Source of the DNA: Macrostomum lignano
Taxonomy: Eukaryota
Direction of reading: 5' to 3'
DNA: 64,000 bases
Assembly (NCBI GenBank): GCA_002269645.1
Contig: NIVC01000764.1
Location: 209,749 to 273,748, forward strand
Shown here: positions 1-64,000 of the stretch, piece by piece
How the letters are laid out: each line of letters opens with the position of its first letter
Numbering within the stretch: the first letter of the stretch is position 1
The notes under the pieces: model-generated
The model's database searches: none
Seen by the model: only the letters and a program-made list of their open reading frames with translations
What the model was told of the DNA's origin: nothing
Made by a program: the position numbers and the translations under genes

Positions 1-2068
1 CTCTGACAACCGAGTCGAATGCCTTCTTGAAATCAATAAAGATTAAAATCAGTATCGACTGACGAATCCGCGCCTCCTCGATGACTCGGCGAAGAGCCAG
101 GATCTGCGCCACTGTGCCGCGATGGGGCCGGAACCCGTTCTGCTCTGGGCGCAGGTACGGATCCAGCACGGGCTGCAACCGCGAAAGCAGCATCCGGTTG
201 AACAGCTTCGCTGCACAGGACTGAAGGCAGATGCCTCGATGGTCTTCAAGCCTAGTGGTGCCCGGCTTCTTTGGAACAGCGACGATGTGCGCCGTGGTCC
301 ATTCGTTGGGCGCCGCCTCACCGAAGAGCACGCGGTTCATCACTCTGGCGACCTCAGCGGCCACACAGGGGATGCGCAGCGCCTCGATGGGCACCTCGTC
401 CGGACCCAGCGCTTTCCCGCCCGGTGACTGCTGGGCGAGCTTGACAACGTCGGCTGCGTTGACTGGGGCTACGCTGAAACTCTCCTCTGCCGGCAGCGGC
501 GTCTCCGGCGGCAGCGTCAGACTGTCTGGCAGCGGGGGTGGCGGCGCGTTGACGATGGCGGCGAAGAACTCGCGCAGCTCGTTCCTACGCTCGTCCGGCG
601 TGTCACCAGCCAGGTTCAGCGGATTGCGCCGCTTTCGTCCCGTCAGAGCGTTGATGGCGGACCAGGCCACGCGCCCTCTGGCATCGGGCCCAGCGGCAGA
701 GACAGCCTGAATGGCGTCATCGACAGCCGCTTGTTGGCGCTGCAGGTAGACAGCTGCCAGAGCTGCCTCTGCCTCGCGGGTTGGTCGCCTGCTCAAGCGG
801 AGCTTCTCCAGATCTTCCCTCGCTGCCTGAATCGCGGGGTCGTCCTGCCAGACCGGCTGCCCACGTTGAGCCGGCTGCATCATCGGGACTGCTTGCTCCG
901 CGGCGGTTCTGATTGCAGCGCACACTTCCGCATACTCGGCACTTCCACGCTTGTCGCCCAGCGCGGTGTTAAAGGCGCTAGCAAAGCGACGCTGCGTATC
1001 GGTGGCTCTGAGCGCGCGGTAGTAGCGCCGCGGTGGCCGCTTCGGCGGACGGTAGAGCGGATCGCGAAGGTTGAGGTCGCAGATGAGGAGCCGGTGATCG
1101 GACCGCAGAGCCAGCGGCGTGATGGTGCGGCAGTTGACGGCGCGACGACGCTCACGGAAACGCACGAGCACGTGGTCGAGCTGTGCTTGTCTCCGGGTTG
1201 CGTTCCTGCCACGCGCGTTCCGTCGCCTCCGCTTGCAGCCCACGAAGGTTGCGAGACCGCTCAGTGGCTTGCGGAAGCGGGTGTTGGCCGACACCATGTC
1301 CTGCCTCTCCAGGAAGTCCTCTAGTGCCTCGGTGTTGTTGTTCCCGCGTGGCGTCACGAACAGCGACCTCTCGGACCTACGCAGGACTGCGTTCAGGTCT
1401 CCGAGGGCGACCGCTGTGTCACGCTGCGCCGTCGCCTCTACCTGCACTGAGAGCTGCTCGAAAAACTCTTGAGCCTCGTCAGGGCGTGTGGCAGGGGGCG
1501 CGTACGCGCAGAACAGGCGAGCATTCCGACCGCGTAGCCGGACGTCGATCCGAAGCAACCGGGGGACAGGGAGATGCAGCGACAGCTCTGCTGCAGCCTC
1601 GGCCCGATCAGCGCTCCAACTCCTCCACGGCCTCGCTGGTCCGCAGAAGTATAGTAGAGGGTCCACCCGGCGCCCAAGTCCTCACAATGAAGTCCCGGGT
1701 CGGCCTTGATAGACACCTCCTGCAGCGAGATGATGTCGCAGCTCAGGTCGTACGCCAGCTTCGCCAGCACCCCTCTACGCCAAGCAGCCTTGAGAGTGCG
1801 GCAGTTGAGCGTCCCGACCCGAAGCATGCCCTGTGGTACGGCTGGGGCTCGATGCAGTTGAGCCTCACGGTCCCCGGCGCCACCCGGAGGATCCGAGTGG
1901 ACCGCGCGGCAGCTCGACGGGCGGCGCCACGCAGCCGGCCTCGTCGGTTCCGCTCACGCCGGCGCTCAACACGCCGACGGGCGCTCCGCTGCCCTCGCTT
2001 GGTCCTGCCGCATTTGGCCGCCGCAGCAGTTAAGCGCGGCTCTCCGCTCTGACCACGAGGAGGTAGCG
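1..2068 (-). mobile_element. RTE-type non-LTR retrotransposon, 5' part (APE endonuclease + start of RT), frameshifted; continues off the left edge
   Basis: Minus ORF 1438-1827 has APE motifs (VGTLNCRTL, IISLQEV). The minus strand near the window start reads ILIFIDFKKAFDSV (RT). The intervening sequence is homologous to the copy at 39.4-41.4 kb. Confidence 0.9.
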
Positions 2069-3231
2069 GCATTTATCTGCACCGTGGTGCAAATAAATTA
2101 AGACGAGGACGAGTACGAGTTTATTGATAACAGCAGATGGCAGAGAAGATAATGCTATATGGTGTACACTCGCGCGTCATCAATGACAATTGGTTAGTGT
2201 TACCTCTGAGAGACGCGATATAGATTAGTTGGATTAGCCAAGCAATGCTTGCAGCTACGGAGGAAATCTCAGACTGCGTGAACTTCGATAGTGCGCTATC
2301 ATATGACACTGGCATTGCGCACAAGTCTTCTAGGCCCGAAAGTACACGAATTATTCTTAAATGCCACGGTTACTGATAGCCGTCTCTGCGATAGCTTGAC
2401 CCTATCTGCAAAAATCACAACGTAGATTTTATATTCAGTCTAATTTCAAGTTCGAGCAATAATCTAAAGTTTTTTCTGCTATAGTAAAACTTATTATTAT
2501 GTAGGCCTTCTATTCCGTTATTGTAATTACAATACTCCAGTAGTTAGGTTATATAAAAATCCGTCTATACTTAAAATAAGTGGTTAATTGGCAATCGCTA
2601 GTCCAGTCGTAGGGGAAAGTGACTGATACCGCATCTTGAGCTTCGCATTACTCCCTTCGGTTGTTCTGATGGGCATCGATACGAGTAAACACCTTGATTT
2701 ACTCGAGAGGTCGCTCTATTGTGCGCAGGCGGATACAAGTTACATAGTGCCTGTATGAAAATCTGGCCATGATAGTCAAACCTCTGCTCCCCGCCCAGCC
2801 ACTGTCTTGATGGTAGACAAGCCGTTTCATGAAGCTGGACTGAATGATTCGCCTTCCACTACTAGCCTTTATGGCATTATAGGAAATGGTAAGCTTACTG
2901 CCTCTGATCCTAATAGGAGTAAAAATTTATTGTCATTGTACAATAAAAATATGAATACTTCAAGTTTTTAACGTCTCCTTGTCGTCTCCTTGTCGCCCGA
3001 GGATTTCTCATTAACGCCCGCAAAGCATAAGTATTACTATCATTTTGCCATAGACATTTGTGTCCTTGACAAAGTGGGACAAAATTAGCATTAGAGTAAG
3101 TTTGAAATAGACAATCGGGCGTTAAATGTCATTGTACCACGACCTTTGTGCCCGCTGGGCACTTATTCTTGCCTTTTAATGCCATAAACTACATTTAAGC
3201 CCGCTGGGAGGGAGGGACAAAAGAGGAATGG

Positions 3232-4200
3232 ATGAAGAGTGATGCGGCCCCCAAATTCTATAAGAGATATGTTGATGACACTCTTTTGGTTTTCAACGAA
3301 GGGACTGACTATAGCCGATTCTTAGACATTTTGAACAGCACTCATCCCAACATAAAGTTCACTGCTGAAGAAGGTGGGAAATCTATACCTTTTTTAGACA
3401 TTCAGATTAATTTTGAAAACGATTGTGTGTCCACCAAAGTTTATCGTAAACCCACCTACACTGGTCTTCTGCTAAACTTCAATGCTCTCTGCCCAACCCA
3501 GTGGAAAGTGGGCCTGCTGCGTGGTATGCTCCACCGGGCTTTCGAAATCTGTAGCACCTGGACTAGTTTCCATGAAGAAATTTGCTTAATTAGCACCTAT
3601 TTTTCCAAAAACAACTACCCGAAACGGTTCCTCGATTACCACATTAGGAAATTCATTGATGGTAAAGTCGCGAATCCGAACAATAGACAGAATAGGGAAG
3701 AACAGAAAGATCTGAGGATTGATTGCACCCATATCTCCATTCCTTTCTATGGGCCTGCTTCTGTTCATTTTAAAAAGAACCTCATCAGAGCGTTTAATAA
3801 GTATTTAAATGTGAAGCTCATGGTCACTTTCCGTTGCGAGAAAATCGGTCGTTTTGTCAAGAATTTGAAATGCCGCGTTCCCAGCTCCTTACGGACAGGT
3901 GTCGTTTACCAATTTCAATGCTCTGACGACCAGAGTATCACCTACATAGGTGAAACTACCCGACACCTGTACCTGAGAAGTAGAGAACATAGGCAAAAGA
4001 TGTCGGCCGTGCACGACCACCTGATGATATGCAAAGAATGCTGTGACAGCCAAATAGATAAAAACTTTTCCACCATCCATGCGTGCTCAAATGAGTACAG
4101 ACTAAAAGTGCTTGAAGCCCTGTATATAAAATCGCGTAAACCAATCCTAAATAAGCAACTTGCCAATCATGGTGCCAGTGCCCTCCTTAGAGTATTCTAG
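3232..4200 (+). CDS. Penelope RT C-terminus/thumb + GIY-YIG endonuclease (partial)
   Basis: YKRYVDD, IPFLD, VYRKPT, GVVYQFQC...YIGET, LEALYI...KPILN. Confidence 0.92.
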   Translation: MKSDAAPKFYKRYVDDTLLVFNEGTDYSRFLDILNSTHPNIKFTAEEGGKSIPFLDIQINFENDCVSTKVYRKPTYTGLLLNFNALCPTQWKVGLLRGMLHRAFEICSTWTSFHEEICLISTYFSKNNYPKRFLDYHIRKFIDGKVANPNNRQNREEQKDLRIDCTHISIPFYGPASVHFKKNLIRAFNKYLNVKLMVTFRCEKIGRFVKNLKCRVPSSLRTGVVYQFQCSDDQSITYIGETTRHLYLRSREHRQKMSAVHDHLMICKECCDSQIDKNFSTIHACSNEYRLKVLEALYIKSRKPILNKQLANHGASALLRVF

Positions 4201-4220
4201 GTGTACACTTGTGCTCATCT

Positions 4221-4239
4221 CACTCTCTCTCTCTCTCTC

Positions 4240-4293
<54 letters not shown>

Positions 4294-4305
4294 CCTCTCT
4301 CCCCT
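4221..4305. repeat. (CT)n microsatellite
   Basis: Direct reading of the sequence. Confidence 0.95.
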
Positions 4306-4441
4306 CATTGCAACTCTGTGAGCGCTCCGTCGGACTGTACAATCTACTGTTAATTTATATACATTTCTGATTTTTATCGACCCGTTCTTACTCTTAATTG
4401 TTAAATATAAATGAACAAATAAATCATTACTAATTTTAAGA

Positions 4442-4477
4442 GCCTGAAGATGCCTGACGCGAGGCGAAACATGTCGC
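4442..4477 (+). ncRNA. Minimal type I hammerhead ribozyme of the Penelope type
   Basis: Core CTGAAGA; stem II GCCT/AGGC; GAAA; palindromic stem III ACATGT; cleavage triplet GTC (4473-4475). Stem I is short. Confidence 0.75.
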
Positions 4478-5470
4478 ATAAAAAATGACAGCGCTCACCT
4501 TCTTAATTCTCGTATTAAGGAAGCAAGTTATATGTGAGTGACTATTTAGCTAAGCTAAAAAAGCTAGTAGTCTCATAATTTAAAACTAACGAGCTCGTCG
4601 TCCGCAAGCTATTTATTAAAACTGCAATATTTTAAAAAGCCTCAACCAGACGCACAAAAATGCTAAAAGTCTAAGGAATTTTGAGCACAACGTTAATAAC
4701 CGCAGTGCTCAGACACTTTCCGGACTTCCCCCTAATGCCGAAGTAATTATTTACCTCCTTTATTGTCGTCTGCCCCTAGCCTGCAATTCCAATTGCAGCG
4801 TCTCCTCTCCCCTCACGGCTAATAAACAAGACGCGCAAGGATTTGTACTTTTATAAGGAAAGCGAGCGGGATTCTAAAAATAAAAACACGCGCATATTAC
4901 AATAAAAAAATCAACAACAAAAAAGTTTTCAAAGCTTAAAAATAAAACGCAGTTATCCAAATAATGTTTGGATTACTATTGTCGATAATTGGGCCACTAT
5001 CGACTCGCTGCCTCTTAAGGAGACCCAGGAAACTAGAATCACGGATTGGCAATCAAGCTTCGTATGCCACACAGAAATTATGACAACTATATTGGCAAAA
5101 GATAAACACCAGATCTTTGTTCAAAATCTCCATGGTGTGCAAGTCTAATAATGAAGACATCAAGAAAAATATCCTACATAGCAGCCGGTCCCTGTTTTCA
5201 AGATTGTTTAAAAAAGCCCCCCCCCCTGGTGTAAAACTATACATAAAGTACTTTCCCATCGAGTCAGCTCCCATGCATATTACTCAAATACTCTAACAAG
5301 GCCAACGGACCCGTATGGCCTTATTAAAATCCAACTGCGCAATTCATAGGGCAACTTAGTGCGAAAACTGCTGTATAATAAACTTGCCAAAAAAGTGGAA
5401 AGAATTACATACCAAAACCATGGCAGCCTGAATATAGCAACGAAATTTAAGACAAGTCATTTATACTGCA

Positions 5471-6256
5471 ACTCAGATGTCAAAATGAGACACTTCATCT
5501 CACTAGACTCAGATGTGAAAAAGAGACACTCCATCTCACTAGACTCAGATGTGAAAAAGAGACACTCCATCTCACTAGATTCAGGTGTGAAAAAGAGACA
5601 CTTCATCTCACTAGACTCAGGTGTGAAATGAGACACTCCATCTCACTAGACTCAGATGTGAAAAAGAGACACTCCATCTCACTAGACTCAGATGTGAAAA
5701 AGAGACACTCCATCTCACTAGATTCAGGTGTGAAAAAGAGACACTTCATCTCACTAGACTCAGGTGTGAAATGAGACACTCCATCTCACTAGACTCAGAT
5801 GTGAAAAAGAGACACTCCATCTCACTAGATTCAGGTGTGAAAAAGAGACACTCCATCTCACTAGACTCAGATGTGAAAAAGAGACACTCCATCTCACTAG
5901 ATTCAGGTGTGAAAAAGAGACACTCCATCTCACTAGACTCAGGTGTGAAAAAGAGACACTCCATCTCACTAGATTCAGGTGTGAAAAAGAGACACTTCAT
6001 CTCACTAGACTCAGGTGTGAAATGAGACAATTCATCTCACTAGACTCAAATGTGAAATGAGACACTCCATCTCACTAGACTGAGGTGTGAAATGAGACAC
6101 TCCATCTCACTAGACTCAGATGTGAAAAAGAGACACTCCATCTCACTAGATTCAGGTGTGAAATGAGACACTTCATTTCACTAGACTGAGGTGTGAAAAG
6201 AGACACTTCATTTCACTAGACTCAGATGTGAATTGAGGACTCAGATGTGAAATGAG
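5471..6256. repeat. 36/34-bp minisatellite with a higher-order variant pattern
   Basis: Unit gagacactccatctcactagactcagatgtgaaaaa. Confidence 0.95.
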
Positions 6257-6589
6257 ATAACGCGACACCTGATCTCGTGAATCAAATATGGAATATCAAA
6301 TGAGACACTACATCAATCGTTCTTATTTAAAATCATTCTTTTTTAACTCGCATTTCTGTAGTTTAAATATTTTTCATATCAAGCAACTCGAGCATCCTGC
6401 GCTTATATTTTTCACATTCATAAATCCGAACCATTTTTTGGACAGCGGCTGACTGCATGGGGCGCGTGCCCCAGTTACTGGACAGGAGAGAGACGCGGGC
6501 ACGCCGGTGTGACCTCAGATTTCAAAGACGGGGAAGTACGAATGCATTGTACAGCCGTAAGACCTATCTTGGACTTTTAAACTTAAACT

Positions 6590-7095
6590 AAGTCGACAAG
6601 AGCTCAAGGACGTCAGGTAAAATTACTCAGGTCTACAAGAACTCAAGGACGTCAGGTAGAATTACTCAGGTCTACAAGAACTCAAGGACGTCAGGTAGAA
6701 TTGCTCAAGTCGACAAGAGCTCAAGGACGTCAGGTAAAAGTACTCAGATCTACAGGAACTCAAGGACATCAAGTAGAAGTACTCAGGTCTACAAGACCTC
6801 AAGGACGTCAGGTAGAATTGCTCAAGTCGACAAGAGCTCAAGGACGTCAGGTAAAAGTACTCAGATCTACAGGAACTCAAGGACATCAAGTAGAAGTACT
6901 CAGGTCTACAAGACCTCAAGGACGTCAGGTAGAATTGCTCAAGTCGACAAGAGCTCAAGGACGTCAGGTAAAAGTACTCAGATCTACAAGAACTCAAGGA
7001 CGAGGTAGAATTGCTTGCTTAGATAGACAAGAACTCATAAAATTCAGGTAGAATTAACCAGAAAGACAAGAACTCTAGGACGTCAGGTAGAATTG
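6590..7095. repeat. 39-bp minisatellite with a 117-bp (3x) higher-order repeat
   Basis: Unit ctcaaggacgtcaggtagaattactcaggtctacaagaa; three variants cycle. Confidence 0.92.
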
Positions 7096-7821
7096 CTTGG
7101 ATAGAACAGACTCAATGAGAATTGCTCACATGGGCAAAGAACTCAATCAAAGCTAAGGATTTGGAGACAAAGGATCAAGAAAGCAAGATAATTCTCAGTA
7201 AATTACATGCTTCAACCTACCTGATGATCCTGAAGGTGATCAGATCAGAGAGTAGGACAGTCTAATACACGGTTAATGCTAGGCAAGAGAGGCGTGCTTA
7301 AAGATTAACTGATTTAACTGACACTGAAGCTCATTTTATTCAATCGAGGACAGGGCGCACACACAAATGCAAAAGCGGAGCTGTTGTCGGCAAACAAGAA
7401 AAAGATAAATTAAAATTTGCAATGCTAATTTTTACAAGTACATTCAACCCGATTGCGGGCGAACTGAATTGAAAGAAGTGAAGAGCTCAAAAATACGCAG
7501 GATATAAAGTCTGTATGTAGAAAAACTGATTGACAAAAAAGAGAAGAGTCAGAGGTTTGTTAAACTTCGTAGCATTCAATGCATTAGAAGATTATTAGTG
7601 TTCTGTGTTCTACATCATGTTTAGTACGAGGGGTGTTGTAAAGTTTCCACGCTTGAAGCAACAAACGCATGGGTTTTATAAAACGATCTGTAAATTTAAA
7701 TTGTCTCTGGCTATCCAGTCACTGATGTTGTTTTTCCTTGCCGCTGACATGTCAGAATGAAGTTCCGTTGGCTCTCAGCAAGCAGCAAGTTGCCCGTGGC
7801 AAATGTAAAATGAGCTGCCTA

Positions 7822-8636
7822 GGCCATGGCTCAATATGGGATTTGCTGAGATGCCATGGCTCAATATGGGATTTGCTGAGATGCCATGGCTCAATATGGG
7901 ATTTGCTGAGATGCCATGGCTCAATATGGGATTTGCTGAGATGCCATGGCTCAATGGGGGGATTTGCTGAGATGCCATGGCTCAATATGGGATTTGCTGA
8001 GATGCCATGGCTCAATATGGGATTTGCTGAGATGCCATGGCTCAATATGGGATTTGCTGAGATGCCATGGCTCAATATGGGATTTGCTGAGATGCCATGG
8101 CTCAATATGGGATTTGCTGAGATGCCATGGCTCAATATGGGATTTGCTGAGATGCCATGGCTATATGGGATTTGCTGAGATGCCATGGCTCAATGGGGGG
8201 AGTTGCTGAGATGCCATGGCTCAATGGGGGGAGTTGCTGAGATGCCATGGCTCAATGGGGGAGTTGCTGAGATGCCATGGCTCAATGGGGGAGTTGCTGA
8301 GATGCCATGGCTCAATGGGGGAGTTGCTGAGATGCTATGACTCAATCAGGGAGTTGCTGAGATGCCATGGCTCAATGGGGGAGTTGCTGAGATGCCATGG
8401 CTCAATGGGGGAGTTGCTGAGACGCTATGACTCAATCAGGGAGTTGCTGAGATGCCATGGCTCAATGGGGGGAGTTGCTGAGATGCCATGGCTCAATGGG
8501 GGGAGTTGCTGAGATGCCATGGCTCAATGGGGGGAGTTGCTGAGATGCCATGGCTCAATGGGGGAGTTGCTGAGATGCCATGGCTCAATGGGGGAGTTGC
8601 TGAGATGCTATGACTCAATCAGGGAGTTGCTCAGAT
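7822..8636. repeat. 30-bp minisatellite, polarised variants
   Basis: gccatggctcaatatgggatttgctgagat changing to gccatggctcaatgggggagttgctgagat. Confidence 0.95.
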
Positions 8637-9314
8637 ACCAATGAGATTACTACTATCATATTTCATGACAGGTATAGCCGCTGAGTCATATTGTCCGAAA
8701 TACATAGTACATAGTATTTTTAATGTATTGTACTTTGTCAAGAAGAAACAAAACAGCAATTTCGCTTTCTTTTGTTGTTGCTGCTGACGCACCTGCGTCT
8801 AGACACTTAATTAAAACCATAGAAACGCAACAATTTATAGCAATGAATGGATGAAATTATCCAAGAAATATTGCATTGCAACGCCCTTAATTCAAATACT
8901 AAAAGCAGACAGAGAAGCAATAGAAATATTAAATAATATTAAAGGCGCGGTCCGTTTCTGCGGCTTCTCTTGCCGCTAAATCGGAATTTCTACAATTTTT
9001 TCTCTTTTAGAAGCAGCAAAAAGCAACACAACCGATAGAAACCCTTCAACAGTAGCAGCAGAAAGAAATTGGTGCAGTCAAGCATCGTTTGAAACTAAAA
9101 GCAGTTAAGCTAACAATAATTTGATCAGTACGTCTGCTTCAATTGCGTCTAGACGTATAACAATAAAATAAAAAACAATTTTCATAATCAAAATGAACTA
9201 CTTGGCTAAGTAGAGAAATAGGAGAATACCAACAATTTTTATATAGAAAACACATTGGATTTAGATAGAAAAGATTTTCATTTTTAGTATTTAGATAGAA
9301 AAATAACGACTTAC

Positions 9315-9470
9315 CTGTTCATCATTGACGTACAATTCGGTATTATTAGCTCTGGGTGGCCACTGCTGAGCCTGAGCTGACAGCATTAGTGAGAACGGCT
9401 GTGTGAGGGCTCTGGAATGGGGCGAGAAGTTTCGATGCACAAGCTGCATTGCACTGACTGACGACTATCG
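9315..9470 (-). CDS. Possible host coding exon
   Basis: Open frame ...PRANNTELYVNDEQ ending at a perfect CAG|GTAAGT donor (9315/9314). The acceptor is not defined. Confidence 0.3.
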
Positions 9471-9504
9471 ATATGATGAGGCAACTAGAACTCAGGGAGT
9501 GTGG

Positions 9505-10037
9505 CGGGTGTCTGCATTGGATGAGGGAGGGTAGCGGGTGTCTGCACTGAGTGAGGGAGGGTAGCGGGTGTCTGCACTGAGTGAGGGAGGGTAGCGGGTG
9601 TCTGCACTGAGTGAGGGAGGCTAGCGGGTGTCTGCAGTGGGTGAGGGAGGGTAGCAGGTGTCTGCAGTGGGTGAGGGAGGGTAGCAGGTGTCTGCAGTGG
9701 GTGAGGGAGGGTAGCAGGTGTCTGCAGTGGGTGAGGGAGGGTAGCAGGTGTCTGCAGTGGGTGATGGAGGCTAGCGGGTGTCTGCACTGAGAGGGAGGCT
9801 AGCGGGTGTCTGCACTGAGTGAGGGAGGCTAGCGGGTGTCTGCAGTGGGTGAGGGAGGGTAGCAGGTGTCTGCAGTGGGTGAGGGAGGGTAGCAGGTGTC
9901 TGCAGTGGGTGAGGGAGGGTAGCAGGTGTCTGCAGTGGGTGAGGGAGGGTAGCGGGTGTCTGCAATGGTGATGGGGAGGGTAGCGGGTGTCTGCACTGAG
10001 AGGGAGGCTAGCGGGTGTCTGCAGTGGGTGAGGGAGG
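9505..10037. repeat. 30/28-bp G-rich minisatellite
   Basis: Unit gggtgtctgcagtgggtgagggagggtagc. Confidence 0.95.
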
Positions 10038-10782
10038 CTCACTCCACAGCCAATGCGACCCAGCACAGGTGAGCTAAATTAAGCTGCAGTGCTTTAAAAA
10101 ACGCCCAGTGCTACCACTACAATTTAGAAGGACATTTGAGAAGCTGTCGATTCCTCGCTCAGTCAGTAGCCGGGGGGGGGGGGTGACAACAGACGCCAGA
10201 CAGGAAATGGACAGAAGCAACAATGCGCAGGAAACACATCCATACACTGTGTGATGAGTAGAAGCAGGCTATTCTGAGAAAAGTCGATAATCTTGGAAAA
10301 AAATTCGCTGCCCTCTCACCCAACTTCCGGCACGCTTTCAATCTAGTAATCATGTAACGAGTGAGTGTCAGGGGGAGGTAAAGAGCTGGCGAGGATCAAG
10401 TTAACAGCAGGAGCATGGCAACCAGCAGATTGTCAAATGGCGACAATTAGCAAATATGCGACTGCCATCAAAGGGCAGAGCAGGGCAGGGGGGGGGCGTA
10501 GGAAAGGCTGCAGTGCGGTGGCACTCTTGCCATGGCTATTCTGTGACTGCTATGCATGCTTAGGCCAACAGCATCCATTACATCACATCAACAGTATCAA
10601 TCTCAGCATATATCTATCATACAAGATTAAACTTATCAATCACACAAGATCAATATTATCAATCAGACAATATCATTATTATCAATCACACAAGATCATA
10701 TATACTAAAAATACAACACTAAAAATCACACAATATCAACAGTATCGATCACAGCACATCAACAGTATCAATCACACAAAAT

Positions 10783-11527
10783 GAACAATATTATCAGACA
10801 AGGGCAATATTATCAATCAGACAAGGGCAATATTATCAACCAGACAAGGGCAATATTATCAACCAGACAAGGGCAATATTATCAATCAGACAAGGGCAAT
10901 ATTATCAATCAGACAAGGGCAATATTATCAATCAGACAAGGTCAATATTATCAATCAGACAAGGACAATATTATCAATCAGACAAGGGCAATATTATCAA
11001 CCAGACAAGGGCAATATTATCAATCAGACAAGGACAATATTATCAATCAGACAAGTTCAATATTATCAATCAGACAAGGTCAATATTATCAACCAGACAA
11101 GGACAATATTATCAATCAGACAAGGACAATATTATCAATCAGACAAGGACAATATTATCAATCAGACAAGGACAATATTATTAATCAGACAAGGGCAATA
11201 TTATCAATCAGACAAGGAGAATATTATTAATCAGACAAGGGCAATATTATCAATCAGACAAGGTCAATATTATCAATCATATAAGGTAAATATTATCAAT
11301 CAGACAAGGACAATATTATCAATCAGACAAGGACAATATTATCAATCAGACAAGGGCAATATTATCAATCAGACAAGGACAATATTATTAATCAGACAAG
11401 GGCAATATTATCAATCAGACAAGGTCAATATTATCAATCATATAAGGTAAATATTATCAATCAGACAAGGGCAATATTATCACTCAGACAATATCAATAT
11501 TATCAATCAGACAAGGTCAATATTATC
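10783..11527. repeat. 23-bp minisatellite
   Basis: Unit atcaatcagacaagggcaatatt. Confidence 0.95.
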
Positions 11528-12215
11528 CATTCCCAAAGCCTACAAACCAGCTAGTTTCAAAGCAAAGCACACTGAATAGTCTCAGTTGCATTCGAATGAG
11601 ACAACATTAAAAATAAATATTTAGTGTTGGTATATTTTTGTTAAAATACTGGAATATTTAATTCACTTTTGCCAATACTATTAATTAAATTAGAAAGCTG
11701 GGTAGAAGTATGAATTAAGTGAGGACAAAAAAAGTACAATAACTGCATGAGAGTCATACAGAGTGTGTTAAGTCATACAATGGTATACAATATACCCAGA
11801 ACACGAGGCTAAAAGTACACGTATAAGTGCTTTTTGCATTTTCCTGATACAAATGACAATAGAGACGCAAAATAATTGAGATAAAACGCTGTCTTTATGA
11901 TATAAAAGTACAAAAAATAACTTGTTTTATCGGGCAACGTGCAAAGTCGACACGAATCGACGTGTGGAATTTATTGAAGATTAATAATTCTTATCAGACT
12001 AGAAAAGCTGAAGCTTGGGTACATATTTTGTAAGGTTATTTTTGGCCCCAAGACAAGACAACGATATTGACACTGGGAGCGGGTCTCAAAACGCAAAAGC
12101 AGAAATACAATGCTGTCGAAAACAAAGAGCAGAAAACACACAAAAGCCGCTTAAAATAGGTAAAAAGCGCTACCAATGGCAGGAAGCAGATTTATTTCAG
12201 GCATTTCAGATAATT

Positions 12216-12808
12216 ATTTGAGTCATTCAGACAATCAATGACTTGAGTCATTTCAGACAATGATTTGAGTCATTACAGACATTGGTTTGAGTCATTCAGA
12301 CAATAAATAATTTGAGTCACTTCACATAATGATTTGAGTCATTCAGACAATCAATGATTTGCGTCATTTTAGATGTTGATTGGAGTCATTTTAGATAGTG
12401 ATTTGCGCTATTTCAGACAATCAATGATTTGAGTCATTTCAGATACTGATTTGCGCTATTTTAGACAATCAATGATTTGAGTCATTTCAGATAGTGATTT
12501 GCGCTATTTTAGACAATCAATGATTTGAGTCATTTCAGATAGTGATTTGAGTCATTACAGACATTGGTTTGAGTCATTCAGACAATAAATAATTTGAGTC
12601 ACTTCAGATATTGATTCGAGTCAATTAGACAATCAATGAATTGAGTCATTTCACAATGATTTGAGTCATTCAGACAATCGATGATTTGCATCATTTTAGA
12701 TAGTGATTTGCGTCATTTTAGATAGTGATTTGAGTCATTTTAGATAGTGATTTGCGCTATTTCAGACAATCAATGATTTGAGTCATTAGACAATTATGAA
12801 TTGAGTCA
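12216..12808. repeat. Degenerate ~22-26-bp minisatellite
   Basis: Core tgatttgagtcattcagacaa. Confidence 0.85.
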
Positions 12809-13103
12809 AAAAAAAACGCAGACAGACCAATTTAACAGCTACCTCGGACACTTTAATTAGTTCAACTGAATTTATCTTGGCAACACTTTTAACTGACAGA
12901 AAATAATAGAAACTCTGGCCGACTGGCCGATTATAAACGCATTAAATCAATAATAATTACTTTAATATTAAAGAATCGTCATTCCCTACCGCTTTCCCAG
13001 CAACATTATTTGCAAGCGATTGATTGAAAGTTAAATTACTACTGCTACTAGTAGTAACATCCGCACTATTGCAAACCCGATCGAAATAGTTATGCTTGGC
13101 TAC

Positions 13104-13414
13104 CTTGTAATGCTTCAGATACAGCTGCATTGAGCTAGCCGAAATGGCGTTGCTACGCTGACGCGGCTTCAAGACTTGAGGCTGCTGCTGCTGCTGCTGC
13201 TGTTGTTGCCGAGCAGCTCGAATATTCGACAACTGCTCCGAAAGCTGCTGTTGCGCGGACGAGTCGTCCGCATCTGCGGCGCTAAACTCGGCGCCTTCGC
13301 TGGTGCTGCCGCTGCGCAAGGATTGCACCGAGGCCGTAGTTGATTCCGCTTTGCCCAGATCGTCCGGTTCGCTCAGCATCTCAGATAATTGATGATAACA
13401 CACACTGCACACAA
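13104..13414 (-). CDS. Probable host coding exon (VCSVCY, then S/Q-rich region)
   Basis: GC-rich open frame with polyQ. A long polypyrimidine tract and AAG/CAG acceptor lie upstream; the donor is AAG|GTAGCC at 13104/13103. Confidence 0.5.
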
Positions 13415-13957
13415 CTGCTTATCCGATATTGACGAGAACGGAACGGAAAAAGGAAAGGAGAGTGGAGGGGAGGGTAAGGAAAGAAGTACTGACGAATCAG
13501 CCCGACTAACCAATCGCAATGCAAGGTAAACAGACTGTTTCTTGAGTTTAAGTTATACTCTTTGCTTAAGACAGCACAGGTCAACAACAACAACAAGGAT
13601 CTTCTTGATCATTTTTCGTCGGCCCTCTCAACAAAAACTAAACTCATTCCTTAACCCTAGCCTTAATTCCCAATTGATGATTTTGAAAATATCCACTGGG
13701 GATTTTCCTGTTCAACCCCCTTACCCTGCCCAGCTGCTCCAGGCAAACAAATAAACATATTGATTAGAAAGATAAGGACCGTCAGGAGCCTACGGTAAAG
13801 ACACGGGCTGCTGGATATCGAAGGTAGAAGGGTATAAAAGCAGGAAAAATACTTTTAATTGACACTTTCAACACTTAAAATGCCCTCTGTTTAAAACTGC
13901 TTTGCCCTGTCAGTACGCTCGTAGGGAGCTTCTTCTGTCATATCTGTCCTTCAGTAC

Positions 13958-15026
13958 GGAGCCTCTTCTACCAACAAACCTTCGGTAGGGAGCCTCTTCT
14001 ACCAACAAACCTTCGGTAGGGAGCCTCTTCTACCAACAAACCTTCGGTAGGGAGCCTCTTCTACCAACAAACCTTCGGTAGGAAGCCTCTTCTACCAACA
14101 AACCTTCGGTAGGGAGCCTCTTCTACCAACAAACCTTCGGTAGGGAGCCTCTTCTACCAACAAACCTTCGGTAGGGAGCCTCTTCTACCAACAAACCTTC
14201 GGTAGGGAGCCTCTTCTACCAACAAACCTTCGGTAGGGAGCCTCTTCTACCAACAACACTTCAGTAGGGAGCCTCTTCTACCAACAAACCTTCGGTAGGG
14301 AGCCTCTTCTACCAACAAACCTTCGGTAGGGAGCCTCTTCTACCAACAAACCTTCGGTAGGGAGCCTCTTCTACCAACAAACCTTCGGTAGGGAGCCTCT
14401 TCTACCAACAAACCTTCGGTAGGGAGCCTCTTCTACCAACAAACCTTCGGTAGGGAGCCTCTTCTACCAACAAACCTTCGGTAGGGAGCCTCTTCTACCA
14501 ACAAACCTTCAGTAGGGAGCCTCTTCTACCAACAAACCTTCGGTAGGGAGCCTCTTCTACCAACAAACCTTCGGTAGGGAGCCTCTTCTACCAACAGACC
14601 TTCGGTAGGGAGCCTCTTCTACCAACAAACCTTCGGTAGGGAGCCTCTTCTACCAACAAACCTTCAGTAGGGAGCCTCTTCTACCAACAAACCTTCAGTA
14701 GGGAGCCTCTTCTACCAACAAACCTTCGGTAGGGAGCCTCTTCTACCAACAAACCTTCGGGTTGGGGCCTCTTCTACCAACAAACCTTCAGTAGGGAGCC
14801 TCTTCTACCAACAACACTTCAGTAGGGAGCCTCTTCTACCAACAAACCTTCGGTAGGGAGCCTCTTCTAACAACAACACTTCAGTAGGGAGCCTCTTCTA
14901 CCAACAACACTTCAGTAGGGAGCCTCTTCTACCAACAACACTTCAGTAGGGAGCCTCTTCTACCAACAAACCTTCGGTAGGGAGCCTCTTCTACCAACAA
15001 ACCTTTAGTAGGGAGCCTCTTCTACC
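13958..15026. repeat. 31-bp minisatellite (~34 copies)
   Basis: Unit gggagcctcttctaccaacaaaccttcggta, highly homogeneous. Confidence 0.97.
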
Positions 15027-15338
15027 CTTAACACTTGTCACGCGTGTTAAAGTAAAACAACTTTGCCCCCTCTCCGAAAGACCATGAATTCAATGAAGCC
15101 GGATTCGTGCGATCACAGGATTTATACATCAAACTGCATTTCTTTCCTATACCTGTCGCGTGAGTTAAAAGCTTATTTAGTGATACGGATGCGAAATAAG
15201 AGTATAAAGTGCTTGCTTAAATGACATCAGAAAGATTAATATGCTGAGCCTAATCTTTCAAACCAAACAGTTGGTTTTTCTAGCAAACCTGCTTCTGCTA
15301 CACAGCAGTTTGATGATAAATGGAGATTCTTAAATAAA

Positions 15339-15791
15339 ATGGCACACGCATCATCAAAATGAAATGGCACACGAATCATCAAAATGAAATGGCACACGCA
15401 TCATCAAAATGAAATGGCACACGCATCATCAAAATGAAATGGCACACGCACCATCAGAATGAAATGGCACACGAATCATAAAAATGAAATGGCACACGAA
15501 TCATCAAAATGAAATGGCACACGAATCATCAAAATGAAATGGCACACGAATCATCAAAATGAAAATGAAATGGCACACGCACCATCAGAATGAAATGGCA
15601 CACGAATCATCAAAATGAAAATGAAATGGCACACGCACCATCAGAATGAAATGGCACACGAATCATCAAAATGAAAATGAAATGGCACACGCATCATCAG
15701 AATGAAATGGCACATGCATCATCAAAATGAAATGGCACACGCATCATCAAAATGAAATGGCACCCGAATCATCAGAATGAAATGGCACACA
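15339..15791. repeat. 25/31-bp minisatellite
   Basis: Unit aaatggcacacgcatcatcaaaatg. Confidence 0.95.
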
Positions 15792-16726
15792 TTGTTATAT
15801 ATTGTATTTTGTGCCACGTGACAGCGTCAGAGTAGGCAAGCCTCAGACAAAAAATAACTCAGTACCAAAGTCAGTGGACAAGAAACGCGCTTCCACCAGC
15901 CTCTGCGGGCAAGCAAGAGAGCCACCTTCCCTCCTTCGCCTTCCTTCTGCGCACTTTTCAGACTTAGAAATAGAAAAAATCTGGGGCGTCGCCGATCTCA
16001 GAAGACCCGCGAGGAAGAGGAAGCCTAAAAACCGACGCGCCCACGCACAAAAAAAGATTTTCTGTTGCATTCACAGATTGATATAAATGCATTTTTGTTA
16101 ATGCTCGGCTCTTTTATTTGTTAATGCTCAGCTTTATTATCTTTGATGGATGGCTTCAAATGTCTTTGCATGGAATTCGCGCTCACAGTCCCAGCCTAAA
16201 CCAAGCGAGCCAACTGACGGGGACAAATGTACCTAAATGGCGATCCTTCTTCTGCTTTCAGCCTGCAGACTACACCAGCTGTAGCAAAAAACCTCGCTTG
16301 AAGTCGGAGCTTGATTTTTCAAAATAAAAAAATTAACGATAATTTGTATTAGAAAAATACTTAACTAATACATCAAATCATTTTACTCTCTGCGGCTAAA
16401 GTACAAATATATGCATATATATACAGGCGAGTAAGTTTTAATATTAATACGCGCGTATTTCTACTGATTGCCAGAGGAGTCAGTAGTATTTCAAGGGTGT
16501 GTTTTTTCATATATATGATAAGTATAACTAACTTTTTAACGTGAAGTATAAATCATAAATTTACGTATACAATAATAAAACAAAAATTATTTATTAGATA
16601 CTCATACTGCTTGTTAATGCAATAACTTAAATCTGTACTATAAAAATATCTACTTGCTAACATAAATTCGTAAAATTGTATGTATATGTGCACGAGTTTC
16701 TTGCATCTGTCAATAATTACTTTAAT

Positions 16727-17040
16727 TTGTACAAGAGCTGCTCTCATCTGTACAAGAATTGCATGCATCTGTACGAGAACTGTTCTCATCTGTACAAGAG
16801 CTGTCGTCAGAAAAAGAATGGCCCTCATCTGTACAAGAACTACTTATTTGTACAAGAACAACTTATCTGTACAAGAACTACTCATTTGTACAAGAACTAC
16901 TTATCTGTACAAGAACTACTCATCTGTACAAGAACTACTCATCTGTACAAGAACTACTCATCTTACGAGAACTACTTATCTGTACAGGAACTGCTCTCAT
17001 CTGTACAAGAACTACTTATTTCTACAATAATTACTCATAG
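16727..17040. repeat. 19-bp minisatellite, array 1
   Basis: Unit tctgtacaagaactactca. Confidence 0.9.
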
Positions 17041-17867
17041 TACTCATCGGAAATACTCATCGGTTTGTTTACCCAAAGCAGCAACACAGTTCCAGAGAGG
17101 ATCACCGCATTCATGCATAATTTCTATACTGTCATCAGCCGCATCAACACTAAAGCTCATAGCCCATACATGAATAGAATTAGATAATTTATAGCAAGCA
17201 TACAAGATTCAAAGGAGATCAGAACCCTAATTAAATATGCAGCACAATGCCATATTCATCCACAACAGAAGTGAACAGTAGAAAAATCAGAATTTACTAT
17301 TATTTTGATAAAACTAGTCAGAAATAACCATAAAGTAGAGGGGGGTGGTAGGGGTCTACCGCGCAGTCAGTGAATACTGCGCACATATGTTTCTGATTTA
17401 TAAATAAAATATAATATATAGCATACGATACTTATCATCAATACTTAGAGCAGGAAAACTGCGCGGCAATGCCAACAGCGCACGGATTTGGAGCAATAAA
17501 AAAGAAGGAAAGAAAAATTTTCAAGCCCCACAAGCGCCCGGGGTACCAGCGGAATCCAAGTAAAATTTCGAGCGCCTGATATAGGCTTGAAGCCAAGATG
17601 AGGCAAGGGCGGGTGGCGCTACATATGAATTATAATTTACAACTGCTTAACAGACACAGGAGCCAGTGCAGACAACGGCGGGCCAGAGGCTGAAGCGAAG
17701 CGAACTAGTAAAAGCAGTAGAAAGGCCAGTACTCGTAGTCAGGAAATGTTATAAAGCGATTGCATATACACTGAAGTATATGCAGACAGTCAGGAGATGC
17801 ACATTACATATATGTACACAGGCAGATGGTCACACATGCCAGACATGTTAGGGCAATGTACACACAC

Positions 17868-18421
17868 ATCTGTACAAGAAATACACATCTGTACAAGAAT
17901 TGCTCATCTGTACAAGAACTACCCATCTGTACAAGAACTAGACAACTGTACAATAACTCTTCATCTGTACAAGAACTAGACATCTGTACAATAACTCTTC
18001 ATCTGAACAATTTCTCATCTGTACAAGAACTAGACATCTGTACAAGAATTACTCATCTGTACAAGAATTACTCATCTGTACAAGAACTACTTATCTGTAC
18101 AAGAATTACTCATCTGTACAAGAACTACTTATCTGTACAAGAATTACTCATCTGTACAAGAACTACTTATCTGTACAAGAATTACTCATCTGTACAAGAA
18201 CTACTCAGCTGTACAAGAATTAATCTTCAGAAAAAGACCTACTCATTTGTACAAGAACTACTCATCTGTAAAAGAAGTACTAATCTGTACAAGCAAGAAC
18301 TACTCATCTCTACAAGAATTACTCATCTGTACAAGAACTACACAACTGTACAAGAACTACTCATCTGTACAAGAACAACTCATCTGCACAAGAACTGCTC
18401 ATCTGTACAAGAATTACTCAT
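17868..18421. repeat. 19-bp minisatellite, array 2
   Basis: Same unit and same 3' flank as array 1. Confidence 0.9.
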
Positions 18422-19396
18422 AGTACTTATCGGAAATACTGCAGCATCGGTTTGTTTACCCATAGCAGCAACCCAGTCCCAGAGAGGATGACTGCATTTA
18501 ATATAATTTATTACAGACAAGATTAATTGATTTTTGCAAATACTGAATTTATAAAAATGACCTACAAATGTCCTTCCAATGCAAACAATTTGACCTTTCA
18601 GTTAGGATAGATTTAAGCAAAAACACAGTTACAGAGCTTGAATAGATTCTTACCAGTGCAGGTGTATTAGTTTTCTGATAGCCAATATTCACTTCAACAG
18701 CAAATTTGGTGCACAGAAATCATTAAAGCTGCAATCATTTAGTGATATAAAAGTTGCTTTATTAAGTTGGATCATTAATTTTATTAGATACATATCATAT
18801 AATTATTTAACGATCATTTAAAAAGTGCTTAAATCTTTAAATCTGAGTGCTCTCAATAGGTGAGTGTCATTCTCTTCATGATAAAGACAGTTTCATACAG
18901 TTTAAAAGCATTTTAATTATATCTGCACAATCTCTTCAATTTTATATAGCTGGTAGACACGGTTTACTAGAAAAATGTAGCATATTTGTATCTAAAGAGC
19001 TTTTTTGCAACAGTTTAATGCTGGTTTAGTTAATTTTGTGACATGCCTACCTTGGCAACCTGAGCTGGATATTGTGAATATGAGTTAAGTATCAAAAATT
19101 TCAGTAAAATTATAAATTATATATGTAAATAAATAAACATACTAAATTATAACAAATAAAATTGTTAAATTTAAAAAATTAAGACAAACCAAATTTAAGA
19201 AAAAATGCCTTTGAATTATTCTATCACCTTTTTTCAGCCTATTTTATACTGCAAGTTCTGTGCTTAATAAAGTGCTAAAGTTCTAAAATTTATAATAATT
19301 ATTGATTACACCAGCCCCAACTTGGCCAGATGTGTAGCCAATACCTCATCTGCAGCTATTGTGCAGTGCTTTTAAAGGCAATATATGGCTGTTAAG

Positions 19397-19585
19397 CCTA
19401 AGGACTAGGTCATCATACACCCTTATTACTCCAGCTAATGCTGGCACCCATTTTACAGCTGGGTGAACTGAAGCAATGCAGAGTTGAGTGTCTTGCTCAA
19501 GGACTCAAATAGTTCCAATGGGATTGGGAATCAAACCCTTGACCTTTAAGTCACAAGTCTAATGGTCTGAACACTATGCTACAAC
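19397..19585 (-). mobile_element. tRNA-derived CORE-like SINE (diverged copy)
   Basis: Homologous to 43546-43734; shares ggcacccattttacagctgggtgaactgaagcaatgcagagtt. Confidence 0.75.
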
Positions 19586-21523
19586 CCTCTCATAGAATCA
19601 ACTAGACTGCAAAAAATATATAATTATGTCCCATCTCATCAACATGTATATGTCTTATGTCTAAAAATCACAAAGAATCTATTTACCATTCTATAATTCA
19701 CTTTGTTATATAGTCATTAGGCTAAGAATGATAAAATAGATTCCTAAAGCCAATAGGTTAAGCTGTGCCATTTTTATGCTTTTTAGACATTGTACATATA
19801 TGACTATAGGCCTACATCAAAGATACTATATAACTAGATAGATCACTTCTTATCTCGCTGTGGGAAGCAAAACTGATACTAATCTTAGGACAGTAGTGTA
19901 AAAGCAACTTATAAGAAACATTCTTATTAGTGACTAAAATGAAATCAATTACAATCTTCTACAGTATACATTCTCAACTTTAAGGTAGGCTTTTGCTAGC
20001 CTAAATTTCCAGTAAATGATTTCCTTTTCAACCCTATTGCTAGCCTATAGCAGTGTAGAGGGGGGAGATGAAAGGGTGGAGGCCAAGAGCTATATAAGCC
20101 ATCTAGCTAAGCAGAGCTTTTTTGTGTTGCCTTAACTTTAATAAAAGCCAACCAACAAAGTTGCCCTAAGGGAAGGATGGGAGGTTGGTGAAAGGGTTAA
20201 GAGCTGTGCAAGCCATAATGTACACACTATGTGGTCTATGAACCAATCTTAATATAAGCATTGAATTTGCCTTTGTTTTAAGAGCATTTGGCTAAGTCTA
20301 GTTTCTTATCTTTCCTCACAGAGATCATGCATCTAGTGTTTCCAGTGTGATTTGCAATCATGTATATATAATCAAATAGTTTTTCAATGGCCAATGGCCA
20401 TAGCCATGCAAAATTTGATATTCAGCTCAAAAGGTGTACAGCCACTTGCACAAATACAACTCAAGCTGTCAAGCATTCACTGGTGATACCAGAACTCCAG
20501 TGTGAATGCACAGATTCCCGACAGATGAGGCTACTTAATAGGAAAGAATTTTTGAGCTAAATTTTGAGCTTATAGTGATTCTTTAAAATAATACATTTTA
20601 AGATTATTATATAAAATAATCTATAAAAACTAGATAACATATTATATAAGAATTTACCATATTATTATAAGTAATATTAACAAATGCAATTATATGGTTT
20701 AGTATGATAAATTTTCCAAAAAAGCTATATACCAAATATACTTAAGACTTTGGAATATGTAGGATACCAGAATTTTCTATGGCAATTGCCACTTTTTTAA
20801 CTGGTATATATGATATAGCCTTATTAACCAAATTAATATAATAACATTGAACCCTTGTATAAGGCTGGTACTCAGGCAATAGAGCTATAGAAAATATGAA
20901 TATATTTTATATTATATTATATTATTTATATTTATTTATTATTTATATTTTATTATATTAAAAATTGTATGATACTATAATATAATATATATTCATATTA
21001 TATTATATTATAGTATCATACAGACTATGTGAAGAAGCTAGATATATAACCCTAATTGTGTATATCCTTTATGCTTGGCATGTTTTATTGTTCTTGCATT
21101 TACAAAATAGTTCATTAATAATGTATATCTAGTGATAGATATATTAATGTATATAATATAATATTTAATATTTAGTATTTAGTAATAAATATTAATAAAT
21201 AATATATAATATATAATATATAATATATAATTGTATATAATATTTAGTGATATATATTATAGCAATTCAAGCAATTCAAGCAATTCAAGATTGTAAACTA
21301 TACATACATTTTTGTATTATAAGATGCCCAAAATATGCAATATATTTGCAAAGGTAGTTGTTATTTGCATAGTACAATAAAAAAATTACTGGTGTTATTT
21401 ATTTGTCAACTGAAATAAATAGGCCTACCTTATAAATAGTTAACTATTTATTTACCTAATATTTGCCCTGCCTTGTATTTTTTTATTTTCATAATGAGTT
21501 TCAACTAACTAAAGCTGGTGGAT

Positions 21524-22850
21524 GGCCCATTCCATTTAAGATAGACATATTTGGAAAATAGAAAAAAGTCAATATTTTTGCTTGTCATTACCTTATCAGC
21601 CAATTTTTTTACAAAATCTTTTTGTATGTAATGTATATAATCTAAGAATAAAAAAATGATAAAATGTTGGATTAGTATGTTATCAAGTGGCAAAAAGTCA
21701 TTTTTGTAAAAATTTGGACATTTTTCGAAGCAAAAGACATCATTAAGTTTATATACCTTTTAAAAACAAATAGAAAGCTTTGGAAGGTTAAAACAAACTA
21801 TAGATAAAAAGTATAGTACTTGCATCATCAGATAAAAGTATTGGTGACCAAATAATCTATTATATTTTTAATATATTGGTACTTCAAAGTTACTGAATTG
21901 ACAGAAAAAAAAATGTTACGACCATAATGTTACGACCATAAGGCTGCCTTTTCTTTTGTATCTTTGTTGCCTTTTTGAGTTTATATATTCTACAAAAGAG
22001 TATGATTACTGTGGATGTTTTTAGTCAAATTTTAAAAAAATGTATTGCAAAATATCAAAAAAATGTTATAAGACTTTTACCTTTAGTTTCTATATGTCAA
22101 AAATCCTGTTGTTACGACCATAAGTGCCATTCAAGGATAGAATAGCTTCTATACTAATGATGATATCTATATGAAACTATAAAAATATTCTTGACAAAAT
22201 TATCTTTCATTTAAAATATTGGTTTAGTATATTCTATTATTATATTTCATTTTATAAGTAAAAATAGCCTGTCATGTTACGACCGTGCTTATATGGAACG
22301 AGCCTTAGGTACTTTTTAAAAACAAATAGAAAGCTTTAGAAGGTTAAAACAAACTATATATAAAATTATAGTACTTGCATCATCAGATAAAAACATTAGC
22401 AACCATATAATCTATTATATTTTTAATATATTAGTACTTCAAAGTCACTGAATTGACAGAAAAAAAATGTTACGACCATTATGTTACAACCATAAGGCTG
22501 CATTTTCTTTTGTATCTTTATTGCCTTTTTGAGTTTATATAAAAGAGTGTGACTTCTAAAAATGTTTTTAGTCAAATTTAAAAACAATTATTGCAAAATA
22601 TCAAAAAAGAAAAATATGACTTTTACATTTTAGTTTCTATGTCAAAAATCCTGTTGTTATGACCATAAATGCCATTCAAGGTTTAATAGCATCTATACTA
22701 ATGATGATATCTAAATGAAACTTTATAAACATATTCTTGACAAAATAATCTTTCATTCAAAATATTGGTTTAGTATATTCTATTTTTAGATTTCATTTTA
22801 TAAGTAAAAATAGTCTGTCATGTTACGACCATAATTATATGGAATGGCCC
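21524..22850. mobile_element. Candidate non-autonomous DNA transposon with a ~556-bp internal tandem duplication
   Basis: Left ggcccattccattta versus right end (rc) gggccattccatata. Segments 21756-22304 and 22312-22850 are diverged copies. No clear TSD. Confidence 0.45.
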
Positions 22851-23266
22851 AGATAGAGTTTAGGTATGATTAAAATATTTTATAGCTAGGGATTGACTAA
22901 CTATGATTTTTGCATGCATGACTAGAATAATACCATGTATGAAACCATGCATGACTATGAATTTTTTATAGTATACATTTTAATTTAAAAATAGAACTAT
23001 TAGTATTAATACTACTGAGTTTAATAATTTTTTAAGCCTTGTTTTTATCATTTTTATTGTTTTAATATATTTTATTATATGGCTTTGTTACATCTATGTT
23101 AATTTATTGCAATTTTGATTTGTTTTGACTGTGCTATAACAGAAAAAAGTAAGGTTTTATTCATAGAATTCATGAATTGTGATTGGCAAGACTGGGCATG
23201 ATTTTTTCCTTAAGATCATGGTTTTCGTGATTATGACCATGATCATAATCAATCCTTAGTTGTAGC

Positions 23267-24570
23267 CAATGTTGCCACAGACTTTCATAAGAAAAAATGA
23301 GCGCAGGCTTAAAAAAATAGCGCAGCACATATACTTCATTAAAATACACTGAAAAAATTAGCTGACAAATTATGTCAGAAGTAGTGCACTATATTTTCCA
23401 ATTTACTAGTTTTGTTTATTTTCTTTGCTTAAAAATTGTTTAAAACTATGAGTACCTCACAACTCACAAAGTGCAAAAAGATGAAAGATATATACGATCG
23501 GTTATATTTAAAGTAGTTTTAATGAATATTGACTTGCATCATTCATCAATCGACATGACACATCCTCAAAACTTTACAAGGCACAAAAAGATGAAAAAAA
23601 TTTCCCCATTGAATCATTTATCAATAAAGAATAATTAATAGTCAGTCACAAAAGTCAAAGCACTTTGCTAATTTACTTTCTAGTTCCTACGCTGCTTCTT
23701 CTGATTAACAGCATTACTAGAACTACGACTGGCGCTCTTCCTCAAAACACCCTCTCGCTGGTCCACTTGCACAAGCATCTCCCGTGCCTGCTTCCGCATC
23801 TCATCGATGTTTAGCTACTGCTGCACCATACTCGTATCTTCTTGCTCCAGCCGATCCCTTTCTGCCGCCTTCTCCCACTCCACCACATCACGCCAGTGCT
23901 TATCTAGCTCAGCCTGCAACTTGGCCATTTTCTCCTCATTCTTCTTCGCCCAAGCCCGGTCATCTGCCTTCGCACAAGCCACAAATCTGGCTTCAAACAG
24001 TGTGGGAGTGATCACAACTTCCGACACCCGGCTGACACCAACTGAGAGCTTGAGCCACGTCTTGACAGTCAGCAGCGAATCTAGAGTGACATCGCTGAGC
24101 TTGTTGCGCTCTTTAGTCAAGTCGCTTGACACCCACTTCAGCATACGCTCGCTGTCGGCATTGCCATGTGGAATATAGCAAGCACTCTGGGCAAGCTTAG
24201 TCAACAGCGGATATTTCTCAGAAGACAACGGAGACCAGAAATGCTCGGGAATCAAACCATCATCGAAATCAGCTTCAGATGAGCTGACCCGAAGGCTCGT
24301 TGTCTCGGCACATGGATGAGAAAGATGCAAAACACATTGTTTCGTTAACCAGTGAGCAAAGTAAGCTGTCGATTCGTCCATTGTCATATATTCTCTTAAC
24401 AAAACTTTGCAAGTACATAATTTTGATGAGAAAATCGTCAGTTACAGTCACACAAAGCAAGAAAAAAAATTTTGCGCAGAAGAGACAGAAAAAGTGCAGA
24501 AATAGCACAATAGCGCAGGTACTGTAAAAAAGTGCAGATGCGCTAAAAAAGCGCAGGTGTGGCAACACTG
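23267..24570 (-). mobile_element. Internally deleted hAT transposon
   Basis: TIRs caatgttgccaca / tgtggcaacactg; exact 8-bp TSD GTTGTAGC at 23259-23266 and 24571-24578. Confidence 0.92.
23815..24402 (-). pseudogene. hAT transposase C-terminal dimerisation-domain remnant
   Basis: FW...KYPLLTKLAQSACYIPHGNADSER...LTKERNKL...LDSLLTVK. Confidence 0.85.
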
Positions 24571-26227
24571 GTTGTAGCATAGCATTTTTATTTGCTTATA
24601 TTATCAATAATGCAAAGTACAAAAGTACAAAAGGTGTTTCAAAAGAAATGAACAAGAATATGACTCATTTGCTTTCAAAAAGATAGATTAATGGTTAAAT
24701 ATAATTGTACTATAGCTAAAAGTACTACACAATATATATACAACTAGTATTTATTTTAGTTACTATATAAATAACAATAGTATTATTTACAAATTACAAT
24801 GCAAATAATAAGTATCTTTTAAATAACTCTAAAAGCTTTTAGAGTTCATAAAGTTCCAAAATTACAAAAAAATTGTTTTGCCAATATAGGCCTACTTTAA
24901 AAAATATTTAACAAATCTAAAAACTTTATTAAAAAAACTGGAATAATGATACTACTTTACTAGACAATAAAATTAACAAAGTTCTAATCTAATAGTATTG
25001 ATTGAAATTAAATGAAAAACTTTGAAATTAGATATCTTCAAAACTTTTATTCCTAAATTTTTTATCAAAATCAAAATTTGCATTTAAAACTTAGAAAATT
25101 GGATTCAAAATTTGAAATTTGAAAAATTAAAATTAAAAATTTGGAATATCTCAACTCTAGGTCTAAATTTTGGAATACTTTAGCTAGCAAACATCCCCCA
25201 ATAGCAAATAACCCTAGATAGAAAGCATCCCTAGATAGCAAGAATCCCTATATAGCAAGCATAGGGCCTGCCTAGATAAAAAGGATCATTATAGATAGAT
25301 AGCCAGCAATCCCTTTTTAGATACTAAGTACCCTCCACTTCCCAAGAGCAAGCATTTCCCAGATAGTATGCATCCTTCCAATAGCAAGCATTTCCTAATA
25401 GCAAGTAGGCCTATCTATTAGAAGACAAGTAGCTAATGCAACAATTGCCTTAGCTTTAGAGTGGCTCCATTTTTTTACCTGATACATTTTTTATATTGTA
25501 CATAATGTTCTTTTTTGTTTTATAGAATGCTTATTTTATGTTTGATATTGTGGCTCCTTATGTTTGGCATTGTTGCTTTTTTACATTTCAAATAAGTGTC
25601 TCTTTTATGTTTGACATGGTAGTTCTTTTATGTTTGATATACATGTACATGCACAATTTCCAAAATTCAGTTGGCTATGCAACTTAGTTTTAACAAAAAT
25701 GCGATATCATTTTTAGTCAAATATGCGACTTACATGTGTTGACAAAGTGTTGATAATGATAGTCATTAAATCTGCTTTGTTACCAAAGTGGCTGTTTACT
25801 GAAATGGCTGTTAATAAAGTGGATTGTATTTGTGCCTTTTATGTTTGATATGACACTTCTTTGATATATTATAGGCTTAAAGGGTACTTTTTGTTTAACA
25901 TTTTTAAATAAAAACTTTTTAAATAAAAAAACTTACACTATTTAGATTCAAACTTAGGTTGCTACATTGTCATTAGCAGTCTTAAACTGTTCAAATCTAG
26001 TCTAGGTTAGCTCTTATAAAATTTATAATATAAATTATAAGTCTTTATAATTCAATATGCCTACTGAAAAAAAATTGGTTAGAGTAAAAGTTATGACATA
26101 GGCTCTAATTAATTTCTCAGTCAGCGACAGACCATTTTAAGTATATTGGAATGGAAGTTCTTATAAATATTAATTAGTGAAGAGTAAACATGAGAATTGA
26201 CATACAATATATGATGATTAAGTCAAA

Positions 26228-27093
26228 TGTACCAGGGGGTGTTTAACTAAATTGTAGACTATCCTACCGATGTCACCAAGTTGTTGCAGGCTTAAACTCT
26301 CTCTAGAAATTATCCTACCGCAGGCACCAAGTTTTTGTAGGTGTCTTTACTATTATGGTATTCTTATTCCACTATGCCACCAAGTTGTCGCAGGGCTATA
26401 CACTTCCTAATTTATAATTACGCTACGGAATCAAGTTGTTGTAAATTAAGATAGTTATTACTCCATAAAATTGCTTAGTCAATTGCTGCTTCTTAGAAAA
26501 TATCAAGTCTAGAATTCTAATCTAAGGACTCCTTGAATCTATGCAAGGCGCCCTGGTAGCAGTGTCGAGCGGCAAACACTGGTCTACATGTAATTATGAA
26601 TCTCACTACTATTATTATTACTACTATTAGTTCCCTATATTTAGTTGCGGGCTCCCTGGGAAGGAGTTGCCCGACTCGTCAACCGTCTATTTCTGGCTTC
26701 TCACAGCTTTCCTGGCCTCTTACGGCTTTTTCTGGCTTCTTACAGTTTTTCTTGGCCTCTTACGGCTTTTCTGGCTTCTCACAGCTTTCTTGGCCTCTTA
26801 CGGCTTTTCTGGCCTCTTACAGCTTTTTCTCCTGTCTTGCTTTCCAGTGACTAAGACAACACGTTTTGCTTTTCTTGACCGAATCGAGGAAACGGCGGGC
26901 GAAGTTTTTAAAGCCCGAAAACGCTTGTATTTATAGGTTTACTGAGGGGGAGGACGGGTGCGCGGGACGTGGTTAAACAAAATATCAATTTAAACAAAAT
27001 AATTATTTTTCGCTATAACAAAATAATTCCGTAACCAAGAAATTTGGCGTAAATTCGAAATGGTATACGTATAAAAATATTGGGCCTGCCTCA
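26228..27093 (-). repeat. 3' LTR (866 bp)
   Basis: Matches 34897-35763; the only difference noticed by eye is in one G-run. Confidence 0.97.
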
Positions 27094-27111
27094 ACTGGCT
27101 TCCCTTCTACA
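27094..27111 (-). promoter_or_regulatory. Polypurine tract
   Basis: Minus AGAAGGGAAG, 5 nt before the 3' LTR. Confidence 0.6.
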
Positions 27112-27464
27112 TATTTATGAATAAACTAGTGAGTGAATAAATGTGTAGTTAAAGTGCAAAGGGGGCTTTTAATCACAAAACGTAGGCACTAAATAAAATT
27201 GGCTGACACTTAAAACATTAAAACAGCACACAACATGGTAATATCAGTAATATAGTTAGTGGAAGAATTGAGCAAGGTTGGCTATTATTAAAATGGCACG
27301 AAGTTGAGCGTACAAAAAGATGTTTGGCTAAATATAAAGTTGCACAAAGTTGAGCACACAAAAATTTTGGCTAAATAGGTATCCATGCAAAATTAGTGAA
27401 GGCTAAATAGGTATGCATGCAATGCGAAAAAAATAACAGTACATGACAGTTCAATTATAGTCAC

Positions 27465-28768
27465 CTAATTATCATTCAGATTAAATTCGTCCGGCAAAAG
27501 GTCGCGTAGAGGCCATCCGACTTGCTCGGCGAGCCACTTAATCTCGATGATAAGCAGCGTGCGAAAGTACGGCTGGCCAGCCGCATTCAGGTCATGAAGT
27601 ACGTAATTCACGGCGCGGCGCCAAGCCGCGGCAGCTTGCTCAGGCGTGAATTCTTGGCGAAGCACAATGCAGGCTGGCCGGACCTGGGCCCGCTGTGGCA
27701 GCGGCCGGTCCAACCGCAAGTGGCCGATTCGCATTAGATATTCCTTCAGGGCAGCAATCAGTCGCTTCATTCTTGCCTGCTGTTCTGGCGACAAACCGTC
27801 CATGATGGCGCTGAAGTCGGCGCCCATCGCAGCAAGCCTTTGGATGTCTTGGTTGCCGGGGCAAACAAATAACTTGCAGCTGCACGGCAGGTTGACGCCT
27901 GTGGTGGCACTGCAGTCTGCGGTGGCGGCTGCTGATGCGACGGCGGTGGCTGCTGATGATGCTGAGACGGCGGTGGCTGCTGATGATGCTGAGACGGCGG
28001 TGGCTGCTGATGATGCTGAGACGGCGGTGGCTGCTGATGATGCTGAGACGGCGGTGGCTGCTGATGGTGCTGCGGCGGCGACTGGTGGCGGTGCCGCGGC
28101 GGAGACTGGTGGCGGTGCCGCGGCGGAGACTGGTGGCGGCGCTGCGGCGGCGACTGCTGACGCTGCTGTGGCGGCGGCCGCGGAGCCAGCCTGCGGTGCA
28201 CTGGCAGCTGCTGTCGGACTTTTGCTCGCGACGCCACACGCCGAGGCTGCGACCGCTGAGCCGGCCGCTGCTGCTGAGGCGGGGCAGCTAACATCAGTGT
28301 GGGCCGCGCGCCAGCCGGGTGCCTCTGCATAACCGTCGGTTTTACCACCACGGACTGCACCGACTTCACTCTAACGAGCTCCTGTCGTGCTGCCGGATCC
28401 TGGGACACTGGCAGCCCTGACGGGGCCGGCCTCTTTGCTTGTGTACCCTGATCCGTTTCTGCAGCAGGTCGCTTTGGCTTGGTGGAGGGCTCCGGTGGCT
28501 GCGAGGGCCCGGGCAGGTCAGCTGGCTGACGCTCCCGTAATGGCTCTGACGGCGGTGCCAGCGTCGGGGCAGGCTGCTGCGTAGCAGGCGGCTGCGACGG
28601 GGCCTCAGCTAGCTGTTCTTGCTCGTTTTGCTGCGCTGAACGCTCTGGCTGTGGTTGCTCAGTTTGCTCATCTTGCTGCATGGGCCAAGGCCCTTCAAGC
28701 TCTTTTAATAGATCGTCAAATTCACTACCGTCTGCTAAAATATTTAACTCTTCGTCTTCTTTATCCAT
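27465..28768 (-). CDS. Gypsy accessory ORF3 (acidic, P/Q/H-repeat N-terminus; Cys-containing helical C-domain), split by one frameshift; not env
   Basis: ORFs 27767-28768 and 27465-27827 join by a 1-nt shift near 27915, giving ...DCSATTGVNLPCSCKLFVCPGNQDIQRLAAMGADF... Confidence 0.7.
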
Positions 28769-28838
28769 AACGGATTTGCTCTTGACTGCTTCTTTATTGC
28801 TACTTAATTGCTGCCTTATTGCTCTGTTGAGGATGAGG

Positions 28839-28869
28839 AACTGATTGCGTCAGGGATCTCGCTTATATA
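28839..28869 (-). promoter_or_regulatory. Internal TATA + Inr promoter upstream of ORF3
   Basis: TATATAAG (28869-28862) and TCAGTT with A at 28842, 74 nt upstream of the ATG at 28768. Confidence 0.65.
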
Positions 28870-29094
28870 GGTTTACAAACATTCCACTTTGGGGGGTATC
28901 ATGTTTCAAGCTTATTCAAACAAACAATTATTTGTTTAAATGGCAGGTCTTCTCTCATTGGCTGATGATTCTTCCTTATTGGCTGTCGGTCTCTTCGCCT
29001 CTCTCCTCCTATCCACGGCCTCGAAATCCCTTCACTTCTACGCCTCCTCTCATTGGCTCTCACTCCTCCTTCTCCTTCCTTCCTTCTCCTCCAC

Positions 29095-30813
29095 TCAGAA
29101 ACTGAGATTGTTCAACAAAGACAGCACAGTGGCCAGCCGCTTCAAGCAACAATAGCACTTGGGGGGCTTGACCTGCCTGCGTGTATTGTATCTCCTCTCT
29201 GAATTAGCTTCCTCGTGCTCATGCTCAATCTCATTGTTCTCTCTGGCGTCTTCTGCATTGCTCATTATTCCTTCTTCTTCTACTGCACTCTCTGACTCTT
29301 GGCTCTCATCTTCGCTCTCAGTTGCTGGTTCCGTTTCGGACTCTCTCATTTGGCATTGCCATTGCACTCGCTCATCCTCAGATTCAGTGTCATACTCAGA
29401 CTCTTCACTAATCACTACCTCCTTATGCTTCCTCGGCGGGTGGCTTCCCTTAGCTTTAGGTTCCCTCCTCGACTGATTTTTCTTCCGGTGCTTCTCCTGC
29501 TGGCTTCCCTTAATTGGCAATTCTGCGGTCGAATTAGGAACTAGTGTTAAATTGTCCCTATGCACTAATAATTTATTCCCTACAAGCTCACCATCTTCCT
29601 CTCTCTGCACTCTAAATACTACATCTGAGATCTGTTCGATCACTCTATAGGCGGCTCTCTTCTTTCTGTGAAATTTGTTAGACTCCTCATTGTCTAACTG
29701 CGGGTTATTTATTAGCACTAAACTCCCTACTGGTACTTCCTTAGGCTGCTTGGCTGTTTCAGCAATATTCTTTCTATTATCAGCAACTTTCTCGAGCTTA
29801 TCTCTCACGATTTTTCTGGCAATTTCTAGCCTTTCGGCATGATCTGCGACATAGGCTGGATAGCCTGAGTACTGATTTGGCTGGCGAATTTGACTGTCTA
29901 GTGGCAAAACTGGCTCCCTTCCGAATAACAGGAAATGGGGTGAATAGCCTGTGGTTTGATTCACACTAGTGCGCACTGCAACAAGCGCTGCTGGGATCAT
30001 TAAATCCCAATTGCTATGGTCCTTCTTAATTAAACAGTTAATGATGGATTTCACTTGCTTGTTAAACCTCTCTACCAAGCCATTACTTTGGGCATGGTAC
30101 GGGGTGGTACAAGTGTGTTTAACATTGTACAAATCGCAAAACGCTTTAAACTGTCTGCTTGTGAAGGTTTTCCCATTGTCAGTATGTATCCAATGGCATT
30201 GACCATATTCGCTGAAAATTCGCTCCTGTAAGATCTTGATCACGGTATCAGACTTCTGATTACGGATCGGGAACGCGAATGGGTAGCGGGTAGTGCTATC
30301 AACTACAGTCAGCACATATCTATGGCCTCTCTTGCTTTCTTTCAAAATGGGGCCTATGATATCGATATGTAGGCGATGAAATGCCTCGTTAACTGGGAAT
30401 GACTGCACTGGAGCCTGAACAGGGCATCCTCTTTTGCTTTCCAAACACGGAATACACTCAGATATGTACTTCTCAATGGCTGTCACTAAGCCAGGTCTCC
30501 AAAATCTCTCCCTAACTCTTTGCACTGTCTTGTCACGACCCAAGTGTCCTGCTAGTGGGCTATCGTGTAGATCAGCCAGCACTAATTTGTCCAGCGACAC
30601 TGGCAACACAATTTTGCTTACTCCTTCTTCTTCAATAACAAGCATATCGCTTTCGATTTTCATTTTCTCGTAAAATTTGCTCAACTGCCTTAATTCTGAG
30701 CTAATGCTCTTTTGCTCGGCGGGGGGTTCCTTTTCTTCGAGTTTGCAATTTAGCAAAGTGCGAATATTGGGGTCTTCTCGCTGGGCATTAACGATCTGCT
30801 CTTCCGCAGGGGG
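29095..30813 (-). CDS. Gypsy integrase (pol C-terminal part)
   Basis: H-H-C-C (HDSPLAGH...CIPC), HIDIIGP, TDNGKTF, NGLVERFN. It joins pol if one base is added to the G5 run at 30809-30813. Confidence 0.95.
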   Translation of the reverse strand, partial: PPAEEQIVNAQREDPNIRTLLNCKLEEKEPPAEQKSISSELRQLSKFYEKMKIESDMLVIEEEGVSKIVLPVSLDKLVLADLHDSPLAGHLGRDKTVQRVRERFWRPGLVTAIEKYISECIPCLESKRGCPVQAPVQSFPVNEAFHRLHIDIIGPILKESKRGHRYVLTVVDSTTRYPFAFPIRNQKSDTVIKILQERIFSEYGQCHWIHTDNGKTFTSRQFKAFCDLYNVKHTCTTPYHAQSNGLVERFNKQVKSIINCLIKKDHSNWDLMIPAALVAVRTSVNQTTGYSPHFLLFGREPVLPLDSQIRQPNQYSGYPAYVADHAERLEIARKIVRDKLEKVADNRKNIAETAKQPKEVPVGSLVLINNPQLDNEESNKFHRKKRAAYRVIEQISDVVFRVQREEDGELVGNKLLVHRDNLTLVPNSTAELPIKGSQQEKHRKKNQSRREPKAKGSHPPRKHKEVVISEESEYDTESEDERVQWQCQMRESETEPATESEDESQESESAVEEEGIMSNAEDARENNEIEHEHEEANSERRYNTRRQVKPPKCYCCLKRLATVLSLLNNLSF

Positions 30814-33800
30814 TTGGGTAGGAAGTCAACTAATAATGCTCCAACCTTCAGCGTGCCATACTCCTCACTGTGCTCAGATTGTGGGGTGACTCTGCTCGAT
30901 TGCATAATGCAGGAGCTCTGTGTTTTCACACTGTCAATCCTTACACTCTTCTCACCAGAGACTATTTTATTCCTCTGTGGCTCAGGGGGGTTGGTCTCTC
31001 CTTCTCTCAGCTCAGTGGGGGGCTGGGTCAGATCGCTCATGCTGTCCTTAGCCTTCCCATTCTGGTTCTGCTTTGCACACACGCGTTCGCTGGGGATAAA
31101 CTCCTCTTTATCAGTTCTTATCTCTTGGTTCACTTCGGCTCTTACGCCTTTGCTGGTGATTTTGCTTATCTCTCGACTCTTCTTCTCGGCTTCCGCCTTC
31201 TCATTGGCTTTACAATCTGGCTGGGCAGCCTCGGCTGGCCTTCGGGACAAGCTATCGGCATTTGAATGTTTCGCGCCACTCCTATGCTCGATTTCAAATT
31301 GAAACTCGTTGAGGCGCTCAATCCATCTGCCTAAAATGCCCTGGGCTTCTGTCTGCCTTAATAACCAAAGTATAGCCTTATGGTCGGTCCTAGCTAGAAA
31401 TTTCTTTCCTATTAGATAGAAGCGGAAATGCCTCATGGCATCTACTAGAGCTAGCAACTCCTTGCGAGTTATGGGATAGCGTTTTTCTGACTCCTTCATA
31501 GCGCGACTAAAGTAGGCGATTGGTCTCTCGACACCGTCTGATTGGATTTGTCCTAAACAGGCACCTATGCGTCCATCACTGGCGTCTACATCGAGAACCA
31601 TCTTCACCTTCTCATTGTCTATGAACTCAGGGTATGCTAACACGTCAGTACTCATCATACGGGTTTTCAATAGCTCAAACGCTTCATCATGCTTTGCTGT
31701 CCATTTTGCTTGGAAGTTTTGAACTCCCTTACGAGTCAACTGGAAAAGAGGATGCGCTACTTCAGCATAATTTTTGACAAATCTGCTGTAGTAGTTGCAC
31801 AATCCTAAAAAGCTTCTTAATTCCTTTACTTCCTTTGGCTTTGGCCAGGTCCTAATGGCTTCAATCTTGGCTTCGTCTGTGCGAATGCCATCTCTGCCTA
31901 TCACATGGCCTAGATACTTGAGTTCAGAGTGAAATAAGTTGCACTTTTTCGCTCTCAACTTTAAACCTGCGGTGATCAATCTCTGAAACACCTCTCTTAG
32001 ATGGGATAAATGCTCCTCAAATTGCTTCGAGTAAGTAACTATATCGTCAATATACGACATTGCAAACTTATGCTGGATTCCGGCTAGCACTAAGTTCATC
32101 AGTCTTTGAAATGTACCGGGCGCGTTGGATAACCCTTGCGCCATAACCTGGTACTCAAACTGTCCTCGCGTCAGAGTAGAGAACGCGGTCATGAACTTAT
32201 GCTCTTCCTTTATAGGCACTTGCCAATAACCTGAGTTAAGATCTAAACTACTAAAGTACCTACTGCCAGTAAGATTAGAAAAAGTTTCTTGAATATTGGG
32301 GAGGGGATAGGGAAAATAGTTAACTCTAGAGTTGAGCACTCGGAAATCACTCACTATTCGGATGGTGCCATCCTTCTTTGGCACAATGACTAATGGGGTA
32401 GAATAGGTAGAATAGCAGGGGCGAATGAGATTCTTGGCTAGCATGTCGTCTAGCTGGGCGTCGACTTGCTTTTGGAGATGAGGGGGGATGCGGCGGGTAG
32501 GGATTCTAACAGGGGTCTCGTCCTTCAGGGAAATTTCATGAGTGACTAGATGAGTCAATCCCATGTCTAAATCATGCTGGGAAAATGCTTCTCTATTCTC
32601 TCTCACGAGATCAATTACTGCTTTTCGCTGACTTTCAGATAAATTGGCACCAATACTAATTTCGCTCACCCAAGCATCTTCAGTTGCCTGAGCTTGATAG
32701 ACACGTCCGGCGGGTTGTGCGGCATCTTCGGCAATTGTCGGCGAAGCTGATTCGGCGGCGGAAGGCGATGCTGACCAGTAGACGAGGTCCTTGGCTCTCA
32801 TGGGCTTGGCCAGACCAATCAATGTCGACTTCGGCAGTCTCACGTCGACAGAGTGTCGATTCACGATCTCCACGATGGCACTGCCGTCTCTCATGGTGAC
32901 CAATGTCGGAACCATCTCTACTGTCAATTCCTTGGCTCTCACGCCTTCTCCGATCACTTCTACTGTCATAGGAGTGCCATGATTGAGCTCATGGTCTTTC
33001 GCTAGCCTAATGGGAACTCTCAATGCACTATTAGCAGGTACTACTGCCTTTTCTCGAGTATAAACTCGGCAAATTCTAACTGCTTGGCGAGTGTACTGCA
33101 TAGGCACACAGAGGCCTCTTTTTAGTACAAGCATGCCATTGTCTAAATCAATGCTCTTACAGTGGGAAAGGAAGAAGTCCATGCCAAGAATGTTATCACA
33201 TTCATAGCTGCACAGCAAAAAGCTGGTATTAATTTGAATATCTCCAAAGGTTACAGACACACTAGCTTCTCCTTCTAGCTGCACTGAGGAACCATCAAAT
33301 GTGGTAACTCTCTTATTGGTTTCTCGGATTTGCTCTGTCTTGATCACCTTGGACCATACTGACTTGCTCAGGAAGCAGTTTCCGGCTCCGGTGTCAAGCA
33401 AGAAGTCAATTTCTTGACCTTCAACGTCTCCAAAGACAATTGCTTCGCTACTTTTCTCGCTTATCAAATCAACTTTTGCTTTCTCAGCTGCTTTCTTAGC
33501 TTCTCGATATTTCGCTTTGCGAGATTTTCTCGCCTTCTGCTTTGCATTTGCTGGCTTAGTCACTGGGGACTTTGTCAACTCGGATGCTGATGCTTTTGCA
33601 TCTGACTCACTGGGCTCTGACGCCAATAACTCAAACATATTAGGAGATAGCGCGATGGGAGACGCGCTGTTTACAAGTGCATTACGCATTGGTGCTCTAT
33701 ACATGGGTGCATTACGCGTTGGTGCATTACGCATTGGTGCATTATGCATTGAATTCCTGGAAAATGGGACTTGTCGCCATCCTCCAGGGAGTGGGTTGAA

Positions 33801-33896
33801 AACGGGTTTGCGGGAGAAATGAGAGGCCTGAGCTTTGCTTTGGGGTTTCCTAGAGGGACGTGGCCTCGAATATCGACCCTCGAATCCTAGTTTCCC
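30750..33896 (-). CDS. Gypsy pol: aspartic protease, RT, RNase H
   Basis: LLDTGA, LDLNSGYWQ, YIDD, LDVDAS, RTDHKA. The frame is open upstream to the gag stop. Confidence 0.97.
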   Translation of the reverse strand, partial: GKLGFEGRYSRPRPSRKPQSKAQASHFSRKPVFNPLPGGWRQVPFSRNSMHNAPMRNAPTRNAPMYRAPMRNALVNSASPIALSPNMFELLASEPSESDAKASASELTKSPVTKPANAKQKARKSRKAKYREAKKAAEKAKVDLISEKSSEAIVFGDVEGQEIDFLLDTGAGNCFLSKSVWSKVIKTEQIRETNKRVTTFDGSSVQLEGEASVSVTFGDIQINTSFLLCSYECDNILGMDFFLSHCKSIDLDNGMLVLKRGLCVPMQYTRQAVRICRVYTREKAVVPANSALRVPIRLAKDHELNHGTPMTVEVIGEGVRAKELTVEMVPTLVTMRDGSAIVEIVNRHSVDVRLPKSTLIGLAKPMRAKDLVYWSASPSAAESASPTIAEDAAQPAGRVYQAQATEDAWVSEISIGANLSESQRKAVIDLVRENREAFSQHDLDMGLTHLVTHEISLKDETPVRIPTRRIPPHLQKQVDAQLDDMLAKNLIRPCYSTYSTPLVIVPKKDGTIRIVSDFRVLNSRVNYFPYPLPNIQETFSNLTGSRYFSSLDLNSGYWQVPIKEEHKFMTAFSTLTRGQFEYQVMAQGLSNAPGTFQRLMNLVLAGIQHKFAMSYIDDIVTYSKQFEEHLSHLREVFQRLITAGLKLRAKKCNLFHSELKYLGHVIGRDGIRTDEAKIEAIRTWPKPKEVKELRSFLGLCNYYSRFVKNYAEVAHPLFQLTRKGVQNFQAKWTAKHDEAFELLKTRMMSTDVLAYPEFIDNEKVKMVLDVDASDGRIGACLGQIQSDGVERPIAYFSRAMKESEKRYPITRKELLALVDAMRHFRFYLIGKKFLARTDHKAILWLLRQTEAQGILGRWIERLNEFQFEIEHRSGAKHSNADSLSRRPAEAAQPDCKANEKAEAEKKSREISKITSKGVRAEVNQEIRTDKEEFIPSERVCAKQNQNGKAKDSMSDLTQPPTELREGETNPPEPQRNKIVSGEKSVRIDSVKTQSSCIMQSSRVTPQSEHSEEYGTLKVGALLVDFLPNPLRKSRSLMPSEKTPIFALC
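33887..33896 (-). promoter_or_regulatory. -1 ribosomal frameshift site G_GGA_AAC followed by TAG
   Basis: Heptamer at 33896-33890; pol is open in the -1 frame; a hairpin-forming sequence lies ~8 nt downstream. Confidence 0.8.
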
Positions 33897-34786
33897 TGAT
33901 TGGGGTTGCGGGCAGGGAATCGACTCTGGTTGTTAAAGCCAGGTCGCACTACATTCTGTGTTGGCTTCCACGGAATCTGCCTCCTTATCTGCTGCTGCAT
34001 CAGCGGGCGAAGCTGTGGCTGGAACGCCTGAACTCTTGGCTGATAGTATTGCGGCCTAGTCTGAGTAACTGGCGGCTGCTGCTTTTCAGCTTGCAGTTCC
34101 TGAATTAGCTTCTTCTGCTCTTCGAGCTCAGATTTCTGCTGCTTAATTAGCTTTTCTAACTTGCTCTTCTCATCATCTTCGTCTCTCACGACTCTGACAC
34201 CGTTCTTATGCGACATATGCCAGGCTGCTTCTATTCTCCTAAGCATGCGTCTGGCCTCCTGCAGGCTAGTGGGCTGAGCAAAAATGAGTTTCTCCCGGGT
34301 ATCGGAGGAAATTCTTACTCCCTTGATAAATTGCTCGATTACTTCCTCTTCACGCTGTTCTGCGTTCATATTTGGGAACGCCCTAGCTGCTAGTTCGATC
34401 AAAGCATCGGCGAACACGTCGGTTGCCTCGTTTCTACCCTGCATCCTACCTCTAAACTCCTCTCTGCACTCGGATGAACTACCAATCCGGCCAAATCTTT
34501 CTACCAATCTCTCCTTAAACTCCTCATACGTCAAATCCTCAGGTAGATTTAATCGCTGCACTGCTGCAAACGCAGTCGATAAGTCTAGATTGGCTAATAG
34601 TTCAGTCTTCCTGTGCTCTTGGTCTATCCCTTCCTGATCACACCTTTGGTCGAATGCGGTTAACCATATTCGCACATCCTGGCTGGGAGTGTACTTTTGG
34701 ATCTTTACATGCCTCATAGGCCCTAGTTCTAGCCTGTTCCTAAGCTCCTCTGCTAATAAACCTATAGCGTCATTAAGTGCTGCCAT
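33887..34786 (-). CDS. Gag (no CCHC knuckle seen)
   Basis: Retrotrans_gag-like segment (EFRGRMQGRNEATDVFADAL...FIKG) followed by a coiled coil; located after the PBS. Confidence 0.9.
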   Translation of the reverse strand: MAALNDAIGLLAEELRNRLELGPMRHVKIQKYTPSQDVRIWLTAFDQRCDQEGIDQEHRKTELLANLDLSTAFAAVQRLNLPEDLTYEEFKERLVERFGRIGSSSECREEFRGRMQGRNEATDVFADALIELAARAFPNMNAEQREEEVIEQFIKGVRISSDTREKLIFAQPTSLQEARRMLRRIEAAWHMSHKNGVRVVRDEDDEKSKLEKLIKQQKSELEEQKKLIQELQAEKQQPPVTQTRPQYYQPRVQAFQPQLRPLMQQQIRRQIPWKPTQNVVRPGFNNQSRFPARNPNQGN

Positions 34787-34848
34787 TGTACTCTCACGTT
34801 ATTTGCTGTACTCTCACGTTATTTGCTGTACTCTCACGTTATTTGCTG
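34787..34848. repeat. 3 x 20-bp tandem repeat in the Gypsy 5' UTR
   Basis: tgtactctcacgttatttgc x3, directly before the gag ATG. Confidence 0.95.
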
Positions 34849-34881
34849 TAGCGGTCGACTTAGTCGGATTCCAATCCCTTT

Positions 34882-34893
34882 CCGCTGCCACCA
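34882..34893 (-). promoter_or_regulatory. Primer binding site, tRNA-Leu type
   Basis: TGGTGGCAGCGG, 3 nt after the LTR; complementary to the CCGCTGCCA-CCA end of tRNA-Leu (AAG/TAG type). Confidence 0.8.
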
Positions 34894-34896
34894 AGT

Positions 34897-35763
34897 TGTA
34901 CCAGGGGGTGTTTAACTAAATTGTAGACTATCCTACCGATGTCACCAAGTTGTTGCAGGCTTAAACTCTCTCTAGAAATTATCCTACCGCAGGCACCAAG
35001 TTTTTGTAGGTGTCTTTACTATTATGGTATTCTTATTCCACTATGCCACCAAGTTGTCGCAGGGCTATACACTTCCTAATTTATAATTACGCTACGGAAT
35101 CAAGTTGTTGTAAATTAAGATAGTTATTACTCCATAAAATTGCTTAGTCAATTGCTGCTTCTTAGAAAATATCAAGTCTAGAATTCTAATCTAAGGACTC
35201 CTTGAATCTATGCAAGGCGCCCTGGTAGCAGTGTCGAGCGGCAAACACTGGTCTACATGTAATTATGAATCTCACTACTATTATTATTACTACTATTAGT
35301 TCCCTATATTTAGTTGCGGGCTCCCTGGGAAGGAGTTGCCCGACTCGTCAACCGTCTATTTCTGGCTTCTCACAGCTTTCCTGGCCTCTTACGGCTTTTT
35401 CTGGCTTCTTACAGTTTTTCTTGGCCTCTTACGGCTTTTCTGGCTTCTCACAGCTTTCTTGGCCTCTTACGGCTTTTCTGGCCTCTTACAGCTTTTTCTC
35501 CTGTCTTGCTTTCCAGTGACTAAGACAACACGTTTTGCTTTTCTTGACCGAATCGAGGAAACGGCGGGCGAAGTTTTTAAAGCCCGAAAACGCTTGTATT
35601 TATAGGTTTACTGAGGGGGGGGGACGGGTGCGCGGGACGTGGTTAAACAAAATATCAATTTAAACAAAATAATTATTTTTCGCTATAACAAAATAATTCC
35701 GTAACCAAGAAATTTGGCGTAAATTCGAAATGGTATACGTATAAAAATATTGGGCCTGCCTCA
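34897..35763 (-). repeat. 5' LTR (867 bp), TATAAAT at 35604-35598
   Basis: Near-identical to 26228-27093. Confidence 0.97.
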
Positions 35764-36379
35764 CAAACTAAGTCTAAATCTGGTCATACATGTTTGGTCA
35801 TAGCTCAAGTCATAGTCAAAGGCCTGTTAGAGCAGAGCTAGACTACGCTAGACTGAATTGTGCTAAGAGGGGGGCTACACAACACTGTAGATAACAACAC
35901 TTTACTCTACTACACAACATCCATAGTACACACTACAAGTCTACGATCCGGTCAGCCGCAGAGTCAAGTGAGGTGGGGGCGGAGAAAAGAAAATAAAACT
36001 TGAGCTTTTGAAAATCGGCCGGGCTGCTGACACGAAACTAAAGAAGCGCTTATAATTTTAACAAGCTGTTGAAACCCGCGGATTTTGAACCCGGGGAATT
36101 CCAATCCCGGAACTATTTTTCCATGTTTTCTGAAATCTGAGGCCATACTCAAACAAAAACTTTTTAATAGTTAGTAGGATAGAGATAGACATCAAATGGA
36201 GTACATTTGTGTAAAATTAGAATTTGAGTCAAACATTGATCTTGTTGGTTGGGTTGCTTTTTACTTTAAATAGGCAGTTAATGTCTGTCTGACTCTAAAA
36301 CATGTATCGGCAAACTCTGGCCTCTGCCTCTGACTCTCTGAGTCCCTTGGATCCTTTGAAACTTCTATCTTCTCTTCTG

Positions 36380-37590
36380 TTTCCTCTCCTCTCTCGTCCC
36401 TCGTCTCTCCTCTCTGCTCTCTCTCCTCTCCTCTCTTCTCTTTTTCCTCTTTCCTCTCCCCTCTTTTCTCTTCTTTTTCATCTCTCTTATCTCATGTCTT
36501 TTCTCTTCTTTTCTCTTTCCTCTCCTCCCACTCTTCTCTCATCTTATCATTCACCTCTCCTCTCTCTCGTCTTTATTTGCTCTCTGATCTCTCCTTTCTC
36601 TTCTCTCTCTTCTCTTTTATCTCTTTTTATTTCTCTCTGCTTCCCCTCTCTCTGCTTCCCCCTCTCTCTGCTTCCCCCCTCTCTCTCTGCTTCCCCCCCT
36701 CTCTCTCTGCTTCCCCCCTCTTTCTCTGCTTCCCCCCTCTCTCTGCTTCCCCCTCTCTCTCTGCTTCCCCCTCTCTCTCTGCTTCCCCCCTCTATCTCTG
36801 CTTCCCCTCTCTCTCTGCTTCCCCTCTCTCTCTGCTTCCCCCTCTCTATCTCTCTGCTTCCCCCTCTCTCTCTGCTTCCCCCTCTCTCTCTGCTTCCCCC
36901 TCTCTCTTATCTCTCCTCTCCCATCTTTCTTCTCTCTACTCTCTCCCCTCCATTCTCCTCTTTTCTCTCCTCTCGCCTCACTCACATCTCTCTCCCTTTG
37001 TCTCTCCTCTCGTCTCTGTAATCTCTTCTCTCTTCTCTCTCCTTTGTTCTCTCTACTCTCCCATCTCTCGTCTGTTCATTTTCGTCTCTGCTCTCAGCTC
37101 ATCCCCCTCTTTCATCTGTCATCTTTACTGTCTTATATGTTCTCTCATTCTGTCCTCTGTACTCTTTTCTTTCACCTCTTTTGTCTCCTCACTTTCCTTT
37201 CTCCTTTCTTCTATTCTCTTCTCTTCCCTCTTCTATATACTCTCTCCCTCTCTTGTCTCGTCTCTTCTCTCTCCCCTCTCCTCCTTTATCTCTCATCTCT
37301 CATCTCATCTCTCTTTACACCTCTCTCATCTGTACAACCTTATCTCTTCTCTCTTCCAAGTTCCATTTACTCTCTCATCTCTCCTTTCTCCTCTTTACTA
37401 ACTCCTCTCTGCTCTTCTCTCTGCTCTCTCCTCTCTACCCGCTCCTCTCTACTCTCTCCTCTCATCGTCCTCACTCCCTCATATCTCCTATTATCTTTTA
37501 TCTTTTCTCTTATTCTCTCTCTCACCTCTCCTCTCTTTTCGAATAGTCTATTCCTTCTTCTCTCCACTCTCAACTGCCCCTCAGCCATAA
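36380..37590. repeat. CT-rich low-complexity tract with a ctctctctgcttcccc core array
   Basis: Strongly pyrimidine-skewed; core array at about 36630-36900. Confidence 0.92.
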
Positions 37591-38289
37591 GCAGGATTCT
37601 TTTCTGGCCTTTGAGGTAAAAGTCTGCCCATTCCTGCTTGGAAAGCCAGTTTTTGGGACGTAGTACTCTCATGGCTGTTCTCATGCTTTGATCATGTCAT
37701 CTTTCTTGCCAATTTGCAAGCCCTGAAAAGAATTTGTGTATCTTCAGCTCCACTGCAGTCTGCATCAGTCTAACAACCAAGGAAATTACGCATTTCTTAG
37801 GAGGCCATTTAAATTTTAAAGTTACCTTATGCGAATCTTAATGTTAAAATTTTCATGGTGTAACTAATTTAGTAGGATTGCATTGTAATCAGTTATTCAT
37901 TAATTTTTCGCTATTTTTTTTAAACCATCCCACATCGCCTTGATTTGCCATCCTTGTTTAACTGCTTCGACTTGTCTATACAGAGGACAGTAAGTTTGAA
38001 TCTCTCGCTAAACTCTCTCCTCTCAACGCCTCTCCACTCGCGGGGGTACAGAGAAGGCTATTAAAAAGTTATTCCAAAACACTGTACACTCGCTATGTAC
38101 ATTGAGCCCTATCGCCTGACCCTTCGTCTGGCCCTGGGGGAATGAGTGAGTGAGTGGCACAAACAACAGAAAAAGCAGACAAACTTCACATGCTTACAGT
38201 TTCTGTTCTGATTGAGTTAGAGAGTTGAAACTTTACATTTAGACAGAGAATGAATCAAAGAAGAATTGTGTTAAGTTAGAAGTCAATCG

Positions 38290-38781
38290 CTTCACGTGGA
38301 GCAAACTTATGGCAACCGAAAGTTAGGCATTTTAAAACCTGATTCACACCCTTTGCCCAGATCGGGAAAGAGAGGCAGGCGGGTGGAGGTTGGGGTGGTT
38401 GCTACGCTGAAAAAACAGCCTAACTTTAAAAGTGCACAGCGGCTTTCAGGATTAACTTTGAGATTTGAAATTTTACACGATTGTGTCAAAATAGTTGAAA
38501 ATTGCCTGTGTCAAATTTGAAGAGAATCGGTAGAAGTGGAGCGGCGCTATGGAGGATTTAGTGAAAAAATCGCGCATTTTGAGCAGTTTTTTGTACTTTT
38601 AGGTAGGAAGACTTGAGTCTAGGAAATTTAAAGGTAGCCTAAGACATTCTCCGTAGTAAGTTTAGGGTGGGTGTAAAGTTTGGTGTAATTTGGTTGAGCG
38701 GTTTGGGAGTCCATAGCGATCAAAATTGTCCACACACACACACACACACACACAGAGTTTTGATTTTTATATGTAGAGATT
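38290..38781 (+). mobile_element. Helentron-associated (HINE/DINE-1-like) non-autonomous element
   Basis: aaagtttggtgtaatttggttgagcggtttgggag, then (CA)n, then tttttatatgtagagat, resembling HINE ends. The 5' boundary is uncertain. Confidence 0.5.
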
Positions 38782-39448
38782 ACTATGCGAGGTGGGGCAA
38801 TTTTAACTTTTGAATTACCGCCGGCGTTGCGTTCGCACGAATTGAATCCGGAAAATCGCGCCGACGAATCTTAACGAAATTTCTCCTGAATACTCCGGCT
38901 GCCGGGGGGTGGTAGTTCGGTCGTAGGCGGGCGGTCTTCGTTAGGCACGGTCGTTCAGAGACACCGAAAATTAATGTACCTCGTATGCTTGACTTATTAC
39001 TATCAGTAGAGTAGCGCTGCCACAACCGTAATTTACGTATTACGGAACGTTGAAGTCTCAGAGATTTCTTTGAGTTGAGAACTTGACTATTTTTAAGCAC
39101 CGTGGGCAAAAAACTCAATAAAGGTTAAGGTTTCAAGATAATTAATAAGCGATTAAGTATCGTTCAACGTTTATTAAACCACAAAAGAACTAAGGAATAT
39201 AGTTATGCTAGCAAGGTAACTTATTAAGATCGGCGACCTGACAAGTAGATGAGAGCCGGCAGTGCCGCGAGCGCGCTAATAACAGTTAACTAAGTTTAAG
39301 CACAAACGACTGGTCTCAAATTGAGCTAAATTGATTCAGAAGTTAACGGTTAAATTGCAGCAGGGGATGACGAGAGGGAAGGGAGGGAAAACCAAAAAGA
39401 AAAGGAGAAGGAGGCATGAAAACAAACGGCACCCGGGAACATCATTAA

Positions 39449-41441
39449 CAACAACAACAAGTAAGGCCCAAGGTTCGATTTTGGGCGTCACAGGTCGCGC
39501 CTCAGAGCACGGGAGCGGAACCAGGCCGGTCTACCGGCCTGGTCTGGGGCGCCAGCATCGGCCAGCAGGCAGTCCGGATACCGCCGAGTGCGCGCCTGCC
39601 CCCGCCGGAAGGGCGCCGGGAGCGCAAGCAGCAGCGTCTCCTGCGCCGGCTCGGGGCAGTACGCCTCAGCGCGGATGAGGTGGCCTGCCAGCTGGAGCCG
39701 CCGACGGCGGAGCAGATCGCTGGGGCGGGCCAGGCGAGCTCGGGCGTACAGCGCCGCGTTGGTGACATGCTCTCCGCCGCCGATCTTGAAGGCAGCGCGC
39801 AGCAGGCCGGCGTGCGCCGCGTCGACCTGTCGCTCGAGCGTCTCACCGCCTGGAACAACGCCGAGCGCTGGCGGTCTGGCAGGGCCGCAGAGTGCAGGAC
39901 GGTTCTCATGGAGTTGAAGGCCGCCCAAGCGAGTCCACGGCGACGCCTCAGGTCGTCGAAGGCGTCAGGTACCAGGCCGCCTGCTGAACGCGCGGCAGCA
40001 GCGTTGCCTGCCCATCAGCGCCTCGTTAGTAGATGTCGGCTTGGATGTTGGTGGGCATGGTGAGCACGACGGTCTTTTGCGTGTTGATCACCAGGCCGAC
40101 GCTCGCAGCAACGCCAACCAGACGGTCCAGCTGACGTTGGGCGCCCTCGACGGTTGAGGACAGCAGGGCGAAATAATCGGCGTAGCCCAGGATGCTGAGG
40201 CGACGCTCTGGCTGGCGGCGGCCCACACGGCGTTGCAGGAGGAAGCCATCGTAGGCTGTTGGTAGGGCAGTCCGCAGCACCCAGTCCAGAACCAGTACAA
40301 ACAGGAAGGGCGCCAGCGTGTCCCCCTGGAGCACTCCGGATGACGTGTCGAAGGTGTCCGAGAGGCCGTCTGGCGTCACCACCGCAGCTCTGGTGTTCTG
40401 GTACAGCGCCATCGTGGCACTGACCAGTTGCTGCGGCACGTTGTACGCTCTGAGCACCCACCAGTGGAAGCGCGCTTCTGGCAACCGAGTCGAAAGCCTT
40501 CCTGAAGTCAACGAAGACCACGATCAGGCTTGACTGGCGCGTGCGCGCCTCCTCGATGACTCGCCGAAGGGCCAGGATCTGCGTAACAGTGCCGCGTCTT
40601 GGCCGGAACCCGTTCTGCTCGGTCCGCAGGTAGGGATCCAGCACGGGCTGCAACCGGGTAAGCAGGAGCCGGTTGAACAGCTTCGCGGCGATGGACATTA
40701 GGCAGATGCCTCGATGTTCCTCCAGCTTGGTGGTGCCAGGCTTCTTTGGTATGCCGACGATGTGTGCCATGGTCCATTCGGTAGGTGCTGGACCTCCGGC
40801 AAGCACGCTGTTGATCACACGGGTGACCTCAGTGGCCACGCAGTTGATGCGCAGCGCCTCGATTGGCACTTCGTCTGGACCCAGCGCCCTGCCACCCGGG
40901 GTCTTAAAGGCGAGGGTCACAACATCGGTAGGGGTGACTGGACTGGTGTTGAACTGCTCCACCGTTGGCACTGGTGTTTCAGGCGGCAGTTGCAAATCAG
41001 CTGGCAGCGTGGGCGGCGGCGGTGCATTGACGATGGCGGCGAAGAACGTGCGCAGACTGTTCTTACGCTCGTCCGGGGTGTCGCCTGCCGGGTTGAGCGC
41101 CGCCCGCTGCTTGCGCCCCGTCAGGGTGTTGATGGTGGACCAGGCCACGCGGCTCCTTGCGTCAGGGCCCGCAGCAGAGACGGCTCGAATGGCGTCGTCA
41201 ACGGCGGCGAGCTGCCGCTCCTGGTAGACGCGCGCCAGGGCCTCCTCTGCGTCGTGCGCGCGCTGGCTGGCCACTCAGACGGATGCGCTTCACGTTGTCT
41301 GCCGCCTGTCTGACCTCCTCATCCTCCATCCAGACCGGTTGTCCCCGCTGGGTAGGCCGCATTAGCGGCACCGACTGTTCAGCGGCAGTGCGGACAGCTG
41401 CACTGACTGCGGCATACTCGGCAGAGCCGCATGTACTACCT
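39449..41441 (-). mobile_element. 5'-truncated, degenerate RTE-type LINE
   Basis: RT motifs (EQNGFR, FVDFRKAFDSV, GVLQGD, LGYAD), (TTG)n tail at 39449-39460, candidate TSD ATCATTAA at 39441-39448 and 41442-41449. Confidence 0.9.
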
Positions 41442-43175
41442 ATCATTAAATAAAAGCTAAAGAACAACAAATGGGCAGACGGGGACATGAGCTGGGGACA
41501 AAACATGGCCACGAAAGACCAATCATGGAACGAGAAATTAAGCCGCAGAAAAACACAGAAAAACAAAAAGATAACCAAACGGGGGACGCGCTAAACCAAG
41601 AAAAAGGGGGCAGAAAGGCCAACACAGGAACAGGGAGAAATGACGAAATTCGCCAACAGGAGGCACCTAATGGTGGACGGGCCAACCCGGGGAACAACAG
41701 AGAAGGGGTCACAAGATGGGCCGAAAAATTAATAAAATAATGACGGTTAATAAAATAAAAAAATCGTTAGTGGCAGCTCACACTGCCACACAAGCTATTT
41801 AAAATTGAAAAATTTTCTAAGATAATTTTAAACGTCTTAAAACAAAAAATACAGTAAAAATTTACCCTGCGTTAGAGGTCGTTTTTAAAACATAATTTCA
41901 CGATTTTTTATGTTTTTTTAGAAAACAATACTGCACCGGCTATAAAAAGCCGTACGACTCGGCTAGCCTGCTTGAGTCGGCAAAGGCGCAAAATCACATT
42001 AAAGGACACAGTTTGACACAGATGACACAGTTGCCGCTAGTCCGCATTGGTGACTGGCGAAGAAACTAGAGATTCATGCAAAAAAGCATGGATACCAATG
42101 TTAAAAATGATTGTTTCTCCCGAATCTTTTTTTAATGTTGTATGTATTATAGGTAACTGAAGCGGCTTGCGAGTGGTAGCTAGTATAGCAAGCGAGCAAA
42201 AAGATCTTGCGTATATTTGTTCAGCATAGTTATTTATACATAACGAGAATAAGGAGGTGTGAGTCAGCTCGAACTGGCTGGCTGGGCAAAACTCCCCAGC
42301 AGCCAGGCGTGCAGGGGCCTGTACAGCCGCCACATAACTTTATTTTCACTCATCCTTTGCAAAAGTAGTAGAAACGGGATGATGAGGGAGTACCTCTACT
42401 CTCTTGGAAATTATTGTGTAGCTACTGAGATATTAATTTTGGTTAATTCGATCGTACATGTACATGTATCATTGCAGCTCCAAGCTGATGGCTCATGTAG
42501 CGCCGTCTTGATGGTAATTATACAGTTTCTCTGGCCTAATCCTCTAGAAAGAGGGAAACTCTGTGAAGGATGAGTAAAACTAAAACTCCTGCCAAAAATT
42601 ACACCAAGAGAAAGCTTACAAAAAGTTGGTCTCCATGATTTTTTCACGAATCACCGGTTTCCTTATGAAGTGTATGTTGTTGTTTTCTAGTTTGTCTCGG
42701 GGCCTTCAATAGGAGCGTTGCCAACAGTGAAGTACAGGCTTCTGCGGTGTCGACTGGAGATGGCCTGGTAAGTCTCCTGGCGCAGGGCGGTGACCTCTAG
42801 GTGCCGGTTTCTTAGAAACTAGTTCTCGTAGCGTAGGTAGTGCTGCCACCAGCTTCGCAGAGTCGCAGCCTTCGGTGAGGTGCTGAGCTCGTAGAAGCAA
42901 ATAACTAAGACGAGAGAAAGAGACTCGCACTTCGTGCAGATTTAGCAGTTCTCGCGCAGAGGTGCCCACCGTCAGCAGTCCCTGCCGGGCTGGTGCGGGG
43001 TGAGAGCGAAAGTGCTAGCTTCGGGCGATCCGAGCTGGCCTGCTAATTAATAGCAGGTGCAATCAGAGGCAGTCACGCGCAAAGTCGGGAGTCTTGGAGT
43101 TTAAACTTTAGCACACGCGCTGAGCGAAACGGCGGAAAGGAGAAATAAATACGGAGCAAGGGCACAGAAAGGCTT

Positions 43176-43210
43176 GACTGAGCCAAGCCATGAGAGGGGC
43201 TGCATTTATA
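43176..43210 (-). promoter_or_regulatory. TATA + Inr core promoter candidate
   Basis: TATAAAT from 43210 and TCAGTC with A at 43179 (31 nt spacing). Confidence 0.45.
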
Positions 43211-43545
43211 GGGAGGATCGATTGCACCATAGCACGAAAGACCCCCGCTGAGAGTCATGGGTGACTCTGTTGCTATTTTTAGCAACAAACAAGCGGGCCC
43301 TGCCTCAGAGGAGGCAAGGGGTCCGGGCGCACGTGATCTCCCCATAAACACGAGCCCAGCGTACAATGATGAAATCATTGCACTTTGGACTAAAGAAGGA
43401 AGAAGGCCTTGTCATGTGACTGACTCACATGACAAGGGGGAAAAGGCCCACAAGTGAAGGCACCAAATGGGCAGATGTGCAACCGACAGCTCAGCCGCAG
43501 CTATTGCGCGGCGCATCTGAAGGCTGCGTACGGCTGTTCAGTCCA

Positions 43546-43734
43546 AGGACTGGGGGGTCGCCACACACACCCTCAATTACCCCAGCTAATACTGGCACCC
43601 ATTTTACAGCTGGGTGAACTGAAGCAATGCAGAGTTGTGTTTTGCTCAAGGACACAAATTGTTACAGTGGGATCAGGAATCGAACCCACGACCTTCAAGT
43701 CGTAAGTCCGACGCTCTAACCACTAGGCTACAAC
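43546..43734 (-). mobile_element. tRNA-derived CORE-like SINE
   Basis: A box tagcctagtggttagagc, B box ggttcgattcc, then a CORE-like gtccttgagcaa...ctgtaaaatggg. Confidence 0.8.
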
Positions 43735-43949
43735 ATCTGCAAATCAAAGCAGATAAAAAACAACTAGATGAACGGCGTTATAGCTTAAATGCGCATTTAT
43801 CACGAGTATCTCGGGAAGTACAGGTATAAGACACTCTAATTTAGCGTTCATTTTGTTAGCGTTCATTCTCATGTACATTATAATTACATGTATGTAGTTA
43901 AAAAATCGCACGAGAAAATTTCGAGCTGGCAATACCACCAGCTGCGAGT

Positions 43950-44280
43950 CATCTGACGCAACAATATATGACTGATGACAATGCACTGGAATTTCCCATT
44001 GAGTACTTAAACTCACTGGAGCCTCCGGAATGTAAATGTAAATGTAAATTCCCCAAAGCTATGTAACGGGGCACCAGGCTAATCGTCAAGCAGCTTTTTT
44101 TGGATGTGATTGAGGCGAAATCGTGACAGTATCTAGCAGAGGACAATCTGTGTTTATTCCGAGAATTCAAATGGTTCCATTGGACCTGCCTTTCCAATTC
44201 AAGCGGACTTCAGGACTGGAAACTTCAGTTCCCAGTGAAGGTTTGCCTTGCCATGACCATAAATAAGCTAGCTATTCTGG
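43950..44280 (+). pseudogene. Helitron PIF1-type helicase fragment
   Basis: Broken frames give FPIEYLNSLEPP, KLCNG-TRLIVKQL, VFIPRIQMVPLDLPFQFKR, FPVKVCLAMTINK. Confidence 0.85.
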
Positions 44281-45104
44281 GGGCCATGGACATAACTTCA
44301 CAAAAAACTTAACTTTTTCTCTATTTGCTAGTTGAAACTCGTCGAAACTCAAGGACATGGTTGAACTATCTGTTGCAAACCTTCTGAAACAAGAATCAAG
44401 TCATTGTCTCTCTAGACCCCACCAGTAGATTGATTTGCAAAGTAAGATGGTAGAATAAAGCTTGTGTGGGATTTCACATGTACTAATTTACACTTTCAAT
44501 ACGAAACATAATTTCATAACTCCTTACATAAGTTTGTCATTAATACTGTTGATGTCTTGCAATATGCTTACTCTGCATAGCTGTTCTAGAATAATTAAGC
44601 AGTATAATTAGTCTTAGACAGCAACCGCTATCGCTTCTTTATTGTCTTACTTAAAAGCTACATTTTAATCCCTTCTCCTTACTTAAAAAATTATTGAACA
44701 ATTTAACAATTTTTTGTTCGATTATGACTTTCCGATTAAAAAATATAGCTAAAAAATCACTGACCAAAATAATATTGTTCAAGCAAAGACATAATTATGC
44801 TCACACTCTGATAACTTACCCTAATGGCATTCGACGTACGAATACAATTGAATTCGAGGTGCGAGAACTCGTTTGTCAACTATTCTCATAGCATTAAAAT
44901 CGGTGTAAGTGCATGCAGTTATTAACTGTATTGCTACCGCGGACTTTACTAAGGCATCGTTTCCGTGTTTCATCCCATTAACTTAAGCATAGGTAGGTAC
45001 AGTAGTATTGATAGCTATATTTTTGGCTTAGAAAATCGTAGAGAACAAAGTAAGATGCCTAGACTGTAATAAAAACCAGTTATATGCTCAACAGAGTCCG
45101 AATA

Positions 45105-46589
45105 TCAAGCTGGCGAACTTCTTTCATGTTCAGACGACTCGAGCTCTTGAGCTTCCTGGTCAGCTAGTAAACTGGAGGCCAGAGGCCACGAGATCTTCTC
45201 CCAGTAGGCGATAGCGATTAGCAACAGGCAGATGACGCAGCCGTACGCATAGTGAGACATTGGCTTCGTCCTATTGCTGGGATCCAGACTCAGCACGTTG
45301 CAGGCCTGAAGTGTCAACAGAACTAAGCCGTTTAGAAAGACTGACAGTCCCCAGACCGTGTAGAAAATCCCCAGCATAGTCGCTTTGGCGCCAGAGTTAG
45401 CAACCCGGTAGACGATCTCATAGATTGCAATTGTAGTCAACACTGTAGTGATACCGTCGCAGAAAGCTGATGCGAAGTAGATCGCCCACACTGTCGAGGA
45501 ACTCCAGCTCTCGATGTTGATTGCATTATAGAAGTCGAGCAGACTCAGCAGCATCAGTGAAACTTTGGAGGCGGTCATGAGACAGAGACCAGCTCTGGTG
45601 CGCGTCATCAGGTTTATGCACCCAGCTGGAGTACCAAACTTGTAGATTGCAGAAGCTCCGAGCAGGCTGAACAAAGTAGTGGCTGTCTGGTACCCAGCAA
45701 AAGGAACAAAAAAGGCCCAGTAATCATCGACGCCATGAGTGCGTGCAAAGAATCTGATCTGTTGCCAGTAAAAGTTGACTCTACATAACAAAATGCAGGC
45801 CAGATGCGGAATGGTTCCCGCCGAAATCAGATAAAACTTTTTAAGCCTTCTCCCGCTTGGAAGCATAAAGTATTGAACATTTTCTTGTTCTAGCTCAGGA
45901 GTTTTATTCCACAAAGTCACCATCGTCAGACACAAGACACTCACTATGCTGAAAATTACACTAGAAAATTCGAAACTCTTCTCTGTTAGGTACTTCAGCA
46001 TTGACGGCATGGTTCCTAATGTCTCGCCAATGGCTGCAACGGCAAAGTAGAGGCAGAGCACGAGCTGTCTGGCCCGACTGCTCGAGGCAATCTGCATCGG
46101 CGCATGCAGAGCAAGTGAGCTGACGATGCCCATGAAGAGCACAAACGGTAGCCACGACATGGCATACAGCGGCATCCTGCAAGACATGCCGGCTGACTCG
46201 AAGGTTGTCAGCAGGCCGCTACCGCTCAGCTGCAGCACAGCTGCAATCCACAGCGTCTTGATGCACCCGACGAAAGCGTCGGATATCAGGCCTCCGAGCG
46301 TCGGCAGCACAAAAGCGGCGGTCGCGAGGGGAAGAATTTTGATATTTATTAAGCTGTTCGGAGTCTGTTTTTGATAGATGCACAGACCAGCTTCGGCGGC
46401 TGTTTGATTGTAGGATTTCACGTCGAATGAGATCATTTGATACTCGTACATGTTGCTGCAGAGCTTCATGATGAGCAGAAACGTCACAGTGGTTTTGGTT
46501 GTTTTGCTCATTTGCCGTGATCTTCCACGTCTGGTTAGGAGTAACGCAGACTCGCTCTGCGCCCCATCGAGGGGCGTGTTTAAGGGCAT
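45105..46589 (-). CDS. Divergent POT/PTR2 (SLC15-like) MFS transporter, intronless
   Basis: Multiple hydrophobic helices; LPTLGGLISDAFVGCIKT; YEIVYRVANSGAKATMLGIF; N-terminal ExxxLL motif (ESALLL). Confidence 0.75.
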   Translation of the reverse strand: MPLNTPLDGAQSESALLLTRRGRSRQMSKTTKTTVTFLLIMKLCSNMYEYQMISFDVKSYNQTAAEAGLCIYQKQTPNSLINIKILPLATAAFVLPTLGGLISDAFVGCIKTLWIAAVLQLSGSGLLTTFESAGMSCRMPLYAMSWLPFVLFMGIVSSLALHAPMQIASSSRARQLVLCLYFAVAAIGETLGTMPSMLKYLTEKSFEFSSVIFSIVSVLCLTMVTLWNKTPELEQENVQYFMLPSGRRLKKFYLISAGTIPHLACILLCRVNFYWQQIRFFARTHGVDDYWAFFVPFAGYQTATTLFSLLGASAIYKFGTPAGCINLMTRTRAGLCLMTASKVSLMLLSLLDFYNAINIESWSSSTVWAIYFASAFCDGITTVLTTIAIYEIVYRVANSGAKATMLGIFYTVWGLSVFLNGLVLLTLQACNVLSLDPSNRTKPMSHYAYGCVICLLLIAIAYWEKISWPLASSLLADQEAQELESSEHERSSPA

Positions 46590-49500
46590 GGCTTTATCTG
46601 TTATGTTCGTAACTTATTTGCTTAGTAAAATACTTGTTATGCCTTTAACACAGGTAAATTTAAACTGTCAATGCATATCTTGATATTTATCGTTGTGTAA
46701 ACATCTACCCGGCGCATGCTTGGTACACATACATATTTTCGAATATTGAAGTTCCTTTTTGTGCAGCAATCTTAAAACGAACCTTGCCATGTCTGGAACA
46801 ACCAATCACAGGAAGGAAGACATTCTGACTTTGCAATGATCGTTCCTTCAAGTTAAGATTTTGAAAAAGGCAAGCAAAAGGTTAATTTCCAAGCCTGTAA
46901 ATTTTTTCTCTAAATATATAGCGTTAGGATGCATATGGTGCCATAGTCATGGCTTGGTGCAATTTTGAGTAGCCGTAGAGTTGTACTTTGGGAGCAGTGT
47001 GAGCAGTGTGGCAATGTGAGGACCTGCCAGACTGCCGTCCTGCTTAACAATTCAAAGACTCGGAAACTGACAGATTCTATTGAACAGCAGCTTGACTCGA
47101 AGCATCCAGTGAAACATTTCCCTTAAGAAACGAGCATTAGGAACTATACAAAGTCAAAAGCTGCGTGTTTCATTCATTGTATCAGCTTTTCTTTGTCGCC
47201 TTCCCAACGGGGTCCAAGGTTGCCAGTCATTACCACAGTTATCACCCTTGGCTCGCGCGTCTTTACTTTATATTCATGCATCCACAGTACGTGTTAGAGC
47301 ACTCAATTGGTTATCGTGCTGGGAATTGGAACCAGAAAGGGGAACAAATTCAAATGGTACAGCTAGATAATACAATCGAGAGTACGCGTGTTCCTATCCG
47401 ACTTCGCTTTCTCAATGTGGTGCTGGAGCGCTGAGCTCTAGGCACTGGCTAACTAACTAACTTATGCTATGTACGTGCATCGTACGTGCACACCATTCTT
47501 TCCTCTCCCTTCACTCTGACTGGCCATCCCCTAAGCCGCCATGTACTTGTATTTATCATCACGTGACTTTATTTCGGTGTTCTCTCAGCCCCTGCTCGTG
47601 TCATTATTTAATAAGCTACTTGCTAGTTAAAATAAACCTTGAGTTTCTTTATGCCAAGTTCACGGCACGACACTCAAGCTAAGATACTTTGCTTGCTATA
47701 CTTACTCTTCAGTAGTCGAGAAGCATTGTGTTGTTAAACTGGGGTGGAAAGCGTGTGCTTACCGCGGATCAGCCCGGGGAGGGGCTCTGCCGCTGTATAT
47801 ATTAGGGGCCATACTATCAGGGGCATAAAGCCAGAGAGGTCCAGATTGGGACTAGGACTCAGGGCCAAGTTAAATTGGCTTATTGGATGCTACTAGCCCA
47901 AGCCTATGAACACCGCCAACCCAACAGTGGAATCAGGACGGCAGGTGCAAAGACTGATCCACCCAAGCCACCAACCAACGACAAAACCCGAGTGTGCGCG
48001 CGCAAAAAAGATTGAAATGAAAAATTTTTGAAATGTTTTGAAAATTATTGATTTTTTGAAAGCATGTCCAAGAGCGGGAGACTCGAGTCTTTCATATCTT
48101 TCATATTTTTATTACCCAGCTATAATAAGCCCAAGCCAAGGGGTTGGAGAGGAGTACCATGAAGCAAAAGGACCACCGGGCTCAGCCGGTTTTCCCCGAT
48201 TCGGGACAAACTCTTCCCCAGGACACCAATCCAATGAGAGCCAGAGACACAATAAGCAGGGAGACAACCAGAGGAGCCAGCAGATGTACCAAGGGAGAGC
48301 AAGATGGACAAGAAAAGGGCAGAGCTCATAACTCCAAAGATTGGACGGCTGCATGGCAAAGGGATAAAACACAAAGCTAAAACACAAAGGGATAAAAACA
48401 ATAGGGAGGAGCACAACCCTTATTATGGGCTCAGCCTCAGGGCTGGCATCAACTGGGCTCTACCGTACACTTTTGTGAATGGTCGTCTTTCCTGCAGGGC
48501 GAGTACGACCAGGGGGCTCAAGTCCCAATCTAGCCGCACTACAATCCAGAGTCACAATCACTCCAGATACACCCCCTTAACCAAGGCAGGGCCGAAATAG
48601 AAAAATAAAGGGTCTATTTTTAGATGTGCACGTCACCTCCTGTGAGGGAACTTAAGTATAGAACTACCCGAGGGGCAGGTCAAGTGGATTGCGCACAACC
48701 CGAGAAATGCCGCCAGAAGGCAGCCGGGGAAAAACAATCAGAAAACAGTCTCGAGAAGCATTCGAGTCAACATCGGCTGAAATGCATACTAGCTTCAATT
48801 GGAATTATTGAGCTGTCCATGTTAATGAACCCTAATTATCGTACTTTATGGGTATTAGTCAACCATTTTGTTTATTGATACCCTTCATAGGGGTATCTGA
48901 TTTTACCAAGTTCACCCATTGTCTTAGTCAGTTTACTCACTCGAGTTCAACTTACAGTATTAATAACTGATTAATTTTTTTCAAACGTTTCGAATAGAGA
49001 CGATTCGTGGGAATAATATTACACTGTATGCCTTCAAAATGGGGAACTGTTATGAAGCTTGATTCCTACACGAACCGAAACACAGGTAAACTACCAAGAC
49101 GCATGCGCAGCATCCATAGGTGTAGGTAGCTCGTACGTACGTATGTTGGAAAAAATTAAATGAAACAATCACGCGCGAAACGTATTTTCTGAATATAAAA
49201 GTTTTAATTTACTATTAACCAAGCAATAGTCTGGGCAAGTAGGCATGAAAGGTAAAAAAAATTCAATAGAAACAGGCAGTCTGGCGTGTGCGCATTGCAG
49301 TTGACTGCGCAGACAGAAATAAGCTTTATAGTTCTAGACTATTTCTCAGAAGGAATATCATTCTTTGAGTTACGCGCAATGCCTGAAAATGTCGAATTTT
49401 TTCTTCTATGCGATTTTCAATGCTGGGAAACCCTGCATGGCCTTCCCAACGATAAATATTAACCAAAGAATATAAATCTTTTTATGATCCAGAAACTTAA

Positions 49501-49894
49501 CAAGAGAGATCTGAATAATGCGCAAATGTAAACATACCGCGCTAAAAAAAATACACGAAAATCTTACTTGTACAGTCAGCCAGTAAACATGTCTTAGGCG
49601 AGTATATGCGCATCAATAAAGATAATGAACATGAAGGCTGCTGGACATCTAGTACCAGTTATGACATACTCGAACAGGAAGGAAATCACACATACTCGTA
49701 CATCATGGAGTAGCACTGAGTACTGATTTTTGTAAAAACTAGTTTGAGATGAAAAACTGCAAGTGGGGTTTCTTGCGTCAGCCATTTTGTTTTCTTAAAA
49801 AGAAGCTCAGGCTACTAGTTTTTAGTCGCATCTTAACTCTGTTTTGCTTCCGATTCCTTTTCAAACCTTATTTATTCTTTGAACCCTTTTTCTT

Positions 49895-51483
49895 CTAACG
49901 ATCCTCTTTCTTCTTAGGATCCACTTTCTGCTTTGGATCCTCCTTTTTCTTTTGATCTTTTTGCTTCTTAAGATTCTTTTTCTTCTTAGGATCCTCTTTC
50001 TGCTTTGGATCCTCCTTTTTCTTTTGATCTTTTTGCTTCTTAAGATTCTTTTTCTTCTTATAATCCTTTTTCTGCTTTGGATCCTGTTTCTTTTTTGTAA
50101 CCACTTTCTTCTTTGAATCATTTTTCTTCTTAGGATCCTTTTTCTGCTTCTTCTGCACGTGCTCTGGTGTTAGTATCTTTTTAGTTATGGGAAGCCGTTT
50201 GTCTGGAACAATGTAGACTCGAGTTCTTCTCAGCGACATCACGGATATTCCGAGGATGGAGGCGCGAGGGGCGCCGAACCACACCTCCGGAATGGCGCCG
50301 ATTCTCTCAGCTATGCCGATGAATTCTTCCGCTGAAGCGTAGCGAAGACGCACAGCCGATGGCGGCTTCGGCTGGGACAGCAGCGTCGAAACATTCGTCA
50401 CAGGTAGACTGCGAGCAAACTTTTCTAGCTTAATATCAGCTGAGCGACCAATTACCTTGTCAATAGAGCTGTCGAGCAGAGTGACATTGAAACTGTTTAG
50501 AGCCATCCGACTCAGATAGTTGTGATAGAACGTCGAGCTGTACCCGTTTTTTCCTGACAAAACTCGCCCTCCGTTCCGCCCGATGTTGAACGTCCGGGAC
50601 AGCTCGGGACGCACGCAGACCAGCCGATTATTCAGCATGTAGAGCCTCAGGAAGTCGTCGTACTGCGTCTTCGGCCAAACTTTCCTGACCTGCAGCCAGT
50701 GGCGCCGGTTGATCATCCAGCCGAGTCCCGGGAAGAAGTCAGTCCGGTGCAGCAGCTGTGGGTCCTCGGTCACGAGACCAATTTGACCGTTGTCGTTCCA
50801 TGCGACACGCAGAAGATGCTCTCGTCCGAATCCAGCGCCCTTCGCAGCGAGCTGAAGTACTGGTAGAAATCCGGAGCAATCAGCAGGTCGTCCTCCATGA
50901 GCACAACGTAGGAGTAGTTCAGCTTCAGAATGAGATGGTCCAGCACGCGCAGGTAATGCCGCGCAATCTTTACGTAGGTGTCGCTTGAAGGCTTGAATTT
51001 GTGACTCTTGTCGTCGCTTAACCGCAACAGTTTAACCTCCGGCGTCTCGATCTGCTGCAGGACCTCGTTTGTTTGCTTTTCTGTGCCATCGAGCGATATC
51101 ATGATGCGGAATCCGCTATCAGGCTTTTGAGCTACCAACTGTCTCACCAGCTGATGCACTTCTGGCCTCGTAGCGGCTAGCACGACCAGAGCGATCTCCT
51201 TGTTCTGCTGGGCATCCGGCGCTCGAACCGACGAGTTCGTAGAGCTCATTTGATGAAGACGAACTGCGGAGTTGCTCAAAGTCACATTATAACTCCACGT
51301 AGTACGAAAGCCAGTCGAATCAGTTGATATTTCTGGCTTCTGTTTTTGTGCCGCTTTTTTAACATGATTATCCAGCGTCACAAAAGGATGCAGCAAGCCC
51401 AGGGCCAGTAAGAAAGCCAGGATAAAAACTCTTTGCCTGCGCGTCGCGCACAGCCGTCCACCGCGCCGCAGGCAGTCGAGCAT
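49895..51483 (-). CDS. GT13 GnT-I/MGAT1-like N-acetylglucosaminyltransferase with a Lys-rich tail; one frameshift
   Basis: Type II TM helix, KIARHY, EDDL, VS(A)WNDNG restored by +1 nt at about 50804, RTDFFPGLGW, RPELSRT. Confidence 0.88.
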
Positions 51484-53553
51484 TGGATGCTGTTTTTCGA
51501 CGAAATCAAGTTAAGGAAAGACGCACTGAGTAGCGAATTTTACTCAAGGGGCCATGAGTAGCTGAAAACGCATAAGCAGGCCTGCGTGTAGGGACTGAAG
51601 TCTGCTTATAGCTTCATGGCTTAGAATGTAAAACTTTACGCACAGACCCTATTTACGACCGGGAGTTCGGGCCATTTAAGTAACCATGCAGTTGCATTGG
51701 CGCTACAAACAGAGAGAATATTTCGTGCCAAACATCGGAGTACACTACGCAGAGGTAGGAATGGAGGCAGAGCAAGATTTTTAGAACTTGATCCTGGAGT
51801 GCCAACTCTACTACAAACACGCATTTAGTACCTATTGAGGCTGATGTATCTGTTCAATTTCAACCGAAGTAGATAGGCGAGTTTCTGTGCTAAAATTGCC
51901 ATTCTTGCTAAAATTGCCATAACTTCCACTCATCTTGACAAATTTATTCAAAGTCCCTCTTATTGTAAATCTCAATAAGTTCTTCGAATTGCAGCAGCAA
52001 CAGAAGTAGGAACTTATTCAGCTTTAAAATGAGGCAGAGTTTCTGAGATTTGGTTATGGTTGGTTGGTAATGGCAGTTTTAGCAAAATGTGACTGATACA
52101 CAAGACTCGCCCGTCTGCCGCGGTAAATTGAACAACTGCTCTAAGCCTCAAATGATACGAAAATACGACGTAGGTGCTAAAGGTAGAGTTGGTATTCCAG
52201 GTCCTAGTTCTAGAACTCCTTGGCTGGGTGCAGGGGTTGGATGGGAGAGAGGGGGGTGAGGCTGAAATTGTCTGTGCATTAGTCAGCATAGAAGAGCTCG
52301 AGAGAATGGCTTTGTTGGCTTTGGCTTTGTCAAAGAAAGAAAGAAATGCATAATAACGCCAGCACTGTGTTAGGCGGTTTTATATTGAGCAGCTATAGAT
52401 ATTCTAGTTAGTTTGCTCAGCGCAGAAGCTTTGAATGCTGGCTATACTCCGCACTTTTTGGTATTGGACAGTTCATTTTGCTGTCACACGCACATGCATG
52501 GATACTCCCACGGGCAAGGGTGTACGCACGAACAACATACGACTAGGCAAAGAATGTACACACTCTGTGCTTTTAAGTTGGCTCTTATGAGAGTCAATCG
52601 CACAAGCCTCCCATTCAGCATTGGTTTGTTCATGAGCCACCGGTTAAAACAGAAACTGAAGGAATAAATAGGTACATTTTGCGCTTTAAAAAGAATCTGA
52701 AAGTGTTAGACAGTAGAGTGGTTTCGCTGAGACAACGGGCTCTACATGAGTCAAGTTCAGCAGATGCTTGTACTATAGGCGATAGAACGGTTTAGGGCAA
52801 TTAATTACTCAGAGCTCTTGCCTTTTCCCATGAGTCGTAATTGCTGTATAGTAATTGCTTCTCACTGCCTTTCGTGGTCAAAGGTGCCGGTCAGGATTGG
52901 CGGCAGTTGGTTGTATCCATCCAACTCCTTTTATGGAGAGCGCCGGTGTGTCACGTCTTATAGAATTTCTGCGTTGTTTTATTCGTCTGAATGAAATAAG
53001 ACGACAAACGTACTTGGCCAGATACTTTTCAGTTATCCAAACTCATTCGGTCATCTTGAATTCCTCTCTGAGCAGAAACTATCTTATGCCTTATCTTATT
53101 CGTCTTAAAATATACCAACATTGCGAGAAGACAATAAATGATTACTGCAAAGTAAATTGCAACAAAAAGACAACAACAATCCAGAACTGATTGAAGTACT
53201 CGTACACAAAATTAGTCAATGCACTTTATCATATTTATAAGATGTGAAAAATAAATTTATCGTAAATAGCTAATTTAGCCTGTCCTTTAGATAAATCCTG
53301 CACATTTTACAAATACATGTATAAGCAAAGAAATTACGAGCATATGTTGAATTATCAAATTTCCTTATCGATTAAGTCCTACGAGCTTTCTAGGTCTTTC
53401 ATTAAGTTGACATTGGTCCTCAGCACAGAGTTTCTTTGTGTGAGTCAAGTTAGAAACCTTTTTAGTCTCTAGTTCATACCAAGCATTTCGATTATTTTAA
53501 TTAGAAGCCTAAAACTACTGTCAAATATTAGAAATTCTAATTATTTAAATCAC

Positions 53554-54377
53554 CTATTCGTGGTATTTCTTCAGGTGACGGCCATTGCTCGCTGTATATC
53601 TCCCTTCGAGTCCGTACAGGTTGTTGCTTAGGACACGTTCGACTGTGTAAACCTTGACGCACCATGGTGTCTTCACTTTGCTGCCTTTCCGATCGTCGCG
53701 GACAAAGTTCCGCAGCAGCACTTTGTCTCCGGTTTTGATGCTGAGGCTGCTGGCAGACGCCAGACGCTGCTGATGGTACTGCTGCATAGCTTGCTGCGCC
53801 CGACGGATGCGTCGACGCATCAACTCAATGGTCCGCCCACGCGCTTCTGCCTTTCTCTCTACATGACGAATCGTGACGTCACCGACCATGGCAACGTCTG
53901 CTGGTCCGATGCTGTCATGGGAAAGTCGTGGTTCGTTGCCGAACACGGCCTTGTAAGGCGAGACGCCAGTTGTCGAGTGCACGCGACTGTTGTACGCCAG
54001 AACTGCGCCATCGACATAATAATCATCCCATACCGCTGAGTCAGAGTCCTGGTCGCACATTTTGCACAGGGCTGCGACCAAGCTCTGGTTGAGGCGCTCG
54101 CACTGACCGTTGGTCTGAAAGAGCATAGTCAGTTATTTAATATCGAATACGATTTTATTCGAACTGGACTTATAACAGAGAGCATGTAAGGGAAAAATAT
54201 TCACTTCACTAACCTGGGGGGTGATAAGCAGAGGTTCGTCTCTTATCAATATTCTCAGACAGGGCAGCTCATTAGATTGTTGTTGAACTCTCGTCCCTGG
54301 TCGGTCAACAAGATGTCGGGCCAGGAGAAGACGCAGACGGCCTTGTACAGCTGTTCTGCGGCTGTCTGTGCGTCGTT
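53554..54377 (-). mobile_element. Ginger-type DDE integrase/transposase 3' part with a 99-bp intron, truncated by the Polinton
   Basis: TDQGREF...SAYHPQ|intron 54213-54115 (GT..AG)|TNGQCERLNQSL; C-terminal GDKVLLRN..RKGSK..NGRHLK. Confidence 0.82.
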
Positions 54378-54859
54378 AGTAGTATGAGTTTATGCAACTC
54401 TGCCGCACTTGCACTGCGGAGATAGGCGGTAATGTAAAAGGATAGTAGGGCGTAAAAGAGCCAGCTGAGATAGCCAATGGAAATAAGGGCGTGGGGTGGG
54501 TGTGATTGGCTGGGTGGTGAAACGCTTATGCAACTCTGCCGCACTGGGGGAGGCAGGTAGCAAAGCAAAGCATCGGAAGGTTTTGGAATAGCAGAGTAAA
54601 CAAATTAAAAACAAGGTAGGCATGGCGTGGAAACGTCCACCTCAATTTGTGCCTGGCTCGGCAACTCCTCAGCGTCCCCCACTGTATTTATCCTATAGCA
54701 TGTCTATGCACTATTTGTCAGTGCGGAGTGAAATAGATAAGAGAGAGGCTCTGATCTTCTTGAGTGTCTGGCTCTGGCGATTCTAATAAATGGGCAATAA
54801 ACTTTGTAACGGGTGCGGGGCTTGAGTGGAAAGGGTAGGGTTGGAAGTGGAGGTGAGGT

Positions 54860-55165
54860 TGGTGAGCTCTAAAACAGTTGTTCAACTCTGCCGCACTTTC
54901 ACTGTGCAGGGACAGAGAGGTGAGCTCTAAAAAACAGTTGTTCAACTCTGCCGCACTTTCACTGTGCAGGGACAGAGAGGTGAGCTCTAAAAAACAGTTG
55001 TTCAACTCTGCCGCACTTTCACTGTGCAGGGACAGAGAGGTGAGCTCTAAAAAACAGTTGTTCAACTCTGCCGCACTTTCACTGTGCAGGGACAGAGAGG
55101 TGAGCTCTAAAACAGTTGTTCAACTCTGCCGCACTTTAATGTGCAGGGACAGAGAGGTGGGCTCT
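54860..55165. repeat. 5 x 60/58-bp tandem array in the left terminal region
   Basis: gaggtgagctctaaaaaacagttgttcaactctgccgcactttcactgtgcagggacaga; core caactctgccgcact also at about 54396 and 54531. Confidence 0.95.
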
Positions 55166-55311
55166 AGGCGCACTTGCATTGTTAATAAATGAGCAATAAA
55201 CTTTGCAACGGGATGTGTGGCTGATGCCGACGAGCAGCCGCTGCTTGATGCCGAATAAGCAAAAAATGGGGTGGGTGCTCATTCTGACACCCACCCCACT
55301 CCGCTTTGAGG

Positions 55312-55320
55312 GTATATAAG
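55312..55320 (+). promoter_or_regulatory. TATA box upstream of the PC4 gene
   Basis: GTATATAAG, 86 nt before the ATG. Confidence 0.6.
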
Positions 55321-55405
55321 CCCCCGATTTTTTAAATTCAACGGTAAATCTATTTTTTTTCTTGAATTCGATTTCACAAGTTTTCGAAGTGATTTTGTGT
55401 GAACT

Positions 55406-56137
55406 ATGGATATTAGTGAAGGTTACAGAGTGCAGGTGCAAGAATTCGAAGGCCAGAAATACATCGCGATCAGGAAGTTTTACCGACATGGCAGCACAGC
55501 AAGCCTCAAGCCTGGTGTTCCTGGCTTCAACCTGAATGTGCAGCAGTGGACGAAGCTAAAGGACTTAAAGCGCTCCCTGGTGAAGTTGGCTCTGAACAAC
55601 GAGCTCAAGGTCATCAAGCTGGGCTTCGACAAATTTGTTCAAGTCAAGGATGGCCTCATCTGGCTAAAGCGGCTGCCTGAGGACTGCTGTGATGAATTTA
55701 TGAAGCGCAACACCGTGCCACTGTCTCCGAAGCTCTGGCAGAAGCTGTGGCAGACTTCGGACTGGATAGACCAGCAGCTATCAGAGCCCTACCAAGGTGC
55801 GGGGGCGAAGTACGAGCTGAGCTCATCCGAAGATGAGGACGAAGACGCCACCCTCATACTGCCGGTCAAGACTGAGGCTGCTGAAGGCGAGGAGGAGGTC
55901 GGCTCACCATCAGAGATGACAACCGACATCGAGGCTGTGACTTCCACACCTTTGGCCAGAGCCGGCACATCGACTGGGAACATCCCGGCGGAGGACACGG
56001 ACCTACAGCAGGATCCGGTGTGGTACCGATTCCGGGCTCATGCCGCTGAGGTGGAGAACAATCGGAAGCGGAAACTGCCGTATCCTCTGCGCAGGCAGGA
56101 GACAATGAAGGTGTCTAAGCTGCGTTTTGAAGACTAA
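55406..56137 (+). CDS. Tandem PC4/Sub1-like ssDNA-binding domains + acidic tail
   Basis: VQVQEFEGQKYIAIRKFY..KPGVPGFNLNVQQWTKLK, and a second copy LGFDKFVQVK..VPLSPKLWQKL..DWIDQQL. Confidence 0.8.
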   Translation: MDISEGYRVQVQEFEGQKYIAIRKFYRHGSTASLKPGVPGFNLNVQQWTKLKDLKRSLVKLALNNELKVIKLGFDKFVQVKDGLIWLKRLPEDCCDEFMKRNTVPLSPKLWQKLWQTSDWIDQQLSEPYQGAGAKYELSSSEDEDEDATLILPVKTEAAEGEEEVGSPSEMTTDIEAVTSTPLARAGTSTGNIPAEDTDLQQDPVWYRFRAHAAEVENNRKRKLPYPLRRQETMKVSKLRFED

Positions 56138-56504
56138 GCTGGAGGTTGGATGTGACTGATGAGACTCAATGGATAATTCAGTTTGGTTAGCTTTTGTCTA
56201 ATTTTATTCAGCTAATTTAAGTTTTGACAATTGTCGTAACCGTTTAGTCTTATTTATTCAGGTGTTAACAAACCAAGTTTATACTTAAATGCATGCAATT
56301 TATACTTATTTGCACTACTCAGTGTTACTATTTCCTGCAATCTTCTTTTCAAGATCACCAACTGTTCGCAGTCCCCAAGTTAAAAAATATAATAAGTGTA
56401 CGCTGTATGAGTTTAATATTGGAATATAACATGTCTTTAAAAACGCCAATCGTTGTTCTTAAGAAGAACATACCTGCGTACGTCTGGTTCTTTTTCATTT
56501 GAGG

Positions 56505-57571
56505 ATGGAAAAAATTTACTTTGACCCACAACAGCCGGCTAGTTTTTCTAGTGCTTCCAAACTGTTGAATGAAGTTAGGAGAAGAGGAGATCGCATATCC
56601 ACTAAGTGCATAGAACAGTGGCTCAGTGAGCAGCCAGTGCACACCCTACACAAGCCAGCTAGAAGGCGATATCCAAGGGCCCCAATCATAGTGCGGGCTA
56701 TCGATGATCAGTGGGAACTTGACTTGGTAGAAATGATTCCTTTCGCAAAGTATAATAAAGGCTACAAATATATTCTTACATGTATTGACGTACTGTCAAA
56801 GTGTGCTTGGGCCAAGGCACTGAAAAATAAAACTGCTACAGAAGTGAAGTCAGCTTTCGAGAGCATACTGAGAAGTTCAAAGCGCCAGCCACACACAGTT
56901 CGCACAGATCAGGGGAAGGAATTTATCAACTCCACTTTCCGTCAATACTGTATTGACAGAGGGATTCTGGCTTTCCCAACTAACAGCGAGCAGAAGGCGG
57001 CTGTCATTGAGCGATGGAATCGGACTCTGAAAAGTAGAATGTGGCGCTACTTCACCTACAAGAGCACACTGCACTGGCTTGATGTGCTGCCTAAGCTGGT
57101 AAAATCTTACAACAATACTAACCACAGAAGCATCAAAATGGCACCCACTAGTGTCTGCAAAGAGAATGAATCTGAAGTGTGGATGAACCTGTACGATGGA
57201 AAAGCAGCCGAGACTCTAGAAAAATTAAGGAAGCCTAAGTTCGCTGAAAACCAGTCGGTGAGAATTTCCAATGCTCCACGGCTATTCAAAAAGGGATACA
57301 AAGCGAGCTGGAGTGAGGAAGTGTACACCGTGGTGAGCAGAGCCCCAAAACATTATCCCTACATGTACAAGATTAGGGACATGAAGGGGAAGAGATTCGA
57401 GGACTCTTCCATGAGCACGAGCTGCAGGCTGTCCCGGACTCACAGCGGCTGTATGTGATTGAGAAGATCCTGGAAACGGAGAAGCAGAAGGGAAAAATTC
57501 GCTATCTGGTGAAGTGGGCCGGCTACGACTCGACTGGCTGGGTGGATGAAAAAGACTTAAGAAAGGTTTAG
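56505..57571 (+). CDS. Polinton retroviral-type integrase with a C-terminal chromodomain (one frameshift)
   Basis: WELDLVEM, CIDVLSK, TDQGKEF, ERWNRTLK. Adding one G at 57386-57389 gives YVIEKIL..YLVKWAGYDSTGWV. Confidence 0.93.
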
Positions 57572-57590
57572 CTTTGGCACATCCCTCATC

Positions 57591-58418
57591 ATGAAGTTTA
57601 TCATTATAATGCGAACTATTTTGATTAACAGTGAGCATGCTGAAGGTACTCCTAGTGACTTTAATTTTTACCTGCCTTCACCTATTTACTTGGATCGAAA
57701 TGTAGACTATGAGGCAGGTCTGGCTAAAATCCATCTGCCTGCTGCATGGTTCAATGTTGACGAGCCTTACTGCTTCACTGTCTCAGATGGAAGAGAGCAT
57801 GAGGCCCTGGTTCTTCAACCCGGACGTTTTGCTAGAGTGGAGGAGCTGGTGAAGCGCCTGAATGAGCTGCTGGCCAACTCTGATTCGCTGTTCTTTGATG
57901 CAATGAGTGACAGGGAGTCTGAGATGGAGGCTGATGAGTCCGGCCTGATGGGGCGTAGTGGCAACAGGGAATTCGGTATGAAGTTCGAAATCCGCAACTC
58001 ACGAACTGTGGTGCACAACAACACGACGAGAGCAGAGCTGTTTCTCCCATCCAGCAAAATTCTGCATTGGCTGGGATTTGGAAACCAGGCTGTGAAAATC
58101 CAGCCAGGGAGCCGCGTGTCCGAGCATTGCATTGGCTGTCCGCGCACCAGCTTAATCAATGTACACTGCAGTGTCGTTGAGTCAACTAATTGCAACTGGG
58201 GCTCCTTGTTGAGAACAGTTGGAATGAAAGCTGGCATTGAATGGGGCAACTATCAAACAAAAATATTTAAGAAAACAATATTCTTCCCGATTCAACGAAT
58301 CAGTCTTCTTCACAGCATTCGAGTTCAGCTGCGGGACATCTATGGTTGCCCACTGATTGCCCAGACTCACAGCCCTGTTCTGCTCACAGTTCAGATTCGG
58401 GAGAAACGCATTCAATGA
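57591..58418 (+). CDS. Minor capsid protein (penton)
   Basis: SDFNFYLPSPIYL..YEAGLAKIHLP; INVHCSVVE..LLRTV; IRVQLRDIYG; located upstream of the MCP. Confidence 0.8.
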   Translation: MKFIIIMRTILINSEHAEGTPSDFNFYLPSPIYLDRNVDYEAGLAKIHLPAAWFNVDEPYCFTVSDGREHEALVLQPGRFARVEELVKRLNELLANSDSLFFDAMSDRESEMEADESGLMGRSGNREFGMKFEIRNSRTVVHNNTTRAELFLPSSKILHWLGFGNQAVKIQPGSRVSEHCIGCPRTSLINVHCSVVESTNCNWGSLLRTVGMKAGIEWGNYQTKIFKKTIFFPIQRISLLHSIRVQLRDIYGCPLIAQTHSPVLLTVQIREKRIQ

Positions 58419-58804
58419 ACTATCAGCAGCTAATCCAGCAATATTCGGGGGTGAGGACAGCACACGAAAAGCCTGCACTCTATGGCTGTGGGAGCTTTCC
58501 GGGGATCATGACAAACCAGCCTCCTCCAGCGGCTACATCATTATCCTCAACGCTTAGCAATGTCAGGCGCAAAAGAAATGCTGAAGCAAGTCCGAAACGA
58601 TTGAAGAAGAAGAAGCGCACCCGAAAGGCAACTGGTGGCGATCGCACCAATAAGAGGTGCAATGGAAGAAAGCCGAGCAAGGCTAGTAGGAAAAAGCTTA
58701 AGAATAGGAAGACGAAAGCAAAGAAGAATAGAGCAGGCGGAGGAAAGCGAAAGCAAAAAGTCAGCAAGAAAACTGTGAAACGCGTGCTCGACTCTCCGTC
58801 ATAG
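58415..58804 (+). CDS. Lys/Arg-rich putative core/DNA-condensing protein
   Basis: ATG overlaps the penton stop (ATGA); very basic C-terminal half; lies between penton and hexon. Confidence 0.65.
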   Translation: MNYQQLIQQYSGVRTAHEKPALYGCGSFPGIMTNQPPPAATSLSSTLSNVRRKRNAEASPKRLKKKKRTRKATGGDRTNKRCNGRKPSKASRKKLKNRKTKAKKNRAGGGKRKQKVSKKTVKRVLDSPS

Positions 58805-58806
58805 AC

Positions 58807-60051
58807 ATGGCTTACGGATTCAATCCCAGACTTGATTTATTTAAAACGCCCGTTTTACAAACCTGCATTGAAAAAGCTACTTATGTTGATATTCACCCAG
58901 TTAATTCCATTACTGCAAACTCCCCCATTGAATTTGACTGCCACCAATCTGCCGATGAATACACAGATCTGCTTAATTCTTTTCTTTATATTCGCTGCCG
59001 CCTTGTGAGACTGGATGGGGGTTTGCTGAGGGAGGATGTTCGAGATGGAGATGGCATCATCACCGATTGCAGAGACAGTGACGTGCACCCAGAAAACTTT
59101 GTTCTGTCTACAGCCTTCTCAGATGTAATTGTGAGCATTAACCAGCGAGTGGTGTCTGGTGGAGACCAGCTCTATCCCTACCATGCGTACTTCAAAGCAC
59201 TAATGAGCTCATCTGATGCCCAGCAACTAAAACTTTACCCAGCTGGCTTCCTGGAGCCGGACTCTGCAGCTGAAGAGCACACGGAGAGCCACAGGGAATC
59301 CCGATGGATGGAGTATGCGGGGCCACTCTTCAGCAATCTGCACTTGCACATCAAACTGGTCCCCAGCGATGGGGCCTTTGCCATCAGAACCCCGAATGCA
59401 AACAACGCGGCTTATCGCATGGAAATCTCTCACAGCATTCTGCATCTTCGCCGAGTCAAAGTGGTGCCCCACATCAGCCTGGCTCACGAGCAGGGGCTGA
59501 CAAACCAAAATGCACTGTATCCCATCGAGCGAACTGAAATGCAGAACTTCATCCTACCCCAGGGCATTCAATCTAAAAACATTGAAGGATTCACTCATGG
59601 AAAATTGCCGAAGTTCATCATGCTGGCCTTCGTGAGCCACCGAGCATTCAACGGTCATCATCACGCGAGTCCGTTCCAGTTCCAGAGCTTCAACCTCAGC
59701 CGGTTGGCTCTAAAGAAAGGTGGAGAGACCGTGTGCCACGGCGCCTTCACACCTGAAAACAATTCCTTTGTAAGAGAATACTTGCACTACATGAAAAGCT
59801 GTCAATCTGCAAGCAATTCGGTCCCGTGGATCCCCTACCAGCTCTTCTCCAACAACAACACGGTGTTTGCATTCGATCTCACACCAGAGGGAGCGGCTCT
59901 GTGGTACGGACAGAAGGAGGGCAACCTGCTGCTGGAGATTCGCTTCCGACAGGCTCTGGACGAAACGGTGTCCCTGATCGCTCTGTGCCTGTATGACTCG
60001 TTGATTGAGGTCACCAAGCACCGGGAGCTTTTGCTGGACTATTCCTCTTAA
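58807..60051 (+). CDS. Double jelly-roll major capsid protein (hexon)
   Basis: LDLFKTP.LQT.IE..YVDIHP..NSPIEF; YPYHAYF; LPKFIMLAFV; NTVFAFDLTP; GNLLLEIRF..AL. Confidence 0.92.
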   Translation: MAYGFNPRLDLFKTPVLQTCIEKATYVDIHPVNSITANSPIEFDCHQSADEYTDLLNSFLYIRCRLVRLDGGLLREDVRDGDGIITDCRDSDVHPENFVLSTAFSDVIVSINQRVVSGGDQLYPYHAYFKALMSSSDAQQLKLYPAGFLEPDSAAEEHTESHRESRWMEYAGPLFSNLHLHIKLVPSDGAFAIRTPNANNAAYRMEISHSILHLRRVKVVPHISLAHEQGLTNQNALYPIERTEMQNFILPQGIQSKNIEGFTHGKLPKFIMLAFVSHRAFNGHHHASPFQFQSFNLSRLALKKGGETVCHGAFTPENNSFVREYLHYMKSCQSASNSVPWIPYQLFSNNNTVFAFDLTPEGAALWYGQKEGNLLLEIRFRQALDETVSLIALCLYDSLIEVTKHRELLLDYSS

Positions 60052-60056
60052 TTGGC

Positions 60057-60566
60057 ATGGACGCAATTCAACTACTTAATCTCGCCAGAAAATTTTTGTC
60101 TTGCCGAAAATTTCTCATCATTACTTTACATTCACGCTATAAAAATGTTTTGCCTTTGAGTCTAAAAAGAAAATATCGATCAATTTCCTTTGAAAATAAG
60201 TTTGTTTTTGTTCTACTACAGCACAATGGTTCATTTGGTCATTGGGTGGTGTGCTATGTTGGACAAGGAAATTGCATTGAGCTGTTCAACTCCCTCGGCT
60301 GGGAACCTGAAATTTTATCTGTGGTTTATAATTTGTTTCGAGAGATTAAAACAACTGGCTTTTGGCTCCGAAGCAATATAAACAGATTTCAATGTGCTAA
60401 CTCTAATAAATGCGGAATGTTTTGCATCTATTTTGCTTATCAAAAGTTTCTGTTCAATCGGTCATTTGAGGGGATTTTGAAGCATTTGCATGCTAATGAA
60501 AAAAATCATTTGAATGATAGAATCTTACAGAGGTTTGAAGCCAACTTAAGAAAAAGATGTGCGTGA
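60057..60566 (+). CDS. Adenain-like cysteine protease
   Basis: GHWV, ELFNSLG, FQ...SNKCGMFCIYF. Confidence 0.9.
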   Translation: MDAIQLLNLARKFLSCRKFLIITLHSRYKNVLPLSLKRKYRSISFENKFVFVLLQHNGSFGHWVVCYVGQGNCIELFNSLGWEPEILSVVYNLFREIKTTGFWLRSNINRFQCANSNKCGMFCIYFAYQKFLFNRSFEGILKHLHANEKNHLNDRILQRFEANLRKRCA

Positions 60567-60589
60567 TTTCCAATATTAATGCATTAGAC

Positions 60590-61235
60590 ATGGCAGAAAA
60601 GCGAGTTTGCCACGATATCCGCCTCAGGCAGGGAAGCTGCATGATTGTCTGCGGGCCCACCAATGCAGGAAAAACAACCTTCATCAAACACCTGATCCAG
60701 TACAGAGACGTCATGTTTGATGTGAAGCCTGGCAGAGTTCTGTGGTACTATGGGATCTCACAGGCAGGCCATGCAGAACTGAGCAGCCTAGGTGTGCAGC
60801 TGCGCCAGGGATTTCCCACCAACATCGAGGCAGCACTTAGGCCCAATGACCTGGTTGTTTTCGATGACTTAATAGAGGAAACTTCAAACTCTGCTTCAAT
60901 GCGAAATTTTTTCACAGGAATCGCACATCACTTGCCGTGCTTTTTGGTGATGCTGACTCAGAATATATTTTTCAAGGGAAAAGAGTCGCGAACAATGAGC
61001 TTGAATGTAATGTACTTAGCTATCTTGAAAAACCCCAGAGACCAGCTGCAGATTGCAGCACTGGGCAGGCAGTGCTTTACAGAGAAGCCCGGCTTTCTGC
61101 TGTCAGTGTTCAAGCACGTGACCGCGCAGGGCAGGGGAGCCTACCTGTTCCTGACTTTCACCATCAACTCCCGATGAGCTGCGAGTGCGGGCCAGAATTT
61201 TACCCAACCAGCGACCCCATCTTGTATTTGCTTAA
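60590..61235 (+). CDS. A32/FtsK-like packaging ATPase (two 1-nt shifts near the 3' end)
   Basis: GPTNAGKT (Walker A), VVFDDL (Walker B), TQNIF, LKNPRD; restored end YLFLDFHHQTPDELRVRARIL. Confidence 0.92.
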
Positions 61236-61276
61236 GAAAGTGAAGCTTGTTTTTATCAGCTATTGTTTTCATCGCT

Positions 61277-61615
61277 ATGGAAGTGCTTGATTCACATGCA
61301 AGTATTTTTGCGGTTCTTGCGTCACCTAAATATACCGTGCGCTTCAAGCGGCTGTTGATAAAAAATTGTCCAAAAGAAGTGCGTTATTTTCTTGTCGAGG
61401 CCTGCCATAATCTCTTACAAAACAATATATCGTTTTCGCTCGATGAAAAAGCTGTTCTTGCAAAGTCAAAAGAGATAATTCGAAAGATTACTCACAAAAG
61501 AAGAAAGACAGACTTGTTGAAGGCTGGCTTCATTAAAATACTCCCGATTCTGCTTAAGCTGGTAAAGAAGAAGAAGCAAAATGAACAAATTTTCAGAAAT
61601 GGTTCTGATTCCTAA
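61277..61615 (+). CDS. Conserved small basic Polinton/adintovirus protein
   Basis: KRLLIKNCPKEV..LVEACHNLLQNNI..IIRKI resembles a recurrent Polinton ORF (from recollection). Confidence 0.6.
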   Translation: MEVLDSHASIFAVLASPKYTVRFKRLLIKNCPKEVRYFLVEACHNLLQNNISFSLDEKAVLAKSKEIIRKITHKRRKTDLLKAGFIKILPILLKLVKKKKQNEQIFRNGSDS

Positions 61616-62272
61616 AGCAGAGTATGAGATGTTGATGCAGAATTTGAAGCCAAATGAGAATAGCACTGACGCTAACTTGAAGCAGGCTCAGAAGAAATGC
61701 GATGATATCTTGTATGCCGAAGATTGTCCAGAAGATGTGAAAACCACCATGTATCAAAGTGCTATGCAAAGTTTGCTGGCCAAACGCAAGCACGCTGGAA
61801 AAGAAGGAGTACGCAATGCTGAAGCCAAGTTGATGAAAACAGAGACACCACAGATGAACACCTGGGAAGAGAAGATCAGCAAGTCGGTGCCACAGAAATT
61901 CAAAACCAGGGCTCGCAGTCTATGGACGATCCTGTCCACCAATCCAGAGCTGATTCGAGTTTGTGAAAACGGGAGGTGGAAATCACAGGCACGTCAATCC
62001 CTTCCTCAAACATACTGGACTTGATTCAGCACGCAGTGAGGGATTCGCCATGTGAGCGTGAACCAGTTGGGTGGAACGAGTTCATCGATTTGCTGCAGCA
62101 GAAAAAGCTTAATGTTCCGCTTTCCGCTGTTGGTAAATCAGTTAAAAAGAAAATGGCAAACAGCAGAGGGAGTGAACTGGAGAAAGAACAGGAGAGTCTA
62201 GTCAAGGGGTACGGGAGCAACACAGCCTGGCTGAAACTGCCTGCCAGAAAAGTATATAAGAAGGTGGACTGA
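61581..62272 (+). CDS. Conserved Polinton/adintovirus protein (one frameshift at 61971-61973)
   Basis: MVLIPK..YEML; VPQKFKTRARSLW; ENG(E)VEITGTSIPSSNILDLI..EPVGWNEF. Confidence 0.7.
62252..62260 (+). promoter_or_regulatory. TATA box upstream of the exonuclease-like/TBP-like genes
   Basis: GTATATAAG, identical to 55312-55320; 41 nt before ATG 62301. Confidence 0.55.
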
Positions 62273-62300
62273 CTCCGAAATTTCGAGGGAAAGCTGCATC

Positions 62301-62817
62301 ATGAACTACATTGACTTCCAAGGATTCCCGTGCAACAGCACAAGCAAAAGATTTGTTGTGAAAGAGTTGGCAGTTGTTCAAGTCAGAGCGGGAAGCTACC
62401 GAATTGCTCACCATGTGTACGCACCTCCGTATCCATGGGAGAGAGTCTCCACTGACATGCGAGCTTGCTACAGACAGCTATCAAAGAGTCTGCACCAGTT
62501 TAAGTGGAGTGATGGAACCCGTCCGTACATGGAACTGGCGGAAGACATTCTGAGGATTGCCAGTGGTCCGATATGGACAAATGGGGAAAGGAAGTCTATT
62601 TTCCTGACTGAGCTGCTTGGTAGACAGGTTTATACCTAGAAGATTTGGGACACCCTCGATTAAAGATTCAGATACTGGCTGTGCAGTGAGAAATTCATTG
62701 CTGCACTACAGTTGGCTTAAGCCAAAGTTCTGCATCAACTTAAGAAGCGAGCAGTGTCCGTGCACAGGGGCAGTGAAGTTGGCAGAAGATTTGGTGAAGA
62801 AGTCAGGATCTAAATGA
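62301..62817 (+). CDS. DnaQ/DEDD-like exonuclease-fold protein (two 1-nt shifts at about 62633 and 62648)
   Basis: YIDFQGF..KELA..PPYPW..HQFKWSDG..PY..(N)LEDLG(T)PS. Confidence 0.55.
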
Positions 62818-63422
62818 GCCACCTGCAGCTACAGCCCTAAGAGTGAGCAATCTGGTTGGCGGAGTGGATCTGAGACTGGATGGTGGCAGGGGCGCCCCAG
62901 TTGCCTCTACGGGAACTGCTCTCAGCATGGCTCATGTGATCTACCGGCGCCGTCTGGCTCATGTGATCTACCGGCCCGTCTGGCCCCGGGTGCTCATCAA
63001 GCGGATGCGAGTCCAGAGAGTGACTCTGCTACTCTACCCTACTGACAACTGAGCATCTGTGGCGCCAAGACCCACGCAGACGCCAAAAGGGCTGCCCGTC
63101 GCTTCATGGCTATGCTGCATCGGAGAGTGCCGGATCAACTGCTGCCTCATCAAACTATTTGTGTTCAAATTAAAACTATTACTGCTCATGGACGTTTTAA
63201 GCTCCAAAATGCGCTACCGCTTACTGAACTTGTTAAAGTTTTGCCCAAAGCCCAGTATGAACCAGAAACATTTTCAGCTTTAGTTTGTCAACTTAAGTAT
63301 TGTAAATGCTTGCTTTTTCATAATGCTTCTTATATTCTAAGTGGGCAAAATCTCTGCGTATGCTAAAATCCGACAGTTCTTCCCTGTTTCGCTCTGTTAA
63401 CACACTTATGCAACTAAAATAA
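62814..63422 (+). CDS. TATA-binding-protein (TBP)-like protein, two repeats, broken by 1-nt shifts and a 27-bp duplication
   Basis: Repeat 1: VSNLVGGVDL..IYRP..VTLLLYPT(G)QLSICGAKTHADAKRAARRF. Repeat 2: IKTIT..LTELV..QYEPETFSAL..CLLFHNASYILSG(A)K. Confidence 0.85.
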
Positions 63423-63423
63423 A
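63418..63423 (+). terminator. Poly(A) signal overlapping the TBP-like stop; a minus-strand AATAAA near 63511-63516 would serve pPolB
   Basis: AATAAA in the AT-rich convergent intergenic region. Confidence 0.45.
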
Positions 63424-63778
63424 GCACAATAATTACCCGTCTTTAATCTTCCGACAAGAACTAGCAGAAAAAAAACTTTAATTTAACTTTAATATGCCTT
63501 GTTTACTAGTTTTATTTTTTGGTTACAAAAGATGCTAAAAAAATTGTCAGCAAACTGCAACACAGCGAAAATTGATACTAATATTAAAAGAACATAGGAA
63601 AAGAAAGAAAATGAAAATGCTAACACTCATAAAAGTTAAGCAAGTTTTGAAAAAGCAATGGCACGTTAAAGAAAAGTACTATAGCATTTATGCGGACAAA
63701 ATGTACATTGCGTTCCAAAAACCAAAATGCAAAGCTGAGCAAATGCTCAATTCAAAGTACGCACTAGTCAAATGTATG

Positions 63779-64000
63779 TTATTGCAGGATCCTCATTTGC
63801 TTGGGAGCCTGATCAGCAGCTAGTTGAGGTGCTTCTCGATTGTAACGGCGGCAGCTGTGGCGGCAGAGGTCTCTTAAAGCAAAGTGCCCATACGGAAGAC
63901 TTTGTTTGGGGAAGTCCACGCACGCTTGTCCTCCCCCATACAGTCAGGGCACGCTTCTGTTGCTCTAAAGTGACTACTCTGTGTCGTCGGCTAGCGATTC
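63779..64000 (-). CDS. Protein-primed DNA polymerase B, C-terminal end (partial, frameshifted)
   Basis: Minus strand gives IASRRHRVVTLEQQKRAL..EDKRAW..(S)LPYGHF, matching the pPolB C-terminal K.AL..DDKR..LPYGH pattern. Confidence 0.8.

Follow-up and report, generated by a model that had tools for sequence, protein, structure and literature searches.

A conserved TBP-like gene in two Polinton families of Macrostomum lignano and a candidate promoter box before most of their left-arm genes

This locus of Macrostomum lignano bears on the timing of virion gene expression in endogenous Polintons and on whether a helper virus is needed for it. Maverick particles have not been observed, according to the abstract of the vertebrate Maverick survey (PMC8097293). 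The window analysed here is a stretch of 64,000 nucleotides of contig NIVC01000764.1, and positions refer to it unless another contig or locus is named. A first-pass annotation, made from the sequence alone, had described a two-repeat TBP-like protein near its end, encoded by a Polinton, and had read it as a viral TBP paralogue with altered promoter specificity or as a decoy of host TBP.

The gene belongs to a Polinton of about 16 kb with AGT-repeat terminal inverted repeats at its ends, a 6-bp target duplication, a retroviral-type integrase and a protein-primed family B polymerase (pPolB). Its left module runs in the order PC4-like gene, integrase, putative penton, basic ORF, putative major capsid protein (MCP), protease, ATPase, ORF X, ORF Y, exonuclease-like gene and TBP-like gene, and the pPolB converges from the right. 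Hereafter, A1 is the subfamily of the window element, A2 a subfamily at 77% DNA identity, and B a second Polinton family. The following features were assigned.

54372..54377, no strand: target-site duplication, left copy, 6 bp; on contig C765 these 6 bases stand again after the right terminus.
54378..54860, plus strand: left terminal inverted repeat, starting AGTAGT; 99% inverted match at C765:6653-7135.
55313..55320, plus strand: canonical TATA box TATATAAG at a distance of 93 nt upstream of the PC4-like gene; found in the sequence, putative in function.
55406..56137, plus strand: PC4/p15-like gene (PF02229, E=6e-9).
56458..56465, plus strand: YWTAAGAA box of the integrase gene; the A2 subfamily has its own.
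56505..57458, plus strand: retroviral-type integrase (PF00665, E=1.3e-12); the frame ends early in the window copy.
57556..57563, plus strand: YWTAAGAA box of the minor capsid gene, kept in A1, A2 and B.
57591..58418, plus strand: putative minor capsid (penton) gene, so labelled from its position and a presumed resemblance to the penton gene; no Pfam match.
58266..58273, plus strand: YWTAAGAA box of the basic ORF, about 149 nt upstream; equivalent place in A2 and B.
58415..58804, plus strand: Lys/Arg-rich (basic) ORF, putative core protein by its sequence.
58697..58704, plus strand: YWTAAGAA box of the MCP gene, about 110 nt upstream; at -106 in B, 6/7 bases in A2.
58807..60051, plus strand: putative MCP, which we take to resemble Polinton PY; no Pfam match; 85% identical to A2, with A2 44% identical to B.
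60057..60566, plus strand: adenain-like cysteine protease (PF00770, E=0.003, below the cut-off); box absent in A1, A2 and B.
60545..60552, plus strand: YWTAAGAA box of the ATPase gene; not found in B.
60590..61177, plus strand: packaging ATPase; Walker A by eye, Pox_A32 weak at E=0.017.
61231..61238, plus strand: YWTAAGAA box of ORF X, present in A1, A2 and B.
61277..62272, plus strand: ORF X, followed by ORF Y; families A and B conserve both, and in the window copy ORF Y is broken and has no strict box.
62255..62262, plus strand: YWTAAGAA box of the exonuclease-like gene, overlapping a canonical TATATAAG; at 31/31 family A and 13/13 family B start sites in the fetched loci, duplicates included.
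62301..62813, plus strand: exonuclease-like gene, labelled by eye.
62739..62746, plus strand: YWTAAGAA box of the TBP-like gene, family A only (37/38 A sites, 0/5 B sites).
62814..63422, plus strand: TBP-like gene, with a two-lobed TBP fold; broken in this assembly copy.
63170..63195, plus strand: recombination junction inside the TBP-like gene, at about codon 119-121.
63813..64000, minus strand: convergent pPolB, of which only the extreme 3' end lies inside the window.

The protease and ATPase are weak Pfam matches, and the capsid labels come from position and recall. The TBP-like gene had been placed between an exonuclease-like gene and the pPolB; the polymerase was borne out by a sibling arm (L052), in which PF03175 was matched at E=1.1e-21, while Pfam is silent on the exonuclease label. 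Both pPolB proteins at L051 3078-4955 and L052 3-3032 also contain an endonuclease VII domain (PF02945). Inside the left end, about five tandem 60-bp units are found at 54866-55160, with a core common to the terminal repeat. Inverted repeat pairs spaced 15-26 kb apart were observed on contigs C96, C1424, C4659, C986, C1547 and C2498. To the left of the element, the window contains a GnT-I-like gene that looks intronless and is split over two frames (PF03071, 49895-51510, minus strand), a membrane-transporter-like ORF of 502 aa with no Pfam match (45105-46613, minus strand) and, beside and upstream of the Polinton, Gypsy-like retroelement remains recognised by eye (53554-54132 and 27770-34798, both minus strand).

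In the window copy, the TBP-like gene was found as pieces across three frames, which together make a two-repeat TBP running from the ATG at 62814 to the stop at 63420-63422. The TBP similarity, motifs and coordinates described at first were all present. The middle fragment alone matched PF00352 in Pfam (E=2.9e-8), and in the open-frame sibling copy P0001, of 194 aa, the domain search returned two PF00352 repeats (E=4.3e-21), as expected of a TBP fold. The first-pass annotation had joined the pieces by two single-base repairs. Breaks were indeed found near 63044 and 63343, but alignment with five sibling copies gave 8 indel events and not 2: the net frame is broken near 62819, 63044 and 63343, two short segments (62895-62918 and 63010-63015) are out of frame, and 27 nt are duplicated in tandem near 62928. 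Across 2.47 kb, the window and one sibling differed by 15 substitutions and 18 indel events, an indel excess that we infer to be typical of long-read consensus error. Contig C765 differed from the last 808 bases of the window by 0 substitutions and 6 indels and was in frame through 63343. Since it overlaps the window, carries the right terminal repeat and has the same 6 bases after it, C765 represents the same insertion as the window element, and the break at 63343 is thus most likely an assembly error. Short-read contigs, which pool all copies, disagreed with the window at five further break places. Taken together, the 8 indel events of this copy are probably assembly errors.

The gene is present in many copies. 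Its C-terminal fragment gave at least 149 matches in the genome (best 150 of 185 candidates scored), and 108 of the listed matches span the query at E<=5.6e-38, 94 of these 108 in stop-free frames of 187-221 codons; such locus counts are inflated, since host TBP and TLF each appear three times in the assembly. For at least 83 of 101 MCP places, a TBP match lies downstream in the same orientation, at 3.0-4.1 kb in 80 of these, and several of the 18 places without a TBP match sit near contig ends. Between subfamilies, dN was 0.008-0.024 against a dS of 0.05-0.15 in the 5' part of the gene, and 0.17-0.43 against a dS of 1.4 to saturated in the 3' part. Judged from these substitution rates, with dN/dS mostly around 0.1-0.3 between subfamilies, the TBP-like gene is under purifying selection.

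The two parts also have different histories, the gene being a mosaic in which codons 1-118 are near-identical between subfamilies (dS about 0.1) and the remainder has dS above 1.4. At the junction, inter-subfamily identity falls from 84-100% to 37-77%, and the frame is open over this mid-gene junction in each subfamily examined. Since the subfamilies have a common 5' part of the TBP gene and differing 3' parts and pPolB arms, modules appear to have been swapped inside the TBP-like gene. In most siblings, the exonuclease-like frame continues over the 5' half of the TBP gene for about 110 codons in another frame (window 62814-63145; L004 708-1622; L088 6705-7547). It reaches 278-283 aa in 25/31 loci scored (duplicates included), the A2 subfamily among them, and stops near the recombination junction; family B is without such an overlap.

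Family B was reached through integrase matches at 58-60% identity. A copy of this family has the same gene order, with a TBP-like ORF 36% identical to that of family A at the equivalent place and an MCP 44% identical. At least 24 near full-length family B TBP matches were obtained (best 150 of 196 candidates scored). The integrase gene of family B seems to contain a short GT-AG intron (L073, about 835-942). The PC4/p15-like gene codes for a second factor of general transcription or ssDNA binding and stands first in family A elements, behind the canonical TATA box; it was found in family A only among the matches listed genome-wide, with none on the family B copies listed. The genome has several further pPolB families (974 candidates, of which 91 were scored); one copy had fibre-like ORFs and no TBP match.

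Relatives exist outside this genome. Three public proteins are 63-67% identical to the family A protein and a fourth, P0015, is at 48%, while public orthologues of the family B protein are at 48-63%. In addition, about 28 compact TBP-like proteins of 168-210 aa, from metagenome contigs of up to 19 kb, form group C (P0035, P0036, P0041, P0065, P0097, P0149, P0150 and P0171-P0194). Group C may belong on the same tree side as A+B (support 91/87) and has the second Asn to Thr change in common with the Polinton TBPs; it possibly comes from other midsize DNA viruses. No relative was found in the viral contigs scanned. A metagenome scan gave 11 loci: four, L054-L057, are TBP loci of the usual archaeal or eukaryotic kind, and the remaining 7 are short weak matches.

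Natural open copies modelled with AF2 had pLDDT values of 88.9 in family A and 84.6 in family B, and for both models TBPs headed the Foldseek matches (A, E 4e-14 and TM 0.83; B, E 3e-13 and TM 0.64-0.66). Structure prediction, suggested as a check at the outset, thus returned a TBP for the open copy. Giant-virus TBP models scored lower than cellular TBPs, with TM 0.45-0.74 and mostly 8-20% identity, and BFVD matches had E down to 2e-11. In trees of 156, 39 and 29 rows, the subsets being picked from search matches, A+B formed a single clade apart from host TBP and TLF, with a support of 91 (FastTree), then 99/95 and 100/99. Forcing A+B together with host TBP was rejected with p-AU 0.025, in an AU test on the host TBP grouping and with long branches. 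Host TBP and TLF are present in three copies each (L021-L032) with intronless cores, and TLF is divergent.

These data bear on the simplest alternative, that the gene is a decayed host TBP retrocopy carried passively. The broken window copy and the intronless host TBP core are what it would predict; the open frames of 94/108 matches, dN below dS, only 25-28% identity to host TBP and the p-AU of 0.025 leave it a negligible probability. The reading as a viral TBP paralogue was thus upheld by the many open copies, the dN/dS pattern and the separate clade.

Residues were compared with host TBP by alignment, using numbers that we take to be those of yeast TBP. Families A and B both keep Asn69, Val71, Glu186-Pro-Glu188 (EPE), Phe190 and Phe207, and both carry Phe116 to Tyr, Thr124 to Cys and Gln158-Asn159 to Lys-Thr. 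Phe99 is Pro in A and Leu in B, and Pro191 is Ser in A and Asn in B. Of the intercalating Phe residues 2/4 are kept and of the central Asn residues 1/2, so the set differs from that of canonical TBP: the C-lobe Phe pair is retained and both N-lobe Phe positions are changed. The four Phe positions had been given as W/Y/F/F, with the second Asn as Thr. Y/F/F and the Asn change stand; the first Phe position aligns with Pro (Leu in family B), and the Trp lies one residue before. EPE, the TFIIB contact, is invariant in 12/12 aligned sequences. Helix 2, whose basic patch is the N-lobe surface for TFIIA, Mot1, TAF1 and Brf1, keeps its basic residues in family A and is acidic in family B, with the patch lost.

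Such a surface would also suit a decoy, that is, a protein that sequesters TFIIB, Mot1/BTAF1, NC2 or TAF1 and dampens host transcription without specific DNA reading. The invariant EPE, the basic helix 2 residues kept in family A and the changes at both N-lobe Phe positions and Asn159 agree with it. However, DNA-face residues are invariant across families only 32-36% identical (N13, V15, Y66, C74, K112, T113, F145, F160 and H161), and invariant changes on this face look like new specificity and not decay. The family B basic patch is lost as well, and a decoy leaves the box described below unexplained, so we regard this explanation as improbable.

The upstream regions of the element genes contain a candidate target for a TBP of altered promoter specificity. 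TAAGAA was the top motif upstream of genes in both families. The coding strand of the window element has 8 copies of WTAAGAA, all 8 at 34-148 nt before a start codon, and the opposite strand has 2. As the YWTAAGAA derived below, the box stands 35-149 nt before 8/11 left-arm genes in A1 (shuffle mean 0.29, 0/1000, with 62825 taken as the TBP start), in a test that is post hoc because the motif was found on A1 upstream windows. In family B, plus/minus counts were 8/0, with the box before 5/9 tested genes (shuffle mean 0.15, 0/1000); the set of 9 omits the basic ORF, whose site would make a sixth gene. A2 also gave 8/0, with 7 sites near starts. Its box cores match at 6-7/7 bases in flanks only 62-76% identical, and its integrase gene has its own box in unalignable non-coding DNA.

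Since several sites lie in upstream genes, coding constraint has to be considered. The box sites occupy different reading frames of the overlapping upstream genes. A codon-aware count gave expectations near starts of 0.84 against 5 seen in A2 and 1.29 against 5 in B, and far from starts of 1.24 against 1 seen (A2) and 0.45 against 0 (B); the family B ATPase frame was read with 10 stops in this count, the copy being frameshifted, and the basic ORF was begun one codon late, neither of which affects the observed site classes. The base before WTAAGAA is C or T at 21/21 start-proximal sites and a purine at 3/3 others, giving YWTAAGAA, with the 21 sites partly homologous and for this reason not independent. 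As an 8-mer, YWTAAGAA maps on TATAAAAG with G at position 6 and positions 1-2 relaxed. The nearest box lies about 35 nt from its ATG, a minimum that fits TATA geometry, and two site classes lie at 107-149 nt upstream. Over the whole window HTAAGAA is at chance (45 against 44.2), and the signal is thus local to the element.

The pattern also has gaps. There is no box before the protease gene in A1, A2 and B, no strict box before ORF Y, none before the ATPase or TBP genes in family B (TBP 0/5 loci) and 0 boxes on the polymerase strand of two partial right arms. In a third pPolB family used as a control, the box precedes 1/13 ORFs and no TBP match was found in 9.5 kb (one copy, one side, an AT-richer family). 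Contigs from 3 runs guessed to be RNA and 1 unlabelled run covered 30/30 element bins, intergenic ones too, and are uninformative on transcription or start sites. As a sequence pattern, a box shared by most integrase, virion and packaging genes suggests a built-in late-gene switch.

The TAAG core could have another origin. Baculovirus late promoters have a TAAG core, with DTAAG as the late motif, and the box might be a promoter of this baculovirus/nudivirus type, read by the RNA polymerase of a helper virus in a virophage-like sharing. The core does match DTAAG, and virophages and PLVs are given as sharing promoters in literature listings. Conservation nevertheless spans 8 bases, the sites stay at least about 35 nt from the ATG, though initiation inside TAAG would allow closer ones, and the TBP is left unexplained, which makes such sharing quite improbable. 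A LEF-8 search gave no match, and its positive control likewise gave none.

Nor does a role outside transcription account well for the data. The protein could bind nucleic acid for another job (terminal repeats, packaging or RNA), and the motif could be an RNA-level signal for splicing, trans-splicing or 3'-end formation. The motif is strand-specific, several boxes coincide with the 3' end of the preceding gene, and TBP lobes bind other duplexes in bacterial proteins, according to passages of PMC7221094. The integrase box, however, lies outside coding sequence and is found again at that place in DNA that cannot be aligned, and the TFIIB-contact glutamates are kept; the chance of this explanation seems slim.

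More weight has to be given to the possibility that the box does work as a promoter element but that TBP, TLF or a sequence-specific factor of the host reads it, while the viral TBP has another task or serves only as a general booster of initiation. Passages of PMC1636458 state that wild-type TBP accommodates G at position 6, and TATAAGAA-type sites may accordingly be read by the host. Solved structures of wild-type TBP on the T(-30) and G(-26) TATA variants exist, 4/21 boxes begin TATA, and the host holds a divergent TLF. The same source describes the C-lobe as reading the 5' half of the box, with Pro191 barring bases other than T at position 1. The first base is C at 14/21 boxes, which host TBP should then refuse, and the family without a TBP match in 9.5 kb, in the same host, lacks the gene-start pattern (one copy). 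Overall, we consider reading by a host factor unlikely.

Pro191 is lost in the viral TBP, which fits the C at position 1, and the N-lobe and central residue changes face the 3' half, the side where the G lies. Two points count against specific reading: with both N-lobe Phe positions altered, DNA binding as a whole could be weaker, and family B no longer has the basic patch of helix 2. From these sequence patterns, it appears somewhat probable that the viral TBP is a conserved, element-borne promoter-specificity factor for late genes, reading YWTAAGAA and recruiting host TFIIB and polymerase II. The altered promoter specificity proposed in the first-pass annotation thereby gained a candidate target, upstream of most left-arm genes.

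In the proposed mechanism, host TBP would first drive the genes with a canonical box, namely the PC4-like gene and perhaps the exonuclease-TBP unit. The viral TBP would then bind YWTAAGAA in the minor groove, and its conserved EPE stirrup would recruit host TFIIB and RNA polymerase II. Recruitment from the host is proposed because the element has neither TFIIB nor RNA polymerase: no TFIIB-family gene was found within elements, as 23/23 candidates were scored and 15/15 matches were at non-element loci, a search that a very divergent TFIIB could escape. The outcome would be an early-to-late switch like that of beta/gamma-herpesvirus vTBP-TATT, obtained from one minimal protein. A wider version, to which we give slightly less than even credence, is that an animal Polinton clade runs an autonomous early-to-late programme in which a single captured TBP of new specificity redirects host TFIIB and polymerase II to YWTAAGAA promoters, and that lineages co-evolved different boxes.

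If true, the lineages would supply naturally orthogonal TBP-TATA pairs, late promoters would be defined in Polintons for the first time, and an element of about 16 kb would have found an independent route to the herpesvirus late-promoter strategy. The protein would also be a naturally occurring TBP of altered specificity in which the surface for host TFIIB is retained, in contrast to the majority of viral TBPs in the passages of PMC7221094. A dedicated TBP with a candidate box makes a direct biochemical test possible.

The TBP had initially been held to lie outside the standard Polinton gene set, which is partly so. The Fig. 5 legend of Starrett 2021 on MELD viruses, in a section on non-animal datasets (PMC8502044), names a TBP-like gene in some MELD virus, and the searched text of that paper contains no analysis of it. 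TATA is not mentioned in the passages searched of the vertebrate Maverick survey (PMC8097293), nor among the term matches of 10.64898/2026.10.13.758929. TBP genes are mentioned in algal elements without a polymerase and without a jelly-roll capsid, in a passage of PMC10675990. The literature search, with subscription journals and Repbase entries outside its coverage, turned up no paper in which the TBP of a Polinton or its promoters are analysed. Polinton-like viruses with a TBP are thus already on record by name, and the box, with its recurrence in A2 and family B, and the residue pattern are new here.

Compared with Polintons/Mavericks/adintoviruses, as described in passages of PMC8502044 and PMC8097293, the window element has in common the AGTAGT//ACTACT termini, inverted repeats, 6-bp duplication, integrase, pPolB, protease, ATPase, putative capsids, convergent modules and a size of about 16-19 kb. 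It differs in the TBP gene fixed inside the left module, the PC4-like gene in family A and the shared upstream box. With cellular TBP/TLF (PF00352) the protein shares the two-lobe saddle fold (TM 0.83) and, in the presumed yeast numbering, the equivalents of Asn69, Val71, Phe190, Phe207 and Glu186/Glu188, whereas Phe99 to Pro/Leu, Phe116 to Tyr, Thr124 to Cys, Asn159 to Thr, Pro191 to Ser/Asn, the lack of an N-terminal extension and the separate clade set it apart. The baculovirus late promoter likewise has its TAAG core upstream of structural genes; here the consensus has 8 bases, the minimum spacing is about 35 nt and the element has no viral RNA polymerase. NCLDV and mirusvirus TBPs are also two-lobe TBPs of dsDNA viruses, and most viral TBPs have diverged at the two glutamates that contact TFIIB and bring their own TFIIB (passages of PMC7221094); in the present elements, EPE is invariant and none of the TFIIB matches lies within them. 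The closest functional parallel would be KSHV ORF24, a viral TBP mimic that sends host RNA polymerase II to viral late promoters (passages of PMC12529657), and the same logic is proposed here. A variant box and a viral TBP co-occur, by sequence, in Polinton families A and B. ORF24 is, however, large, acts in a multi-subunit complex and was modelled as incompatible with TFIIB binding (same passages), whereas the Polinton TBP is a bare core of about 190 aa with a TFIIB stirrup, the shared fold being the basis of the comparison. In conclusion, the TBP-like gene is real, conserved and unusual, and its product most likely works like herpesvirus vTBP, being neither a member of that system nor a canonical TBP.
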